Source of the DNA: Eledone cirrhosa
Lineage: Eukaryota
Direction of reading: 5' to 3'
Assembly: GCA_964016885.1 (NCBI GenBank)
Contig: OZ024758.1
Span: 5,952,001 to 6,016,000 of the forward strand
DNA length: 64,000 nucleotides
Translations under genes and position numbers: made by a program
Shown: piece after piece, positions 1 to 64,000 of the stretch
How the letters are laid out: each line of letters opens with the position of its first letter
Position numbering within the stretch: position 1 is the first letter of the stretch
The notes under the pieces: generated by a model
The model's database searches: none
What the model was told of the DNA's origin: nothing
The model's input: only the letters and a program-made list of their open reading frames with translations

Positions 1-888
1 GGACTGAGTTGTGTGTTGTATTCTTGAGCAAAACACTTCATTTCACATTGCTCTAATATATTCAGCTGAAAATAAGTACCAGCAATAGCTGGAGATTTTA
101 ACCTGTGATGGAATGGCATCATGTCCAGTAGGGAGTCTTGTACTCTCAGTCGCTTCATGCTATGAAAACCAAGATAAGTACCGGCCTGATGAGCCTCTGG
201 ACTTGCGACAGACAAGACTTTAGTGGTGGTGGTGGTGGTAGTGTAGCAGGCCTCCTCCAAGGTATATCTCGTTGGAAGTGTCTTGGGTGATTTAATGATA
301 GGGATCCCAGTCCTATCATCTCATTTCTACAGCTGAGTAAACTGGAGCAATGTGAAATAAAGTGTCTTGCTCAAGGAAACAACACATCACCCGGTCCGAG
401 AATTAAACTCACAACCTTTCGATTGCAAACCCAATGCTCTAACCACTAAGCCATGTGCCTTCACAGTGGTGGGGGTCTAATCAAAACAATTTCATCTTCC
501 TTTTCAAATTATACTTTCAGAACCTATTTCAAAATATTTGGAGAGCAACAATCAAGCTTGCATATTCAAAGGACAACCAAACACAAACAAATAAATCAAA
601 AGGAAGAACAAACATCCCTGTGTTACTTGAAAGAGGAAATCTCAAAATAATATTAAATTTATGGCTTTCTGGTTAAAACGTTTGATTTGTAGCCACATTT
701 GATTACACTGTACAAGAGATTGGAATCTTGTGTTCACCAATGCCTTGAGTGAAATTTGATAGACAGAAATTGTGTGGAAGTTTATTGTGTGTATGTGTGT
801 GTGTGTGTGTGTGTGCATGCATGCATGCAGACGTGTGTAAATATACATATATAAATAAAAGAAGTATGTTTAGAAAGAGTTGAGAAAA

Positions 889-1054
889 GTTTGCAAATTG
901 AAATAGAAGGTTTCACTGTAACATTTGATTCAATATAATAGTCTAATAATGGGGCCTATCAACCCACAGAATGGAAAAAGATGGATATCTCCATTATTAA
1001 ACTATTATATTTAGTCAAATGTTAGGGCAAAGCCCTCGATTTCAATTTTCAAAC
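889..1054. repeat. Imperfect inverted repeat (about 64-bp arms), old MITE-like hairpin
   Basis: gtttgcaaattgaaat...taacatttgattcaatataatagtctaataatgg vs ccattattaaactattatatttagtcaaatgtta...atttcaattttcaaac. Confidence 0.7.
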
Positions 1055-2183
1055 ATATATAAATGTTTGATTCCATTGTACAACACTGATCAAGTGTCTT
1101 TAAGTGTTTGGAAGTCCTATGTGTATGTGGGTGTGTGTAAATATACATATATAAATGCATGAATGTATGTTAGTGTATATAAACATGAGAAAAATGTACT
1201 CAATATGAAGTGTAAGGTAACATAGAATTTAATAGAAGCTAAAACCTTTACAAATATAACTCAGTTTATCACACCGACTTAAAGTTGGAATGTGGAGTTT
1301 GGTAAAACTTTAGCTTCTAATAGACTATATACTACTCTACCATCAGCCCCCCGCCCCTCCATAATATGCATTATTCCATATATATACCCATGGTAGTAAT
1401 GTTATAATACTTCAGCCAATATCTTTAACCCTTTAGCATTTAAACAGCCATATCCGGCCAGAATTCTCTCAACTCTTTCTGTTCAAACTGGCCATCTCAT
1501 AATGACCTTAAGGTATTGTTCTCAAAATAACTAATATCAAAATCTTGTAGATTCGATATTATATGAGATAATTATGTAAGATAAAGCCTTTACCACAAAA
1601 ATACAATAGTAAATATAGAGTAATGTAAATGCTAAAGGATTAATTTGCAAGAAATACTAAATCTCTTCTAAGTCACACTCTATCATCTAAAAAAGAGAGA
1701 GAGAGAGATACATAGGATAATATAACTTTCTTTTTATTTTTCTTAGATATATGTTTGCAAGAAAGGAAAAAAATGGGATCATCACAGCTGGAATGCCCTT
1801 CAACATACTTCTACTGTATCAGGTCTGACTTGAGGTTAAAAACAACAATAAGTACCTATGTCTCATTGCCATATATCATCACAGGAGAGGAAAAAATCAT
1901 GGAAAGAAAAACAAAAAAATGGTAGCCTTCTAAATGTTTCCTGGCATGGAGTCAAAATAAGAATGAGAGAGGGGTGGGGGTGGGGGGTGCATATCAAGTA
2001 ATGAGGAAGAGATGACTAAGAAAAAGGTGAAAGAAAGAGAAAAAGAAATTTTAAAGGAAAAAAAAAGGGGATATAGTGCAGGAGAGCAAATTTTGTTTTG
2101 AAAGAGGGTTGTAAAGTTGAGCAAAACTGGGTCTTTTAACAAATGTATGAACAGTGTATGTTGTGGTGCATGTATGTATGTGT

Positions 2184-2320
<137 letters not shown>

Positions 2321-2793
2321 TGAGGAGGTCATTTTATTTTTTTTTTATTATATTTTTTTCTATTAATGGGGTAACCGAGGTATTTTCTCAGTTGCAGCAA
2401 CAGTAAAACAGAACATTTAAAAATAGTACAGTGAAGTGAAAAGAAACAAAAAAAAAAACAAAAAAAAAACAACCAAAGAAAAACATTAAATTAGTTATAG
2501 TGTTAGAAATTTTTACTTGAATATGATGACTTGGAAAGAGAGGTATGAAAATGGAGTGGGAATGGAACATTTGAGCATTCACACTATTCTCAAGGATAAA
2601 GCATGTTGAAACTAGGAATGAAAACTGGGTCACAGACTGTCTTATCACCAAACTACAGCACCTGCCTTCCACTGGAAAAGTTTTAGATGAAATAAATATT
2701 ATTTTTAAAAATTTTAAATTATACTCTTTTATACCTATTTTACTTAAGATGGATTTCAGTTCATAGGCAGATGCCCCTCCTCATATCAAACAC

Positions 2794-3022
2794 TTAACCC
2801 TTTAGCATTTAAATCGACCGTATCCGGCTAGAATTCTTTCCCCTCTTTCTGTTCAAAATGGCCATAACCAGCTACTCATACTTATGTTAAGGTATTGTTC
2901 TCAAAATAACTAATATCAAAATCTCGTAGATTCAATATTACGTGAGATAATAATGTGAAATAAAGCCTTTACCATGAAAATACAACAGTAAATATAGAGT
3001 AATGTAAATGCTAAAGGGTTAA
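2794..3022. mobile_element. piggyBac-type MITE (TTAA ends); other copies near 1425-1643, 6030-6244, 18650-18977, 25346-25545, 28083-28144
   Basis: TTAA-CCCTTTAGCATTTA ... TAAATGCTAAAGGG-TTAA termini, dispersed homologous copies. Confidence 0.85.
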
Positions 3023-3307
3023 TAATGTAGGATTTGGTAAATATTTTCAGTTAGATGGATGAGACCAATGGGAGTAATGTATAATGGCTAAGAGAGTAGG
3101 GTTTTTGAACCCATAACAAACTTGTAATTAGTAGGCTAACATGGTAGATAATCTACTACCAAGTTAATTAGACTTAATTAATGATTTCTAATTTAGGAAC
3201 AGACTAAAGATGATTAAATTGACCCCAATACATGACTTGCATTTTAACTTATTGACCTTGAAAAAATGAAAAGTTGACTATGGTGGTATTTGAAACCAGA
3301 ACAAATA

Positions 3308-3725
3308 CTGCAGTGCATCTTGTGCAACATTGACTGACTATTGCAGTGTATCTTGTGCAGCATTGACTGTCTGCTGCAGTGCATCTTGTGCAACATTGAC
3401 TGACTATTGCAGTGTATCTTGTGCAGCATTGACTGTCTGCTGCAGTGCATCTTGTGCAACATTGACTGACTATTGCAGTGCATCTTGTGCAACATTGACT
3501 GTCTGCTGCAGTGTATATTGTGTAACATTGACTGACTATGCAGTGCATCTTGTGCAACATTGACTGTCTGCTGCAGTGTATATTGTGTAACATTGACTGA
3601 CTATGCAGTGCATCTTGTGCAACATTGACTGTCTGCTGCAGTGTATATTGTGTAACATTGACTGTGTCACAGTATATATTGTGCAACACTGACTGTCTGT
3701 CGCAGTATATATTGTGCAACACGAT
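3308..3725. repeat. Minisatellite, 33-bp unit with alternating variants, about 12-13 units
   Basis: tgcagtgcatcttgtgcaacattgactgactat alternating with tgcagtgtatcttgtgcagcattgactgtctgc. Confidence 0.95.
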
Positions 3726-6700
3726 TGACTCGGCCACACCAGTCAAAACAAAGATAACAAAAATAAACAAATAAGAATACAGAGAGGGGGTGGGGATCAT
3801 TTTAATACTACAGAAACGACAAAAAGGTATAAAAACTATGATGAGGCATTAAATATTAAAATATTTCAACATATTTTCATATGTTTATATTTTATTTTAC
3901 ACTGTATAGCTTTTGTTTCTTATATGCAAGTCTTATTTTAAGATTAGCCCAGATAAGATATGAAACAGAATAAAAAAACACATCTATTATTTGAAATGTT
4001 CCAAGTGTTATTTGTAGAGGAGGTGCATGGCCTAATGGTAAGGGCGTTGCCTTTATGATCATAATCTTGTGGGTTTGATTCCAGGACTTGGTTGTGTGTT
4101 GTGTTTTGAGCAAAACACTTCATTTCACATTGCTCCAGTATACTCACCTAAAAATGATTACCAGCTCAGCAATAGCTGGGGGTTTAACACTGTGATGGAC
4201 TGGCGTCCTATCCAAGGGGGTGTTTTGTACTCTCAGTAACTTCACACCTCAGAAAGCGGGGTAAACACAAGCTTTTTTAGAAGTGTTATTTGAGATGGAT
4301 AGCAATTGATCCAACAATAAGAGTCAGAATTTACAAAACATAACATGGACTTACACTATGTATATATGGTCCCACAGCTCTTGGTGTTACTAGGGCATTT
4401 TTAAAACCTGGCAGCGCCATTCTCCTCTCCAGGTTTGAACACAGCAGATTTCTTCCATAGGAAGGGGAGAGGTAGAGAGACTGAGGGGGGGGGATATAGA
4501 GAGAGGGGTGGAGATGGAGAAAGGTAGAGAGAGAGAGAGAGAGACAGAGGAAGTGAGAAAGAGATGTAGTACTAAACTAGTACTTTTTCTATCGACTTTC
4601 AATGGATGAAAGGCAAAGTTGAGCTGGGTAGGATTTGAACTCAGAGAGTAGAGAATCGGAATGAATACAGCAAAGCATTCTATCTGACGTTCTGACAACT
4701 CTGTCAATTTGCCGCCTATGGACTTACACTATAAACATTAGTAAAATATTTGTGTAATCAGAATAGATATTATGTTGTTGAGAGTAAGCCAAATGGAGTC
4801 AAGCTGATCTAACTCATAAATCCAAAATGACAGCATAGTAAAGTTGTAATAAAGACAGCGGTGGATGTAGTTAAGAATGAAGATATTAATAGTCATAATA
4901 CACAACAGTTTGACAACAGTAATCAAATAACAAGTAACTTGTATGGCATCAGACATAGTTAAGATTGGATGTATTCTCAAAACTTTGGTTAGCCACCTAG
5001 TGAACACAACCTGCTTTCCATATCAACCTGCCTGAAACCACCCTTGGTTCGAAAATATAAAACTATTTGCTAGTGTTTATCATCATCATTACTAACAGCA
5101 TCATTGTTTAACGTCTATTTTCCACACTTGCATGGGTTAACCTGCCATCATAATTTTAAGTAACAACCCTTGTTAAGTTATGTTCCAAACACCAGCTTAA
5201 TAATGAGAAAGTTAGCTATATTACTAAATCACTCCAGTTTATTGGTTATTTTCAGTGTCTTTCATGAGAAATATGGTAACAAAAGGTTAATGTATAATGC
5301 TACAAAGGCCATAATGAAAAAAATTGAATACAACTTTAAAATATGTCTTTAATTAAACGGCTTATTTTCTTTAAGATTCTAGATTAAACAATATTTCTGT
5401 TGGGATTTTTTAAGAAATTCGACAAATTAAACACAAATTATGGATATTACTGGCATTCCAAACATATTTGCATCATTGCTAAAGATTAATGTTGTAGCTA
5501 TGAAGTCAAATTTAGCTTTAAAAACAACAAGCAATAAACCCTATTAAACTATTTCAAACATATTCAAATAACAAAACAGTTCACCCTTTATAGTGATATG
5601 GTACTATAACAACAAAGCACCCAGTCCATCATACATGTAAGATAGTCGTGTTGCTAACACAAAAAAAAAACACCCAGTCCAACCCGTTAGATGGTTGTTT
5701 TGGTGCTACGATAAAAAGTACCCAGTCCACATTGTAATATGGTTGCCATTAGGAAGGGCATCCAGCTGTAGAAACTAGGTCAAAATACAGATCAGTATGA
5801 GCAAGACATGGTCACCTGGCCTGAATTGTCTCATGTGACAACTTCTCTAACCCATGCAAGCAAAAATAGACATTAAATAACAACAATGATACCACATATA
5901 TTATTATATATATGAAAAGGAACAATGATTCTGTTTTAAATTATGAAAACCTATTGAAATAGAAGAAGAACAGTTGTATGTTACAACACATATAACATTG
6001 AAATTCTATAAACAAACTAAATTGATGATTTACTTTAATGTTCAAACCGGCCAGAATTCTCTACCTTTTTCTGATGAAACTGGTTGTAACTGGTCACTCA
6101 AACTGATGTTAAGATATTGTTCTCAAAATAAATAATATCGAATCTATGAGATTTTGAAAGTATGTGAGATATTTATGTGAGATAAAGCCTTTACCATGAA
6201 CATATAATAGTATATATAGAGTAATGTGAATGTTAAAGGGTTAATATATATTTTTTTAACTCTAACTAGATTCTCACAGATAAAATGTTACCTCACAATT
6301 TTCACACCACAAAGTTGATAATATTATATAAATAAAGTATTATCAGTGCACAAGGAAACAAAAAGTGACATAAAATGGGCAGCCTATCAAATTTGTCAAA
6401 AGACAGGAATTTGGAAGCTATACAACAGGAATATAAGAAAGTAAAAACTTGTTTTATTTTATATGATTCATACAGATAGATATTGTTAGCAAGTTTCATT
6501 CATTATCCTTTTAGCTACTAAACATATAAGCTTGGTTGTCATTGACATTTTACTGAAAACATTTAGATTATAGAGTATTGTAGTTTGCTTGAAGCATTGT
6601 TGAATAGGAAACACAAATTTAAATAATTTTGAAAACCATACAATGCACTAGAAAATTAAAATTGCCAAGATAACAATAGAATTTTACCTTAGCAAATTTA

Positions 6701-8957
6701 ATAATCCCAAATATTTTCGGGTTTAAAAACCTATTATCAAGGGAGTATCCCTATGAGAGACTTAAAGGATCGATCAGTTTTGACTTGTTTGGAAAACTGA
6801 TTTAAGTTAAATGAAATGAAAAGACATTTATATATAAACATGAAGTAGAAAAAGAAGCAGCATGATAAATGAATGGAAGACCCCAGAAAAGGTATTTCTG
6901 TTGAAAGCTAGGGGTATTAACCAAATGTAGTCTAACCCTAAAACACAGCTTCTCAATATAGGATTCTGTGAAGATCATAAAGCCCCATGCAGGTCCAAAT
7001 ATTTCAAAATATAAAATAACAATATTTCAATAACAGTATAATATATATATATTATATATATATATACATACATACATACACACACACATATATAAAATAA
7101 TCTAAATTTTAAAACAAAAAATATTCTGCTAAAACTATGAACCAATTTGAAATTATTTACTTCATTACAACATGCTGTGGTGTAAAATGAAAATAAGCTG
7201 AACCAAAGTTAACATTTAAAATAATGTAAATTTGAGACAAATAAGGGTTTGACATTCTTTTAGATTTTAAATACCATCCATGTCTATGTATTAGGATATA
7301 AATAAACAATTGAATGGGTTCAGTTTAATCACAGTATCATATTTCAATAAAAATTAAAATTACCATGAACTTTGATGAATGTGAATAATTATTTTTTTAT
7401 GTTTTGTATATTCGGTTTGTGATGGGAAGAACCTGTTCTTTGAAGTTCCATGGTAAGTGCTGACCTCATCAAAGATCCAAAGGTTTTTTTACTCACTATT
7501 TCAGACAGATATTTTTATGATACTTCTGTTCCACTAAAGCTTCATGTAAACTTTCTCTTTAAAATTATAATCCTTAATGTTTGTCCATAAGTAATTGGCC
7601 AAACATGGTTAAGTGCAGCTACATCTCTGACATGACCAAAGTCAAACTGAAAATGGTGGAGGTCAACCAGGGAGGGAAGCCTCCACCATGAGTGAAAAGT
7701 CTCTGGATTGGATTGGAGTTGATGAAGACCCTGACTTTGGCTATTATCATAGATTAACTGGGTTTTTATGTTTTCTCCATAGATGGCTGGGGAATATGAT
7801 TCTGATAGGGAAATAACTATATATAATGCACACAAGGGACAGAGGTTTCATTTGAAGTACCAGCTGACTAGATATATTTGAGTTTGTATTTGGTTTCCCC
7901 TAGCAGGATGTGTGTTTCTTGCAAAGACCTTACATCTTATGAATGAGCCACAAGGGGCTTGTTCTAAGCAAGATGTTCCATGGAATTTTATGCCAATTTT
8001 CACAGCTTTCAGTGTTACTTTCATAAGAAACATTAACAATTTTGAAAGGACATTATTAAACAATATATATTTTACAATCCTTGTTACCATACATTAAATA
8101 AAATTGCAAACTAATAGAAACTACAGATAAAAATCAGTGTAATAATTTGTGTTTGACCCCTGATTAGTTTACATCAAGTTTTCTATGGTAGCACAGGCTG
8201 TATAGTTGTAAAAATAGGCTTATTATTTGAGTAAATATTAGGGTGGTGGATTGGCAGCATTTGTAGGGCATCAGACAACATGCTTTCTTGCATAGAATTA
8301 TGGCCCTTTACATTCTGAGTTAAAACCCTGTCACGGTTAGCTTTGCCAGGGTCGATAAAAAAAAGCATCAGTAATGCACTGGGGTCGATTTAATCAACTT
8401 TCTCTTCTATCCAAAATTGTTAACATTAACTTAACACTGAAATACTATGGTTGTGTAGGCAAATGACATTGATGGAAGTCATGTAATTTGTATATAGATT
8501 GAAGAAAAACTGAACTCTAGCATACTGCCAATAGTCCAAAAGGAGAGCCTGCTGCTATGCTTCATTTTGGGGGTAGGGAGAAATAAAATGGGGAACAAAA
8601 AAGCAATAGAGTAAACAATATATTTGTGTTATTTAATATGTCTCCTTATGAACAAGAAAAGGAATAAATATCTCAATAGAAAATAAAGATATATACTGAC
8701 ATTAAAAGGTAAAAACAAAGCAAATAAAATGAACCTCTTGACCATCAAAATGAGATGGCAATCACTTATAAATAAATCAGTATATATAAGAAGGGAGGAG
8801 AGTGACCATAAGAGAGGTAACAAGGGGCCGCTCTCCTATCTCACTTCCTTTAACTAAGCAATTTCTGGTTCACTTCACTTCCACCGGCACAGGTTGAAAA
8901 GGTTGGTCCCCCAGGCCAATAAAATGGACATCTCTATATAAATATACATATCTATAA

Positions 8958-9004
<47 letters not shown>

Positions 9005-9060
9005 TATGCATATTTTATATATATATATGAATATACATATCTATACACACACACATATTT

Positions 9061-9096
<36 letters not shown>

Positions 9097-11473
9097 TGCA
9101 TATTTTATATATATATATAGAAACAAATATAGATATTTGATATTTTTCCTTATTTTAATATCTATAATTGCTTAAATCACACTTTTCTTTCTTTTTTTAT
9201 TCCTTTAAATATAAAAAAAAAAAAAAAAAAAAAAAAACGTTTTCAAAAACCTGATCTCTTTGGCAGAGATTTTGGATGATCAAATAAATATTGCCATTTA
9301 AAAAAATAACTTCAATATATTATATATAAACAAAAAAACAAATATGTACTGGATATATAAACAAATAAAATGTACTGGTTAAAGTTTTGTAAGAATTCAA
9401 ATGTACAAACTCCTCAAGATAGTCAGGCTACAACGAAAACAATTTTATAGTAAATTTTACAGAATATATTTTTTTTATAAATTTCCATTTTAAAAACAAA
9501 ATTCACTTAAAATATTAAGAAGTAGTGCAATTTTTTTTTTTTTTTATTTTATTTTATTTTTAAAAAGATTTTTTTTTTTTCATGAACGAAGTATATTCAA
9601 ACGGCTTATTTTAAAGATTGTATTATTTCAAAATTCATTTTTCAATAGTTTTCAATTAAATAATTCCAAACAATATTAACAGAAAGATAAAATTTACATA
9701 AAACTGATCGAACTTCAAACATAGAAATGTCACACTTAGGAAGATAGATAAATTTGACAAAAATTCAATCTGGTCAATTTCTTATTAATAAAAGTGTCTG
9801 AAAATTTTTAAATAGTATTTCACAATTTTTTTAAATTCCCACTTAGGATAAGTCATCATTTAACATCTATTTTCTCTGCTATCAAATGTTGGATGGGTCA
9901 TCACAGGCCAAGCCAGTACTTAATTGGTACGACTGACCTCTCAGATGGGACAGGAGAACTTCATCTTGCTTACATACATTCCCACACTCTAATAGTGTGC
10001 AATGGGTACATTTTATTGACACCAACACCATGGAAGTGGCCATGTCTTTGATACAATTGACAAGTCTTCTTGACCCTTTGTTTGACAAATTTTCTATCAC
10101 CAACCACTTTACAGAGTGAACTGGGTATTTGTTGTGTCACCAATACTAGAGAGGTTGACACAACTGACATGGATTCTACAGCTGCATGCCATTCTTATCA
10201 CCAACCACCTTACTGGATGTACTGGGTGCATCTTTCATGACACCAACTCTAAAGAAGTTGTCAGTCGTTGACTCAACAGAAGAGCCCTGTCTACCCTGGA
10301 AGAGGTGGGTAGGACAGAGATGAAGTAAGAAGGTTGATAAGTATGTTATCATGGGTCTATAGCAGGTACGAGAGGCGAGAAAGTTCGTCATAGGTGCATG
10401 CCATGTGGTGGAATTTGATAGAGTGATGAGTGGGAGGAGGTGATTAGCAATAGTGTGAGAGGTATTGTGGTGATGAAAACAACTATAAGGGAGTTATGAC
10501 AGGTGTATTAGGATTTAAGAGGGGTGAGAGTGATCCTGGTTAGAGTTGGTGTGTTAGGATTTAAGTGGGGTAATACTAGACAGAGGGGATGGCAGTGTAA
10601 AGTGAGAATAAGAATTGCTGGTAAGAAGGGATAATGGAGGAGATGCAGGCATGAATGGATTAGATCCCATCCTTTATGCTGGTAGGCAAGTCTTCTCCAG
10701 TACTGCATCTCATCAATCCTCAGTCCTTTTTCATCCCTGTTGTGTGATTCAACTCCCTAAAATTAGTTCTTCCCTACTTTATCCTATATCTTTCTAAGTC
10801 TACCTCTTTCATAAATCCCATCTACTCACATTTCTCTGTATTTCTTTACTCAGCTGTCACCTGCAGGCATCACATGTCCATCTAACAAAATGTTCTCTCT
10901 TCCACACAACAACCAATTACTCTTACACCAAGTTTTTCTCTCAGCTTGCTATGCTTGGTCAGTCCTACACACCAACATTACACATCCATCGGAGCATATT
11001 CACTGTATTTTCTTTTCCACCTTCCATAGGTATTCTGCAGTCAAAGCTCATGTCTCACTACCATGTAGCATCATACAGTCTACATTCTGAGAGAGAAGAC
11101 CTTCGTTGTCAACAGAGTCTACATTCTACATTCTGAGAGAGAAGACCTTCATTGTCCCTAAATTTCTTCCAATCTGTTCTTACTCTTGGCTACCACAAGT
11201 TCAAAAATATTTGTTATTGTTAATCACACATAGTTTGAAAATCATTGTTTGTTTGTAAAATAATTTGTCAGCATATATGTTTTAGAAAGCATACTAATTA
11301 AAGGAAAACAAATTAGGCTATTAAACATACACAGGGACAGAGGATAAGATAAATAAAAAAAAAGGAATGTTTCAAATTGGAAGCGAAAATTTATCTGTTA
11401 AGCAACCCCAAAATGAGGGGAAAATGAAAAATTATTTGATGGCTATTCTAGAATTTATGGAATCTCTGCTTAC

Positions 11474-11521
11474 CTTCACCTGGACTTGATATTTCAACAT
11501 AGCTGACCGTAATATCAATGC
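11474..11521 (-). CDS. GPS1: CSN1 exon 13 ([16 protein letters not shown])
   Basis: ttgtag acceptor, GTAAGC donor, 48 nt. Confidence 0.92.
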
Positions 11522-14500
11522 CTACAAGAAAAAGTTTAAATTTATAAGAGAGGAAAAAAAAAAAATAAAAAATTTTTTTAGCGTCACAATATTAAGTTTG
11601 TTAAGCCAGACATAGCTATAATGATTCTTTAGTCTGATATTTTGATATTATTTTTCTTCTCATCCATTTTACAATACAATGTCAACCAATATATTGCTGG
11701 GATATAGTGTACATACTGGAATATAAGCCGAGGAATATGTGACCAAAAAATCGATTGTAAAATGGGGGGGGGGGGGGGGGGGGGCAGCTTATATAAGCCA
11801 TGTTGATTAGCTGCCTTGGTTTGGGGTTTGGATTTTTTCCCATTTCTCAGACATAAAATAAGAGGGTCAATTTATATTCAAGTATATGCAGTATATAATC
11901 TAGGTGAGGACAAAATGCTTATACCTTTAACTATCTTGATTTTAAGTCTAGTATTAGATTGAGTTAAATCATGTGTTATTTGCTATTGGCCTTCATCATT
12001 TATCCTGATATTTTAAGATATTATAGGCTATGTGTTCCCTACTTTTAAGATAATGTGAATTTGTATGATAAAAAATTTGATTGTATTAGCACTATCAAGT
12101 GCATGTTGGAGATCTACTCCTGACAAGTTAATATTACCATGTTACCATGTTGTCTGGGTAATTGCTGGCCTTGTGCCTAAAGTAGAAACAATTACCATGT
12201 TGTCTGTAAATTCCTGTAGACTGATCATACACACACCAGTCTCAATAACTACTTCCAATCTGGCTGCACATGTCAATCCTGTCTCTGAAGATTATGAGAG
12301 AAAGGAATACAAGTGGCCAAAATGGGATTCCTCCAAAAAATTTCGGAGTAACGTTACTCGATAGAGTGTGTAGCTCAGAAATCAGAAAGTCACTCCAGGT
12401 AGAGCCACTACTTCTCCAAATGAGAAATCACAGCTGCGATATTACAGGCATGTGGTTAAAATGTCTTAGGAAAGAATTGCTGGACAGATTCTATGGGCAA
12501 AAACCAGCCGGGAGGAGACCCAGGGGTAGACTCCAAGCAAGATGGTTGGACAGCATCCATGAGCTTAGCTGGTCTCACTTGGGGATCCAACCAGATCAAT
12601 AAGAGATGGTTGCTTCTGACATGACTAGGAAGGACTGTTTGAGGACTCTGCCCTCACGACTCTCCCAGGAATAAGTGGGTGAAGCAGAGAAAGAGAGAGA
12701 AGGGTGAGGGGAACAGTATTATTCTGCTCAGTTATTTAATATATTTTAATTACTACTTACTTTTGTTCGACGTTCATACTCTTGACCCATTGCTATAGAT
12801 TTTTCAAAAGTTGAACTACGTTGATCTATATCTTTAGCATACAATATCTGAAAAGATAAAGAAAATTAAATATGATATACAAATTAAGAAGTTTGCTTTG
12901 CAACAAGGTAGTTTTGGGTTAGACTGGGTGACACCTAGGACAAATGTCTTTTATTATAGTCTTGCTTTGACCATTGCCTTTTGAGTAAAGGTAGACAGAA
13001 ACTGTGAGGAAGCTCATCATATGTGAGAGTCTGTATTTGTTGCTGTTTATTTATGTCTTGTAAACAGATCAGTAAAATAAATAAGAATTTTTTTTAAAAT
13101 AAGTATGAGGGGTGATATGATTGACTAAAAACCTTTCACGGTAATGCTCCGGCATGGCCTCAGTCCCATGACAGAAACTAGTAAAAATAATAATAAAAGA
13201 ATAATACATCTAAAAGTAGTTGGCATTAATTAATACCAACTTCAAACAGTTTGTGTTAAGCTGCCTACATAGTTTTACACAATTCTCACCAAATAGTAAG
13301 CTGTGTATTCTCTCATTTATAAATAATTTATGAAAACAAATGTGTTGTTAGTGACAACAGTTAAGAAAGGTTTAATTCTGTAAAGAAAAACCAATTCAGT
13401 AAATTCTTATATAACTATAATTAGGATATAAATAATGCATTAAGTGGGACGTTTATGACTTAATACTGTTTTTAAAGAAATTTTCTGTATATATTTATTA
13501 TTATTCCTCAGTTAGGAAGACAATATCAGGTACAAAGAATTCTTCAGTAATGTCGAGTGCAGGTCAACCTTTCTAGTGCTAGTGTCACAATAAAAAGTAC
13601 CCAGTACACTCTGTAAGTGGTTGTCACATGAGAAAGATGTTCAATCTTGGTGAGTACAGGTCAACCTTTCTAGTACTAGTGTCACAATAAAAAGTACCCA
13701 GTACACTCTGTAAAGTGGTTGGTGCATAAGCAAGATGCAAGTCTAGTCTCAGGCCGTGGCAACTAATCCAACCCATGCCAGCATGGAAATCAGACATACA
13801 ATGATGATGATGATGATGATGATGATGATAGGATAGCTTAAGCAAACTTTTTATTTTCTACAATGAACATTTTAAAACTCTTCAAAGATCTGTATATAAG
13901 ATTTGTAGCTTTGATTCCCATTGGTGAAAATTTATGTCTACTCACTGAACATCTTTCCTCCACTGACCCTGCTTAAATCCTACCACACTTGTCATACACT
14001 CAAAACATCACACTTGTCAGCCTCCCATCTCAACTACTTATTGTCAGTCACCCTTGACACTATACATATCATCCTTCATATTTCACTCATCTCTCTTAAT
14101 GTCATCCCAAAAGCTGAGAGAAATCTTCAGTCACCAAATGGACATAATAACCTTAGTGCCATGGTAAATGCTTCCCAGTACACTCTGTAAAGTGGTCGGC
14201 ATTAGGAAGGGCATCCAGGTGTAGAAAACTTGCTAAACTAAGGACTAAGAGCACTCTTCAGTTGTGTCAAGGGCACAACCTCCCTAGTGTTGACACCACA
14301 ATAAAACGCACTCTGTATACCCTGTAAAATGGTTGTTGATAGAAAGGGCATCCAGCCATTGAAAACTTGCCAAAAAAGAGAAAATTAAAAAGTTGAATTT
14401 AACTGTCTTATAGATAAATTTATATTTCAAACAATCTGCCATGTTAGAATGGATAAGATTGTCACCACAAATTTAAACATTTATATATTGGTGACAGAAT

Positions 14501-17500
14501 CACTCAACCAGAAATGTCCCTCTAGTCTAGTGGTTCTTAACCTGGGGTTTGGTACCTGCAAGGGGCATGAGATGCAGTTCTAGCTGATAATTTGACCTGG
14601 AAATTCAAGTTCTTTTGTCTTATGTGCTAAGCCTAGGTGAGCAGGATGGAATTTTAAAATGTCGAGGAGGTGCTGCAATAGAAAAAGGTTAAAAACCACT
14701 GCTCTAGTCTATTAGGAAATGTTTTATTAATCTATTCAAATAAAGTTGTATTACATCTAATGTATAAGATAGATGGTCACCACATATTTAATCATTTGCA
14801 TATTGGTGACAGAATCACTCAACCAGAAATTTACCTCTAATCTATAAGGAAATGTTTTATTTAAATAAACTTGTATTACATCTAATGTCTTCCTTTTGCT
14901 CATGGATATCCAGCTGTAGAAACCAAGCCAAAATCAGTTCTGTATGAGCAAAACCCGGTCATCTGATCTGGCTTGTCTCACAACTCGTCTAACCAATGCT
15001 AGTGAGGAAAAATGGACATTAGATGACAATGATGATGATGATGATCAACATTTGTATATTGGTGACAAAATCACTCAACCAGAAATTTACCTCTAATCTA
15101 TGAGGAAATGTTTTATTAGTCTATTCAAATAAAGTTGTATTATATGTAATGTCTTCCTTTTGCTAATCATTCAGCTGCGATGGGGCAAGCAATACTTGTT
15201 TCTATTAAAGCAATCAGTGAAAAATAAACTAATAAGAGCACAGCATAGACTGCAGTTAATTTAAACATACGAGAATGTGGCCAGTGCTATGAATCATGTG
15301 GCTTAGTGGTTAAATAATTGGAGTCGCAATCATGAGGTTGTGAGTTTGATTCCCGGACCAGGCGATGTGTTATGTCCTTGAGCAAGACACTTTATTTCAC
15401 GTTGCTCCTTCTGCCAGGAGTTTCGACCGGTAGATAGTATCAGAAATGGAAAGACCAATAAAAACATTATTTCCTCGGTCCAATTTGATGAGGTCCACCC
15501 CACTTGGTAAGCGGATGAGGTCTGGGAACTTGTCAATCAATTTCTATTACTATGAGTCCTATGCGAGCAAGACAATCACTCTTGCCTCAAGTGGGAAAAC
15601 CCCCGTCCAAACCCATGCAAGCGTGGAACACGGACGTTAAACGTTGATGATGATGATGATAATGAATCAATAACAAAGAGAGAAAAAACATACTAGGCAT
15701 TTACAAATCAATTAAAATATTAAGACAAAGTATCACAAAATAGTTTATGAAAATGACTTGGATAATGCTGGATATTTCTGTAAAGAATACACCACAATAT
15801 AAAGAATAAAAATGACTATAATACCTTATTGTGAGAGTCTATTCTAGCATTAATTTGTCCATCCAATATGAGCTGCATTAATTCATCTTCCAGATCTTTC
15901 ACATTTGTATTAAAAGCATCAGCCATTTTATGCATTTCAGCAGATAAATAAGGACTAAAATACTGAAAAAGAAAATAATTATTTTTAAGAAAATAAAACC
16001 CCATAAAATTTTACATTTCTAAAAATGTAAAACTGAAAAAAAAGTAATGCTATACAGCATATACTCGAATATAAGCCAACCCGAACAATTTTATATCTGA
16101 GAAATGGGCAAACATCCAAACCTTATTTACATAGAATTTGAAGTAGGTGTAAATTGTCAAAATATTGACTCCTGAATATAAGTCTGCACCACACCCAATT
16201 CACTGCCATAATAATTGTTTCTACTTTCAGCACAAGGCCAACAATTATCCCACTGCATTGCTGGTACTTTATTTTATTGACCCCGTAAGGATGAAAGGCA
16301 AAGTTAACCTCGGCGGGATTTGAACTCAGACCGTAAAGGACTGTAACTCAATGCAGCAAAGCATGGTATCCGACTCTCTACCGATACTGCCAATCATTAG
16401 ACCTGCACCATGGTATTTTTCCCTGCAGGATCAGTAAATATTAGTCACAGAAAGTATCAGCCAATGAACTTTCCAGCTGACCCTCATATGTGCTTTACTC
16501 AAGAGCACATCAAAATGGCTGTTGTAAGGTGTACAATCTTTACAATCTAGTTAACCAGTCAGTAATTTAATCCCATAACAATTGGACATTTCTAATTAAG
16601 TTAGTAATTGTTTGGATAAAGAATATTGATTTCTTATTTCAGCACAAGGCCAGAATTTCTGCCAATATGTATGAACCTGTAGCCCCTGATGGAGTTGTAG
16701 GTGTGCCATATTGATAAACAGTGTTACTTGGAGCATGTTTTTAAACCTGGCAGAGCCCAACTCCTTTTCAGGTCTGAATATAGCAGATTTTTTCCAGAGA
16801 AGGATACAGGGAAGAGAAAGGAAGCGAAAAAGAGATATAGAGGAAGAATCAACCCCAGTATTAGCCTGGTACTTTTTTTTTATCGACCTTGAAAGGATGA
16901 AAGGCAAAGTTGACCTTGGCAGGATTTGAACTCAGAGTGCAGAAAGTCGAAACGAATACCACAAAGTATTATACTTGAGGTTCTAACGACTCTGCCAATA
17001 AATCCCAGATTGAAACCACAACCTAAACATTGTAGCATGTTCACTATTTCAGACAACCACAGACACTCTAACTTAGGTAAGAAATATTAGATTGTATAAA
17101 AGTCTAGCTAATACTTTATTATAGGAGTAAAACAACAAAAAATATTGTGATGCAATAAATAAAAATATAGTTACCTGGCATAATGCTCTGTTCCGGATTT
17201 GAACGTAGAGGGCTTTCACATGAGGAGCTAAATACATATCCAATAACAATGTGTTCTAAAAATCAATAGAAGAAAAAAAAAAAAAAAAAAAAAAAAAAAT
17301 CAATATTAAATCAAATAAAAATAAAAATTGCTACAATATAAGATGATAGTGCTGGTGACATGACAGAAGACCCCACAGTCCACCTTGTATAGAAGTCGTG
17401 CTATGACATAACAGGAGACCCTCAGTCCACCCTGTATAGAGGTTGTGCTGGTGACATGACAAAAAGCACCCAGTCCAACCTGCAAGGTGGTCGTGCTGGT

Positions 17501-20500
17501 GACACGACAAAAAGCACCCAGTCTACTCTGTATGGTGGTTGTGCTGGTGACATAACAAAAGACATCCAGTCCACACTGTTAGATGGTCACTTTGGTACCA
17601 TAATATACAGTACCCAGTCCATATTGTAATGTGGTTGGTGCTAGAAAGAGCATCCAGCCATAAAAACCAAAGATGTTGGTTACCTGACCTGACTTGTCTC
17701 ACAACCTGACAACTCGCCTAACCTATGTAAGCGTAGAAGATGGATGCTAAATGATGATGATGATGATTATGATGCAATCTACATGTAGCAAATCTCTCAT
17801 ATATACATATAAAAGAAAGTTATGAATTAATATTAACAAATTATGGATTAATTTTGCCTCACTAAATTATTTCTGGTGTGGCAAGCAGCATATATAGTCA
17901 TTAGAAAAAGCAAAATGAATGCTTCACCTTCAAAAGAAGAACTCAAGAAGAAATTATTGCATATTCTTTTTTTACTACAAATATAAATATTTTCACAAGA
18001 ACTCTTAGTAAAGCTGATCACTTAATTATACAGTCTTAATTAACTGATCTGTGAAAAGAAGAGCCATCATCATCATCAGGTACCTTGTTACCCACCAATT
18101 GTGGAAAACAATGTCAGGGTGTGAGCATTCAAGTCTTAGGCCAGCTATCAAACACTTTAAACATTCGGCATTTGAATTCTTCCTAAGCTATTTGAGATAT
18201 TTGTATGCACATGATGATGATTGTGACGAAGCATCTACCATATATGCTCAAATATAAGACTAAGCCAATCAGAATATAAGTTGACCACCCCCTATTTTAT
18301 GTAAGAGAAATAGGCAAATATCCAAACTCCATTTATAAGTTGGTAAAAATTGTCAAAATATTAAGCCCTGAATATAACCCCATCCACCCCATTTTTACCA
18401 TATATTGTTTTGGTCACATATTCCTCTGCTTATATTCATGTATAGACGGTAAATATAATTGACAAACATAAAAGCTCAGGAAATAATAATTAATAATAGT
18501 ACTTACTTTAATCTCATCTAGCAGTTTAAGGCAGGAATCATATTTTGATTGGTAAAACATATGTAAAATATCACGTAGTTGAGAATCAGATTCCAAGAAT
18601 AACTTAAAAGAACTGCAATGGAAACAAGTATTAAAAATGTTTAATACTTTAGCATTTACATTACTCTCTCTTTACTATTGTATTTTCATGGTAAACACTT
18701 TACCTCACATAACATTTACATTACTCTCTCTTTACTATTGTATTTTCATGGTAAACACTTTATCTCACATAAAATGTACATTACTCTATATATATACTAT
18801 TGTCTTTTCACAGTAAACATTTTATCTCACATAAAATAGAATCTATGAGATTTTGATATTATCTATTTTGAGAACAATACCTTAACAGAAGTATGAGCAG
18901 CTGGTTACGGCCGGTTTGAACAGAAAGAGGTGAGAGAATTCTGGCCGGATATGGCCAGTTTAAATGCTAAAGGGTTAATACTGGTAACATACAATTGACA
19001 CAAAACGGTAAACTTTATAATCAATATTACTAAGGGCAGTGGATTGGCAGTATCAGTATAACGTCAGACATCATGCCATATAGCATAAAGTTTTATCCCT
19101 TTACGTTCTGATTACAAATCTCACCAAGCTTAGCTTTGCCTTTCATCCTTACGGGGTCAATAAAATAAAGTACCAGTAGTGCACTGGGGTTGATTTAATC
19201 GACTTTCCCCCTACCCTTCAAATTGCTGGCCTTGTGCCTAAAGTAGAAACAATTATTAAGGGTTGTAGAAGGCAGTGGATTGGCTGTGTTCAAATCCTGC
19301 CAAGCTAAGCTTTGCCCGTCATCCTTTCGCCCTGGGGTCAATTTAATGAATTTCCCCTCCCCTAAAATTGTTAGCCATGTGCCTAAATCAGAAACCAATA
19401 TTACTGAGTAGAGATCAGTATTACAGTATTGATGAGAAACTGTATAAACAACATTGATTAGGTTAGATATCTTTAGATCGATTAGAATGGTCTGTTATAA
19501 AGATGTTTCTTTATACATAAGGAAACTAATTTAATGAGGAAGATGAGTTTTTTAAATATCAGACTGTACATAAGTGAGACACAGATCCCTGGCCTGTCTG
19601 GGAGATCAGTGGCTTCACTTCACTACTGACTTGTACTATGTAGACAGCAGATACTTTCCAGAGAAGGATAGAGGGTGGGAGAATAAGAGTGAAAGGGATA
19701 TAGGAGAACCGATTCCAATACTTCACTGGTACTTCTTTTGTTGACCTTGAATGGATGAAAGACAAAGTTTAGCTCGGTGGCTTTTAAACTCAGAAAGCAG
19801 AGAGCCAAAATAAATACCATAAAGCAATTTATCCAAGGTTCTAATGACTGCCAATTTGCTGCTAATTGATGTCAAAGGTTGGATAGATATGGGTTCTGAA
19901 ATCTATGTCTTTCCCCAAGAGGCATTAGGGAGTAAGTGACAAGTTCTAGACTCATATATACCACGAACGGCTCTTGCCATACCCACTTTAGCAAAATTAA
20001 GCTATGATAAAAAAATAAAAAAAATTATTAACAGTCTATGTAATATTTACCTGCTGGATATAACATTTTTTTGAAGTTCTTGTCGATCAAAAGAAGCCAA
20101 AGCACATAAAGCGCCATAAGTTGCGACATTGCTTGAGGATAACAGCTTGAAAAATATAAAACATATACCAAATTATAATGAACATTTAGAGAAATAATTC
20201 AGGGAAGAGACATAACTCATGATAAAGAGGAATAACTCATAACTCCATTAGTGAAATAAAATTAATAGGCTGTATAGCATTTTGTTAACTGAATGTGATA
20301 TTGATTCTTCTTCTTTGCCCACTTATTCATGGGAGGGTCGTGGGGGCAGTGTCCTCAAAGAAGCCTTTCAGCAGGTCCTGTCAGAAGCGACCATCTCCAA
20401 TTGATCCAGCAGGATCCCTAAGCGAGACCAGCCAAACCCATGGATGTAATCCAATGACCTTGCCTGGAGTCTTCTGCTGGTTGGTTGTGTCTATAAAATC

Positions 20501-23500
20501 TGTCTAGTGATTCTTTCCTGAGACATTCTATAATATTAGAGCTGTGATCTCTCAATTCAGAGAAGTAGTAGCTCTACCTTCATAAAGCCCCACATGAATA
20601 TTACTCCCCTCCTCTAGGCCATAATACGAATTTATGAACCTTTGTCAATTGGAACTCCTGTATGCTGATCATCTCGCCCTAATAACAAAGTCTGTAGATT
20701 TAGATAAGTTCCAGTCTTGAAAGCAAAACTTGCAATCAAAAGACCTCACAACAAACCTAGCAAAGACTTAAATTTTAGTAAACAGTAAAGTGGACAGGAC
20801 TTTGCCACCATCAGGAGAACAGGAAAGTGGGCAGGATTTTGCTACCATCAGGAGAACAGGACTCTGCTGTCATCAGAACAGGAAAGCAGACAAGACTGCT
20901 ACCATCAGAATAGTCATGCTCAATATGAAGAAATGGTTTAGGTAGAAACTCTATATGATATATCCAGTATGTACAAAGAATGCGGAAGGTGTTGTGGGAT
21001 CAAGGGTAGGTTGACAGAAAAGGTAAACTTTGTGATAGGTCCATAGGTGTAGGTAACAAAAATGTTATTCATGAAATAAACACCCTTGATTGCTCAGAAG
21101 GATCACTATAAGCTTTTGCTATCTAGATGACCACATTAGCAGCGGGAGGTGGATATAGCAAAAACATTGTAACCAGGGTGGTCTTTTAAGTTAAAATATG
21201 GTTGTCTAGGTAATTAGGGGTCTCAGTTCTATCATGGAAAACAAGTTTACTTGATGTTAGCGGGAAGGACGACAAGTATGATTTCATGGGTGTATGACAA
21301 GTGTAGTGGGATGTAAGAGAGGAGAGGAAAGAGGTATCTCTGATTGGGGGGGGGGGGGGGGACGACCATGACATACAGTAATGATGAAAACAGTTACTAA
21401 AAAGCTATGACTGATGTAGAGGGATTTAACAGGGCATTGTGATGGAGAAAACAGATGGATGTGTTTCTGTGTAGATGAGGAAAGAGATGCAGGGTTGATT
21501 AAAATACAAAGCAATGATGGAAAAGGTATCATAAGTGAATCAAGTCCTATTCACATGTGTGTGTGTGTGCTATATTATGTTTTCATTTTTAATATTACAG
21601 AAATTAAATGAATAGCTGCAGATGGTAATTAAAATTTAAAAAAGATTTCTTTAAAGAAACAGGATTACACAATTACAATATATTTAGGTATGTATTAATA
21701 AAGACAATTACCTCGGGATATTTAAAATTATCAAAAGAAGCTTGTAAGAAGTTTTTAGCAGCAGATTTGTATTTGCCTGTCGCTAAGTCAGCAAGGCCAG
21801 CTGCACATTTCAATTTTGTCTGTACAACTGGATCCACCTCCTTCTGAAAAAAATGTCAGCAAACAATAGCATCTCTTCTTGAAACAAACAAACAAAATAT
21901 ATATATAAAACATAACAAGAGATATGTTATTCACATGCCTAGAAGAGAATATGATGCCTTGATATTACGATAAGTCAAACAATCGATAAGTCAAACAATC
22001 GGTAAGTCAAACAATCGAAAGAGTTATCTCCCATATATAGCTCGATGGAAGTTTAGGTTGTTAAAATCTAAATATACGGCGCCTAGCCATAATGTTTTTT
22101 GTAAAGCCTAAACAAGCAGAATCAAGTTAATGTAGAATAAAGTCATATCATGGAATATGATTATGGATCGGACTATAAGGAATTTGCCCAATCCACAGAC
22201 ATTAATCCGAAGACTCCAAACAATAATTTTAGAGAGTATATAGAAAGGAAAACAAGAAGCATTACCCTAAAGTTGTAGATGAAATGTGTGGTTATTTGCA
22301 CGAGGTAATAAATACCTTTGAAAAATAAGTATTTTACCTGGCTGCTAAGCTAATGACAATTTATTAATTAAGTTCACATTGTTGGCATTATAGGTAATTT
22401 GTTGGTATATTTTCTATTAAATCACTCTTCTCACTTTCAAGTGGCAAAGAATCATTTTGAAATCATTAATCTCACTTGGAAGTGGTATGGTCTCACTTTG
22501 ACTTAAATCAGAACTACAAATACTTAGTAAATAAAGTAGTGTAGTTAATACAAAGCATTGTGAGATATGCAATACAAGACCAATAATTTTCAAAAAGCTG
22601 GTATAATATAGCAGGAAAATACGAAGGGGAAATGATGACAAATGGAACAATACAAAGAAAAGAGGGCACTAGCCCTGAAATATGTTGAAATACACTGGGT
22701 AAACTATTACTTTGTTTTGCTTCATGTGTCATCATTTGCTCATTGTATCTTTCCACTGCACAGTACTGGCTTTTTGAATATTATCAGTCTTTTAATACTT
22801 AGAAGTTTTCCTCACTAGTTTTGAATATTGAGCAAACTATAGTGAAACAAGCATTAAGTTTGATTTTTGTTTCATTTTTTTTTCCTTTATCAGTTGGATT
22901 ACTTTCACTGAACACTAACAGTTACATTTAAATAAAAAAAACAAAATTAGAGTTTGCTTTTTTTTTCGCTCTAACATAGTGGATATCTAAATGCATTCAT
23001 GAGTTTTATGTCGAGAACTCTGTCACTCCTAGAACAAAAGGATGACGATAGTCATCTAAAAAAACATCACAATGAGGCTGTTTGCTTGCAAACAAATCAA
23101 ATATTATTATTTGATATAAAACTCATGAATACATTTAAATAAACTTTATATTTTTAAACAAAAAGAATTGGAAGAATTAGAATGCAGCAGCTCACATTTG
23201 AAATCAACATAGACAAAGCTTAAACTGCATTTCTTTAACATAGACAATAAAAACAAAAATCTGTCAAAAGTAAAAAAAGGCAACAGCTTTACCTCGGTAC
23301 GTCCAGTAGTGCTTTCTGCTTTCTGCACATAGCTGATGACATGGGACCAATTTTCTAAATAGACGCTAACCTGTGAAGAAATATAAACAGCATTATACAA
23401 AAGATTTATATCTAAAACAAACATTTTATCATATAGTATGCTAATGAGGATAGTAATTTTAATAATTATATATAGAACATAGCACCACCACCTTCCCAGA

Positions 23501-26500
23501 CAAAGTGTTGCGTATGCACACGCATGCATCAGCCCACAGCTTCCCGCCTCATAGCTGCATGCGCTGGTACATACATGTCCTCCGCTTTCCACCAGATCAC
23601 TCTACCAGGGCCTTACTCTCATTCGTTGCAGTGGCTGCAGGCTGGAAGAGGCTACACAGCAGGCCCGGCACCAGATGGCTGGATGTCATCAGGGAAGATC
23701 TCTGGAGGCTCGACATCACCTTGAAGGATGCAGAGGAGCTGGTACGGGACCACCAGCGATGGAGGGCGCTGGTGGACCTAGTCAGCTCTATGTATGGTGA
23801 TGCTTCTAGGATCACTGGCTTAGGATGACCCCGGCCTCATCGAGCAAGAGCAAGAAGAAGACATGGTATAAGCATAACTGTGTCATTAAGATGTTCCAAC
23901 CCACGCCTGTGTCGAAAGCAGAAGTATGACTATGATGATGATCATCATCATCTTAGTCATGGTAAGTAGGTAAGAACTATAGTGTGAAGACAATTTAAAT
24001 TGTAGATTCAATAAGATGTCAGGAGGTCTGACATAGCTGAAGAACTACAGATGTTATGTGTATATATGAGTAGTTAGCAATAAAAGTACTTATGAAATGT
24101 AATTTTTCCACTGGCCAGAAAGCTGACAATAAGTAGTAAATAACTTTGGTTACTTAGGTAAGCGAACCAGCAGGTGGGAGTCACAAAGGAATAGAAATAA
24201 GTACCTTAATAACATTGAGACACATGTTGACAACATGTTTTGGACTGGTACAATAATCTCGGGCTCTGGAATAACATTTTAGGGCATTACACAAATCGCC
24301 CATGTCAAGATAATGGTCTCCAAGGTCATCATTACCACGCCTAAAAGGTAAATACAAGGTAAAAATAAGTATGGTACTGATGAATAGAAACTTAGAAACA
24401 GAAATATTAAACATAATAAGCAACGAAATCAGTAAATATTTTAAATAATTATAGTTAAGATGGTTGTGCTGGTGATACAATGAAAAAGTACCCAGTCCAA
24501 CCTGTCAGTTGGTTGTTTTGGTGCCACCATAAAAAGCACCCAGTCCACTCTGTAAAGTGGTTAGTGTTAGGAAGGGCATCCAGCCATAGAAACCAAGCCC
24601 AAAACAGTTCTGTATGAGCAAGACATGGTCATCTGATTTGACTTGTCTCACATGACAACTTGTCTAACCCATGCTAGCATAGAAAATAGACGTTAAACAG
24701 TGATGACAACGACAGCTACCAAATGTATGTATGATGCTCAGCTGAAAAGTTCATAGGCTGACCATAAAGGAGTGATACTAGAGCTGTGAAATCTTGCATA
24801 CATTAATTTCAACTCATTTTATTAATAACTGCATTGTTTCTTTCCAGGGACTATGATGAAAAATAAACCTTATTTAGTCATTCCATGAGAATATCTTGGC
24901 CAGCCTATGAACTTTTCTGTCAACCCTTGTACATGGTCAGTACATACAATTTGTAATAAAATAGAGGATGATAAATGAAGAGAAAATTATCCACATTACA
25001 TCAGATTTTTTTAATAAGTTTTAGACTAATTATATAAAATATTAAATGACAACTCTAATTCCCAGAATTTTATTTTAACTACCAAAAGGCATCTTTCTCT
25101 TTCCCTGATCATAGCAAGCTGAAGGTTTCTAGAATATGTTTCATAACTTCAAAGACAAACATGAATGTCACTCTCATGCCTGGTAAATTTCCAAATACAT
25201 CAAAAATACAAAGCTTATCTTATCTTAAACCAAAAAACACACGAGGGTGAATTCCCAGACGTTTTACTCACCTATAAATTACATAAGTAAAAGTTATCAA
25301 ATATAGAATAGATGCCAAATGCATCAGTTCACATGACCAATGATTTTAACCCTTTAGCATTTACACTACTCCATATTTAGTGTTATATTTTCACGGTAAA
25401 GGCTTTACCTCACATAATTATCTCACAAAATATCGAATCTATGAGATTTTGAGAATAATACCATAACATAAGTATGAGCAGCCGATTACAGTTGGTTTGA
25501 AGAGAAAGAGGTGAGAGAATTCTGGCTGGATACGGCCAGTTTAAATTCCATGTGTATGTTTGTGTAAACGCATGTCTGTGAGCGTATATATTTTTTGTAA
25601 GTGCATCTGTGTTTGCGCGATATACTCATACATATAAATGTATGCATATGCACATACACACATACGTGTCAGCATGTTGAATAAAATCCTAGTATATATA
25701 TAATACATATTGTTATTTTTGTGGTTGCCAGTGTGTATTTTACTGGCAAACATAGCAATGGGTTTTTACTAGTTTTAAAATAAATGAGTTGTAGTGCACC
25801 TGAGCACTGTACACAATAATTTCATTGTCATTATTATTATATTGTCTGATTAATGTTTAAAATGTTCTCCCTTACCTTATACTTTCTTTAATTGAATTAC
25901 TTTTATAGTTTTTCAGATCAGTATCTAATTTCTCAAGCTTAAGCTGTGCTTTCTTTATAGTCAATTCAATCCACATATTATCTAAAGGTGGGACACTTGA
26001 TACAGCATCTGGTAATGTAGATGGTCTGAAAAGATAGATAGATAGATAGATCAGTTCATTTAATAAGTGTTCAAACAAAATTCTTGAATTCAAGACACTG
26101 CATCCTTCAAAACTTCCACCCTTCCCGAAATTCGCCAACACTACACCTGATATACACACAAGCATGTATCAGTGTGTATATCATGACTCATACACTGTTC
26201 ACTTTCCTGACATGTTTACATTATTCTATGTACTACACATGCACCTTTGATGAGTTGTAGTGCACCTGAGCACTGTACACAATAATTTCCATTACACTTT
26301 AACATTCATCTCTGCTCAATTTGAAAAATATTTACCTGCTTACTTGATTCTATATTTTTATTAGCTTCCTAATTTCAATCTTTGGATTGTGACTATGTTG
26401 AAGCAACACCTTCACAGGTTTAGTCCATTATATTGATACCAGAACTTTGATTGCCACTTATTGATCTCATAAGGGAAGAAAAGCAAGTGCACTTTGGCAT

Positions 26501-29500
26501 AAAGTGATATTGCTCCAATCAGTAAATTATATTATAAATGATTCTTCTGTTTTTTAACCATATCTCACTAATATATATATATATATTGTCCACACCATCA
26601 TTTTTTACAGGGTCACACACACACATAGTGGTAAGAAACTCTCGAGAGAGAGAGCTGGATAGCAGAAGGTCTTCAGAGAAGAAATTCCCATTAAGCAAGT
26701 GTTTCAACCTTTAATTCTTTAATTTCTATGTGTATATATATATAGATATATATGTGTGTGTGTGTGTATGTGTGTGTGCGTGCGTGAATTATATCCATAC
26801 TTCTAAAATGGATGTGGAATTCACAAATCTATCTCAACAGATAATATCAAACTTCAATACACAAAAAAGAAGCAAGCAAAAAATAGAAAAAAAACTATAA
26901 CAATCCTGCCTGAAATAAATTTTACTATCAAACTCAACAAATAATTATATTGAATAAATATAAAACTACAATTGATGTATGGTAAAGTTTGAAATACTCA
27001 CATATCTTGGAGACGTCGATGTATCTGTTGATAAAGGCTAGTATCATGTGTTGTTTGGACGTAAGATAATGCCATGCGAAGGGCTTCTACTTTTAATGAT
27101 GGACAGTAATCAGCAATGAATATAAGTCTGTTGAGGCGAGCAATTCCGTCATATTGCTTAGCATAAGAGTCGAGATCCTGAAAACAATCAACAAAGGCAT
27201 TTCTTAACACATGTTACACAGAAAACTGTTAAAGACAACACTAAATCTTAATTTGAGTGGCCGGTTACAGCCAGTTTGAGTGGCCGGTTACAGCCAGTTT
27301 GAGTGGCCGGTTACAGACAGTTTGAATGGCCGGTTACAGCCAGTTTGAGTGGCCGGTTACAGCCAGTTTGAGTGGCCGGTTACAGCCAGTTTGAGTGGCC
27401 GGTTACAGCCAGTTTGAGTGGCCGGTTACAGCCAGTTTGAGTGGCCGGTTACAGCCAGTTTGAGTGGCCGGTTACAGCCAGTTTGAGTGGCCGGTTACAG
27501 CCAGTTTGAGTGGCCGGTTACAGACAGTTTGAGTGGCCGGTTACAGCCAGTTTGAGTGGCCGGTTACAGCCAGTTTGAGTGGCCGGTTACAGACAGTTTG
27601 AATGGCCGGTTACAGACAGTTTGAGTGGCCGGTTACAGCCAGTTTGAGTGGCCGGTTACAGACAGTTTGAGTGGCCGGTTACAGCCAGTTTGAGTGGCCG
27701 GTTACAGACAGTTTGAGTGGCCGGTTACAGCCAGTTTGAGTGGCCGGTTACAGACAGTTTGAGTGGCCGGTTACAGCCAGTTTGAGTGGCCGGTTACAGC
27801 CAGTTTGAGTGGCCGGTTACAGCCAGTTTGAGTGGCCGGTTACAGACAGTTTGAGTGGCCGGTTACAGCCAGTTTGAGTGGCCGGTTACAGCCAGTTTGA
27901 GTGGCCGGTTACAGCCAGTTTGAGTGGCCGGTTACAGACAGTTTGAGTGGCCGGTTACAGCCAGTTTGAGTGGCCGGTTACAGCCAGTTTGAGTGGCCGG
28001 TTACAGCCAGTTTGAGTGGCCGGTTACAGCCAGTTTGAGTGGCCGGTTACAGCCAGTTTGAGTGGCCGGTTACAGCCAGTTTAGAACAGAAAGAAGTTAG
28101 AGAATTCTGGCCAGATATGGCCAGTTTAAACATTAAAGGGTTAAAAAGTAATGTCAGCCATATTACCAAAGTTGTGTTCTCTACAATAGTGTGGTCAGTC
28201 TTTACGTTCTCATTTTCTTCAGGTGAAGCATCTACTTGCATGGGTTCATCAAGAGATGGCTGAAAAAGAAAGGTCAAACAATAAGGGAAAGCAAACATAG
28301 GATGATGGTGATGGTGATGGTGGTGATGATGACGATGGTGGTAGTGATGATGGTTGTGGTAGTGGTGATGATGGTGGTTGTGGTATTGATGATGATGGTG
28401 GTGGTGGTGGTGCTGGTGATGATGATGGTGCTGGTAGTGATGATGATGATGGTGCTGGTAGTGAATGGTGGTGGTGGTGGTGGTGCTGGTGATGATGATG
28501 ATGATGATGATGACAATGGTGGTGGTGGTGGTGGTGATGATGGTGCAGGTGGTGATGATTATGATGTTAGTGGTGGAGATGGTGATTATGATGATGCTGC
28601 TGGTGGTGGTGGTGGTGGTGGTGATAGTAGTAGTGTTCATTTTGATTAAATTTCATCCTTCTCTAAAAGCACATCCACCTAGAAGCCCTTCTTTATCTTA
28701 ATATTTCCCTCTCAGCATTAACTAGAATATTTTAATACTTTTGCTACCAAGCTACCAGAAGTAGCACTTGCTTCTATGATACTAAGATGTTCAATTTTAA
28801 ATGTTTATATTGATCTAAAATCCTATCATCATAATTTCATGTAAGAACCTTTATTAAGAAATGAACTGTAAAGTGGTCGTGCTTGTGATACGATAAAAAG
28901 TGCCTAGTCAACACAATAAAAAGTGCCCAGTCCACACAGTAAAGTGTATGTGTTGATGATTCGATAAAAAGTGCCCAGCCCACACAGTAAAGTGTATGTG
29001 TTGATGATTCGATAAAAAGTGCCCAGCCCACACTGTAAAGTGGTTGTGTAGAAACCAGGCCAGAAATAGTTCTGTATAAGCAAGACAGTCACCTGACCTG
29101 ACTTGTCTCAAAAGAGACAACTCGTCTAACCCATGCTAGTGTGAAAAATGGACATTAAATGATGATGAACTGTATAAGTATAGATGACTTGTGGTCATTG
29201 TTACTCCAATTTCCTATCACTATAGATGTGTGAGTAGATGGTTTGGGCCTCAAATGTAATTATATTACTAAATAACTCCAAATTCTTGATTTAAAAAAAA
29301 ATTATTTGATAATCCTAGGCAGTGTCTTTCATTAGAAATACAGTTATTTCTAGTTATTTGAAAATTACCAGCACTAATTTTACTAAGCTATATAGACCCT
29401 GCAGTATATAAAAGGATCAAAGAGCTAGAGGCATTGCCATAAATGCTAAGACAAAGGACAGGGGCAAAGACAACTCGTGTATGCCTGGAAAAGTAGATAT

Positions 29501-32500
29501 CAAAATAGTATGGTGACCACCACAAATGATCATCATCATCACTGTTTAATGGTTATTTTCCCATGCTAGCATGGGTTAGACAAGTTGTCCTGTTGTGAAA
29601 TAGGCCCGGTCAAGAGACCATGTCTTGCTCATACAGAACTGATTCCGGCTTGGTTTCTACAGCTGGATGCTCTTCCTAATGCCTAAATCAGGGGTCGGCA
29701 ATTTCTTTGCCTCCACGGGCCGGATTGAGTATTAATGACGGATAGCGGGCCGGACGAAGGCCATAAAAGAATAATTATGGAAAATTACACAAGCTAAAAT
29801 TTAATCACGAGCGTTAACTATACTTAAAAATAATTTGTATTAACCACAGATGAATGTAGTCATGAAAAAACATAATTTATTCAATTTATTCAATCATTGG
29901 AATCATTTGTTTAAAAAATCTTAAAAATACATAACACAATTTTTAATTGTGTTTTTGTTGTCAAAGTGTTCACATCCGGTGGTTGACATTGAGTGAATCA
30001 GATTTGTGGAAGAATGTAACAGCAGACTTTTTATTCTATTCAAAAGTCTCATCTCTCATATTACAACAAATTTAAATTCTAAATAAACAACTCATAGGGC
30101 ATCAGTTATCGTGGGCCGGATCTGGCGTAAATTCTAAATTCATGAGGAAATAATTGAATATAAGTCAAATAAAACAATGAATATGACACTACAATGCATG
30201 TGAATAAATGAATGTATGTGCTCATACATATACAAGTTAGATAATAATCCTGGTTTAGGTCAACAACACTTGTCACGTACTGAAGAATGTTTTCCATACC
30301 ATGAGAACACATCTGTGTGGTTTGATACAATAAAAGTTTGAGAAGACAGAAAACATGAAAGATGTTTCAGTAAGCTGTGATGTAAGCAAAAGTATCTTGC
30401 TACTTGCTACACTGTCAACCAGTAAAGACTTTAACCCTTTCAAGACTATTTCTAATGAAATACACTCTATTTTAATTAATTAATGGAAAATTTTGAGGGA
30501 TTTGCTAAAATTATTAATTATTCCATTACTAAGATAGTAACTTAATGTAAGGTTCTTATATAAACTTATGTTGGAAGATTTTAATTTAAATTAGAACCCT
30601 TAGTAGCTAAACCTGGGTATAAGAGGGATTGGTAGAGTGCAATAGAGCAGGTAGCCTTAGTATGGAGATGTGATGTGCATGTATGATGATCACTGTGTGA
30701 AGAAGTGCCAGGTAATCCAGTGGAAGGAAGCCACAGTAGAGGAAAACCAAAGAAGACATGAGAGGGGGTGGTGAGAGATGACCTCAAATTGCTGAAACTC
30801 ACAGAGATGGCAAAAGAACGTGATGAGCGGAGAGATGCTGTGCTGAAAAGGACCAGTCCAACCCATGCAAGCATGGAAAAGTTGACGTATGAGAATGATG
30901 AAAGTATATTCTCTACAAAATGGAGACATCTATGTAATTAAGCAACGATGAGATAAGAAAAGTTCCCTAAGTGACACCAGATATGATAAGGATTCTTCTT
31001 CTTCTAATCCTGTAACTCCCAAGGGAGTCACACGGGGCACCATTTTGAGATATGGTATTTCTTGAGGCATTTTTAAGCCTGGCAGAGCCCATCTCCTCTC
31101 CAGGTCTGAATACAGCAGATATCTTCCAGAGAAGGATAGAGAGAGTGAGAAAGAAGTGAAAAAGAGATACATAGGAAGAATCAACCCCCAGTACTAGACT
31201 GGTACTTTTTTTTTTTATCGATCTTCAATGGATGAAAGGCAAAATTACCTCGGTTGGATTTAAACTGAGAGAGTAGAGCTGAAATGAATTATTACAGAGC
31301 CTTCTCTCCAGCATTCTAACAACTCTGCCAATTTACCACCAATGATAAGGATGGACATGACTGAAACAATGAAGCATACCGTTTCTGATGAGATTCAAAC
31401 TATCCATTTTTCCACGCTAGCATGGGTTAGATGAGGTGTCCTATTGTGAGACAAGTCGGATCAGATGACCGTTTCTTGCTCACACAGAACTGTTTCTCAC
31501 TTGGTTTCTACGACTGGATGCCCTTCCAAATGCAAAACTACATTCACAGCATAGAATGGGTGCTTTTTATGATGGCACCAAAATGACCTACTGACAGGTT
31601 GGCCTGGGTGCTTTTTGTCATATCACTAACAAAACCTCATTACAGGATAGGCTGGGTGATTTTTGTTGTGTCACCAGGACAACCACTTTACAGGGTTGAC
31701 TGTGTGCTTTTCATGGTGTCACCAACATGACCACCTCACAGGGTGGGCTGGATGCCCTTCCTAATGCCAACCACTTTACAGTGTGTGCGCTGGGTGCTTT
31801 TTGTTGTGACTCCTACACAACCACTTTACAGTATGTGCTGGGTGCTTTTTGTTGTGACACATGACCACTTTACAGGTTGGACTGGACACCCCTTCCTAAC
31901 CCTAACTACCTAACAAGGTTGCTTTTGGCATAGTGCGAGAGGGGGAGGTGGGCTTCCCTCTTACCATGCTGCTATAGTTGTCCAATATATATATATATAT
32001 ATAGTGTGGACTGGGCACTTTTTGTCATGACACCTACATAACCACTTTACAGTGTGGATTAGTTGCTTGTGACACCTACACAACCACTTTACAGTGTGGA
32101 TTAGTTGCTTGTGACACCTACATAACCACTTTACAGTGTGGATTAGTTGCTTGTGACACCTACATAACCACTTTACAGTGTGGATTAGTTGCTTGTGACA
32201 CCTACATAACCACTTTACAGTGTGGACTAGTTGCTTGTGACACCTACATAACCACTTTACAGTGTGGACTAGTTGCTTGTGACACCTACATAACCACTTT
32301 ACAGTGTGGATTAGTTGCTTGTGACACCTACATAACCACTTTACAGTGTGGACTAGTTGCTTGTGACACCTACATAACCACTTTACAGTGTGGATTAGTT
32401 GCTTGTGACACCTACATAACCACTTTACAGTGTGGATTAGTTGCTTGTGACACCTACATAACCACTTTACAGTGTGGACTAGTTGCTTGTGACACCTACA

Positions 32501-34133
32501 TAACCACTTTACAGTGTGGATTAGTTGCTTGTGACACCTACATAACCACTTTACAGTGTGGACTAGTTGCTTGTGACACCTACACAACCACTTTACAGTG
32601 TGGATTAGTTGCTTGTGACACCTACATAACCACTTTACAGTGTGGACTAGTTGCTTGTGACACCTACATAACCACTTTACAGTGTGGATTAGTTGCTTGT
32701 GACACCTACACAACCACTTTACAGTGTGGACTAGTTGCTTGTGACACCTACATAACCACTTTACAGTGTGGATTAGTTGCTTGTGACACCTACATAACCA
32801 CTTTACAGTGTGGATTAGTTGCTTGTGACACCTACACAACCACTTTACAGTGTGGACTAGTTGCTTGTGACACCTACATAACCACTTTACAGTGTGGACT
32901 AGTTGCTTGTGACACCTACATAACCACTTTACAGTGTGGACTAGTTGCTTGTGACACCTACACAACCACTTTACAGTGTGGACTAGTTGCTTGTGACACC
33001 TACACAACCACTTTACAGTGTGGATTAGTTGCTTGTGACACCTACACAACCACTTTACAGTGTGGACTAGTTGCTTGTGACACCTACACAACCACTTTAC
33101 AGTGTGGACTAGTTGCTTGTGACACCTACACAACCACTTTACAGTGTGGACTAGTTGCTTGTGACACCTACACAACCACTTTACAGTGTGGACTAGTTGC
33201 TTGTGACACCTACATAACCACTTTACAGTGTGGACTAGTTGCTTGTGACACCTACACAACCACTTTACAGTGTGGACTAGTTGCTTGTGACACCTACACA
33301 ACCACTTTACAGTGTGGACTAGTTGCTTGTGACACCTACACAACCACTTTACAGTAAGAACTGGGCACTAAATGAATTGAATTCATCAATCTCCACAACT
33401 ACTGCAATTCCACAAATCTGCAATAAGATTGTTTTGTTGATCTACTATATATATTTCTGAAATAGTTATATATCACTATCCTGCTCTATGACAACAGTGT
33501 TTGCTGCCCACCAAAGGTTTCAGGATCCTAGACGGAATATTTACATACGTCTAGTTCGCTCATGAGAAAGATGGGGGACATATATTAATATTGTCTAGGG
33601 TTCTGAAACCTTCGGTAATGGAGTAGTTATATATTGTGTTGTTCCCTTTCTAATTAAATAGCTCTGTTTTATACATAGAACACTCTTTTTTCCTTTGCTT
33701 TTCGGAAATCCTTAACATATCATCATCATCGTCATCAATTTACGCCCGCTTTTCCCTGCTTGCAAGGGTGGGACAGGAACTGATTCTGGCTTGATTTCTA
33801 CAACTGGATGCCCTTCCTAACACCAACCTCATTTACAGTGTGGTGAGCTGGGTGCTTTTTTGCCGTGGCACCTCCACGACCACTTTACAGTGGAATGATA
33901 GGGACTGGAGTTTACAGCTGAGTAAACTGGAGCAATGTGAAATAAAGTGTCTTGCTCAAGGAAACAACACATCTCCCGGTCCGAGGATTGAACTCACAAC
34001 CTTTCGATTGCAAGCCCAATGCTCTAACCACTAAGCCATGTGCCTATATATATAGTCATGTGTCTATATATATATCATCATCATCATTTTACGTCCGCTT
34101 TTCCCTGCTTGCAAGGGTGGGACGGGTCTTATT

Positions 34134-34171
<38 letters not shown>

Positions 34172-34478
34172 GTCTGTCTGTGTGTTTCATTTTACAGCCG
34201 AGATTTAATCAACACACCTGGTTATTACCAAATCTCTTATTTCACTTTCATGTTACCCCTAAACTAAATTTTAATCTTAAGGTAAGAATCATAATGACTA
34301 TTATATCAAACTACCAACTAAGTATAGTAGAACCAACCTGCAGCCTATCTTTATATACACACACACACACTATATATATATATACACACACTATATATAT
34401 ATATATACACACATCACACACTATATATATATATATATATATACACATAACTATATATATACATATATATAGTTATTG

Positions 34479-34510
<32 letters not shown>

Positions 34511-35284
34511 AGGTTGAATTTTTTTTTTTCTTGCAGAATCATAATCTCCAATATTTAAAACACAGAAATCCTCTGAAATTAAATAATAATAATAATAATA
34601 ATAATAATTATGAAAAAAAATAAAAAATAAAAGGTACGAGGGTGGAGGAGGAGGTGTTTTTAATTTTCAAATTGAGCATTTTTTGTTTTTTTTTGTTTTT
34701 AAATATGAAATTTATTTGATAAACATTGTCCTGGACATGTTTGGGAGCCAGAAAACAGTTGAATAACATTGTTGGTGATTATAAAAGTGACTTGTACTAC
34801 ATATATATATAAATATATGTGTTCGTGTTCTGTATATATCTATAACACACTGTCTGCGTCATATTCCAAGATATACTTATGTCATCGTGTATGTCTTTAT
34901 CATAGTTATGATCATCACATTTCTAAATTTATAATTTCGGTTTATTTGTAAAAATCTAAAGATTATATATTCAATGCTGTATATATAAATATATATATAT
35001 ATATTTGTGTAATGCGACTTTGTAAAATATTTACTCCAACTTAAGTCAGATTAAAATTAATGAAATTATACTCCATTCCATACATTTTACGTTATGCTTG
35101 TAATCGAATACAATAAAACGATGAAGAAAGTTAGAGACAGTAAAGAAAATAGTTTAAAATTATAAAAAAGTTCTATTTGGATAAAATAAATACTTTTCAG
35201 TAAAACATTTGCGAAATATACCTTTAAAACTAACTAATAGCATATGAAGGTGAAACCTACTTGGAATATTCCTTGTTGCGGCAT
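11474..35284 (-). CDS. GPS1: COP9 signalosome complex subunit 1 (GPS1/CSN1), 13 coding exons traced, last exon not located
   Basis: GT-AG exons join in frame to 1344 nt/448 aa: MPQQGIFQ|[10 protein letters not shown]...|DLDSYAKQY...[54 protein letters not shown]...[20 protein letters not shown]...[16 protein letters not shown]. Recognisable as CSN1 (RPN7-like and PCI domains). Confidence 0.96.
12290..12680 (+). mobile_element. LINE 3' fragment (RTE-like)
   Basis: [23 protein letters not shown]...[21 protein letters not shown]. Confidence 0.8.
12761..12847 (-). CDS. GPS1: CSN1 exon 12 ([29 protein letters not shown])
   Basis: tttcag acceptor, GTAAGT donor, 87 nt. Confidence 0.94.
14528..14701. 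mobile_element. hAT (Charlie-like) MITE with 8-bp TSD
   Basis: TAGTGGTTCTTAACCT...AGGTTAAAAACCACTG flanked by CTCTAGTC on both sides (14520-14527, 14702-14709). Confidence 0.85.
15825..15962 (-). CDS. GPS1: CSN1 exon 11 ([10 protein letters not shown]...ARIDSHNK), PCI winged helix
   Basis: tttcag acceptor, GTATTA donor, 138 nt. Confidence 0.95.
17175..17255 (-). CDS. GPS1: CSN1 exon 10 ([27 protein letters not shown])
   Basis: tttag acceptor, GTAACT donor, 81 nt. Confidence 0.95.
18507..18612 (-). CDS. GPS1: CSN1 exon 9 ([16 protein letters not shown]...KLLDEIK)
   Basis: tgcag acceptor, GTAAGT donor, 106 nt. Confidence 0.94.
19030..19255 (+). mobile_element. tRNA-derived SINE (representative; many copies, e.g. 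1-220, 320-460, 4020-4265, 15295-15660, 16230-16400, 35420-35565, 46430-46650, 48755-48970, 49465-49690)
   Basis: A/B-box-like head (ggcagtggattggcag...gttc..attacaaatc) plus shared body tttgcctttcatccttacggggtc.ataaaataaagtaccagt. Confidence 0.8.
20051..20145 (-). CDS. GPS1: CSN1 exon 8 ([31 protein letters not shown])
   Basis: ttcaag acceptor, GTAAAT donor, 95 nt. Confidence 0.93.
21712..21843 (-). CDS. GPS1: CSN1 exon 7 ([44 protein letters not shown])
   Basis: tttcag acceptor, GTAATT donor, 132 nt; not in ORF track, translated by hand. Confidence 0.93.
23293..23370 (-). CDS. GPS1: CSN1 exon 6 ([26 protein letters not shown])
   Basis: cag acceptor, GTAAAG donor, 78 nt. Confidence 0.94.
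23490..23860 (+). mobile_element. LINE 3' fragment (RTE-like)
   Basis: [20 protein letters not shown]...GWKR...[14 protein letters not shown]. Confidence 0.8.
24205..24340 (-). CDS. GPS1: CSN1 exon 5 ([14 protein letters not shown]...MCLNVIK)
   Basis: tttag acceptor, GTACTT donor, 136 nt. Confidence 0.95.
25876..26025 (-). CDS. GPS1: CSN1 exon 4 (PSTLPDAV...[21 protein letters not shown])
   Basis: tttcag acceptor, GTAAGG donor, 150 nt, phase 2-2. Confidence 0.94.
27002..27177 (-). CDS. GPS1: CSN1 exon 3 (DLDSYAKQY...IHRRLQD)
   Basis: cag acceptor, GTGAGT donor, 176 nt, ends phase 2. Confidence 0.93.
27252..28082. repeat. Minisatellite, 23-bp unit, about 36 copies, in CSN1 intron 2
   Basis: (tttgagtggccggttacagccag)n abutting the right end of the TTAA MITE. 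Confidence 0.97.
28167..28259 (-). CDS. GPS1: CSN1 exon 2 ([31 protein letters not shown])
   Basis: tttcag acceptor, GTAATA donor, 93 nt, EPMQVD motif. Confidence 0.93.
28300..28633. repeat. (GAT/GGT)n compound trinucleotide microsatellite
   Basis: Mixed gat/ggt/gct triplets just upstream of the CSN1 exon 2 acceptor. Confidence 0.97.
29688..30125. mobile_element. hAT-like non-autonomous element fragment
   Basis: CAGGGGTCGGCAA terminus and subterminal gggccgga motifs. Confidence 0.55.
32000..33355. repeat. Minisatellite, 42-bp unit, about 32 copies, in CSN1 intron 1
   Basis: (ttacagtgtgga[t/c]tagttgcttgtgacacctaca[t/c]aaccact)n; the unit resembles the adjacent SINE internal subrepeats. Confidence 0.97.
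35261..35284 (-). CDS. GPS1: CSN1 exon 1 (MPQQGIFQ)
   Basis: ATG at 35284, 24 nt, donor GTAGGT; resembles the short first coding exon of GPS1 and is phase 0 to exon 2. Confidence 0.8.
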
Positions 35285-35320
35285 TTTGTTGAGCGGAATG
35301 GCAGCAGATAATGGAAGGGA

Positions 35321-35371
35321 GTGCGCATGCTTACAGTCTTGTTTATTTTCCTCTTTATTTACACCGGAAGT
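35321..35371. promoter_or_regulatory. CSN1 proximal promoter with NRF1-like and ETS motifs
   Basis: TGCGCATGC at 35322-35330 and CCGGAAGT at 35364-35371, 40-90 nt upstream of the CSN1 ATG; such motifs are typical of housekeeping and bidirectional promoters. Confidence 0.5.
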
Positions 35372-35777
35372 AATTGTGTTATTGTCGTTGATAACACACA
35401 CTTTATTATTATCATTGAAGCATAGAGTTACCTCCCTTTATGATCTGAGTTCAAATCACGCCGAGGTTAACTTTGCCTTTTATTCTTACGGGGTCGATAA
35501 AATAAAGTACCAGTAATGCACTGGAATAATTGCTGGCCTTGTGCCAAAAGTAGAAACAATTATTATCAAAGGCGCTTCAACCGTAACCATCTCTTGTTAT
35601 CAGCCATAATATATCTACGACTACGTTAACATATATAGCTTTCTTCACCACTACCGCTACTAAGACGGTAGTGTTTAATTTCAGTGATATATATGGCTGC
35701 TTCTTCTAGCGGGTTTAATAACCATATAAGATGCATCCCTCTTTGTCTCGAGAGGTTATTGCGTTGCTTATAATTGC

Positions 35778-35957
35778 CAGACCTGTCAACATCTAAAATC
35801 TCATAAGGGGAGTACCATGAAAGTGCGAGAAATGGGTCAAAATGGGGAGATTTTACAGAATGAAAGCTATACCCATTTTCACAAGAGAAGACATCTCTCA
35901 CCCACCCGAAAGTGGGTGGGAGATCTCCCCGTCGGTCGGGGAGAGTTGACAGGTCTG
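35778..35957. mobile_element. MITE with 13-bp TIR and internal GC-rich hairpins
   Basis: CAGACCTGTCAAC...GTTGACAGGTCTG; flanks aattgc/gattgc; internal cccacccgaaagtgggtggg and ctccccg...cggggag hairpins. Confidence 0.7.
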
Positions 35958-36849
35958 GATTGCTATTGTTAATCATTTGTTTTATCAGAACTGACAACGC
36001 CTGGTTATATTACCACGTATTTAAAATTAAAACCAAAATTACATAAATTTTAGCTAGATCATGTTTAACATCGGCGGCCTGTCTGAGGAAGGAGCTCCGC
36101 GAGGTGGTATGGCTGTTACAGCGGGTGTCGCTGGCCATTGTCCACGGAAATGTTTTTGCGGTCTTGTCCGCGAGGCACAGCCCATCCACCGCCATGACCT
36201 AGGCTCCGGGACCAATCATCCACCCCCTTCCTACACCCCCATTCTTCTGTGACACTAGAGTTCTTGCCATTTCCTCCCCACCACCACCACCATCTACGAC
36301 CAGAGCCCAATCCTCCTCCCCCCCTATTCTTCTATGACACTAGAGTCCTTGCCACCCCCACCGCCGCCACCTAGACCCAGGGCATAATCATCCTCCCCCT
36401 TCTCCCTCCCTATTCTTCTATGACACTAGAGTCCTTGCCATTCCTCCCCTTCCCGTTTCTTCTTTCTTATTCTCTTTTTTCTCTATATTCTCCTATTTTA
36501 CATTCCATTCCTCTCGATCTAATTTTCTTTTCCTATTAAACTGTATTTACAAGATATATACCATAAATATAATTTCACTCCATTGTTGTACTGGAGCCCA
36601 CAGTATAGCTGATGTTTCCTAAATGTAATTGAATTTCCGATTGTAAAAGCATTGCCATCAATTTTTTAAAATGTCTAATAACAACCAAGAAGTGTGGAAT
36701 TGGTTATCGTTTTCTCTCTATTTATTTATTTCTATAATATTTGGTTTCTATCATTTTTTTCCCTTGCAATATTTTCAGGTTATCTTGCAAGAATCTGAAA
36801 ATGATGTCTAGAAACACATTTCTGCACCGGGATGGACAATTAATATGAT

Positions 36850-37830
36850 ATAAACCCTTATTGATGTGGTATGGAATGGTATAGTCCTGTATCTCCTGTT
36901 TATGATAGTTCTCCAGGCCATAATGGGGAGTTTAAGACTGGTTGTCCATCAGAATGTCTATATGCTGATAACTTGGTTCTTATAGTTGAATTGGTGGAAG
37001 AAAGAAAACTCCAGCTTTGAAAACAGAAATTAGAATCAGAGGGGCTTAGAGTAAACTTGGGAAAAACTAAAAGAGGAAAGGAGACTGGACTTTGATCTCT
37101 TCGGGGAAGTGGCATTGCTCAAAATGTAGGAAAGAGTAGGTAGAAATTCTATAAGATGTAGACAATGTAAATCTTGGGTACATAAAAGGTGTAGTGGGAT
37201 ATCAGACAGACTAACAGAAAAGATAGACTTTGTGTGTAGCAGATGTACAGGGATAATTGGTAGTAAGGGCATCAGTGAAATGACCTTTTTCCAATCTCAA
37301 GAAGGAACCATAGAAGTAGTTGATAGCTTCTGGTATAATTATCAGTGGAGGAGTTTTCTCTGAGTACATAGTAACTAGAATAAGAACAAGATGAAAAAAG
37401 TTCAGGGAGCTACAACCTCAGTTGACAGCAAAAGGTTTCTTTCTATGAAGGAAAAGCTGGCTGTATGATGCTTGTATGTGATGTGTGATGTTGCATGGTT
37501 ATAAAACATGGACAGTAAATACAGAGGATATGTGAAGGTTGAAGAGAAATAAAGTGAGCATGCTTTGATGGATGTACAACGTTAATATGCATTAATGACA
37601 AAGCATGAATGATTTAGAAAAAAGCTGATTTAGGCATCAGATTTAGTGTACAGGAGAGAAGACTGTGCTGGTATAGACATGTGATGCGTATGGATGAAGT
37701 TCCAAGAAATCCCTGTGAAAGGAAGCCACAATAGGGGAAGACCTAGTCGGAAGCTATAAGAGGACCATGATGAGAGGAAGGATGCCATGCTAGAAAAGAA
37801 TCGTTCAACCCATGCAAGCATGGAAAGGTC
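36850..37830 (+). mobile_element. Decayed RTE-like LINE reverse transcriptase fragment
   Basis: EFKTGCPSECLYADNLVL (YADD-like), a Cys-rich C..C..WVHKRCSGI segment, many stops; ends in the shared aacccatgcaagcatggaaa tail. Confidence 0.8.
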
Positions 37831-38406
37831 AACGTAAAATGATGATAATTCTTCAGAATTTGTAAAATCTCAAAGAAAATACAAAATTCTTGTCTTGTCT
37901 TTACATCTAGGATCCATTATACTTATAATTGGTATTATATTTTATCGATCCATGAAAAATGGAAAGCAATGATGTCTGCGGTAGGATTTGAACTCAGAAC
38001 GTAAAGGGCTATTGCATTTTGTCCGACGCTCAAGCGATTCCACCAATTCACAATTTTATTTATTTTCAAAGCATTAACATTAATTAAATAATCAATATAA
38101 GATTGTTAAAATAACAGATAAATAGGAAATAAGGCATTTCATTAATGGTAATAATTTATTAAAATATCGATGAGGTAAATTATTGAAATACAAACCGGAT
38201 CTATTTAGACAGGAAATTTGCAATGATTATCTCCCTTGAATACATTGAGTCTGAACATTTTTTTGCTATTTCGAATTTGTCATTTTCCACTTTTAACTCA
38301 CGGTTATACCAATAATATCTACAACAGAGAAATATATATATATATACATATAAAATATATATTACATCAACAGATAAATAAACGAAGTTTATTATTTGTT
38401 AGAAAG

Positions 38407-38817
38407 ATGGATAACATAGGAGAAGCGGAACAATTGGATATCACCCGATATGTCCCAGAGCACCAGTGGGTGAAAGATGTTTTCCAAGACGTAATTGGAA
38501 ATTCTGCCACAAAACAAAGCCTCGTCGGAGGTGTTACGGGCTGGTGTACAGGGATACTGATTTCAAAAGCTGGCAAAATAGCCGCAGCTACAATGGGAAC
38601 TACCATCTTACTATTACAAGTGGCCCACCATCAGGATTATGTGAAATTCAACTGGAATAAAATTGAAGACAGCTTTCAAAAGGCTGGTAAGTCTATTATG
38701 AAAGAAACCAAGAAAAATTGTCCCGGTTTTGTATCGAGCACTGAAGCACTTTTCAAAAATAATATTGTATTTGCATCGATGTTTGCTGGTGGTTTTCTAA
38801 TGGGCTTTTCGTTTTGA
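38407..38817 (+). CDS. FUNDC1: FUN14 domain-containing protein (FUNDC1/2-like), intronless, 136 aa
   Basis: MDNIGEAEQLDITRYVPEHQW...QSLVGGVTGWCTGILISKAGKIAA...LLLQVAHHQDYVKFNWNKIE...NNIVFASMFAGGFLMGFSF matches the FUN14 pattern (GGVTGWC.G, LLLQ.A.H..Y....W, F.GGFL.G). Likely true start is Met58 of the track ORF. FUNDC1 versus FUNDC2 orthology is not resolvable here. Confidence 0.9.
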   Translation: MDNIGEAEQLDITRYVPEHQWVKDVFQDVIGNSATKQSLVGGVTGWCTGILISKAGKIAAATMGTTILLLQVAHHQDYVKFNWNKIEDSFQKAGKSIMKETKKNCPGFVSSTEALFKNNIVFASMFAGGFLMGFSF

Positions 38818-41126
38818 TTTGAACTAATGACTTCTTCGTGTTTGTGATGTCCTTTGCGTAATCTACAAACATCCATTTTCTTTTTATGATACATACATAA
38901 TATATATATATATATATATACATACATAATATATATATACATACATACGTAATATATATATATATATATACATAATATATATATATAATATATAGAGAGA
39001 GAGATACATGTCATAAGTACATTGAATGAGCACAACACTATGCGTCAATTCTATTTATTGAACTTTAAATTGATAATTAGAAGTTATGTAAAATGTTTTG
39101 AATGTATTCATTATCATACAGATTTTAATATGTATGTTGTAATTGTATATAAACTGTGATTGTAAACGACCATATATCTTCATCTCTAAAGATCAGAAAT
39201 CGTAGTTCACGGTGCTTTTGAATGAAATCAGTTTTGATTTAAATATTTTTCGGCAAAGTCGCCTAATTTTTTTTCTTCTCTTTTTGTATTAAAAACAATT
39301 GAAACTGAAAATGTAATAGAACTTTTCATTGGAATTACCATTTCTAGACTTACTTTTATTTTCTCTTGAAACTTTGCCTAATCGTTTTATGAGTCAAACG
39401 ATTTAGTCATTTAAAACATTGAAAGTTTTTCTTATGCGTCTGTACATTATAAATATTGCCTTCTACTGTTTCATAAAGTGTAATCTAGAGTAGTTTTTAT
39501 TTATTTATTAATGTACTTTATTATATATATATATATATAAATTATATTTTTAATGAATAAATATAATTCCAATTGTTTAGAGTAATAAATAGCTGACCAT
39601 ATTTAAATAAACAACCAAAAGTTGAAACTTGATCAAAAGTATTTTATTTTGACGAGGAATAAAATGGGCCGAAACATGCAAGTGTTTCTATGTTTATATA
39701 GCCATCAGAACATTTCGTTTTTTAGATTAACTACTGCAAAGTTTGACAAATTATGGAAAGAAAACGAACAAGTTGAGAATCGGGCAACATTTTTTTTACC
39801 CCAACTTTAGTGTATGCAGCGTTTATATCTTGAAGCAGTGTTTTTTTTTCATAACTGATGGTATATATTTAAGAAACCCTGCATGGATTATAAAGAAATC
39901 ATATATAAGATCTAAGAGAGAAATATTTAATTATATGTAAATGTTACTTTGACTAAAAAGTATTCTCATGTAATATATCGAAACCCAAGGGCCTTCTCAC
40001 TCCCGTTTCCTATCTCTGGCCATATTGTGCCATGTGCGGCCCAGGTATCGGGTCAGGTCACTAAATACACAGTTCTAATTCGTGCACTATCAAGCTTTCA
40101 CACGAGGTGAAATCTTGTTTCGTGTCGATCAAAAAAAAATAATTTGCCTCTCCCTATTTACCTCTTGGTAAACTCAAGTATTCTTTATGCTTCATGTATT
40201 CTTAATTCCGTGAATTTTAGCTATTCACGACATTCGTGTTGTAAAGCAACAACCTTGTATTGCTTTCTTTTTATGTAAGATAACTATTAAAAAAAACCAC
40301 TTGCTTTAATTTTATGTGAATGTTAAAGAAAAACAAATGCACGAAGGAAGACAACTCTTCATTGTTATTTAACTATATTTTCGAGACTGTTAAACAACTT
40401 TACCACAAATGTTTTATAGTAGATTTACTTTGTGCCGAGAAGAAACTTCTTTTTATCACCAACAGATGTAACATTTCTCAGAACCTATTCCACCTATTTC
40501 ACTGTAGCTGCTATGATAACTACAAACACCTCCATTAATAATTATGTCTAATAAAAAAAGGGACTTTGTTGATGGTGTCAGTTACTAAAAACAGTAATGA
40601 TCAGCAAACATCCGTTTAAGTCGTGCCAGCATATTAAAACAGAAGTGTTGGTGACAAGAAGAGCGACAGCTGACTGGAGTGAAGAAAATAATCGGTACCA
40701 TCAAGAAAGGCAAACAGATGGACTAGCTACGTCTTTTGTCAGACAATAGGTGAATTATTAAAGTGACAAGAGTGGTCACCAAGGCAGTGGAGAAGAACTA
40801 GAGGATGGCACGACAATCTGACCCAGTACTTCGGCTCCACATGGCTCAATATGATCCAAAGATAGGAAGCAGTGGGATTTCTCCAGCTGGAGTGAGAATT
40901 GCATGTATTTTGATTTAGTATGTGTGTGAGGTGACTTATAATTACTCAGATTGATGGCAATAAACGACTTTTTCTTTGCAAGTGGGTTTTGTGTTTTTTT
41001 TTTATTGTATAGAAAAGTATATGTTCACCGCCTGCAGAATGATGGAGAATAAGCGATTTCTGCCGATGCAAGCAGAGAAAAAGTAGATCTGTTCATTTTG
41101 CCATCTCTTGGTGTGTATGGTGTATA

Positions 41127-41225
41127 CAGGGTGTCTCGAAAAATGTATACACAGTTTGATTACCTCTACAGGCAATATTTATTAGAATGTTGTTGAAGTG
41201 TGTATACATTTTTTGGGACACCCTG
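41127..41225. mobile_element. Tc1/mariner-type MITE
   Basis: TA-CAGGGTGTCTCGAAAAATGTATACAC ... GTGTATACATTTTTTGGGACACCCTG. Confidence 0.8.
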
Positions 41226-42525
41226 TGTGTATGTATATATATATATATATATATAACTTTGATAGGTTTCGGCCAGTATTGGCCCAGGTCATATCTAACT
41301 TAATAGCACCACACGCCTTAAAACAGGTTTGTATTATAGACTCAAAGGTAGTTTGGTAGTAAAATGATTTAAAGATAAGGAAAGGAGCCAATCGTCAGTG
41401 GGATAAAAGACAATGTTTCCATTCCTAATAAACACTGGAAGAGAATTCAGAGAAAATATTGAAGAGAATAAGTTTAGGAAGCTGTTAACTCTTTTGTAGC
41501 TAAGTGTTCTTCTCCAAGTTAAATGTAGCCTATATGAAGCAGAAATAATAAATGTTATGTTGCATGGCAGTGGGACAGAAACATTAAATGTGAAAGCTGG
41601 AAAAAAAGGAGGTCAGTATTATCCAAATTATGATGCTATTTTATGAAGCGGAGTCCAGGTGAGTTGAGCATCAAATGTAGTAGCTGGTTTATGTAAGGGA
41701 GATAACTGTGTTATGCACTAAGTACAGTAGTTGAAAAAACCCCACTGATAATAGAAGGAATGGAAAATTATTGGGTTATGCCTCACTAACAAGAAGATAG
41801 AGAATCAAAAGTGATAATATTCTGTAATGCATATTAACACTTCCTATACTAGGTTGTGTGTTGTGTAATTGAGCAAAACATTTCACTTCATACTACTACA
41901 GTATAATCAGCTGAAAATTCTCTTTAATCATTCATTTTGCTTTTTCTAATGGTTAGAATCATCCACCGATGTTGTCCAAGGGAAAGGCAATGGCCGATAC
42001 AGCCTGGCATCAGTGACATTGCAACTCATTTCTACAGCTGAGTGACCTGGAGCAGCAGGAAAAAAAAGTGTCTTTCTCAAGGACACAATGCATCACCCGG
42101 TGTGACAATTGAACTCACAACCTCCTCATTACAAGCCCAACGCTCTAACCACTAAGCCGTGCGCCTTTGCCTGAAAATGAGTACCAGCAATAGCTAGGGG
42201 TTTAAATCTTCGATGGATGGGCCTCCTGTCCAGGAGGAGTCTTGTACCCTCAGTCGTTTCATGCCATGGAAGCTGGGATAAGCAATGAGGCTTATTTTTC
42301 AACATAGCCCCTGGAAAGAAATAATGCAGTTATTAATAAGAAGAGTTGAAATTAATGCATGCAAGATTTCACAGCTCTAGCACCACTCTTTCGTAGCCAG
42401 CCTATAAAATTTTCAGCCTACCCTTGTAATAAGATTTGCTTAATATAGCATATAACAGTTTTATGTGTAATGTTCTGGATACATTTTATCCAGCTGGTAA
42501 CAGGAATAAATAAATAAATAAATAA

Positions 42526-42586
<61 letters not shown>

Positions 42587-42640
42587 TAGAACACTGGAGG
42601 GTTATATCCATAGTAGTAAAGTACTCGGTCCATGGGATGA

Positions 42641-42688
42641 GTTACCAAGCTGACGATCCGAATAGGTGAAACAATTGTTATCGGTAAT
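42641..42688 (+). ncRNA. Degenerate type I hammerhead-like motif
   Basis: CTGACGA-tccgaataggt-GAAA-CAATTG-TT with palindromic stem III; stem I only partly paired (ttacc/ggtaa). Confidence 0.4.
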
Positions 42689-42880
42689 GGTGAACTAATT
42701 GTTGTGGAACTACTTCTATATATTACATACATACATACATACATGATGGCTTCCAACTCGTTTTCGAGTACGGCCACTACTTTATATCCATGTAGGAGAA
42801 CCCTACTGATGCGCTGAACGAGTGTGACTTTTCAGTCCAGCCAGCGACTTGAAAACTCTGGTACAAACACTACACTTGTG

Positions 42881-42937
<57 letters not shown>

Positions 42938-42989
42938 TAGATAGATAAGGAAAGGAAAGACATAAATACTACCATTTACTTGGACAGCC

Positions 42990-43040
42990 AGCTTCCTGAT
43001 GATTTCTCACGAATGAAACAGTTCTAGTCCTGTAGAAGCT
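42990..43040 (+). ncRNA. Type I hammerhead ribozyme motif
   Basis: AGCTTC-CTGATGA-tttctcacgaat-GAAA-CAG(ttctagtc)CTG-TA-GAAGCT: 6-bp stem I, intact core boxes, stem III, GUA triplet (cut after 43034). Stem II is short and opens with U-U. Confidence 0.72.
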
Positions 43041-43131
43041 CTTCTATATTAAAACTTTTATACTCGTATATATATATATATCATCATCATCTTCGTTTAA
43101 AATGGACATTAAACGAAGATGATGATGATGA

Positions 43132-43238
<107 letters not shown>

Positions 43239-43264
43239 CGAGTATAAAAGTTTTAATATAGAAG

Positions 43265-43315
43265 AGCTTCTACAGGACTAGAACTGTTTCATTCGTGATA
43301 AATCATCAGGAAGCT
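43265..43315 (-). ncRNA. Type I hammerhead ribozyme motif (inverted copy)
   Basis: Reverse complement of 42990-43040 with one substitution in stem II (tttatcacgaat). Confidence 0.68.
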
Positions 43316-45091
43316 GGCTGTCCAAGTAAATGGTAGTATTTATGTCTTTCCTTATCTGGTGGTAGGAGAGGGTGGGGATTGGGATGGGTGTAGGTCATTG
43401 GTGAAGACAATCATCATCAGCACCCGGTGGCCTCAGCCGAAATCAACTCAACAATTGATCTCCACGTGGCTGTGTCATTCATTGACGTTGCCAAATCCTG
43501 GATTTCAATACCAGAATCTCTGGAGATGACATCAGGATAGGAGAGCTTGCCCCCCCCCCCCCTCCCCCCCACCATCCTGTTATTAGTGACAATAAGTCAC
43601 CATGGAAGATCCTCCTTTCTTATTTCTTGCTGTCCCTTATAATAATCCAGTTCATCTGTACCTCTCTTTGCAGCCATATATCCCCTTCTGACACTTTTCA
43701 TCTTTTCTTTATAAATAAATGAGGCAACCCTTTTGACAAATTTTCAAAAACGTTTCATTAAACCATCTTTGTTTTATAATCTAGTTGATTAATAATGCAT
43801 GAGAGCTTATATGCATATATTTCATCCTCTTTTTCTAGAACCATATATATGACTAAGTGTTACACAATAAATGCACCCAGTATATACTGCAATGTGGTTG
43901 GTGATAGGCAGGGCATCCAGCCGTAGAAAGCTTGCCAAACAAAGGGTTGGGAAGACCCTCATTTGTTTCAAAGACATGACAACCTCTCTTGTGTATTCTG
44001 AGACAGTACATAAACAAGTCAACAAATCCCTGGCTTGTTTGATAGATCAGTAACCCTGTTTCAGTAGTGACTTGGTTTATGTATACCCATCTATCCCATG
44101 CTAGCTGGAAAAATGGACTTTAAAACGATGATGATTGCTATTATTAAAACATGTAATTAAACTGGAAATAATGGTTAACATTGTTTGGTTCTACCAAACA
44201 ATAATACCACTAAACAATAAACAAACACATTTACCCTTAAACAATAGTCTCCATCCCACTCAACATTAATATTGCTCATTCTTTGTATTTTACTTAGGCT
44301 GTAAATTATCAAATTAAATATAAAAATATTACAAGCACTAAGATCACAATAAACCACAAATAGGTACTCATTAAGTCTCACAAAAGTGAAAACTTTTGTT
44401 TTTATAATGTCAGTATCTACAATACTGTACTTTTGACCTTGATGTTTGAGGTACCTCTATATATAACCATCTACAATCTGGTTGGTTTTGCCCATAAAAT
44501 CTGTGCAGTGATTCTTTCCTGAGACATAATAATGTCCACAGTATCGGAGCTGTGATATCTCAATCCATTGTTGAAACAATAATACAAAGGGATTTCATAT
44601 TCATTGGGAACAGGATTTGTGAGGGTCAATAAGGGAAGAAAAACAACTTGAGAAGATTAAGGGCATATTTAATCATCTTGATACAAGACAATAGAGTAGT
44701 GTCAAAGAGTGACATGAGTTTAACAAGATAACTAAAAAGGAGTTTAGTGGGGCTTATAGGCCTATAGGCCTAAATGATGGAACAATATCAATGGTTGTGT
44801 TTGTATGAATTAGGATCCAAATAGATAGTTGATGTATGAAGTGTGCTTATACTATGGTTAGCAGCAGTGGGTGAGAATGCAGAGCAAGAAATTAGTTCTT
44901 ATATGATGGTACATGATAACAGTTTGGGATCTACAGTAGAAATTTGTATTGGTGAATTTCCAGAGAGCTTTCTTCTGATAGAAACCAGACCACCAAATAA
45001 TAAGAGCATTGTCATTGATGGCTGGTTTAATTGTGATCTTGCTATGGATTTGTAGGTGCTGAAATATGTGGAGGTTGTGAAGAGTTATATA

Positions 45092-45431
45092 CAGTTGTCC
45101 CCCGGTATTCAGGGGGGTTAAGTTCCTAGAGCACTCGCGAAGAGTGAAAACCAGCGAATATTGGACGTGGTCCATAAAAATGCCTATAAACGTCAAAACA
45201 TAACATAAAAAATAGGCTGGTAAATATAGTATATTGTTATTAATAATTTAGCGTTATAAAGCATGAAAAAATATATATTGCCACAAAAAAGTGATAAAAA
45301 AATCACAGAAGATATTTGTGATTCTGCAAATATGGTGGTTTCCACAAACAATTATTAGTTAGGTTCTAAGGAAAATTCCACGAATAACCGGGACCATGAA
45401 TACCGGGATCACGAATGGTAGGGGTACATTG
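45092..45431. mobile_element. pogo/Tigger-like MITE
   Basis: TA-CAGTTGTCCCCCGGTATTC ... GAATGGTAGGGGTACATTG-TA, with repeated gaataccggg subterminal motifs. Confidence 0.65.
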
Positions 45432-46919
45432 TATTATGTTTCTTGAATTGTGACTTAGTTGATTCCACCAGCCCCATGTGTTGTACAAGTTCTGCAATAA
45501 AAACATTGATGTTATTAAATGCAAGACTTTCCTTTCAAAGTAGAGCTTAACAGATGTGGTTATTTTGATGTTATCAAGACAGTAATAATATAGAATGGAG
45601 ATTTTGTCACCAAGATGATCATTTATCAATTTGACATTATCACATGGCTAGGTCAACAGAGCACCTCTTTAGTGTTGCAGTCAGTAGATAAACATTAATT
45701 GAAACAACGTGACTAACATAAAGTCACTATTTAGAGACTTTTGAGTCGCACCTTCTTTAAACTCTAAGTCAGCTGTCACTTTTTATAGGGAATTTGAGTA
45801 ATTTTCTTAAGACACTAATTACCAAACCTACACCATCTGGATGATTTCTTCTCAATATTGATTAATATGTAAGCAATATGAAAGAAGATATATGGTTCCA
45901 ACCGCAACAAAGCTGGTGAAACCTAACCCAGATGAAATAATTGTTTCTGATTTAGGCACAAGGCCAACAATTTTTTGGGGAGGTGAAAGTACTTTGTTTT
46001 ATTAACCCTGTAAAGATGAAAGACATTAGTAGGATTTGAACTCAGAACGTAAATGGCTGTAACTCTATACTACAAAGGTTGGTGTCTGATGCTCTACTGA
46101 TACTACCAATCCACTACCCTCTCATCAGATGAAATAATCAGCTTTCTATTATTAGGCCTGCATGTTGTCTTCAAGATTTATAGTCCTGGAATTATTTTTG
46201 AATAAGGCTATAAATATATTTTTATATAGAATTCCTTAATTCATGTACTTTAAGTTATATGACATAATTTTTCTTAAATTTCTTTAATACTCAATCCATA
46301 ATTACTGAAAAGAACACTGAAGACATTCTATTGATAAATGTGGTAGCTGTATATTGACTGGCTGACTTTCCCTCCCCAAAATTGTTGGCCTTGTGCCTAA
46401 ATCAGAAACCATTATTAGAAACATACGAAGGGCGATAGATTGACAGAATCGGTAGAGTATCGAACATGCTGCACGGCATAGAGTTACCCCCCTTAGGTTC
46501 TGAGTTCAATTCCTGCCGAGGTTAGCTTTGCCATTCATCCTTACGGGGATGAATGGTAAAATAAAGTACCAGTAACACACTGGGGTTGAATTAATCGACT
46601 TTCTCCTTCCTTTTAAATTGCTGGCCTTGTGCCAAACGTAGAAACAATTATTTAGAACTCTTAAAATGCTATAAAATGAGTGGTTTAAATTTTCCGATTG
46701 ATTTTAAGTTGAAACTAAATAATAGTTATTAAATGTGAGGTGAATGATGTGATTCTGTAACACATGCTGAGAGATATCTATTGAATATATATATGTTAAA
46801 TTATGAGCGCTAAGAAAATTACAGGTTGTCACTTTAAAATGTATACAATTGTCTCTGAGCCAAGCCAGGTGGTCTGTTTCTAATGCATAGATGCATATTT
46901 ATCTTGAGCCACGGAAAGT

Positions 46920-46927
46920 TATTTAAA
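46920..46927 (+). promoter_or_regulatory. TATA-like element upstream of the micro-exon gene
   Basis: TATTTAAA 60 nt upstream of the ATG at 46980; weak evidence in AT-rich DNA. Confidence 0.25.
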
Positions 46928-46979
46928 GGACGAATATTATAGAAACCTGTAAGTATTTCTCTTCAGCATACCACAGAAG

Positions 46980-47010
46980 ATGAAGACAAGTATCTTAATT
47001 GTTGCTCTGG
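46980..47010 (+). CDS. Micro-exon gene exon 1: signal peptide N-part ([10 protein letters not shown])
   Basis: aagATGA start context, 31 nt, donor G|GTAAGC, phase 1. Confidence 0.78.
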
Positions 47011-47796
47011 GTAAGCAGTTTCCTCAATATCACCTTATGTTTTCTACCATTTCAGTCTTTTAAGCAATTAATTCACTTTCTGTAATTGTATCAGGTTATA
47101 TTTTAGTTGAAACCCATCAGGTTTCTGTATCTATATCACAATGTACCAGAAAACTGACATAATGCAGGAATTTTGTTTTAATTTAGAATAATTAATTAAA
47201 CGAAAGAATTTAATTTCTTGAACTCATTTAAAAAAGTTAGTAATTTAGTTGGTATTCTATGATGGTTCACTTCTTATTTAAATGTCAAAAATATCTGAGA
47301 TAGTTGTTAATATGATTATAATTTTCAGACTATAACCGTATATTTAGAGATTAGATATTTAATTGTAAAGGTTAAACACAGTTTCATCTCTAAAGATATA
47401 AGAAGTGTAAGCAATAATAATCTATACGTTGACTTGACTTTTGTTGTCCATAATTTTACATACTCTTATATACATTCGAAAAAATATGGAAAGTTTTAAT
47501 CAGTAGTGTAAGCAATAATAATTTATAGCAGAGATGGTCAACCGGGGTCACCAACCCCCTCACGGCCACGTAATACCCTCAACGCCCAGAGTGGGTAATA
47601 TGAAAAGATTCGGGACCCAGACGGCTGATCTCCGGCCGTTTCGACAGCTAGATCTGAGCTGTTTGGATCTAACTGTCAAAACGCCTGGAGCTCAGCCGTC
47701 GGGGTCCTGAATCTTTTCATATTACCCACTCTGCTACGCCAAGTATCGAGTACTCGGGTGGGTTATGGTCTAACTGGCTTTTACCACACCCTATCT

Positions 47797-47856
<60 letters not shown>

Positions 47857-50028
47857 ATGATAAAGAACGTGGATTCAGTGTTGCATCATATCACATTTAA
47901 TAACATATTACATATGTTTCTCTATCGATCAGCTCGAGGCAAGATCTATTACAGATCGAACATGACTCTGAAATCGAAAGTTCTTCAGTTAGTTTAGTAT
48001 GATATTATACTCTGCTCTAAAGACACTGTATTTCACGTTGCGCCAGTTTACTCAGCTGTAGAAATGAGTTGAGACGTCACCGGTGCCAAGGTGTATCGAC
48101 CATTGCCTTTCCCTGGGGCAGAGAGGGGAGACTCGTATGCAAGGGTGACTGCTGGTCTTCCACAAACAGCCTTTCCAGGACTTGTGCCTCGGAAGAGAAC
48201 TTTCTAGGTGCAAATCTTATGGTCATTCGTGACCGAAGGGGGTCTTCACTTTTTATATATATAAGGATAAGTAGTTTGCATCATTTCCACCGTTACTGCG
48301 TATATATCTAAAGAAATTAACCCTGAATTATGCGACCTATCTATGTAGAAAATGGTTCAATAGTGTCTCCCTACTCACCACCATAGGCGCTGAGCTGGTC
48401 AGCCGCAGGTGTGAGTCTTACGAGCTGGAGTGGCTTTTCCAGCGCGTCTCCCTTGCCGTCCTCCAGGCAAACGCCTTCTCCATTCTGTCCGCCGGGGCTG
48501 TGGGGAGGCCACCAATATGATTGACTGACTTGTCATTTTATCAGTGAGGACAGAAATTATTTCATTTAGTTTTAATGAAATATAAGTTTCACTGTGATCA
48601 CAGCTCCCTCAATTGTGTGAAAATTGCAAATACTATTTCAGGATCGCTAAATATAAACGTAATGAACTTTCAAATGAAATTAGCTACATCCTTAGAATAC
48701 TGTCCAAGATTCTGTTCGTGTAATATATTTATTCCATGGGTATTATAGCTTTGGAGGCGTGTGGCCTCGTGGTAAGGGTGTTTCACTTACGATCATATTG
48801 TCGTAGGTTTGATTCCTAGACTATGTTGTGGTTTGAGTAATACATTTCATTACAATGCTCAGCTGAAAATGAGTACCAGTAATAGCTGAGGGTTTAACAT
48901 TGCGATGGACTGGCGTCCTGTCCACGGATACCTGGATAAGCACCAGCCTAATGGGTCTCCGAGCTCGAGACAAGTTTTATACCATTTTCTTTTAAAGATA
49001 TAATTAGAATCTTTAAAAACTCTCCCCACCGAAGTTAACAAAGAACTTACTAGATCTACAAAACCAAATTATAATTTTTTCTAAAGATATAATTAAAATA
49101 ATGACTTCATGTTTGGAAAAGAAATTGTTTTTTATTGATAAATTTATTTTTCTATTTCAGCCTTCTTCGCCACTGTGAGGTCAATCTCAATAGGTAAATA
49201 TAACTATTCAAGATTAGTTAAACATGAACGTGTGGCATGAAGATCGCTTACGCCCCGAAAGATTCATAGTATATAGTTTATATCTTGGCACCAATGATGT
49301 GCTTTGTAGTTATTTTCTTGTAATTGTATAAATGAAAACAATATAAAGAGCAATATTTATATATAAAAATGATAAAAGGTTTTTATGAGTAATTTTCTTG
49401 ATACGAAAGAGGAAATGATGAAGGAGTGAAGAAATATGTATGAACTGTATATCTATATAATCAATCGAGGGTTTATGAGTTCACTCTTAGACCGGGAGAT
49501 GCGTTGAGTAAGACACTTTATTTCACGTTGCTCTAGTTTACTCAGCTGTAGAAATGAGTTGCAACGTCACTGCTGCCAAGCTGTATTGGCCATTGCTTTT
49601 TTCTTGGACATCATCGGTGGCGTGGAGAGGGGAGGCTGGTATGCATGAGTGAATGCTGGTCTTCCTCAAACAATCTTGCTCGGACTTGTACCCGGCCAGA
49701 ACCAAAAAGTTTAAAACTATTACCACCTCTGTTAGCCAACTATCAGAGAACGAAGGACAACTTCGGACAGAGATATGAACTCTCCTCTCTAAATATGTAT
49801 GTAAAAACTAATAATTTTTCTTCCCCATTTTATCATTATTCGTATAAATATGCAACTTAACTGCACTTCCGCCGTTGAAAAAGCATATAATGCTGAAACC
49901 GGTACCACTATTGAATGCGGAAATACCCACTTTATAAATAAATGTTTTGATATTATACTGAAAAAATCCCTCCAGCATTTTCTACTGAATTACTATTTGT
50001 TTATATATATCAACTCGTGTGTTACTTT

Positions 50029-50088
<60 letters not shown>

Positions 50089-51930
50089 AATGGAAGTTTA
50101 GTAAAATCGAATTTTCGGCTGTAGCCAAGCCAACGAGATACAATGAGGAATTGTGCAGCCAAGCACTCCATGAGGAATCTCAGAGTAATAACATTCGTTA
50201 GACGGCATGACAAATTGAAAACTGTGGCAGGCAAGCCCAGTCACGACACCGAAGCAACGAGAAAACCAACAGGTTAATAAAACAAACCTGGACCATCTTG
50301 GAGGCAGATCGTCGTTTCTCCGAAAGGTTTCTATGAATCCCTAATCAACAATCCTACTTGCGCAAGTATGCAAGTTTTTGGTGTTTGAAGACCGAACTGG
50401 GGATTCATGTTATCAACAGGTTTCCGTTCTGTGCCTTGAAGTAGTAAGCCAATATATATATATTACATCCTTCCAACACTGGATTGGTGAATATACAACT
50501 GGATATATACACACACCCATATATATTTGTTACAACATATAGACACTTACTTCGATTTACACAAATGTCTATTTACTCTAGCTTTGGAGAAAACACCCCC
50601 AAATGCAATAAAAGACGAAGAAATAAGTAAGTACACGATAATGATGTATGTATATATGTATTTATGTATGGATATGTATGTATGTATGTATGTATGTATG
50701 CATGTTTATGTATGTATGCATGCATACCTACATGCATGTATATATGTATGTTCATGTATGTATGCATCATGTATGTATGTATGTATGTATGTATGTATGT
50801 ATGTATGTATGTATGTATGTATGTATGTATGTATGTCTTTCTCTTAATTTCGAGTACATTTTTGACAGGCCACCTTCCTGGTGGCAAGGTTGTAAAAGAA
50901 AAGAAATTGTCATTCTTTGAATCGCAAGAATGTTTTGCAAATTTTGAAGGTGCCAGATAACGCAACCATCTGTAGTCTATGAATTAGGGAGCTGCGCTCT
51001 TTGTCCAAAAATCCAAGTTAACTTTAGCGTCTGAATGAGTATCTGTGTGTATGTGTGTATATATGTGTATATGTGTGTTTTGAATCCCTACCTCCTTGCG
51101 GACAACTGACAACTGATGCTGTACACCAGGTCCGAACACAGAAGAGCCGAACTCCAACCATCTCTCTTGCCCTCCCCATCTCTCACTATTATGAGAAAGT
51201 GGGACCCCTTGTGCTGGCCGCCCCACGCCCCCGGCAGACAGAATAGAGAAGGCGTTTCCCCGGAGGATGGTAAGGGAGATGCGGTGGAAGAGCCATTCCA
51301 TCTCGTTAGGCTCACACCTGCAGCTAGCTAGCTCAGCGCCTATGGCGATAAGTAGGGTGGTAGCCCTAGGGCCAAGGACACCAGAAGTCTTTACTGCTAG
51401 GTGCTCGATTGCAAACCTGTCGGAGAGCGACCGGTACTTGGAGAGTTCGCCCGCCTCAGCCGGAAGAGCAATGAACCTCTGTATCGGACAGAGAAGAGAA
51501 TAAATCGCTGTTTCCACCCCACCACACCTATACTTTTGAAATTTGGGATTGCTATAAAGACAATATAGATTTCCTTTGACTACAGAATACACCAGAAACA
51601 GACATGAATTGCTACTGTCCATCTATATATCTAAAACAGAGAATGTCTGTCTGTCTGTCTGTCTGTCTGTCTGACTTCCTAAAACTCGAGAACCACCCAA
51701 CCAATTGTTCTCAAACGTTACACATGTAATACTTATGGTCCTGTGAGTGTTTTGAGCAAAATATATTTCACATTTTCAATGCCCTAGGGACCGCATTAGG
51801 CGATTTAGCGATCTCTCTCTATAATTCTTAGTCTTTCTTTTTAGATAGATACATAGATATAACGTTGCGCCTTATAATATCTGTCTGCATTACGACATTA
51901 TGACGCTATATGTGTGTGTGTGTGTGTGTG

Positions 51931-51973
<43 letters not shown>

Positions 51974-52081
51974 TGTAACGTTTTTCGAAATATTTACTTC
52001 TACATTCACAAATGTTTTTAGTTTCAGAAGATCCCGTTAAGGGTGAAAGCAGCGATTCTTTGCTTACACTTTAATCTGTTA

Positions 52082-52128
<47 letters not shown>

Positions 52129-52690
52129 TAAAAAAACGAAAAATCAGTGATGCATCTGGACTCAGTTTACTGCGTGTTACAATTGTTTCGCCGGCAGGTA
52201 ACTCGAGACGTGATCTCAACGTGAGAAAATTTGCTCCGAAAGAATTGCATGTGTCCGAAGGAACTTGCAGCCGTAGAATCAGCTAGATCTATACAGTGAT
52301 CATGTCTCGAGCTACCTGCCGGCGAAACAATTGTAACACGCAATAAACTGAGTCCAGATGCATCACTGATTTTTCGTTTTTTTTAATACTATTCACACTC
52401 TGCTCTATAAGAATATTGAGTGCTAATTTTGGTATACCGCCTATGGAAGCACCATAGCTACCATTATACACACGTATATATATATATAGGAACGAGTAGG
52501 ACCCCCGATGACTGAGCTCAAGCCGTTTCGACGGCTAATTCTGGACTAAATTTAGTCCAGAATTAGCCGTCGAAACGGCTTGAGCTCAGCCGTCGGGGTC
52601 CTACTCGTTCCTATTACCCACTCTACTACCCTAAGTATTGAGTACTTTGGTGCATTATGGTCCATCGGGTTCCTTACCACATTTCCTTCG

Positions 52691-52729
<39 letters not shown>

Positions 52730-54110
52730 TATATTCGTGTACAGATATTTTTGCATACACAATAACAAAATATAAACAAACGTATTTATTTCACGAGGCT
52801 TGATAAGGATAAATATATATCAAATATATAAGAACCCTAGAGCAAATCCCCATCAACGCCGGGTCATTCTGCTAGTATTCACTAAAACATGACTCTCCCA
52901 ATGTTTGGAGCGACATTTTCCTAAAATTCGATGCCTAATCACGTGATATTCCCCAAAAAATCAAAATCCCTGCACACGAAGAATGAATATAAGCATAGAT
53001 ATAGATTCGCACACATATGTATTTGGTATTGAATATATTTCACATACTTCGATTTACACATATCTCTATTTACTAAAATATATATAATATTTCTTTTCAG
53101 TTTTCAAGAGAGCAACACCAAAACCAACGCCAACCACAAATGGAACAAGTAAGTACACAATAAGGATGTATGTGTATCACATTAGACAAATGGTCTCTGG
53201 TATAATCTTGAGGTTAACTTTAGCTTCTGAACGAAATATATACTAATAAATTTACTAAATCACACTACCGTAAGATGGTTTGTGGCAACTACCGTATTTC
53301 CCGACGTCGAAGACGCTACTTTTTTCCTAAAATAAGTCTCAAAAATTTAAAATGCATCCTGAAGGCCGAAGGTTGTTTATTATTTTTTTCAAGGCGGTGG
53401 ATTGGCAGTATCGGTAGAGGGTCGGACGCCATGCTTTCCAGCATAGTTACGTCCCTTTACGATTTGAGTTCAAATCCTGCCGAGGTTGACTTTGCCTTTC
53501 ATCCTTACGGGGTCGATAAAATAAAGTACCAGTAATGCACTGGGTAATTGCTGGCCTTGTGCCTAAAGTAGAAACAATTATTTTTTTCAATTTTTGGCTG
53601 TCAAAATTAGGATGCGTCCTCGAGGAATACGATATATCATTGCCACACACTAGTGGAATGAATTCAGGAAATAGAGAATGAATTCTGATAGAGATTTAAT
53701 AGTGTAGTGGTAATATTGAATCAATTATTTAGGATTATCAATATATATATATATATATACAATACATAAATAGAGAAAACCTTAAGCGATACTCCGACCA
53801 ATTCCATCTCACTCAACAAACATTAGGATATACTTAAGTATTATCCCAATTTAGTGTTTGGGGTGCTAACTAATCAGTATTTCGTGGATAGTTGGTTGTA
53901 TTATTTTATATGAGACATTATTAAATAAATATCTCTTTCCTTCCAGACGGCCATTTCGTTATAAGATTTCTACAATTTGGGATAAATAATTTCCAGGGTA
54001 TGTAGAAACTTGTATATAATCCGTAGCGGGCTCATAAACTCATCAGTGGATGCCCAAATTAATATCGATATAAGAATTATATCGACATTAATAGAATGGT
54101 GATGGCCTCC

Positions 54111-54179
<69 letters not shown>

Positions 54180-54648
54180 CATGTTTTTTACATGTTACAA
54201 TACAACACAATAGGAGGGAACATGATAATAGTATATATATATATTTATATCTGTATTTTTAAACGATGGTCAGTCAATGATAAACATTGATTGCCAAATA
54301 AATTAACTATGGAGATATAAAAGATACAGAAGCGAAAAAACCAACCAAACAGTGTGTTTTTTTTGCTTGTCATTTTTTTCTTGTGCTTTTTGCTTTTACT
54401 TTTACTTACACTTCCAACCAGTGCTGCCTGTAATTGTGTTATTTCAAGCGGAACATCTTTTTAACTCCTGAATCTCCACATGATGCCTTTGACACTAATA
54501 ACAACTATGTACCCTAAATGTTCTAAATGACTAGGATTCTTGTTACACGTTTTCGACATTCCTTATGCTCCGATGATTCCAGACTTCCCTCTGGAAGAAA
54601 CAATTGCCAGCTAATAAATGTTCTAAACTAAAATTTGATCGTTTTAAC

Positions 54649-54702
<54 letters not shown>

Positions 54703-55242
54703 CTATAGTATATATATCTATTTACTATATGTATATCTATTTACTATAATATATATATTTATTTACTATATGTATATATAACATTTTTTTTTCAGCTGCG
54801 GAGAAAATAATCTCAATATGGAGTGAAGGCAAACAAATATGTAAGTACACGATAATGATGTATATGTATGTATGTATGTATGTATATATATATATATATG
54901 TATATATATGTATATATATTCCCAGTGAAAAATAGTTTAATTAGGAATAAGTATAAATTAGTAATAAGTATTGGTTAGTATTCAGTTTTAGTTTTAAGTT
55001 TTTACCGGTTGCGCATTTCTAATGCTTTTCAAAAATAATTTTGAGATAGAGCGCTCGTGATGTTTGCTCTATCACGAGCGCTCTATCTCAAAATTATTTT
55101 TGAAAAGCATTAGAAATGCGCAACCGGTAAAAACTTAAAACTAAAACTGAATACTAACCAATACTTATTACTAATTTATACTTATTCCTAATTAAACTAT
55201 TTTTCACTGGGAAAAATTTGTCAGCATTTTCTTTTCCTTTTA

Positions 55243-55311
<69 letters not shown>

Positions 55312-55398
55312 GTGTGTGTGTAAATATATAAATTATCCTTCCCTCACAATATTGGTGATTATACGAATGAACATATACTCACACACATATATCTATTT

Positions 55399-55433
<35 letters not shown>

Positions 55434-57979
55434 CTATTTACTGTAATATATATATATTTACTGTAATATATAATATTTTTACTATATATATATCTATTTA
55501 CTATAATATATATCTATTTACTATAAGAAATATATATCTATTTACTATAAGAGATATATATCTATTTACTATAATATATATATCTATTTACTATAATATA
55601 TATATCTATTTACTATAATATATATATATTTACTATAATATATATTTACTATAATATATATATATATATTTACTATAATATATATATATCTATTTACTAT
55701 AATATATATATCTATTTACTATAATATATATATATCTATTTACTATAATATATATATATATATATTTACTATAATATATATAACTTATTTTTCCAGTAGT
55801 TTCGAACGAAACACTCAAAGATTTAATAAAAAACAAAGGTAAGTACACGAACATGATGTATGTATGTATGTATGTATGTATGTATGTATGTATGTATGTA
55901 TGTATGTATGTATGTATGTATGTATCTATCTATGTGTATGGTAAACGACTTGGAGTGGTTGATCAGTTTGTCTACCTGGGAAGCACTGTCAATCGATACA
56001 GCAAACTTGATAGTGAAATCTCACTTAGGATTAGGAAAGCAAGTGATGTTTTCGGAAAGCTAGAAAGGCGACTCTGGGGTCGGCGAGATATATGCAAGAA
56101 GACAAAGGTAAAGGTGTACAAGGCATGTGTGCCCTCTTCTCTTCTTTATGCCTGCGAGACCTGGGTCACATATCGACACCACCTTAAGCAATTGGAGCGT
56201 TTCCATCAGATGTATTTCAGACGGATCCATGGCGTTCACTGGAGGGACCACATCAGTGACATCGAGATTTTGGAGAGCTCTATGTGTGACAGTATAGAAA
56301 CTTTTGTGCTTAAGCAACGACTCCGTTGGAGTAGTCACCTTGCCAGGATGAAGGATTCTAGAATACCAAAACAACGCTTTTATGGAGAGTTAGTTAAAGC
56401 AAAACGACCGCCACATAAACCAAAAAAGAGGTATAAGGATTCCTTGAAAGCCTCTTTGAAAGATGCTAAGATCTTTGCTGAAACATGGGAAAATATTGCT
56501 GCTGATCGTAATAAATGGAGAAAGACTGTATATGAGGGAAAAAGTTGCCTTTGAGGCATCTCGTATCGCATACGAGAAAGTAAAGCGGGATGTGAGGAAG
56601 GTCATTGCTGTTGCACTTCCAGACGGAGAGGGTCCTCCTATAGTGCTGACATGCAGCGCCTGTGCGAGACTCTGCCTAAGCAAAACTGGACTCGAAAGTC
56701 ATCTTCGCAGTCATAAAGTAAGACCAATGGTTGACTACCAGGCTGCTGTTGGAGATGCTACTCATCATGCTTGCCAAGCATGTGGTAGAGAATGTAAATC
56801 AGCAGAAGGGCTCAAACGACATACAAAAAGTACATGAACTCCAACCACAGCCGGCTATTCCCAGTGAATGTTTTGGTTGCTGACTCTGTGCAAGACATTT
56901 TAGATCATTGGCTGGGCTAAAAATCCACATTCGATCGCAGCACAGGTTAGTTGTTATCGTGTGTGTGTGTGTGTATAGATATGTTTATGTGTGTGCGTGT
57001 GTGCGTATATATATATATATATATATGTATATTATTATTGTTGTTGTCGTTATTGTTATTGTTGTTATTATTATTATTATTGTTATTAATATATGTGTAT
57101 ATATATATATTTTTTTTTTTTCGTGCAATGGCCATACTCAATAACGAGGGGGCAGCCATCATGTATGTATGTATGTATGTATGTTCTTCTGGGAAACTTT
57201 GATAAAAAAACCTGCGGCTTCGGAAGCATCCGATGATGTTGACCAGTTCTCCTTTTCGGGAAGTGTTTTCGATGCTTAGAGAGTAGGATTGGTCGAGTGC
57301 AAGCCCTTTCGCCACTTGAAAATCCTTCAAAGCACAGGCATTGCTTGTTCAGGATATGTTACATGTTCGAATGGCTGGCCGTAGCCTAAATGTGCACCAT
57401 TTTCTGTAATATAACAAGCGATTGCAATACTCTTAGCAGAGATTTCAGCCATCATGTATGTATGTATATTATTTAGATATCACCTTTCCGCAGACGATTG
57501 GTGTATATAGGAATAGACATATATTCACACCCATATGTATTTGCTATTGTATATATACACACATACTTCGATTTACACATATCTCTATTTTCTATAATAT
57601 ATAAAATATTTCTTTCTAGATTCCAACAGACCAACGCGAAGCGAGAATAAAATACGTAAGTACACGACAAAGATGTATGTGTATCACCTTTGACAAATGG
57701 TCTCTGGTATAATTTTGAGGTTAACTTTAGCTTCTCATTGAAATATATAGTAATAGGTTTACTAAATCACACCACTATAAGATGGTTTATGCAACTATAT
57801 CATTGCCATACAATATCTGCTAAGTGGAATTTAGGAAACAAACTATTCTCATATAGATTTAGTAGAGTTGCGGTAATATCGAACAAATTATTTAAGGTTT
57901 TCAAAATATGTGGTGACATCTGGTGACTGATATTAGGGATTTACATGTATCCTCCGTTCTTGTACCCACACACGCACAC

Positions 57980-58038
<59 letters not shown>

Positions 58039-58149
58039 TTTATAACAATTAAGAGTCGGTATCCGATCGCATGATGGAACCCGAGCTGATCGATATAGAA
58101 ACACTTGTAATATGAAATAAGGTTTACAAAGGCTGCAATTCTTATTGTC

Positions 58150-58187
<38 letters not shown>

Positions 58188-61100
58188 TATTGTTGCTCTG
58201 AAATAGCGATATATACATGAATGTATGTATAGTATATTTGGCAATATACCGTATGTTTAATTAAAAACATTTAGAAGACCATTCACTATCAATTTTAAAG
58301 TAGTGATTATGTCACTTACTTATATTTTCGGCAAAGGTTGGGAGAGTAGCTGACAGCTGTTTTTCGTTGCTTGGCATTTATCAAAGCCACGCACTCACCT
58401 GCCTTTGCCGAAAATTATAGAAGCTGGATTCTTATTGAATTCCAGTAATAATCTGGAGTTGATTACACAGAGCGATTGCCGGTCCAGCAAAAATTAGGTA
58501 TTAGTATTGGTGCTCTGAAATAGCTAAACATACGGTATATTGCCAAATATGCTATACATACATCGCTAGTTCAGAGCACCACCACTAATACCTAATTCTT
58601 TTTGGGTAGTGTTTTCGATGCTCAGATATTGGGAGTAGTCGAGTGCAAGGCCTTTCGCCAATTGAAAAACCTTCAAAGCACAGCCATTGCTTGTTCAGGA
58701 TCTGTTACAGGTTCGTGTGCCTAGCTGTAGCCTAAAAGTTCAAGAAACTCTATAACCTGACAAGCGATTGCAATACTCTTAGCAAAGTTTTCAGCCATCA
58801 TGTAGATTATGATAGATATCAACTATCAGCAGACGATTGGTGTATATAGGAATACACATATATTCACACCCATATGTATTTGCTATTGTATATATACACA
58901 TACTTCCATTTACACATCTCTATTTACTAAAATATGGCATTTCTTTCCAGTCGTCAAGAGAGCAATGCCAGAAACAACACGTCCCTTAGATGCAGACGGT
59001 AAGTACACGACAATGATGTATGTGTATCAAATTAGACAAATGGTCTCTGGTATAATTTTGAGGTGGAATCTCCAGGGCATCTCCCTTACCATCCTCCGGG
59101 AAAAGTCTTCTCCATTTTGTTCGCCGGGGCTGTGGGGAGGCCAGCACGTGGGACCCCATTTACTCACCATACAGAGAGATGGGGAGGGCGAGAGAGATGT
59201 AGGCGATGACAGTGGGAGTTCGGCTCTTCTACGTTCGGACCATATCCTTGTGGTCGTTTTTATCATCTATTTAGAAAATTATTTGTCATTAACCGTCTCT
59301 CTGTCATCTTGAACTCTTTTGATTTCACTCGGAAGATTAACATCTTGAGGTTAACTATAGCTTCTGAATGAAATATATAGTAATAGGTTTACTAAATCAC
59401 ACCACTATAAGACGGTTTATGCATATGACAACAGAGAGGACTATTTCTCTCGATGTATTATCATGCGTAAGATTCTCTTCAGTGAGTCGAGGTTTACGCT
59501 ATGACAGGAGTGTGTGCAATTTTGAGTGTCGTGCTCAGTGAGTCGAGCTAAAAGAAACCGTGGGCTGATTATCATGTGTTTCATAGCTTTCGCCGTACCT
59601 CGACCAGTCGAAAAGTGTTCCCGCAGAGACCCAACTGAATCCAGAATATACCACAGACAAAAACATGTTGGTGTGTGACAAGGAAAATGATGTGTGTTTG
59701 ATGTAAAACGTTATTAATACAGTAAAACGAATAATAAAAAAAAAAATATATATATAAAAGACATTCATATATAATCTGTAAAAAAATAAAAATATATTTA
59801 TGTAATTGTTCTTATAAATGATTTGGTTATATATGGTTTACTTCACGTGAATCAATTAAAAAGTACATATAAAAACAGTTACCAAGAGTTCTTAAGGTTG
59901 ACAATGTTTTTGTTGTTGGTTTATGAGACTGTTGTAGTCTGTAGTAGTTGACTGTTGTTGATGTGAAAACAGCGAGCGACAGATAATTGTTGCTGTTGTT
60001 GGAATTTGGAGTCCGTGGTAGTAGTTGTGAGACCGTAGTTAGTAAGAGAAGGAGAGATATGGTTTGTATACCTCTGTTATGGTCTGTCGTAACTGTGAAG
60101 AACCGTGGCCTGCAGACAGCGGTGAATCTTACACATTTGTGTTCTGTAGTAGTAGGGCTCCAATCGCTCTGGGTGTATCTGTAGACCTCATGGGTCTGTT
60201 GATAGCAGTGAATCCTTACATAGTTAGTTGCTAGCGTAATGCTCCGATGTCTCTGGCTCTGTAAACCACTGGGGTCCGTTGATAGTGGTGAATCCTTACA
60301 TAGTTAGTTATAGGTGTAATGCTCCGATGTATCTGTGTAAAATAGCTTGATGCAGGCTCTATATATAGCTGTCACTTCCTGTCCCCCAACCTGAGGGGAT
60401 AGTTAACACACCAACCTGTCTACACCAAAAGGGTGTTGACCTAGAATTTGACCTTTAGGAGTCACCCAAGGTTCAAGGCGAGGACAGATTTCGCTACATA
60501 TATATATATGTATGTATGTATGTATGTATCTATGTATGTATGTATGTATGTATGTGTGTGTGTATATGTGTATGTATGTCTGTGTGATCTTGACCAGTTG
60601 TTTTGGGGTAGTGTTTTCGATGCTCAGAGATTGGGAGTAGTCGAGTGCAAGGCCTTTCTCCACTTGAAAAACCTTCAAAGCACAGGCATTGCTTGTTCAG
60701 GATCTGTTACAGGTTCGTGTGCCTAGCTGTAGCCTAAAAGTTCAAGAAACTCTATAACCTGACAAGCGATTGCAATACTCTTAGCAAAGTTTTCAGCCAT
60801 CATGTAGATTATGATAAATATCAACTATCAGCAGACGATTGGTGTATATAGGAATACACATATATTCACACCCATATGTATTTGCTATTGTATATATACA
60901 CATACTTCCATTTACACATATCTCTATTTACTAAAATATGGCATTTCTTTCCAGGTTTCGATGAATTAACGTCAAAACCATTGCCACCCTTGATTGAACA
61001 CGGTAAGTACACGACAATGATGTATGTGTATTACATTAGACAAATGGTCCCTGGTATAATTTTGAGGTGGAATGGCTCTTCCAGCGCATCTCCCTTACCA

Positions 61101-62472
61101 TCCTCCGGGAAAAAGTCTTCTCCATTTTGTCTGCAGGGGCTGAGGGGAGGCCAGTACGTGGGACCCCATTTGCTCACCATACAGAGAGATGGGGAGGGCG
61201 AGAGAGATGGAGGCGATGACAGTGGGAGTTCGGCTCTTCTACGTTCGGACCATATCCTTGTGGTCGTTTTTATCATCTATATAGAAAATTATTTGTCATT
61301 AACCGTCTCTCTGTCGTCTTGAAGTCTTTTGGTTTCACTTGGAAGATTAACATCTTGAGGTTAACTTTAGCTTCAGAATGAAATATATACTAATAGGTTT
61401 ACTAAATCACACCACTATAAGATGGTTTATGCAACTATATCATTGCCATACAATATATGCTAAGTGGAATTTCGGAAACAGACTATTCTCATACAGATTT
61501 AGTAGAGTTGCGGTAATATTGAACACATTATTTAAGGTTTTCAAAATATGTAGTGACATCATGTCAGCAGACGATTGGTGTATATAGGAATACACATATA
61601 TTCACACTCATATGTATTTGCTATTGTATATATACACATACTTCGACTTACACATATCTCTATTTACTAAAATATGGCATTTCTTTCCAGTTTTCAAGAG
61701 AGCAATGCCAAGCCTTGTGCCACGCTTAAATGATAAAGGTAAGTACACGACAATGTACTGACAGACACACACACACACATGTATATATTTGGGAAAAGTA
61801 AATAAAATAAAGAAAAATGTAACAATTTACTTAGAATGTCCCTGCTGCAGTTTCATTGAGTAAACATCAGGACTGAGTGCTGCGAATGCGTATGTATGTA
61901 TGTATGTATGTGCTACTGGTAGCATGTATCCCTGTACAACCTGACTCATGGTCGGGTCGCTGGCGACTAAACTGACAACCTCACCCAGGTTTCTTGGTGA
62001 CGAGGGTGACTTTGGACATCCTGCAGGACTAAAAACCTGTCAAAGGGCAAAGGAGCTCTTAAGAGTCAATGGCATTCCAAAATCAAGAGATGACCCCTTA
62101 GCCTTTGTCAAGGCAACTCTGATGGTATCCAATATTGTTGACTTGTTCTTTTTGGTAAATATCATCTTGGTGAAGAGAGTGGGACTGGCTTTGTGCAGTG
62201 CCTTTGCTCACTATAAAAGCTTCACAGTACAGGCATTGCTTTATATCTGGAGATCTCTCTGCACTTGTCGTCACATGGTACCATGGGCCCAGCACTATGT
62301 GTCAATAATTGTCACAGGTGTAGTGTTTGTACCAGAGTTTTCAAGTCGCTGGCTGGACTAAAAAGTCACATTCGTTCAGCGCATCGGTAGGGGTTCTCCT
62401 ACATGGATATAAAGTAGTGGCCGTACTCGAAAACGAGTTGGCAGCCACCATGTATGTATGTATGTATGTATG

Positions 62473-62521
<49 letters not shown>

Positions 62522-62948
62522 TGTTGACTAGTTGTTTGGGGGTAGTGTTTTCGATGCTCAGAGATTGGGAGTATTCGAGTGCAAGGCCTTTATCCACTTG
62601 AAAAACCTTCAAAGCACAGGCATTGCTTGTTCAGGATCTGTTACAGGTTCGTGGGCCTAGCTGTAGCCTAAAAGTTCAAGAAACTCTATAATCTGACAAG
62701 CGGTTGCAATACTATTAGCAATACTATTAGCAAAGTTTTCAGCCATGATGTAGATTATGATAGATATCAACTATCAGCAGACGATTGGTGTATATAGGAA
62801 TACACATATATTCACACTCATATGTATTTGCTATTGTATATATACACATACTTCGACTTACACATATCTCTATTTACTAAAATATGGCATTTCTTTCCAG
62901 TTGACAACAGAGCGGTGCCAAGCTCATTGGGAGGCTTAAATGATAAAG
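46980..62948 (+). CDS. Unrecognised secreted protein encoded by a tandem micro-exon array (11 exons seen, 3' end beyond window)
   Basis: All exons are GT-AG and phase 1. They join stop-free to [157 protein letters not shown] (157 codons + 1 nt). Confidence 0.85.
47588..47732. mobile_element. Fold-back/MITE element, same family as 52486-52614
   Basis: agagtgggtaatatgaaaagattc ... gaatcttttcatattacccactct imperfect inverted arms. Confidence 0.75.
48370..48510 (+). mobile_element. CRE-like fragment; further + copies at about 36060-36200, 59065-59250, 61068-61255
   Basis: [42 protein letters not shown], homologous to the 51130-51490 element but in the opposite orientation. Confidence 0.78.
49161..49193 (+). 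CDS. Micro-exon gene exon 2: signal peptide C-part ([11 protein letters not shown])
   Basis: tttttctatttcag acceptor, AG|GTAAAT donor, 33 nt, completes the hydrophobic core. Confidence 0.75.
50582..50626 (+). CDS. Micro-exon 3 ([15 protein letters not shown]), 45 nt
   Basis: Shared upstream flank (tacttcgatttacac...ctatttact), tag acceptor, GTAAGTACACG donor. Confidence 0.82.
51130..51490 (-). mobile_element. CRE-like non-LTR retrotransposon 3' end (restriction-like endonuclease C-terminus)
   Basis: [25 protein letters not shown]...[20 protein letters not shown] resembles the KY...AVET.G..G...QRISLAI.RGNA signature. Confidence 0.8.
52124..52391. mobile_element. MITE with about 90-bp terminal inverted repeats
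   Basis: tagtat...aaaacgaaaaatcagtgatgcatctggactcagttta mirrored at 52298-52391. Confidence 0.85.
52486..52614. mobile_element. Loopless palindrome, fold-back/MITE family
   Basis: Centre at 52550/52551 (ggactaaa|tttagtcc), about 64-bp arms; shares gagctcagccgtcggggtcct...tattacccactct with the 47588-47732 element. Confidence 0.8.
53101..53148 (+). CDS. Micro-exon 4 ([16 protein letters not shown]), 48 nt
   Basis: ttcttttcag acceptor, GTAAGTACAC donor, shared flanks. Confidence 0.87.
53292..53633. mobile_element. Mariner-like MITE interrupted by a tRNA-derived SINE (about 53392-53580)
   Basis: ccgtatttcccgacgtcgaagacgc ... gcgtcctcgaggaatacgat; inner SINE with B-box GAGTTCAAATCC. Confidence 0.6.
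53941..54050 (-). ncRNA. Type I hammerhead ribozyme motif with palindromic loopless stem III and long stem-loop II
   Basis: Minus strand TCCA-CTGATGA-gtttatgag...cttataac-GAAA-TGGCCG-TC-TGGA; GUC triplet; inner hairpin tttctaca/tgtagaaa in loop II. Confidence 0.7.
54796..54840 (+). CDS. Micro-exon 5 ([15 protein letters not shown]), 45 nt
   Basis: tttttttttcag acceptor, GTAAGTACACG donor. Confidence 0.83.
54919..55213. repeat. Perfect palindrome, 143-bp arms, 9-nt loop
   Basis: 54919-55061 is the reverse complement of 55071-55213; loop gtttgctct. Confidence 0.95.
55390..55782. repeat. AT-rich minisatellite (tatatatatctatttactataa)n
   Basis: Variable 18-26 bp units just upstream of micro-exon 6; a shorter version precedes micro-exon 5 (54695-54780). 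Confidence 0.9.
55797..55838 (+). CDS. Micro-exon 6 ([14 protein letters not shown]), 42 nt, NAGNAG acceptor
   Basis: tttttcCAGTAG acceptor, AG|GTAAGTACACG donor. Confidence 0.83.
55940..56945 (+). mobile_element. RTE-clade LINE 3' fragment (RT C-terminus plus C2H2 zinc fingers), frameshifted
   Basis: [12 protein letters not shown]...[17 protein letters not shown]...[20 protein letters not shown]...[19 protein letters not shown]; downstream [21 protein letters not shown]-type fingers. Confidence 0.92.
57620..57655 (+). CDS. Micro-exon 7 ([12 protein letters not shown]), 36 nt
   Basis: tttctttctag acceptor, GTAAGTACACG donor, shared flanks. Confidence 0.84.
58182..58600. mobile_element. Nested fold-back element
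   Basis: tattagtatt(g/t)gtgctctgaaatagc occurs twice directly and once inverted; tatttggcaatataccgtatgttta is mirrored; internal hairpin ttttcggcaaagg/cctttgccgaaaa. Confidence 0.65.
58951..58998 (+). CDS. Micro-exon 8 ([16 protein letters not shown]), 48 nt
   Basis: atttctttccag acceptor, G|GTAAGTACACG donor. Confidence 0.88.
59426..60498 (-). mobile_element. Possible solo LTR (about 1.07 kb)
   Basis: Minus strand begins TGTAGCG and ends TGTCA, TATA-like tatatatag near 60360; it interrupts the conserved intron unit; no clean TSD. Confidence 0.45.
60955..61002 (+). CDS. Micro-exon 9 ([16 protein letters not shown]), 48 nt
   Basis: Same acceptor and donor flanks as micro-exon 8. Confidence 0.88.
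61691..61738 (+). CDS. Micro-exon 10 ([16 protein letters not shown]), 48 nt
   Basis: atttctttccag acceptor, AG|GTAAGTACACG donor. Confidence 0.88.
61913..62450 (-). mobile_element. Interspersed element bounded by (TATG)n; copy at 63197-63785, inverted fragment at 42744-42880
   Basis: Near-identical copies, each delimited by (CATA)n/(TATG)n on both sides. Confidence 0.7.
62901..62948 (+). CDS. Micro-exon 11 ([16 protein letters not shown]), 48 nt
   Basis: 127 nt upstream flank identical to that of micro-exon 10; same donor. Confidence 0.88.
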
Positions 62949-63784
62949 GTAAGTACACGACAATGTACTGACAGACACACACACACACATATATATATTT
63001 GGGAAAATTAAATAAAATAAAGAAAAATGTAACAATTTACTTAGAATGTCCCTGCTGCAGTTTGATTGAGTAAACATCAGGGCTGAGTGCTGCGAATGCG
63101 TATGTATGTATGTATGTATGTATGTATGTATGTATGTATGTATGTATGTATGTATGTATGTATGTATGTATGTATGTATGTATGTATGTATGTATGTGCT
63201 ACTGGTAACATGTATCCCTGTACAACCTGACTCATGGTCGGGTCGCTGGCGACTAAACTGACAACCTTACCTAGGTTTCTTGGTGACGAGGGTGACTTTG
63301 GACATCCTGCAGGACTAAAAACAAAACCTGTCAAAGGGCAAAGGAGCTCTTAAGAGTCCATGGCAATCCAAAATCACCGGGAGAGATGACCCCTTAGCCT
63401 TTGTCAAGGCAGAATTCTAGGAAAAGGAAAACTCTGATATAACACCTGCAACTCTGATGGTATCCAATGATGTTGACTTGTTCTTTTTGGTAAATATCAT
63501 CTTGGTTAAGAGAGTGGGACTGGCTTTGTGCAGTGCCTTTGCTCACTATAAAAGCTTCACAGTACAGGCATTGCTTTATATCTGGATATCTCTCTGCACT
63601 TGTCGTCACATGGTACCATGGGCCCAGCACTATGTGTCAATAATTGTCACAGGTGTAGTGTTTGTACCAGAGTTTTCAAGTCGCTGGCTGGACTAAAAAG
63701 TCACATTCGTTCAGCGCATCGGTAGGGGTTCTCCTACATGGATATAAAGTAGTGGCCGTACTCGAAAACGAGTTGGCAGCCACC

Positions 63785-63816
<32 letters not shown>

Positions 63817-63823
63817 GTGTGTG

Positions 63824-63866
<43 letters not shown>

Positions 63867-64000
63867 GTTGTTGACTAGTTGTTTTTGGGTAGTGTTTTCG
63901 ATGCTCAGAGATTGGGAGTATTCGAGTGCAAGGCCTTTATCCACTTGAAAAACCTTCAAAGCACAGCCATTGCTTGTTCAGGATCTGTTACAGGTTCGTG

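Follow-up and report, generated by a model that had tools for sequence, protein, structure and literature searches.

A single-copy octopod gene built from a tandem array of short symmetric exons and predicted to encode a secreted, charge-segregated precursor

What kind of gene consists largely of short, stop-free exons set in homologous introns, and how does such an array arise? We addressed this question at a locus in a 64,000-nt stretch of DNA (hereafter the window), where an earlier note had picked out nine such exons behind two exons encoding a signal peptide and had proposed a hidden secreted-protein gene resembling the schistosome micro-exon genes (MEGs), with cassettes that could be skipped in any combination. 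The reading we prefer, with a probability of about 0.5, is a convertase-processed secreted precursor in which a cationic peptide is masked by an acidic piece and whose diversity stems from cassette duplication in the DNA.

Results

All nine exons were recovered at the places and lengths claimed for them (45, 48, 45, 42, 36, 48, 48, 48 and 48 nt), and the search for more cassettes in the flanking scaffold extended the array to 20 plus a terminal exon, with nine cassettes in the window and the rest past its end. Beyond 64000 we continued the window numbering, such that the position on the C19 sequence equals the number given plus 5,952,000, and all features described lie on the + strand. Upstream of the array, coding exon 1 (46980..47010; 31 nt, phase 1; single copy in the genome) encodes the first half of a predicted signal peptide, and exon 2 (49161..49193; 33 nt, phase 1-1), which has no homology to the cassettes, encodes its end. 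The phases agree with the earlier description, as does the basic-hydrophobic-small N-terminus, for which hydropathy peaked at 2.83 at residues 5–15 and did not exceed 1.17 after residue 25. A TATA-like element, which may function as such, lies 60 nt before the ATG (46920..46926), and an AG acceptor just 5′ of the ATG makes an additional 5′ UTR exon possible.

Within the window, the cassettes are exons 3 (50582..50626, 45 nt), 4 (53101..53148, 48 nt, Thr/Pro-rich with a KR site), 5 (54796..54840, 45 nt), 6 (55797..55838, 42 nt), 7 (57620..57655, 36 nt), 8 (58951..58998, 48 nt, KR site), 9 (60955..61002, 48 nt), 10 (61691..61738, 48 nt, KR site, same sequence as exon 13) and 11 (62901..62948, 48 nt). 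Exon 6 is preceded by a minisatellite of a branch-point-like unit and followed by a LINE-like fragment; such units reach up to 181 copies in some introns. A donor 10-mer occurs nine times on the + strand of the 64-kb window and never on the − strand (span 50627–62949), and the upstream flank of exon 12 (63866..64000) carries the gene past the window end. Exons 12–16 start at 64236 (57 nt), 65435 (48 nt), 66771 (48 nt), 68120 (57 nt) and 68543 (48 nt), followed by acidic cassette exons 17–22 starting at 71034 (48 nt), 73274 (39 nt), 77408 (48 nt), 80114 (48 nt), 81090 (48 nt) and 84013 (48 nt). Terminal coding exon 23 (87336–87643) contributes 94 codons with a net charge of +23 and a stop codon at 87620–87622, with a GT donor 21 nt past the stop. 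A probable 3′ UTR exon, recognised by its motifs, begins at 89109 with AATAAA at 89283; together with exon 23 it lies 23–25 kb past the window end. Stop codons close to a downstream donor escape nonsense-mediated decay, and the 21-nt spacing fits this rule. We left uncounted an additional candidate non-cassette 51-nt exon at 53947, since the same scan gave 10 such segments on the + and nine on the − strand in 143 kb.

If spliced in full, the model would yield a protein of 431 residues (~47 kDa) from 22 coding exons shorter than 60 nt and the terminal exon, with cassettes accounting for 945 of the 1296 coding nucleotides (73%). A search of sequencing runs with positions 46900–56000 returned no RNA run and three runs of one sample containing fewer than half of the words, and was uninformative on expression.

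The cassette exons range from 36 to 57 nt in six length classes, all multiples of three, and the open phase-1 frame noted for the first nine extends to 20/20 cassettes, while the other two frames contain stops in 15 and 13 of the 20. Under neutral substitution the probability of retaining no stop was 0.001–0.006 over 12 spanning-tree edges, calculated for the thirteen 48-nt exons with the seven of other length excluded. The GT donor is kept in every cassette, as GTAAGT in 18 of the 20, and the AG acceptor in 19, the exception being exon 20 (CAC instead of CAG). Of 13 matches to a motif in the far upstream flank, 12 are followed by an exon, in two cases beyond an insertion of 1–2 kb; the thirteenth lies in unrelated sequence. 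The claim that no join creates a stop codon held among exons 1–22 (0/231 pairs) but failed once exon 23 was included, where 5/253 pairs gave TAG (exons 5, 17, 18, 20 and 21 joined to 23). Stop-free joins are weak evidence for skipping because the first two bases of each cassette are inherited, and cassette symmetry likewise follows from the copying of one phase 1-1 exon along with its introns.

Exons were duplicated in tandem together with their flanking introns, and cassettes 13–15 are a recent copy of 10–12. An alignment of six young cassettes showed variation in 37 of the 48 exon columns and in 4 of the 93 flanking intron columns, which indicates that introns were homogenised while exons remained different. 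Pairwise comparisons show the same contrast: exons 8 and 9 match at 25/48 positions and their upstream introns at 145/146, exons 11 and 14 differ at 5/48 positions compared to 5/700 in the flanks (p = 2 × 10−4), and exons 13 and 14 at 9/48 compared to 19/650 (p = 4 × 10−5). The 20 cassettes comprise 19 distinct exon sequences, and amino-acid identity between them averages 5.3 of 15 residues. We found a modest excess of amino-acid changes: pN/pS on the spanning tree was 1.33, which 17, 2 and 3 out of 1000 neutral simulations attained, though changes can be miscounted when 15-codon exons are aligned without gaps, and a Fisher test did not find the excess significant (p = 0.16). Substitutions were spread about evenly over codon positions (56, 49 and 46). 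Four-fold sites differed at 5/26, well over the intron level, such that the contrast is due in part to homogenised introns rather than to rapidly evolving exons. Exon distance was weakly correlated with flank distance (Mantel ρ = 0.27; 123/2000 permutations) in a gapped alignment that undercounts some exon differences, and a mosaic history is suggested, not proven.

The product is ordered by charge, running from the predicted signal peptide through Pro-rich cassettes, seven with KR or RR, and six acidic cassettes (net −25) to a basic block (net +23) that starts 25 residues later with a dibasic site. Cutting at this RR site, which was placed by hand and not predicted, would give an acidic piece of 108 residues (net −24) and a C-terminal peptide of 67 residues (net +22). 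Dibasic sites occur in 8/20 cassettes only, with KR at the same position in five while the remainder diverges. The putative pieces span exon borders and are uneven (3–57 residues), and a Gly-dibasic amidation signal is absent from the ends of all nine small ones; exon 23 itself contains 12 dibasic pairs, likewise potential convertase sites. Unfolded scores were obtained for 314 of 381 windows of the protein, which has two Cys, 9% Pro, 14% Ser+Thr, two N-glycosylation sequons within exons and seven S-x-E/D motifs. A single-sequence model, which is weak evidence, rendered the tail as one helix (mean pLDDT 80.7, pTM 0.41), with a modest hydrophobic moment of up to 0.38 among the windows listed. 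The ordered layout, with an acidic region ahead of a basic one of equal size, points to cassettes being used together.

The proposed cephalopod source was supported by the neighbouring FUNDC1, which is 91% identical to an Octopus bimaculoides protein. The gene is single-copy in this assembly: no paralogue of exon 1 or exon 23 was detected in the genome, one 36-nt match on C1 to the basic-repeat part being disregarded. A cassette search placed 15 of 16 matches at this locus, and a weak match on C25, considered as a further cassette, turned out to have none there; in a second search, no match off C19 reached the exon among the 40 of 77 candidates scored. The donor pattern occurred genome-wide 44 times compared to 47 in a reversed control, with 16 occurrences within this cluster, so there is no second array with this donor. 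Protein searches used the 94-residue terminal exon as query, individual cassettes being too short for this purpose, such that relatives sharing just cassettes or signal peptide would escape them, and gave no match among 188 and 15 candidates or 1.84 billion representatives, no Pfam family and no usable ESM Atlas match. The database without a match to the tail does contain octopod proteins. A literature search whose coverage left out most subscription journals turned up no account of a cephalopod gene of this kind. A CRISPR-like or small-RNA array was rejected: what varies between units is homologous, open exon sequence, and no Rfam match was obtained in 94 kb.

Discussion

The acidic cassettes, basic tail and exon-intron divergence shift the closest analogues of this gene to the polymorphic mucins of Schistosoma mansoni (SmPoMuc) and to multi-peptide precursors, and on our best reading it appears closer to SmPoMuc and apidaecin than to MEGs, given that one of 20 cassettes is ≤36 nt. 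In SmPoMuc, a short exon and its flanking introns form a tandem unit of ~1 kb present up to 20 times, with introns homogenised >93% and containing microsatellites while exons differ, which the authors attribute to conversion plus selection (PMC2576457). The exon-plus-intron array and the greater similarity of introns than exons recur here, a likeness of architecture only, with no sequence similarity expected. SmPoMuc genes form a multigene family whose repeat number varies between individuals and whose 27-nt exon comes in two or three forms (PMC2576457), whereas the octopod locus is one gene with 19 exon sequences of 36–57 nt that encodes an acidic block and a basic tail as well as dibasic sites. 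The honey bee apidaecin precursor gene is similar in that a conserved N-terminus precedes duplicated exons encoding Pro-rich units; its haplotypes differ in how many exons they carry and in exon sequence, and splice variation was proposed (PMC1847501). Each apidaecin exon encodes one complete 28-residue peptide, while here 8/20 cassettes have a cut site of their own and an acidic piece and cationic tail follow. Mussel myticalins, as described in PMC5577615, are secreted precursors whose cationic and anionic regions are split by KR and whose peptide region is hypervariable. The cationic (+22) and anionic (−24) regions separated by RR here correspond to this in reversed order; the same source describes a three-exon multigene family, cationic first and anionic extension last, and no exon array.

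We propose that a single-copy octopod gene encodes a secreted, largely disordered precursor of ~431 residues, which would have grown by repeated tandem copying, most likely via unequal crossing-over, of one unit made up of a 48-nt phase 1-1 exon together with its donor and the ~130 nt of conserved intron sequence ahead of it. Recombination would hold introns nearly identical while selection holds exons different, such that diversity would arise in DNA by cassette gain, loss and divergence. Convertases would then cut at KR/RR in the secretory pathway, releasing short Pro-rich peptides from cassettes 4–17 and freeing the cationic helical C-terminal peptide (67 residues) from the 108-residue acidic piece, which may neutralise it until release. 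We consider it most likely that this product serves at a surface under conflict, whether as a venom, an antimicrobial or a reproductive secretion.

In structural repeats the exons are usually kept alike, and the divergence of the cassettes seen here, together with the KR kept at one position amid it, argues against a disordered polyampholyte, unprocessed or lightly processed, that would have a structural role in a secretion such as glue, coacervate, egg-stalk, spermatophore or mucus. Acidic and basic blocks would in that case pair between chains and cassette number would tune length; the unfolded scores, the low Cys and the Pro and Ser+Thr content, the sequons and S-x-E/D motifs, the equal size of the opposite charge blocks and the SmPoMuc-like architecture all agree with it, and we consider it unlikely although the strongest of the rivals. 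A dead or never-expressed tandem repeat, such as a pseudogene or transposon-derived array with an inherited exon-like look, would account for the damaged acceptor, the even substitution over codon positions and the absence of homologues of the terminal exon. It is improbable: the 20 exons carry no stop or frameshift although their length has changed at least five times, always by a multiple of three; start, signal, stop and polyadenylation context are intact; the cassette is not dispersed in the genome; and a ten-fold higher divergence than in the flanks would not arise in neutral DNA. Conserved intron sequence ahead of each diverged exon would also be expected of a Dscam-like cluster in which each transcript contains one cassette, chosen via that flank. 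Docking/selector complementarity is a feature of Dscam-type clusters, and we detected no docking-like complement of the flank in introns 1, 2, 22 and 23, where the longest perfect duplex was ≤11 nt and none exceeded the null maximum (24 tests of perfect duplexes, three of 20 cassettes). With cassettes ordered by charge and 5/20 single-cassette transcripts stopping at the exon 23 junction, this is the least credible of the rivals.

MEG-like skipping, in which combinatorial use of cassettes would generate many isoforms whose diversity is the function, is somewhat less likely than the polyampholyte reading, and we regard it as doubtful. MEG micro-exons are <36 bp and their proteins average ~10 kDa (PMC4671649), although a range of 6–81 bp, mostly 15 bp, is also reported (PMC10526429); MEG isoforms made by exon skipping have been documented, and the genes are reported as restricted to flatworms (PMC4350168, PMC4671649, PMC10526429). 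The octopod gene shares with MEGs the predicted signal peptide, a series of short symmetric exons separated by long introns, an extended terminal exon, a disordered product and signs of accelerated evolution. Symmetry, stop-free joins among exons 1–22 and the placement of most coding sequence in cassettes that precede a lengthy final exon, similar to MEGs 26–32, favour the idea, as do the branch-point-like units of some introns and the missing AG of exon 20, which probably makes at least one cassette skipped or shortened. Against it, symmetry and stop-free joins trace back to a single ancestral exon, the donors are uniform and near-consensus and not weak, and five exons yield a stop when joined straight to exon 23. 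The cassettes exceed typical MEG micro-exon length, one being 36 nt and none shorter, such that they fall inside the 6–81 range only; and they are homologous duplicates in a predicted 47-kDa protein of an octopod, with a tail exon that has no matches. The earlier suggestion of a hidden secreted-protein gene stands, with secretion predicted, whereas its MEG-like part is so far unsupported, given cassette length, protein mass and charge order.

Returning to the processed precursor, its cassettes could also be skipped in RNA while recombining among homogenised introns in DNA, giving a two-level variable peptide repertoire. We hold this to be speculative and unlikely. Cut sites lie near cassette starts, so each skipping pattern would give new chimeric peptides and shift the acid-base balance of masking, and skipping exon 22 would remove the tail. 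If true, an octopod would have independently evolved a flatworm-style variable secretome, one that is tied to pro-peptide processing and escapes standard annotation.

With 22 coding exons below 60 nt, a gene of this kind is easily missed by annotation, and its near-identical introns and divergent exons provide a compact test case for conversion versus selection. The exon-intron contrast marks a product whose sequence diversity is selected, as is typical of immune, venom or reproductive proteins. Isoform diversity, if true, would extend MEG-like variation beyond flatworms; without it, the gene is still an undescribed candidate cationic-peptide precursor.

Gene structure beyond the window

We assessed the locus at C19:5952001-6016000, C19 being contig OZ024758.1 of the 3.0-Gb Eledone cirrhosa assembly. 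The nine short exons claimed in the earlier note were confirmed in both position and length, and a search of the window for the donor 10-mer common to the cassettes (homologous short exons) gave nine copies, all on the + strand. The gene extends past the window end: a 221-nt cassette query gave 16 matches across the genome, 15 of them in a single 30-kb cluster, and eleven further cassettes lay in 79 kb of downstream sequence, for a total of 20 (exons 3–22). Cassette lengths are 36, 39, 42, 45, 48 and 57 nt, all 20 being multiples of three, and the phase-1 frame is open in 20/20 while the other two frames carry stops in 15/20 and 13/20. All cassettes have a GT donor (GTAAGT in 18) and 19/20 an AG acceptor. 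In exon 20, CAC stands in place of the acceptor CAG; AG dinucleotides follow 8 nt downstream (out of frame) and 15 nt downstream (in frame). Barring an assembly error, this exon is therefore probably skipped or shortened. The last cassette is followed by a phase-1 terminal exon (exon 23) of 94 codons, its stop codon 21 nt ahead of a donor, with a probable UTR exon bearing AATAAA downstream. The full model comprises 1296 nt and 431 residues without an internal stop, and exons 1 and 23 are single-copy in the genome. The two upstream phase-1 exons, previously joined into a signal peptide, encode a plausible one; by hydropathy, residues 5–15 are the sole strong hydrophobic stretch in the model.

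One open AG..GT segment on its own is weak evidence, whereas a run of twenty that are homologous carries weight. A loose scan of 143 kb found 33 background segments on the + strand and 43 on the − strand, with 10 and 9, respectively, both open and a multiple of three in length. A 51-nt non-cassette segment open in phase 1 (window 53947–53997) was rejected as an exon, being within this background rate.

Neighboring features include a single-exon FUNDC1 (FUN14 family; window 38407–38817, +), 91% identical to an Octopus bimaculoides protein and 82% to one from Argonauta hians, and minus-strand exons with Pfam RPN7 matches (window about 24184–28650), presumably from COP9 signalosome subunit 1. The FUNDC1 identities mark the animal as an octopod. 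Both strands of a 42-nt minisatellite at window 31961–33367 contain long Cys-rich open frames, of 468 and 450 codons, that are probably non-coding. Two EF-hand, calmodulin-like exons were seen by eye downstream of the gene (C19 about 6062650–6064420, +).

Divergent exons and homogenized introns

The duplication unit is an exon plus its flanking intron. Exons 13–15 are a recent copy of exons 10–12, spanning about 2.5 kb (94%). Units 8 and 9 have both upstream and downstream flanks in common. We compared the young 48-nt exons 8, 9, 10, 11, 14 and 16, leaving out 13 (identical to 10) and 12 and 15 (length). Exons varied in 37/48 columns, versus 4/78 in the upstream flank and 0/15 in the downstream flank, and mean pairwise difference was 0.36 in exons versus 0.025 in flanks. 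Exons 11 and 14 differ at 5/48 nt and their flanks at 5/700, while the contrast is absent between exons 10 and 13, which are identical, and between exons 12 and 15, which differ at 2/57, about the flank level. Nonsynonymous differences numbered 126 in 427.5 sites and synonymous differences 25 in 112.5 (pN/pS 1.33), a modest excess. Neutral simulations, 1000 for each of three mutation models, reached this ratio in 17, 2 and 3 cases, but a Fisher test gave no significance (p = 0.16). Four-fold sites differed at 5/26, far above introns. On the simplest reading, the introns were homogenized by recombination after the exons had diverged, and selection keeps the exon differences. Exon and flank distances were weakly correlated, which fits this reading and falls short of proof.

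The introns also carry repeats. The branch-point-like unit before the acceptor has grown into a 20–22-nt minisatellite ahead of exons 6, 18, 19 and 22 (18, 54, 181 and 34 copies of the motif, respectively; only the first of these introns lies within the window), and these expansions could affect branch-point choice. In the last intron, a 65-nt minisatellite unit is repeated about nine times with 97% identity (C19 6040063–6040637). An open frame directly behind the exon 6 donor (window about 55930–56550), which had no Pfam match, looks to us like the C-terminal portion of a LINE reverse transcriptase. Visual inspection also showed hairpin-like insertions within introns, in the form of long inverted repeats, at window about 55001–55215, 52140–52390 and 58230–58600.

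Predicted protein and its possible processing

The predicted signal peptide is followed by a Pro-rich, mildly basic region (residues 23–244, net +11). Five of its cassettes share a KR at one position, and two others carry RR/KR. Cassettes 17–22 (residues 245–337) are acidic (net −25), and residues 363–402 are basic (net +23). In-silico cleavage after the KR/RR sites ahead of the basic block, plus a final cut that we set at the block's first dibasic pair, gave nine pieces of 3–57 residues, followed by pieces of 108 residues (net −24) and 67 residues (net +22). Single-sequence prediction modeled the tail as one helix (pLDDT 80.7, pTM 0.41) with a modest hydrophobic moment. The terminal exon, used alone as query, had no relative in any protein search, among them a word-index database that includes octopod proteins.

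We give a probability of about 0.5 to a secreted precursor from which convertases would free Pro-rich peptides together with a C-terminal cationic one, the latter neutralized inside the cell by the acidic cassettes. Anionic regions mask cationic peptides in many cationic-peptide precursors. Paired cationic and anionic regions are described for mussel myticalins (PMC5577615). Diversity would be created in DNA, as cassettes duplicate and then diverge; duplication and divergence of exons are likewise reported for honey bee apidaecin haplotypes (PMC1847501).

Most of the chain scored as unfolded (314/381 windows), and an uncut polyampholyte serving as glue or mucus protein is a less likely alternative. 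Combinatorial skipping as the main function, as in schistosome micro-exon genes (MEGs), appears slightly less probable still and is compatible with the precursor reading. The earlier note had argued for skipping from stop-free exon junctions. That argument is weaker than it appears because no cassette starts with AA, AG or GA, an absence inherited from the ancestral exon. Moreover, the terminal exon starts with AG, so five exons with a final T would create a stop if joined to it, giving 5/253 exon pairs with a stop. Mutually exclusive splicing is the least credible reading, as no docking-like duplex was found among perfect duplexes between the flanks of three cassettes and introns 1, 2, 22 and 23. 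That the array is a dead repeat is very improbable. When the observed numbers of substitutions were distributed randomly over a spanning tree of the thirteen 48-nt exons, the probability that every edge lacked a stop was 0.001–0.006, and the length changes among cassettes, at least five, were all multiples of three.

Relation to known systems

The proposed likeness to MEGs holds in outline, with a signal peptide, symmetric central exons making up 73% of the coding sequence and a long terminal exon, but does not extend to class membership, given exon size, protein size and lineage. The octopod gene is not a MEG, because its cassettes are at least 36 nt long (one of 20 is 36 nt), whereas MEG exons are under 36 bp (PMC4671649), and MEGs are small and reported solely from flatworms (PMC4350168). 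The wider MEG exon range of 6–81 bp given in PMC10526429 would accommodate these cassettes. The Schistosoma mansoni polymorphic mucins (SmPoMuc) are the closest match in genomic architecture, and their authors drew the same conclusion on homogenization and selection for that array (PMC2576457). Within the literature covered, a search yielded no account of a cephalopod gene of this kind; the octopod gene is real and apparently undescribed. Tandem arrays of exon plus intron are already known, and what is notable here is the presence of divergent exons inside homogenized introns, together with the balanced acid-base layout of the putative precursor.

Follow-up and report, generated by a model that had tools for sequence, protein, structure and literature searches.

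Genes whose exons diverge faster than their introns raise the question of whether selection on the exons, homogenisation of the introns or an exon-directed mutator is at work. Conserved introns and fast exons are known from toxin genes such as snake PLA2, where the pattern is often read as accelerated evolution. Conotoxin genes also show it, and their first exons share the signal peptide between them, according to passages of PMC3862624. The question arises again at an octopod locus in a window of 64,000 nt, the whole stretch of DNA analysed. A sequence-only reading had described micro-exons there that diverge far more than the surrounding introns, and had proposed, without ranking them, diversifying selection, intron homogenisation by gene conversion or an exon-targeted mutational process. 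Features below lie on the + strand and are given in window coordinates unless marked as contig.

All the micro-exons are predicted to belong to one single-copy gene with a secreted product, at a locus downstream of a FUNDC1-like ORF. Its layout comprises a predicted signal peptide, 20 tandem micro-exons of 36-57 nt and a cationic last coding exon. The TATA-like sequence TTATTTAAAG (46919..46928), ~50-60 nt upstream of the ATG, is a putative promoter. E1 (46980..47010), which is single copy in the genome, carries the ATG and the first half of the predicted signal peptide and ends in a phase-1 donor, GTAAGC; the second half is in the 33-nt E2 (49161..49193). With 9-residue windows, hydropathy of the N-terminus reaches a maximum of 3.3. 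The micro-exons follow: E3, from an older cassette (45 nt, 50582..50626), E4 (48 nt, 53101..53148), E5 (45 nt, 54796..54840), E6 (42 nt, 55797..55838), E7 (36 nt, 57620..57655) and then the 48-nt exons E8 (58951..58998), E9 (60955..61002), E10 (61691..61738) and E11 (62901..62948). E12-E22 are downstream of the window (contig 6016236-6036060), so that 11 of the 20 cassettes lie beyond its end, reaching 20 kb past it. They are followed by a 308-nt exon that holds the cationic ORF together with its stop (contig 6039336-6039643) and by a putative 3' UTR exon (contig near 6041108-6041300). All micro-exon lengths are multiples of 3 in phase 1-1; together, 21 small symmetric internal exons (33-57 nt, same phase) carry 978 of the 1293 coding nt. 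The coding frame is free of stops in 20/20 micro-exons, whereas the other two frames contain stops in 15/20 and 13/20. The donor motif is conserved in all 20 cassettes, which may reflect purifying selection on splice elements. In the animal's own genome, the last coding exon had a single match, and so had the region of the first exon. Exact donor-motif matches fell inside the array in 7 of 7 cases; a looser acceptor-donor pattern gave 15 matches, 10 in the array and 5 as scattered singletons, compared with 6 for a control pattern.

The hand counts behind the sequence-only reading were all reproduced. E10 and E11 differ at 12/48 nt, with 7 of 15 whole codons changing amino acid and 1 purely synonymous codon change, whereas the 127 nt upstream of each (61564..61690 and 62774-62900) are exactly identical. 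Their downstream flanks differ at 4/170 positions, that is 4/297 for both flanks together (exon versus flank, Fisher p 1.7e-8). E8 and E9 differ at 23/48 nt but at only 26/762 in the flanks (6/348 upstream, 20/414 downstream; Fisher p 3.6e-18). Upstream, the flanks of E8 (58596..58950) and E9 (60598-60954) share ~98% identity; downstream, the flank of E8 (58999..59423) matches those of E9 (61003-61433) and E16 at ~95% and 97% identity, respectively. As that reading had also stated, length, frame and splice sites are preserved: all four exons are 48 nt long, are bounded by AG and GT and keep their frame open. Intron 10 (61739..62900) is the first of five homologous introns of 1.1-1.3 kb, I10-I14 (96-99% identical); intron 11 (62949..64000) extends beyond the window end. 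These five introns measure 1142-1301 nt, contain (GTAT)n tracts and differ at 10-37 positions per 1002 columns (I10/I13, 12/1002; I11/I14, 10/1002). A dispersed-repeat fragment lies within the E8 downstream flank, and intron 10 holds a high-copy repeat besides its (GTAT)n tracts.

The exon excess stands in alignments with microsatellites masked. In 11 of 12 pairwise alignments, the worst 48-column window of flank or intron has 2-7 mismatches; the 10 mismatches of the twelfth come from misalignment at a non-homologous junction. Divergence rises abruptly at the splice sites; the sequence beside the exons shows no shoulder. The contrast is not universal: E10 is identical to E13, outside the window (0/48), E12 and E15 differ at 2/57 and E11 and E14 at 5/48, the flanks of the latter pair differing at 6/828.

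Could near-identical flanks be an assembly artefact, produced by collapse, by polishing towards a consensus or by placing two haplotypes in tandem? The blocks E10-E12 and E13-E15 are indeed ~1% apart in their introns, a plausible allelic distance, and in four sequencing runs matched to contig 6010701-6020700 at 80% likeness high-copy intron repeats dominate, with no spanning piece among those listed. However, the flanks bear private substitutions, indels and differing microsatellite lengths, and the junctions preceding E10 and E13 are unlike each other, as are those following E12 and E15, which would not be expected of a duplicated haplotype. The contrast also persists where flanks are plainly distinct, as between E21/E22 and the core, and consensus errors would blur the exons as well. 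We give this explanation almost no credence. A separate observation is that one contig joint (6488 to 60, depth 26-28, both runs of one sample) is a possible mosaic flank.

Purifying selection on splice elements is ruled out as the source of core flank identity, since the distal, repeat-derived part of the core flanks is as similar as the proximal part (mostly 1-7% divergence per 20-nt bin, maximum 9%).

The exons are over-diverged at synonymous sites too. Among the 28 pairs of 48-nt exons (E4, E8-E11, E13, E14 and E16), pS is 0.10-0.35 in 27, the 28th being the identical pair. Raised synonymous sites, clearest in the young pair E11/E14, and a divergence step without a shoulder would both suit an exon-targeted mutator, acting through error-prone repair or through conversion by edited or reverse-transcribed mRNA; mRNA-templated conversion would be expected to follow exon limits exactly. 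The substitution spectrum of the exons equals that of the flanks, however (ts:tv 16:21 against 20:24, p 1.0), which speaks against an RNA-editing or transversion-biased mutator; with A<->G at 9/37 and C<->T at 7, there is no editing signature. E10/E13 and E12/E15 show zero synonymous change, and the array has no visible loss of introns. A mutational process of this kind, one of the three options proposed earlier, thus finds no positive support and is very improbable. In a bolder version, a germline process would raise substitution only between splice sites, and skipping among the 20 cassettes would yield a combinatorial repertoire of secreted peptides, a cephalopod counterpart of the schistosome MEGs. 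The step-sharp boundary and the excess of synonymous changes in E11/E14, the youngest pair, would follow from such a process, but we regard it as rather far-fetched.

Of the 28 pairs, 26 have a pN above pS, and E10 and E14 are separated by 6 amino-acid changes, none of their codons having changed purely synonymously. Codon ML on E8-E12 and E14-E16 gave an omega of 2.0-2.4 (2.5 with E4), each exon offering only 15 codons for the test. Testing omega against 1 gives p 0.026-0.105 over three trees (0.026 with E4; 0.07 and 0.105 in the other two) and with p 0.05-0.20 in doublet-mutation models, where the point estimate exceeds 2 in 12/12 fits and omega = 1 is unrejected in 11/12. Omega > 1 in the exons is marginal, and the data moderately suggest mild diversifying selection. 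On the same figures the micro-exons might be neutral: introns would be homogenised while diverged exons, resisting conversion by mismatch, drift as spacers under frame and no-stop constraint only. Their peptides are of low complexity, without an invariant residue, in keeping with this. Against it stand the point estimates above 2 and the rejection of omega = 1 with E4; moreover, divergence would have to get started against conversion, in pairs as close as E11/E14. We consider neutral drift improbable.

The earlier proposal of diversifying selection fares less well as the sole cause. Here a recent duplication would have been followed by positive selection in an intense burst; the flanks would be an honest clock and the exons would have run ~10-17x faster after expansion of the central array. 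Such a burst explains the pN excess, the changes between E10 and E14 and the step-sharp boundary without a conversion model. It needs, however, an omega of 8-17 in a single-step model, whereas ML estimates are 2.0-2.8. Total exon dS is 0.60-0.76, against an upstream-flank tree length of ~0.10, summed from the flank tree. Forcing dS to 0.10 requires an omega of 12-17 and is rejected with p 0.0004-0.04 (doublet rates 0-10%, three trees). Selection alone, rejected in the single-step model, is tolerated when doublet mutations are common, at 10-25% doublets and flank lengths of 0.15-0.20: with 10% doublets and such flank lengths the synonymous excess has p > 0.05 in 5/6 tests (0.047 in the sixth), and with 25% doublets it is non-significant in 8/9. 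In direct counts, four sister pairs show 3 pure synonymous changes against 0.74 expected (p 0.039) and E11/E14 alone shows 2 against 0.07 (p 0.0025). Third codon positions still take 8/37 changes, below the uniform expectation but with p 0.27. Selection by itself fits the exon/flank contrast poorly, and the synonymous excess warns against trusting introns as a clock. The comparison of exon dN and dS with intron divergence, called for by the sequence-only reading, returns for the exons used in codon ML a dN/dS of ~2-2.5 and a dS above flank divergence.

Exchange between flanks, a further point against a selection burst, is seen directly. In the upstream flanks, 12 of 78 informative-site pairs are incompatible, the clustering of these sites being non-significant (p 0.069). 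I11 and I14 are sisters, yet I11 agrees with I12 at site -222 and, like I12, lacks a 12-nt duplication, which points to an exchanged tract of ~50-65 nt. The edge exon E4 breaks the clock: its upstream element differs from core elements at 17/104-106 positions (16%), while the exon itself is no further from core exons (15-22/48) than these are from one another. In 6/6 comparisons E4 rejects a constant exon/flank ratio of 17 (p <= 8e-4), a test that a selection burst evades if selection is episodic. Overall, we consider such a burst unlikely. E21 and E22 behave in the opposite way, with 6-8/98-100 differences in the upstream element and 26-37/48 in the exons. The exon tree groups E4 with E8-E16 (100/100), and the upstream-element tree, built without E16, keeps E4 with the core (61/76), so that the conflict between exon and element is one of branch lengths. 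Topological incongruence tests on the exon and element trees were not significant, and exon data permit an E8+E9 clade (p-AU 0.32). Two groupings are rejected, E21/E22 plus the core excluding E4 by the exon tree (p-AU 0.002) and E9+E12+E15 by the upstream tree (p-AU 0.004), the competing grouping being in each case poorly supported in the other partition. The core array E8-E16 carries near-identical introns around exons of several older lineages, with microsatellite junctions in the introns.

Synonymous divergence above that of the flanks, an exchanged flank tract and the E4 clock break all favour intron homogenisation, the remaining option of the sequence-only reading. We therein see the best explanation, with a probability of about 0.58: conversion and unequal crossover would even out the introns, selection would preserve the differences between exons, and mild diversifying selection would act in addition. 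The 20 cassettes are homologous, and tandem duplication of an exon-plus-intron cassette would have built up one secreted-protein gene, in which unequal crossover and gene conversion of short tracts would keep neighbouring introns swapping sequence. Any tract set to overwrite an exon would be blocked by accumulated mismatches or purged by selection, so that introns appear young while exons retain their age; moderate diversifying selection (omega ~2-2.5) would add amino-acid change on top. Counting against this model, a divergence shoulder is predicted beside the exons unless tracts are short, and none is seen.

The homogenisation mechanism is already known, from schistosome SmPoMuc and primate opsins, whereas the gene itself looks new. 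In the passages available of PMC2576457, the SmPoMuc mucins of Schistosoma mansoni contain ~1 kb tandem repeats, each a micro-exon plus intron, separated by microsatellites, with introns >93-94% identical; the authors' conclusion is that gene conversion stays within the introns and that selection maintains exon differences. The octopod gene likewise has ~1 kb exon-plus-intron repeats, (GTAT)n tracts and introns over 93% identical (I10-I14). SmPoMuc is, however, a multigene family with 27-nt exons, uniform within a cluster, that encode 9-residue repeats, whereas the octopod gene is a single locus with variable units of 12-19 residues. Its 36-57-nt exons are nearly all different (1 identical pair among 20), with an omega of ~2, and its predicted product has dibasic sites and is cationic at the C-terminus. 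Homology to SmPoMuc was neither detected nor expected.

The parallel with schistosome MEGs drawn earlier is apt for the architecture, but SmPoMuc is the closer precedent for the intron/exon contrast. As described in parts of PMC4350168 and PMC10526429, MEGs share with the octopod gene a predicted signal peptide, mostly small symmetric coding exons, elevated dN/dS, transposon-rich introns and predicted disorder. Their exons are mostly of 15 nt (range 6-81). No homogenised introns are described for MEGs in these passages, and the term gene conversion has 0 occurrences in the accessible text of PMC4350168. Alternative splicing is demonstrated in MEGs; in the octopod gene exon skipping is a possibility. 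MEGs are flatworm genes that fall into homologous families, while the host here is an octopod and the last coding exon has no match in the protein searches described below. MEG-like architecture would occur in a free-living mollusc, although passages of PMC4350168 describe MEGs as flatworm-restricted.

Other systems, each seen through passages of the paper cited, share single traits. Primate red/green opsins show a divergence peak under gene conversion: the duplicates have homogenised introns, but one exon under selection remains different (PMC3924837). That case concerns two whole genes and two key residues; in the octopod gene, at least nine micro-exons of a single gene have diverged over their full length. 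Aphid bicycle genes encode fast-evolving secreted proteins through many micro-exons of similar size and a single phase, in a large CYC-motif family (PMC9168663); exons start at codon position 2 in both, but the octopod gene is a single locus without cysteine in the 15-codon cores of its 20 micro-exons. In the spider silk genes MaSp2 and flagelliform, iterated introns 94-99.7% identical within one gene bound repeated coding units (PMC9779670); silk coding repeats are homogenised too, whereas those of the octopod diverge. Dscam has tandemly duplicated, diverged internal exons, and selection against exon homogenisation was proposed, but its exons are mutually exclusive and encode Ig domains, and no gene conversion was detected according to those passages (PMC3236188). 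Toxin genes form multigene families of short cysteine-framed toxins, whereas the octopod gene is an intragenic cassette array; it shares with them exon divergence far above that of introns, while its omega > 1 is marginal (p 0.026-0.105 and 0.05-0.20).

The protein-level homologue search covered the last coding exon, the micro-exon peptides being too short for profile search. It found homologues in 0/188 longer candidates, 0/15 near candidates and 0 of the 50% representatives, 0 Pfam matches and no usable ESM Atlas match; the query is a low-complexity 94-mer, so blank searches are not proof of absence. A literature search, with supplements outside its reach, gave no match for a published octopus micro-exon secreted-protein gene and none linking micro-exon genes to intron gene conversion plus positive selection. 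The word microexon is absent among the best 15 of 297 matches to cephalopod or octopus genome papers, and the accessible part of a cephalopod venom preprint contains no match to the octopod gene. The gene probably marks a fast-moving interface (defence, reproduction or venom) missed by homology searches. With nine young and eleven older cassettes in one gene, it offers a compact test system for the long-standing choice between selection, intron homogenisation and a mutator.

The product is predicted to be a disordered prepro-protein of 431 residues with dibasic sites, an acidic block and, at the C-terminus, a cationic helix. Precursors of cationic host-defence peptides combine a signal peptide, an acidic pro-region, basic processing sites and a cationic helical C-terminal peptide, and the predicted octopod product matches this layout. 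Dibasic sites occur in 8/20 micro-exons, and the prepro-protein is probably cut into peptides; exon skipping could possibly add to their variety. Guessing from architecture and speed of change alone, a role in host defence or mucosa is our tentative choice, with one in reproduction only slightly behind; one in the venom gland is unlikely and any other more unlikely still. E17-E22 have a net charge of -24, while the last coding exon has +23, with 28 K/R in 94 residues, and a weak single-sequence structure model (pTM 0.41) places a helix at its residues 24-93.

The gene model was built from genomic sequence only. When a donor profile was run over the window (G000:C19:5952001-6016000) and 99 kb of downstream sequence, exactly 20 cassettes scored at least 18.6, the next best reaching 10.5. 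All 20 (E3-E22) lie on the forward strand, at window positions 50582-84060 in continued coordinates, and hold micro-exons of 36-57 nt, every length a multiple of 3, in phase 1-1. Stops are absent from the coding frame (0/20 micro-exons) but occur in 15/20 and 13/20 in the other frames (p 8e-7 and 1e-5). A TATA-like box and two exons jointly reading as a signal peptide are found 5' of the array. On its 3' side lie an exon of 308 nt, whose 94-residue ORF has a net charge of +23 and a stop 21 nt ahead of the next donor, and then a putative UTR exon with AATAAA. With all exons used, the predicted product has 431 residues. Dibasic sites occur in 8/20 micro-exons, and an acidic block (E17-E22, charge -24) precedes the cationic end, which was weakly modelled as one long helix (single-sequence model, pTM 0.41). 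The predicted gene is single-copy in its own 3.0-Gb genome, and homologue searches with the last coding exon gave no detectable match.

The sequence-only reading had claimed that exons diverge far faster than their flanking introns at window positions 58600-63080, and our counts bear this out, the four exons named lying where it had placed them. E10 and E11 differ at 12/48 nt, against 0/127 in the upstream and 4/170 in the downstream flank (p 1.7e-8); at the codon level, 7 changes alter the amino acid and 1 is purely synonymous. E8 and E9 differ at 23/48 nt, against 6/348 and 20/414 in their flanks (p 3.6e-18). Across the core cassettes E8-E16, exons differ at 5-25/48 positions, except for the identical E10 and E13 and the pair E12/E15 (2/57), while flanks are 0-6% apart pairwise. 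The five homologous introns I10-I14 show 10-37 differences per 1002 columns, and no properly aligned 48-column intron window in 12 alignments holds more than 7 mismatches. The contrast is a real, strong pattern in a predicted octopod gene that is apparently undescribed: no description of such a gene in cephalopods was found in the literature searched, which was mostly open-access main text. An assembly artefact deserves hardly any credence, since the flanks bear private variants, the junctions differ between cassettes and the contrast recurs in clearly distinct cassettes, a case internal to the assembled sequence. A mutator acting on the exons is highly improbable, as exon and flank mutation spectra are alike and an A-to-G skew is absent.

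Synonymous divergence was treated as the key test of the pattern's origin. An MG94-type codon model with one omega (dN/dS) was fitted by maximum likelihood to 15 codons on fixed trees, omitting E13 (identical to E10) and setting four ambiguous E12/E15 columns to missing. Omega was 2.0-2.5 and total dS 0.60-0.76; the upstream-flank tree length sums to about 0.10 (E8, E9, E11-E15). Forcing exon dS to 0.10 required an omega of 12-17 and was rejected (p 0.0004-0.04 with 0-10% doublet mutations). At a flank length of 0.15-0.20, the single-step model still rejected equal exon dS (p 0.003-0.05), but most fits with 10-25% doublets did not. Pure synonymous codon changes numbered 3 in four sister pairs, compared with 0.74 expected (p 0.039). 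Support for omega above 1 is marginal (p 0.026-0.105). Neutral escape of the exons seems improbable.

The array edges were informative. The E4 exon groups with the core (100/100) and its upstream element is 16% away; for E21 and E22, elements are 6-8% from the core and exons differ at 26-37/48. A constant exon/flank ratio was rejected in 6/6 E4 comparisons. An episodic burst of selection could also yield this edge pattern, although such a burst by itself is rather unlikely. Two results count against homogenised flanks, both from topology tests at the most critical points, which did not reject congruence: the element tree leaves E4 with the core (61/76), and an E8+E9 grouping was not rejected (p-AU 0.32).

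Exchange between flanks was also sought. Incompatible pairs of informative sites amount to 12/78 (clustering p 0.069). I11, overall the sister of I14, shares with I12 one substitution and a missing 12-nt duplication, which implies an exchanged tract of roughly 50-65 nt. The intron type switches within a (TATG)n tract 3' of the E12 donor. No divergence shoulder is present beside the exons, as would be explained by exchanged tracts that short. The distal, repeat-derived part of the flank is as similar as the proximal part, which rules out splice constraint as the cause of flank identity. Taken together, synonymous divergence, the array edge and flank exchange favour homogenised introns, exons held distinct and mild diversifying selection acting together, with a probability of roughly 0.6.

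Introns would thereby be homogenised while exons stay distinct, and the pattern is best explained by a mechanism already known, here at work in a new context. SmPoMuc has micro-exon repeats of roughly 1 kb with microsatellites between them and introns over 93% identical, its authors concluding that conversion is limited to introns (PMC2576457). The octopod gene would work likewise, and also like the opsin divergence peak (PMC3924837), and its architecture is similar to MEGs (PMC4350168, PMC10526429) and bicycle genes (PMC9168663). It belongs to none of these families: the taxon is a different one, searches found no homology, the gene occupies one locus only and a CYC motif is missing. In contrast, homogenised introns accompany homogenised exons in silk genes (PMC9779670), and conversion was not detected in Dscam arrays (PMC3236188).

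As for the putative function, host-defence peptide precursors have a layout similar to this gene's predicted signal peptide, variable spacer-like dibasic repeats, acidic block and cationic helix. A reproductive or venom-gland protein likewise fits fast change. The symmetric exons would permit exon skipping. Cassette E20 (downstream piece L022:7114-7161; contig G000:C19:6032114-6032161) has the intron end CAC instead of AG with its frame still open, and donors are weaker at E19 (GTCAGT) and E21 (GTTAGT); all three may be exons that are skipped or in decay. The first 20 nt past every micro-exon (20/20, older cassettes too) keep an extended donor motif, GTAAGTACACGA.AATG, which may be a splicing element; all 7/7 matches to the exact 24-nt pattern fall within this array. 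In the cationic exon, a short internal repeat (L023:4400-4470) encodes RKNRKNRKN. Of the words sampled from this exon, the two best-matching public sequencing data sets contain only 0.69, which may mean that it is polymorphic or that their contigs break it up.

Several repeats accompany the array. A very high-copy element of roughly 600 nt (window 61890-62460 and 63176-63800; inverted at 42724-42883) recurs in introns 12-14, 16, 20 and 21; it lies inside (TATG)n tracts with 5' ends that vary between introns, which suggests repeated targeted insertion. Ahead of E6, E17-E19 and E22, the shared upstream element has given rise at its 3' end to a minisatellite of roughly 22 nt (window 55380-55782; L021:7841-8027 and 8805-10000; before E22), which moves that element up to >1 kb off the exon with the acceptor retained. 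Intron 6 holds, next to an (ATGT)n tract, a C-terminal fragment of a LINE reverse transcriptase on the forward strand (window 55935-56840), which carries zinc-finger-like motifs and which we take to be RTE-like. Long homogeneous minisatellites lie at 27252-28082 (23 nt x 36) and 32028-33355 (42 nt x 31.6), the latter with open frames of 450-468 residues on both strands that are probably non-coding. An intronless FUN14/FUNDC1-like ORF (38407-38817, forward strand), 91% identical to an Octopus bimaculoides protein and 82% to one of Argonauta hians, identifies the host as an octopod and offers a synteny anchor for the orthologous array. Downstream of the micro-exon gene, a 336-residue stop-to-stop frame on the reverse strand (about G000:C19:6110590, L030) looks like a 7-transmembrane receptor when its translation is judged by eye.
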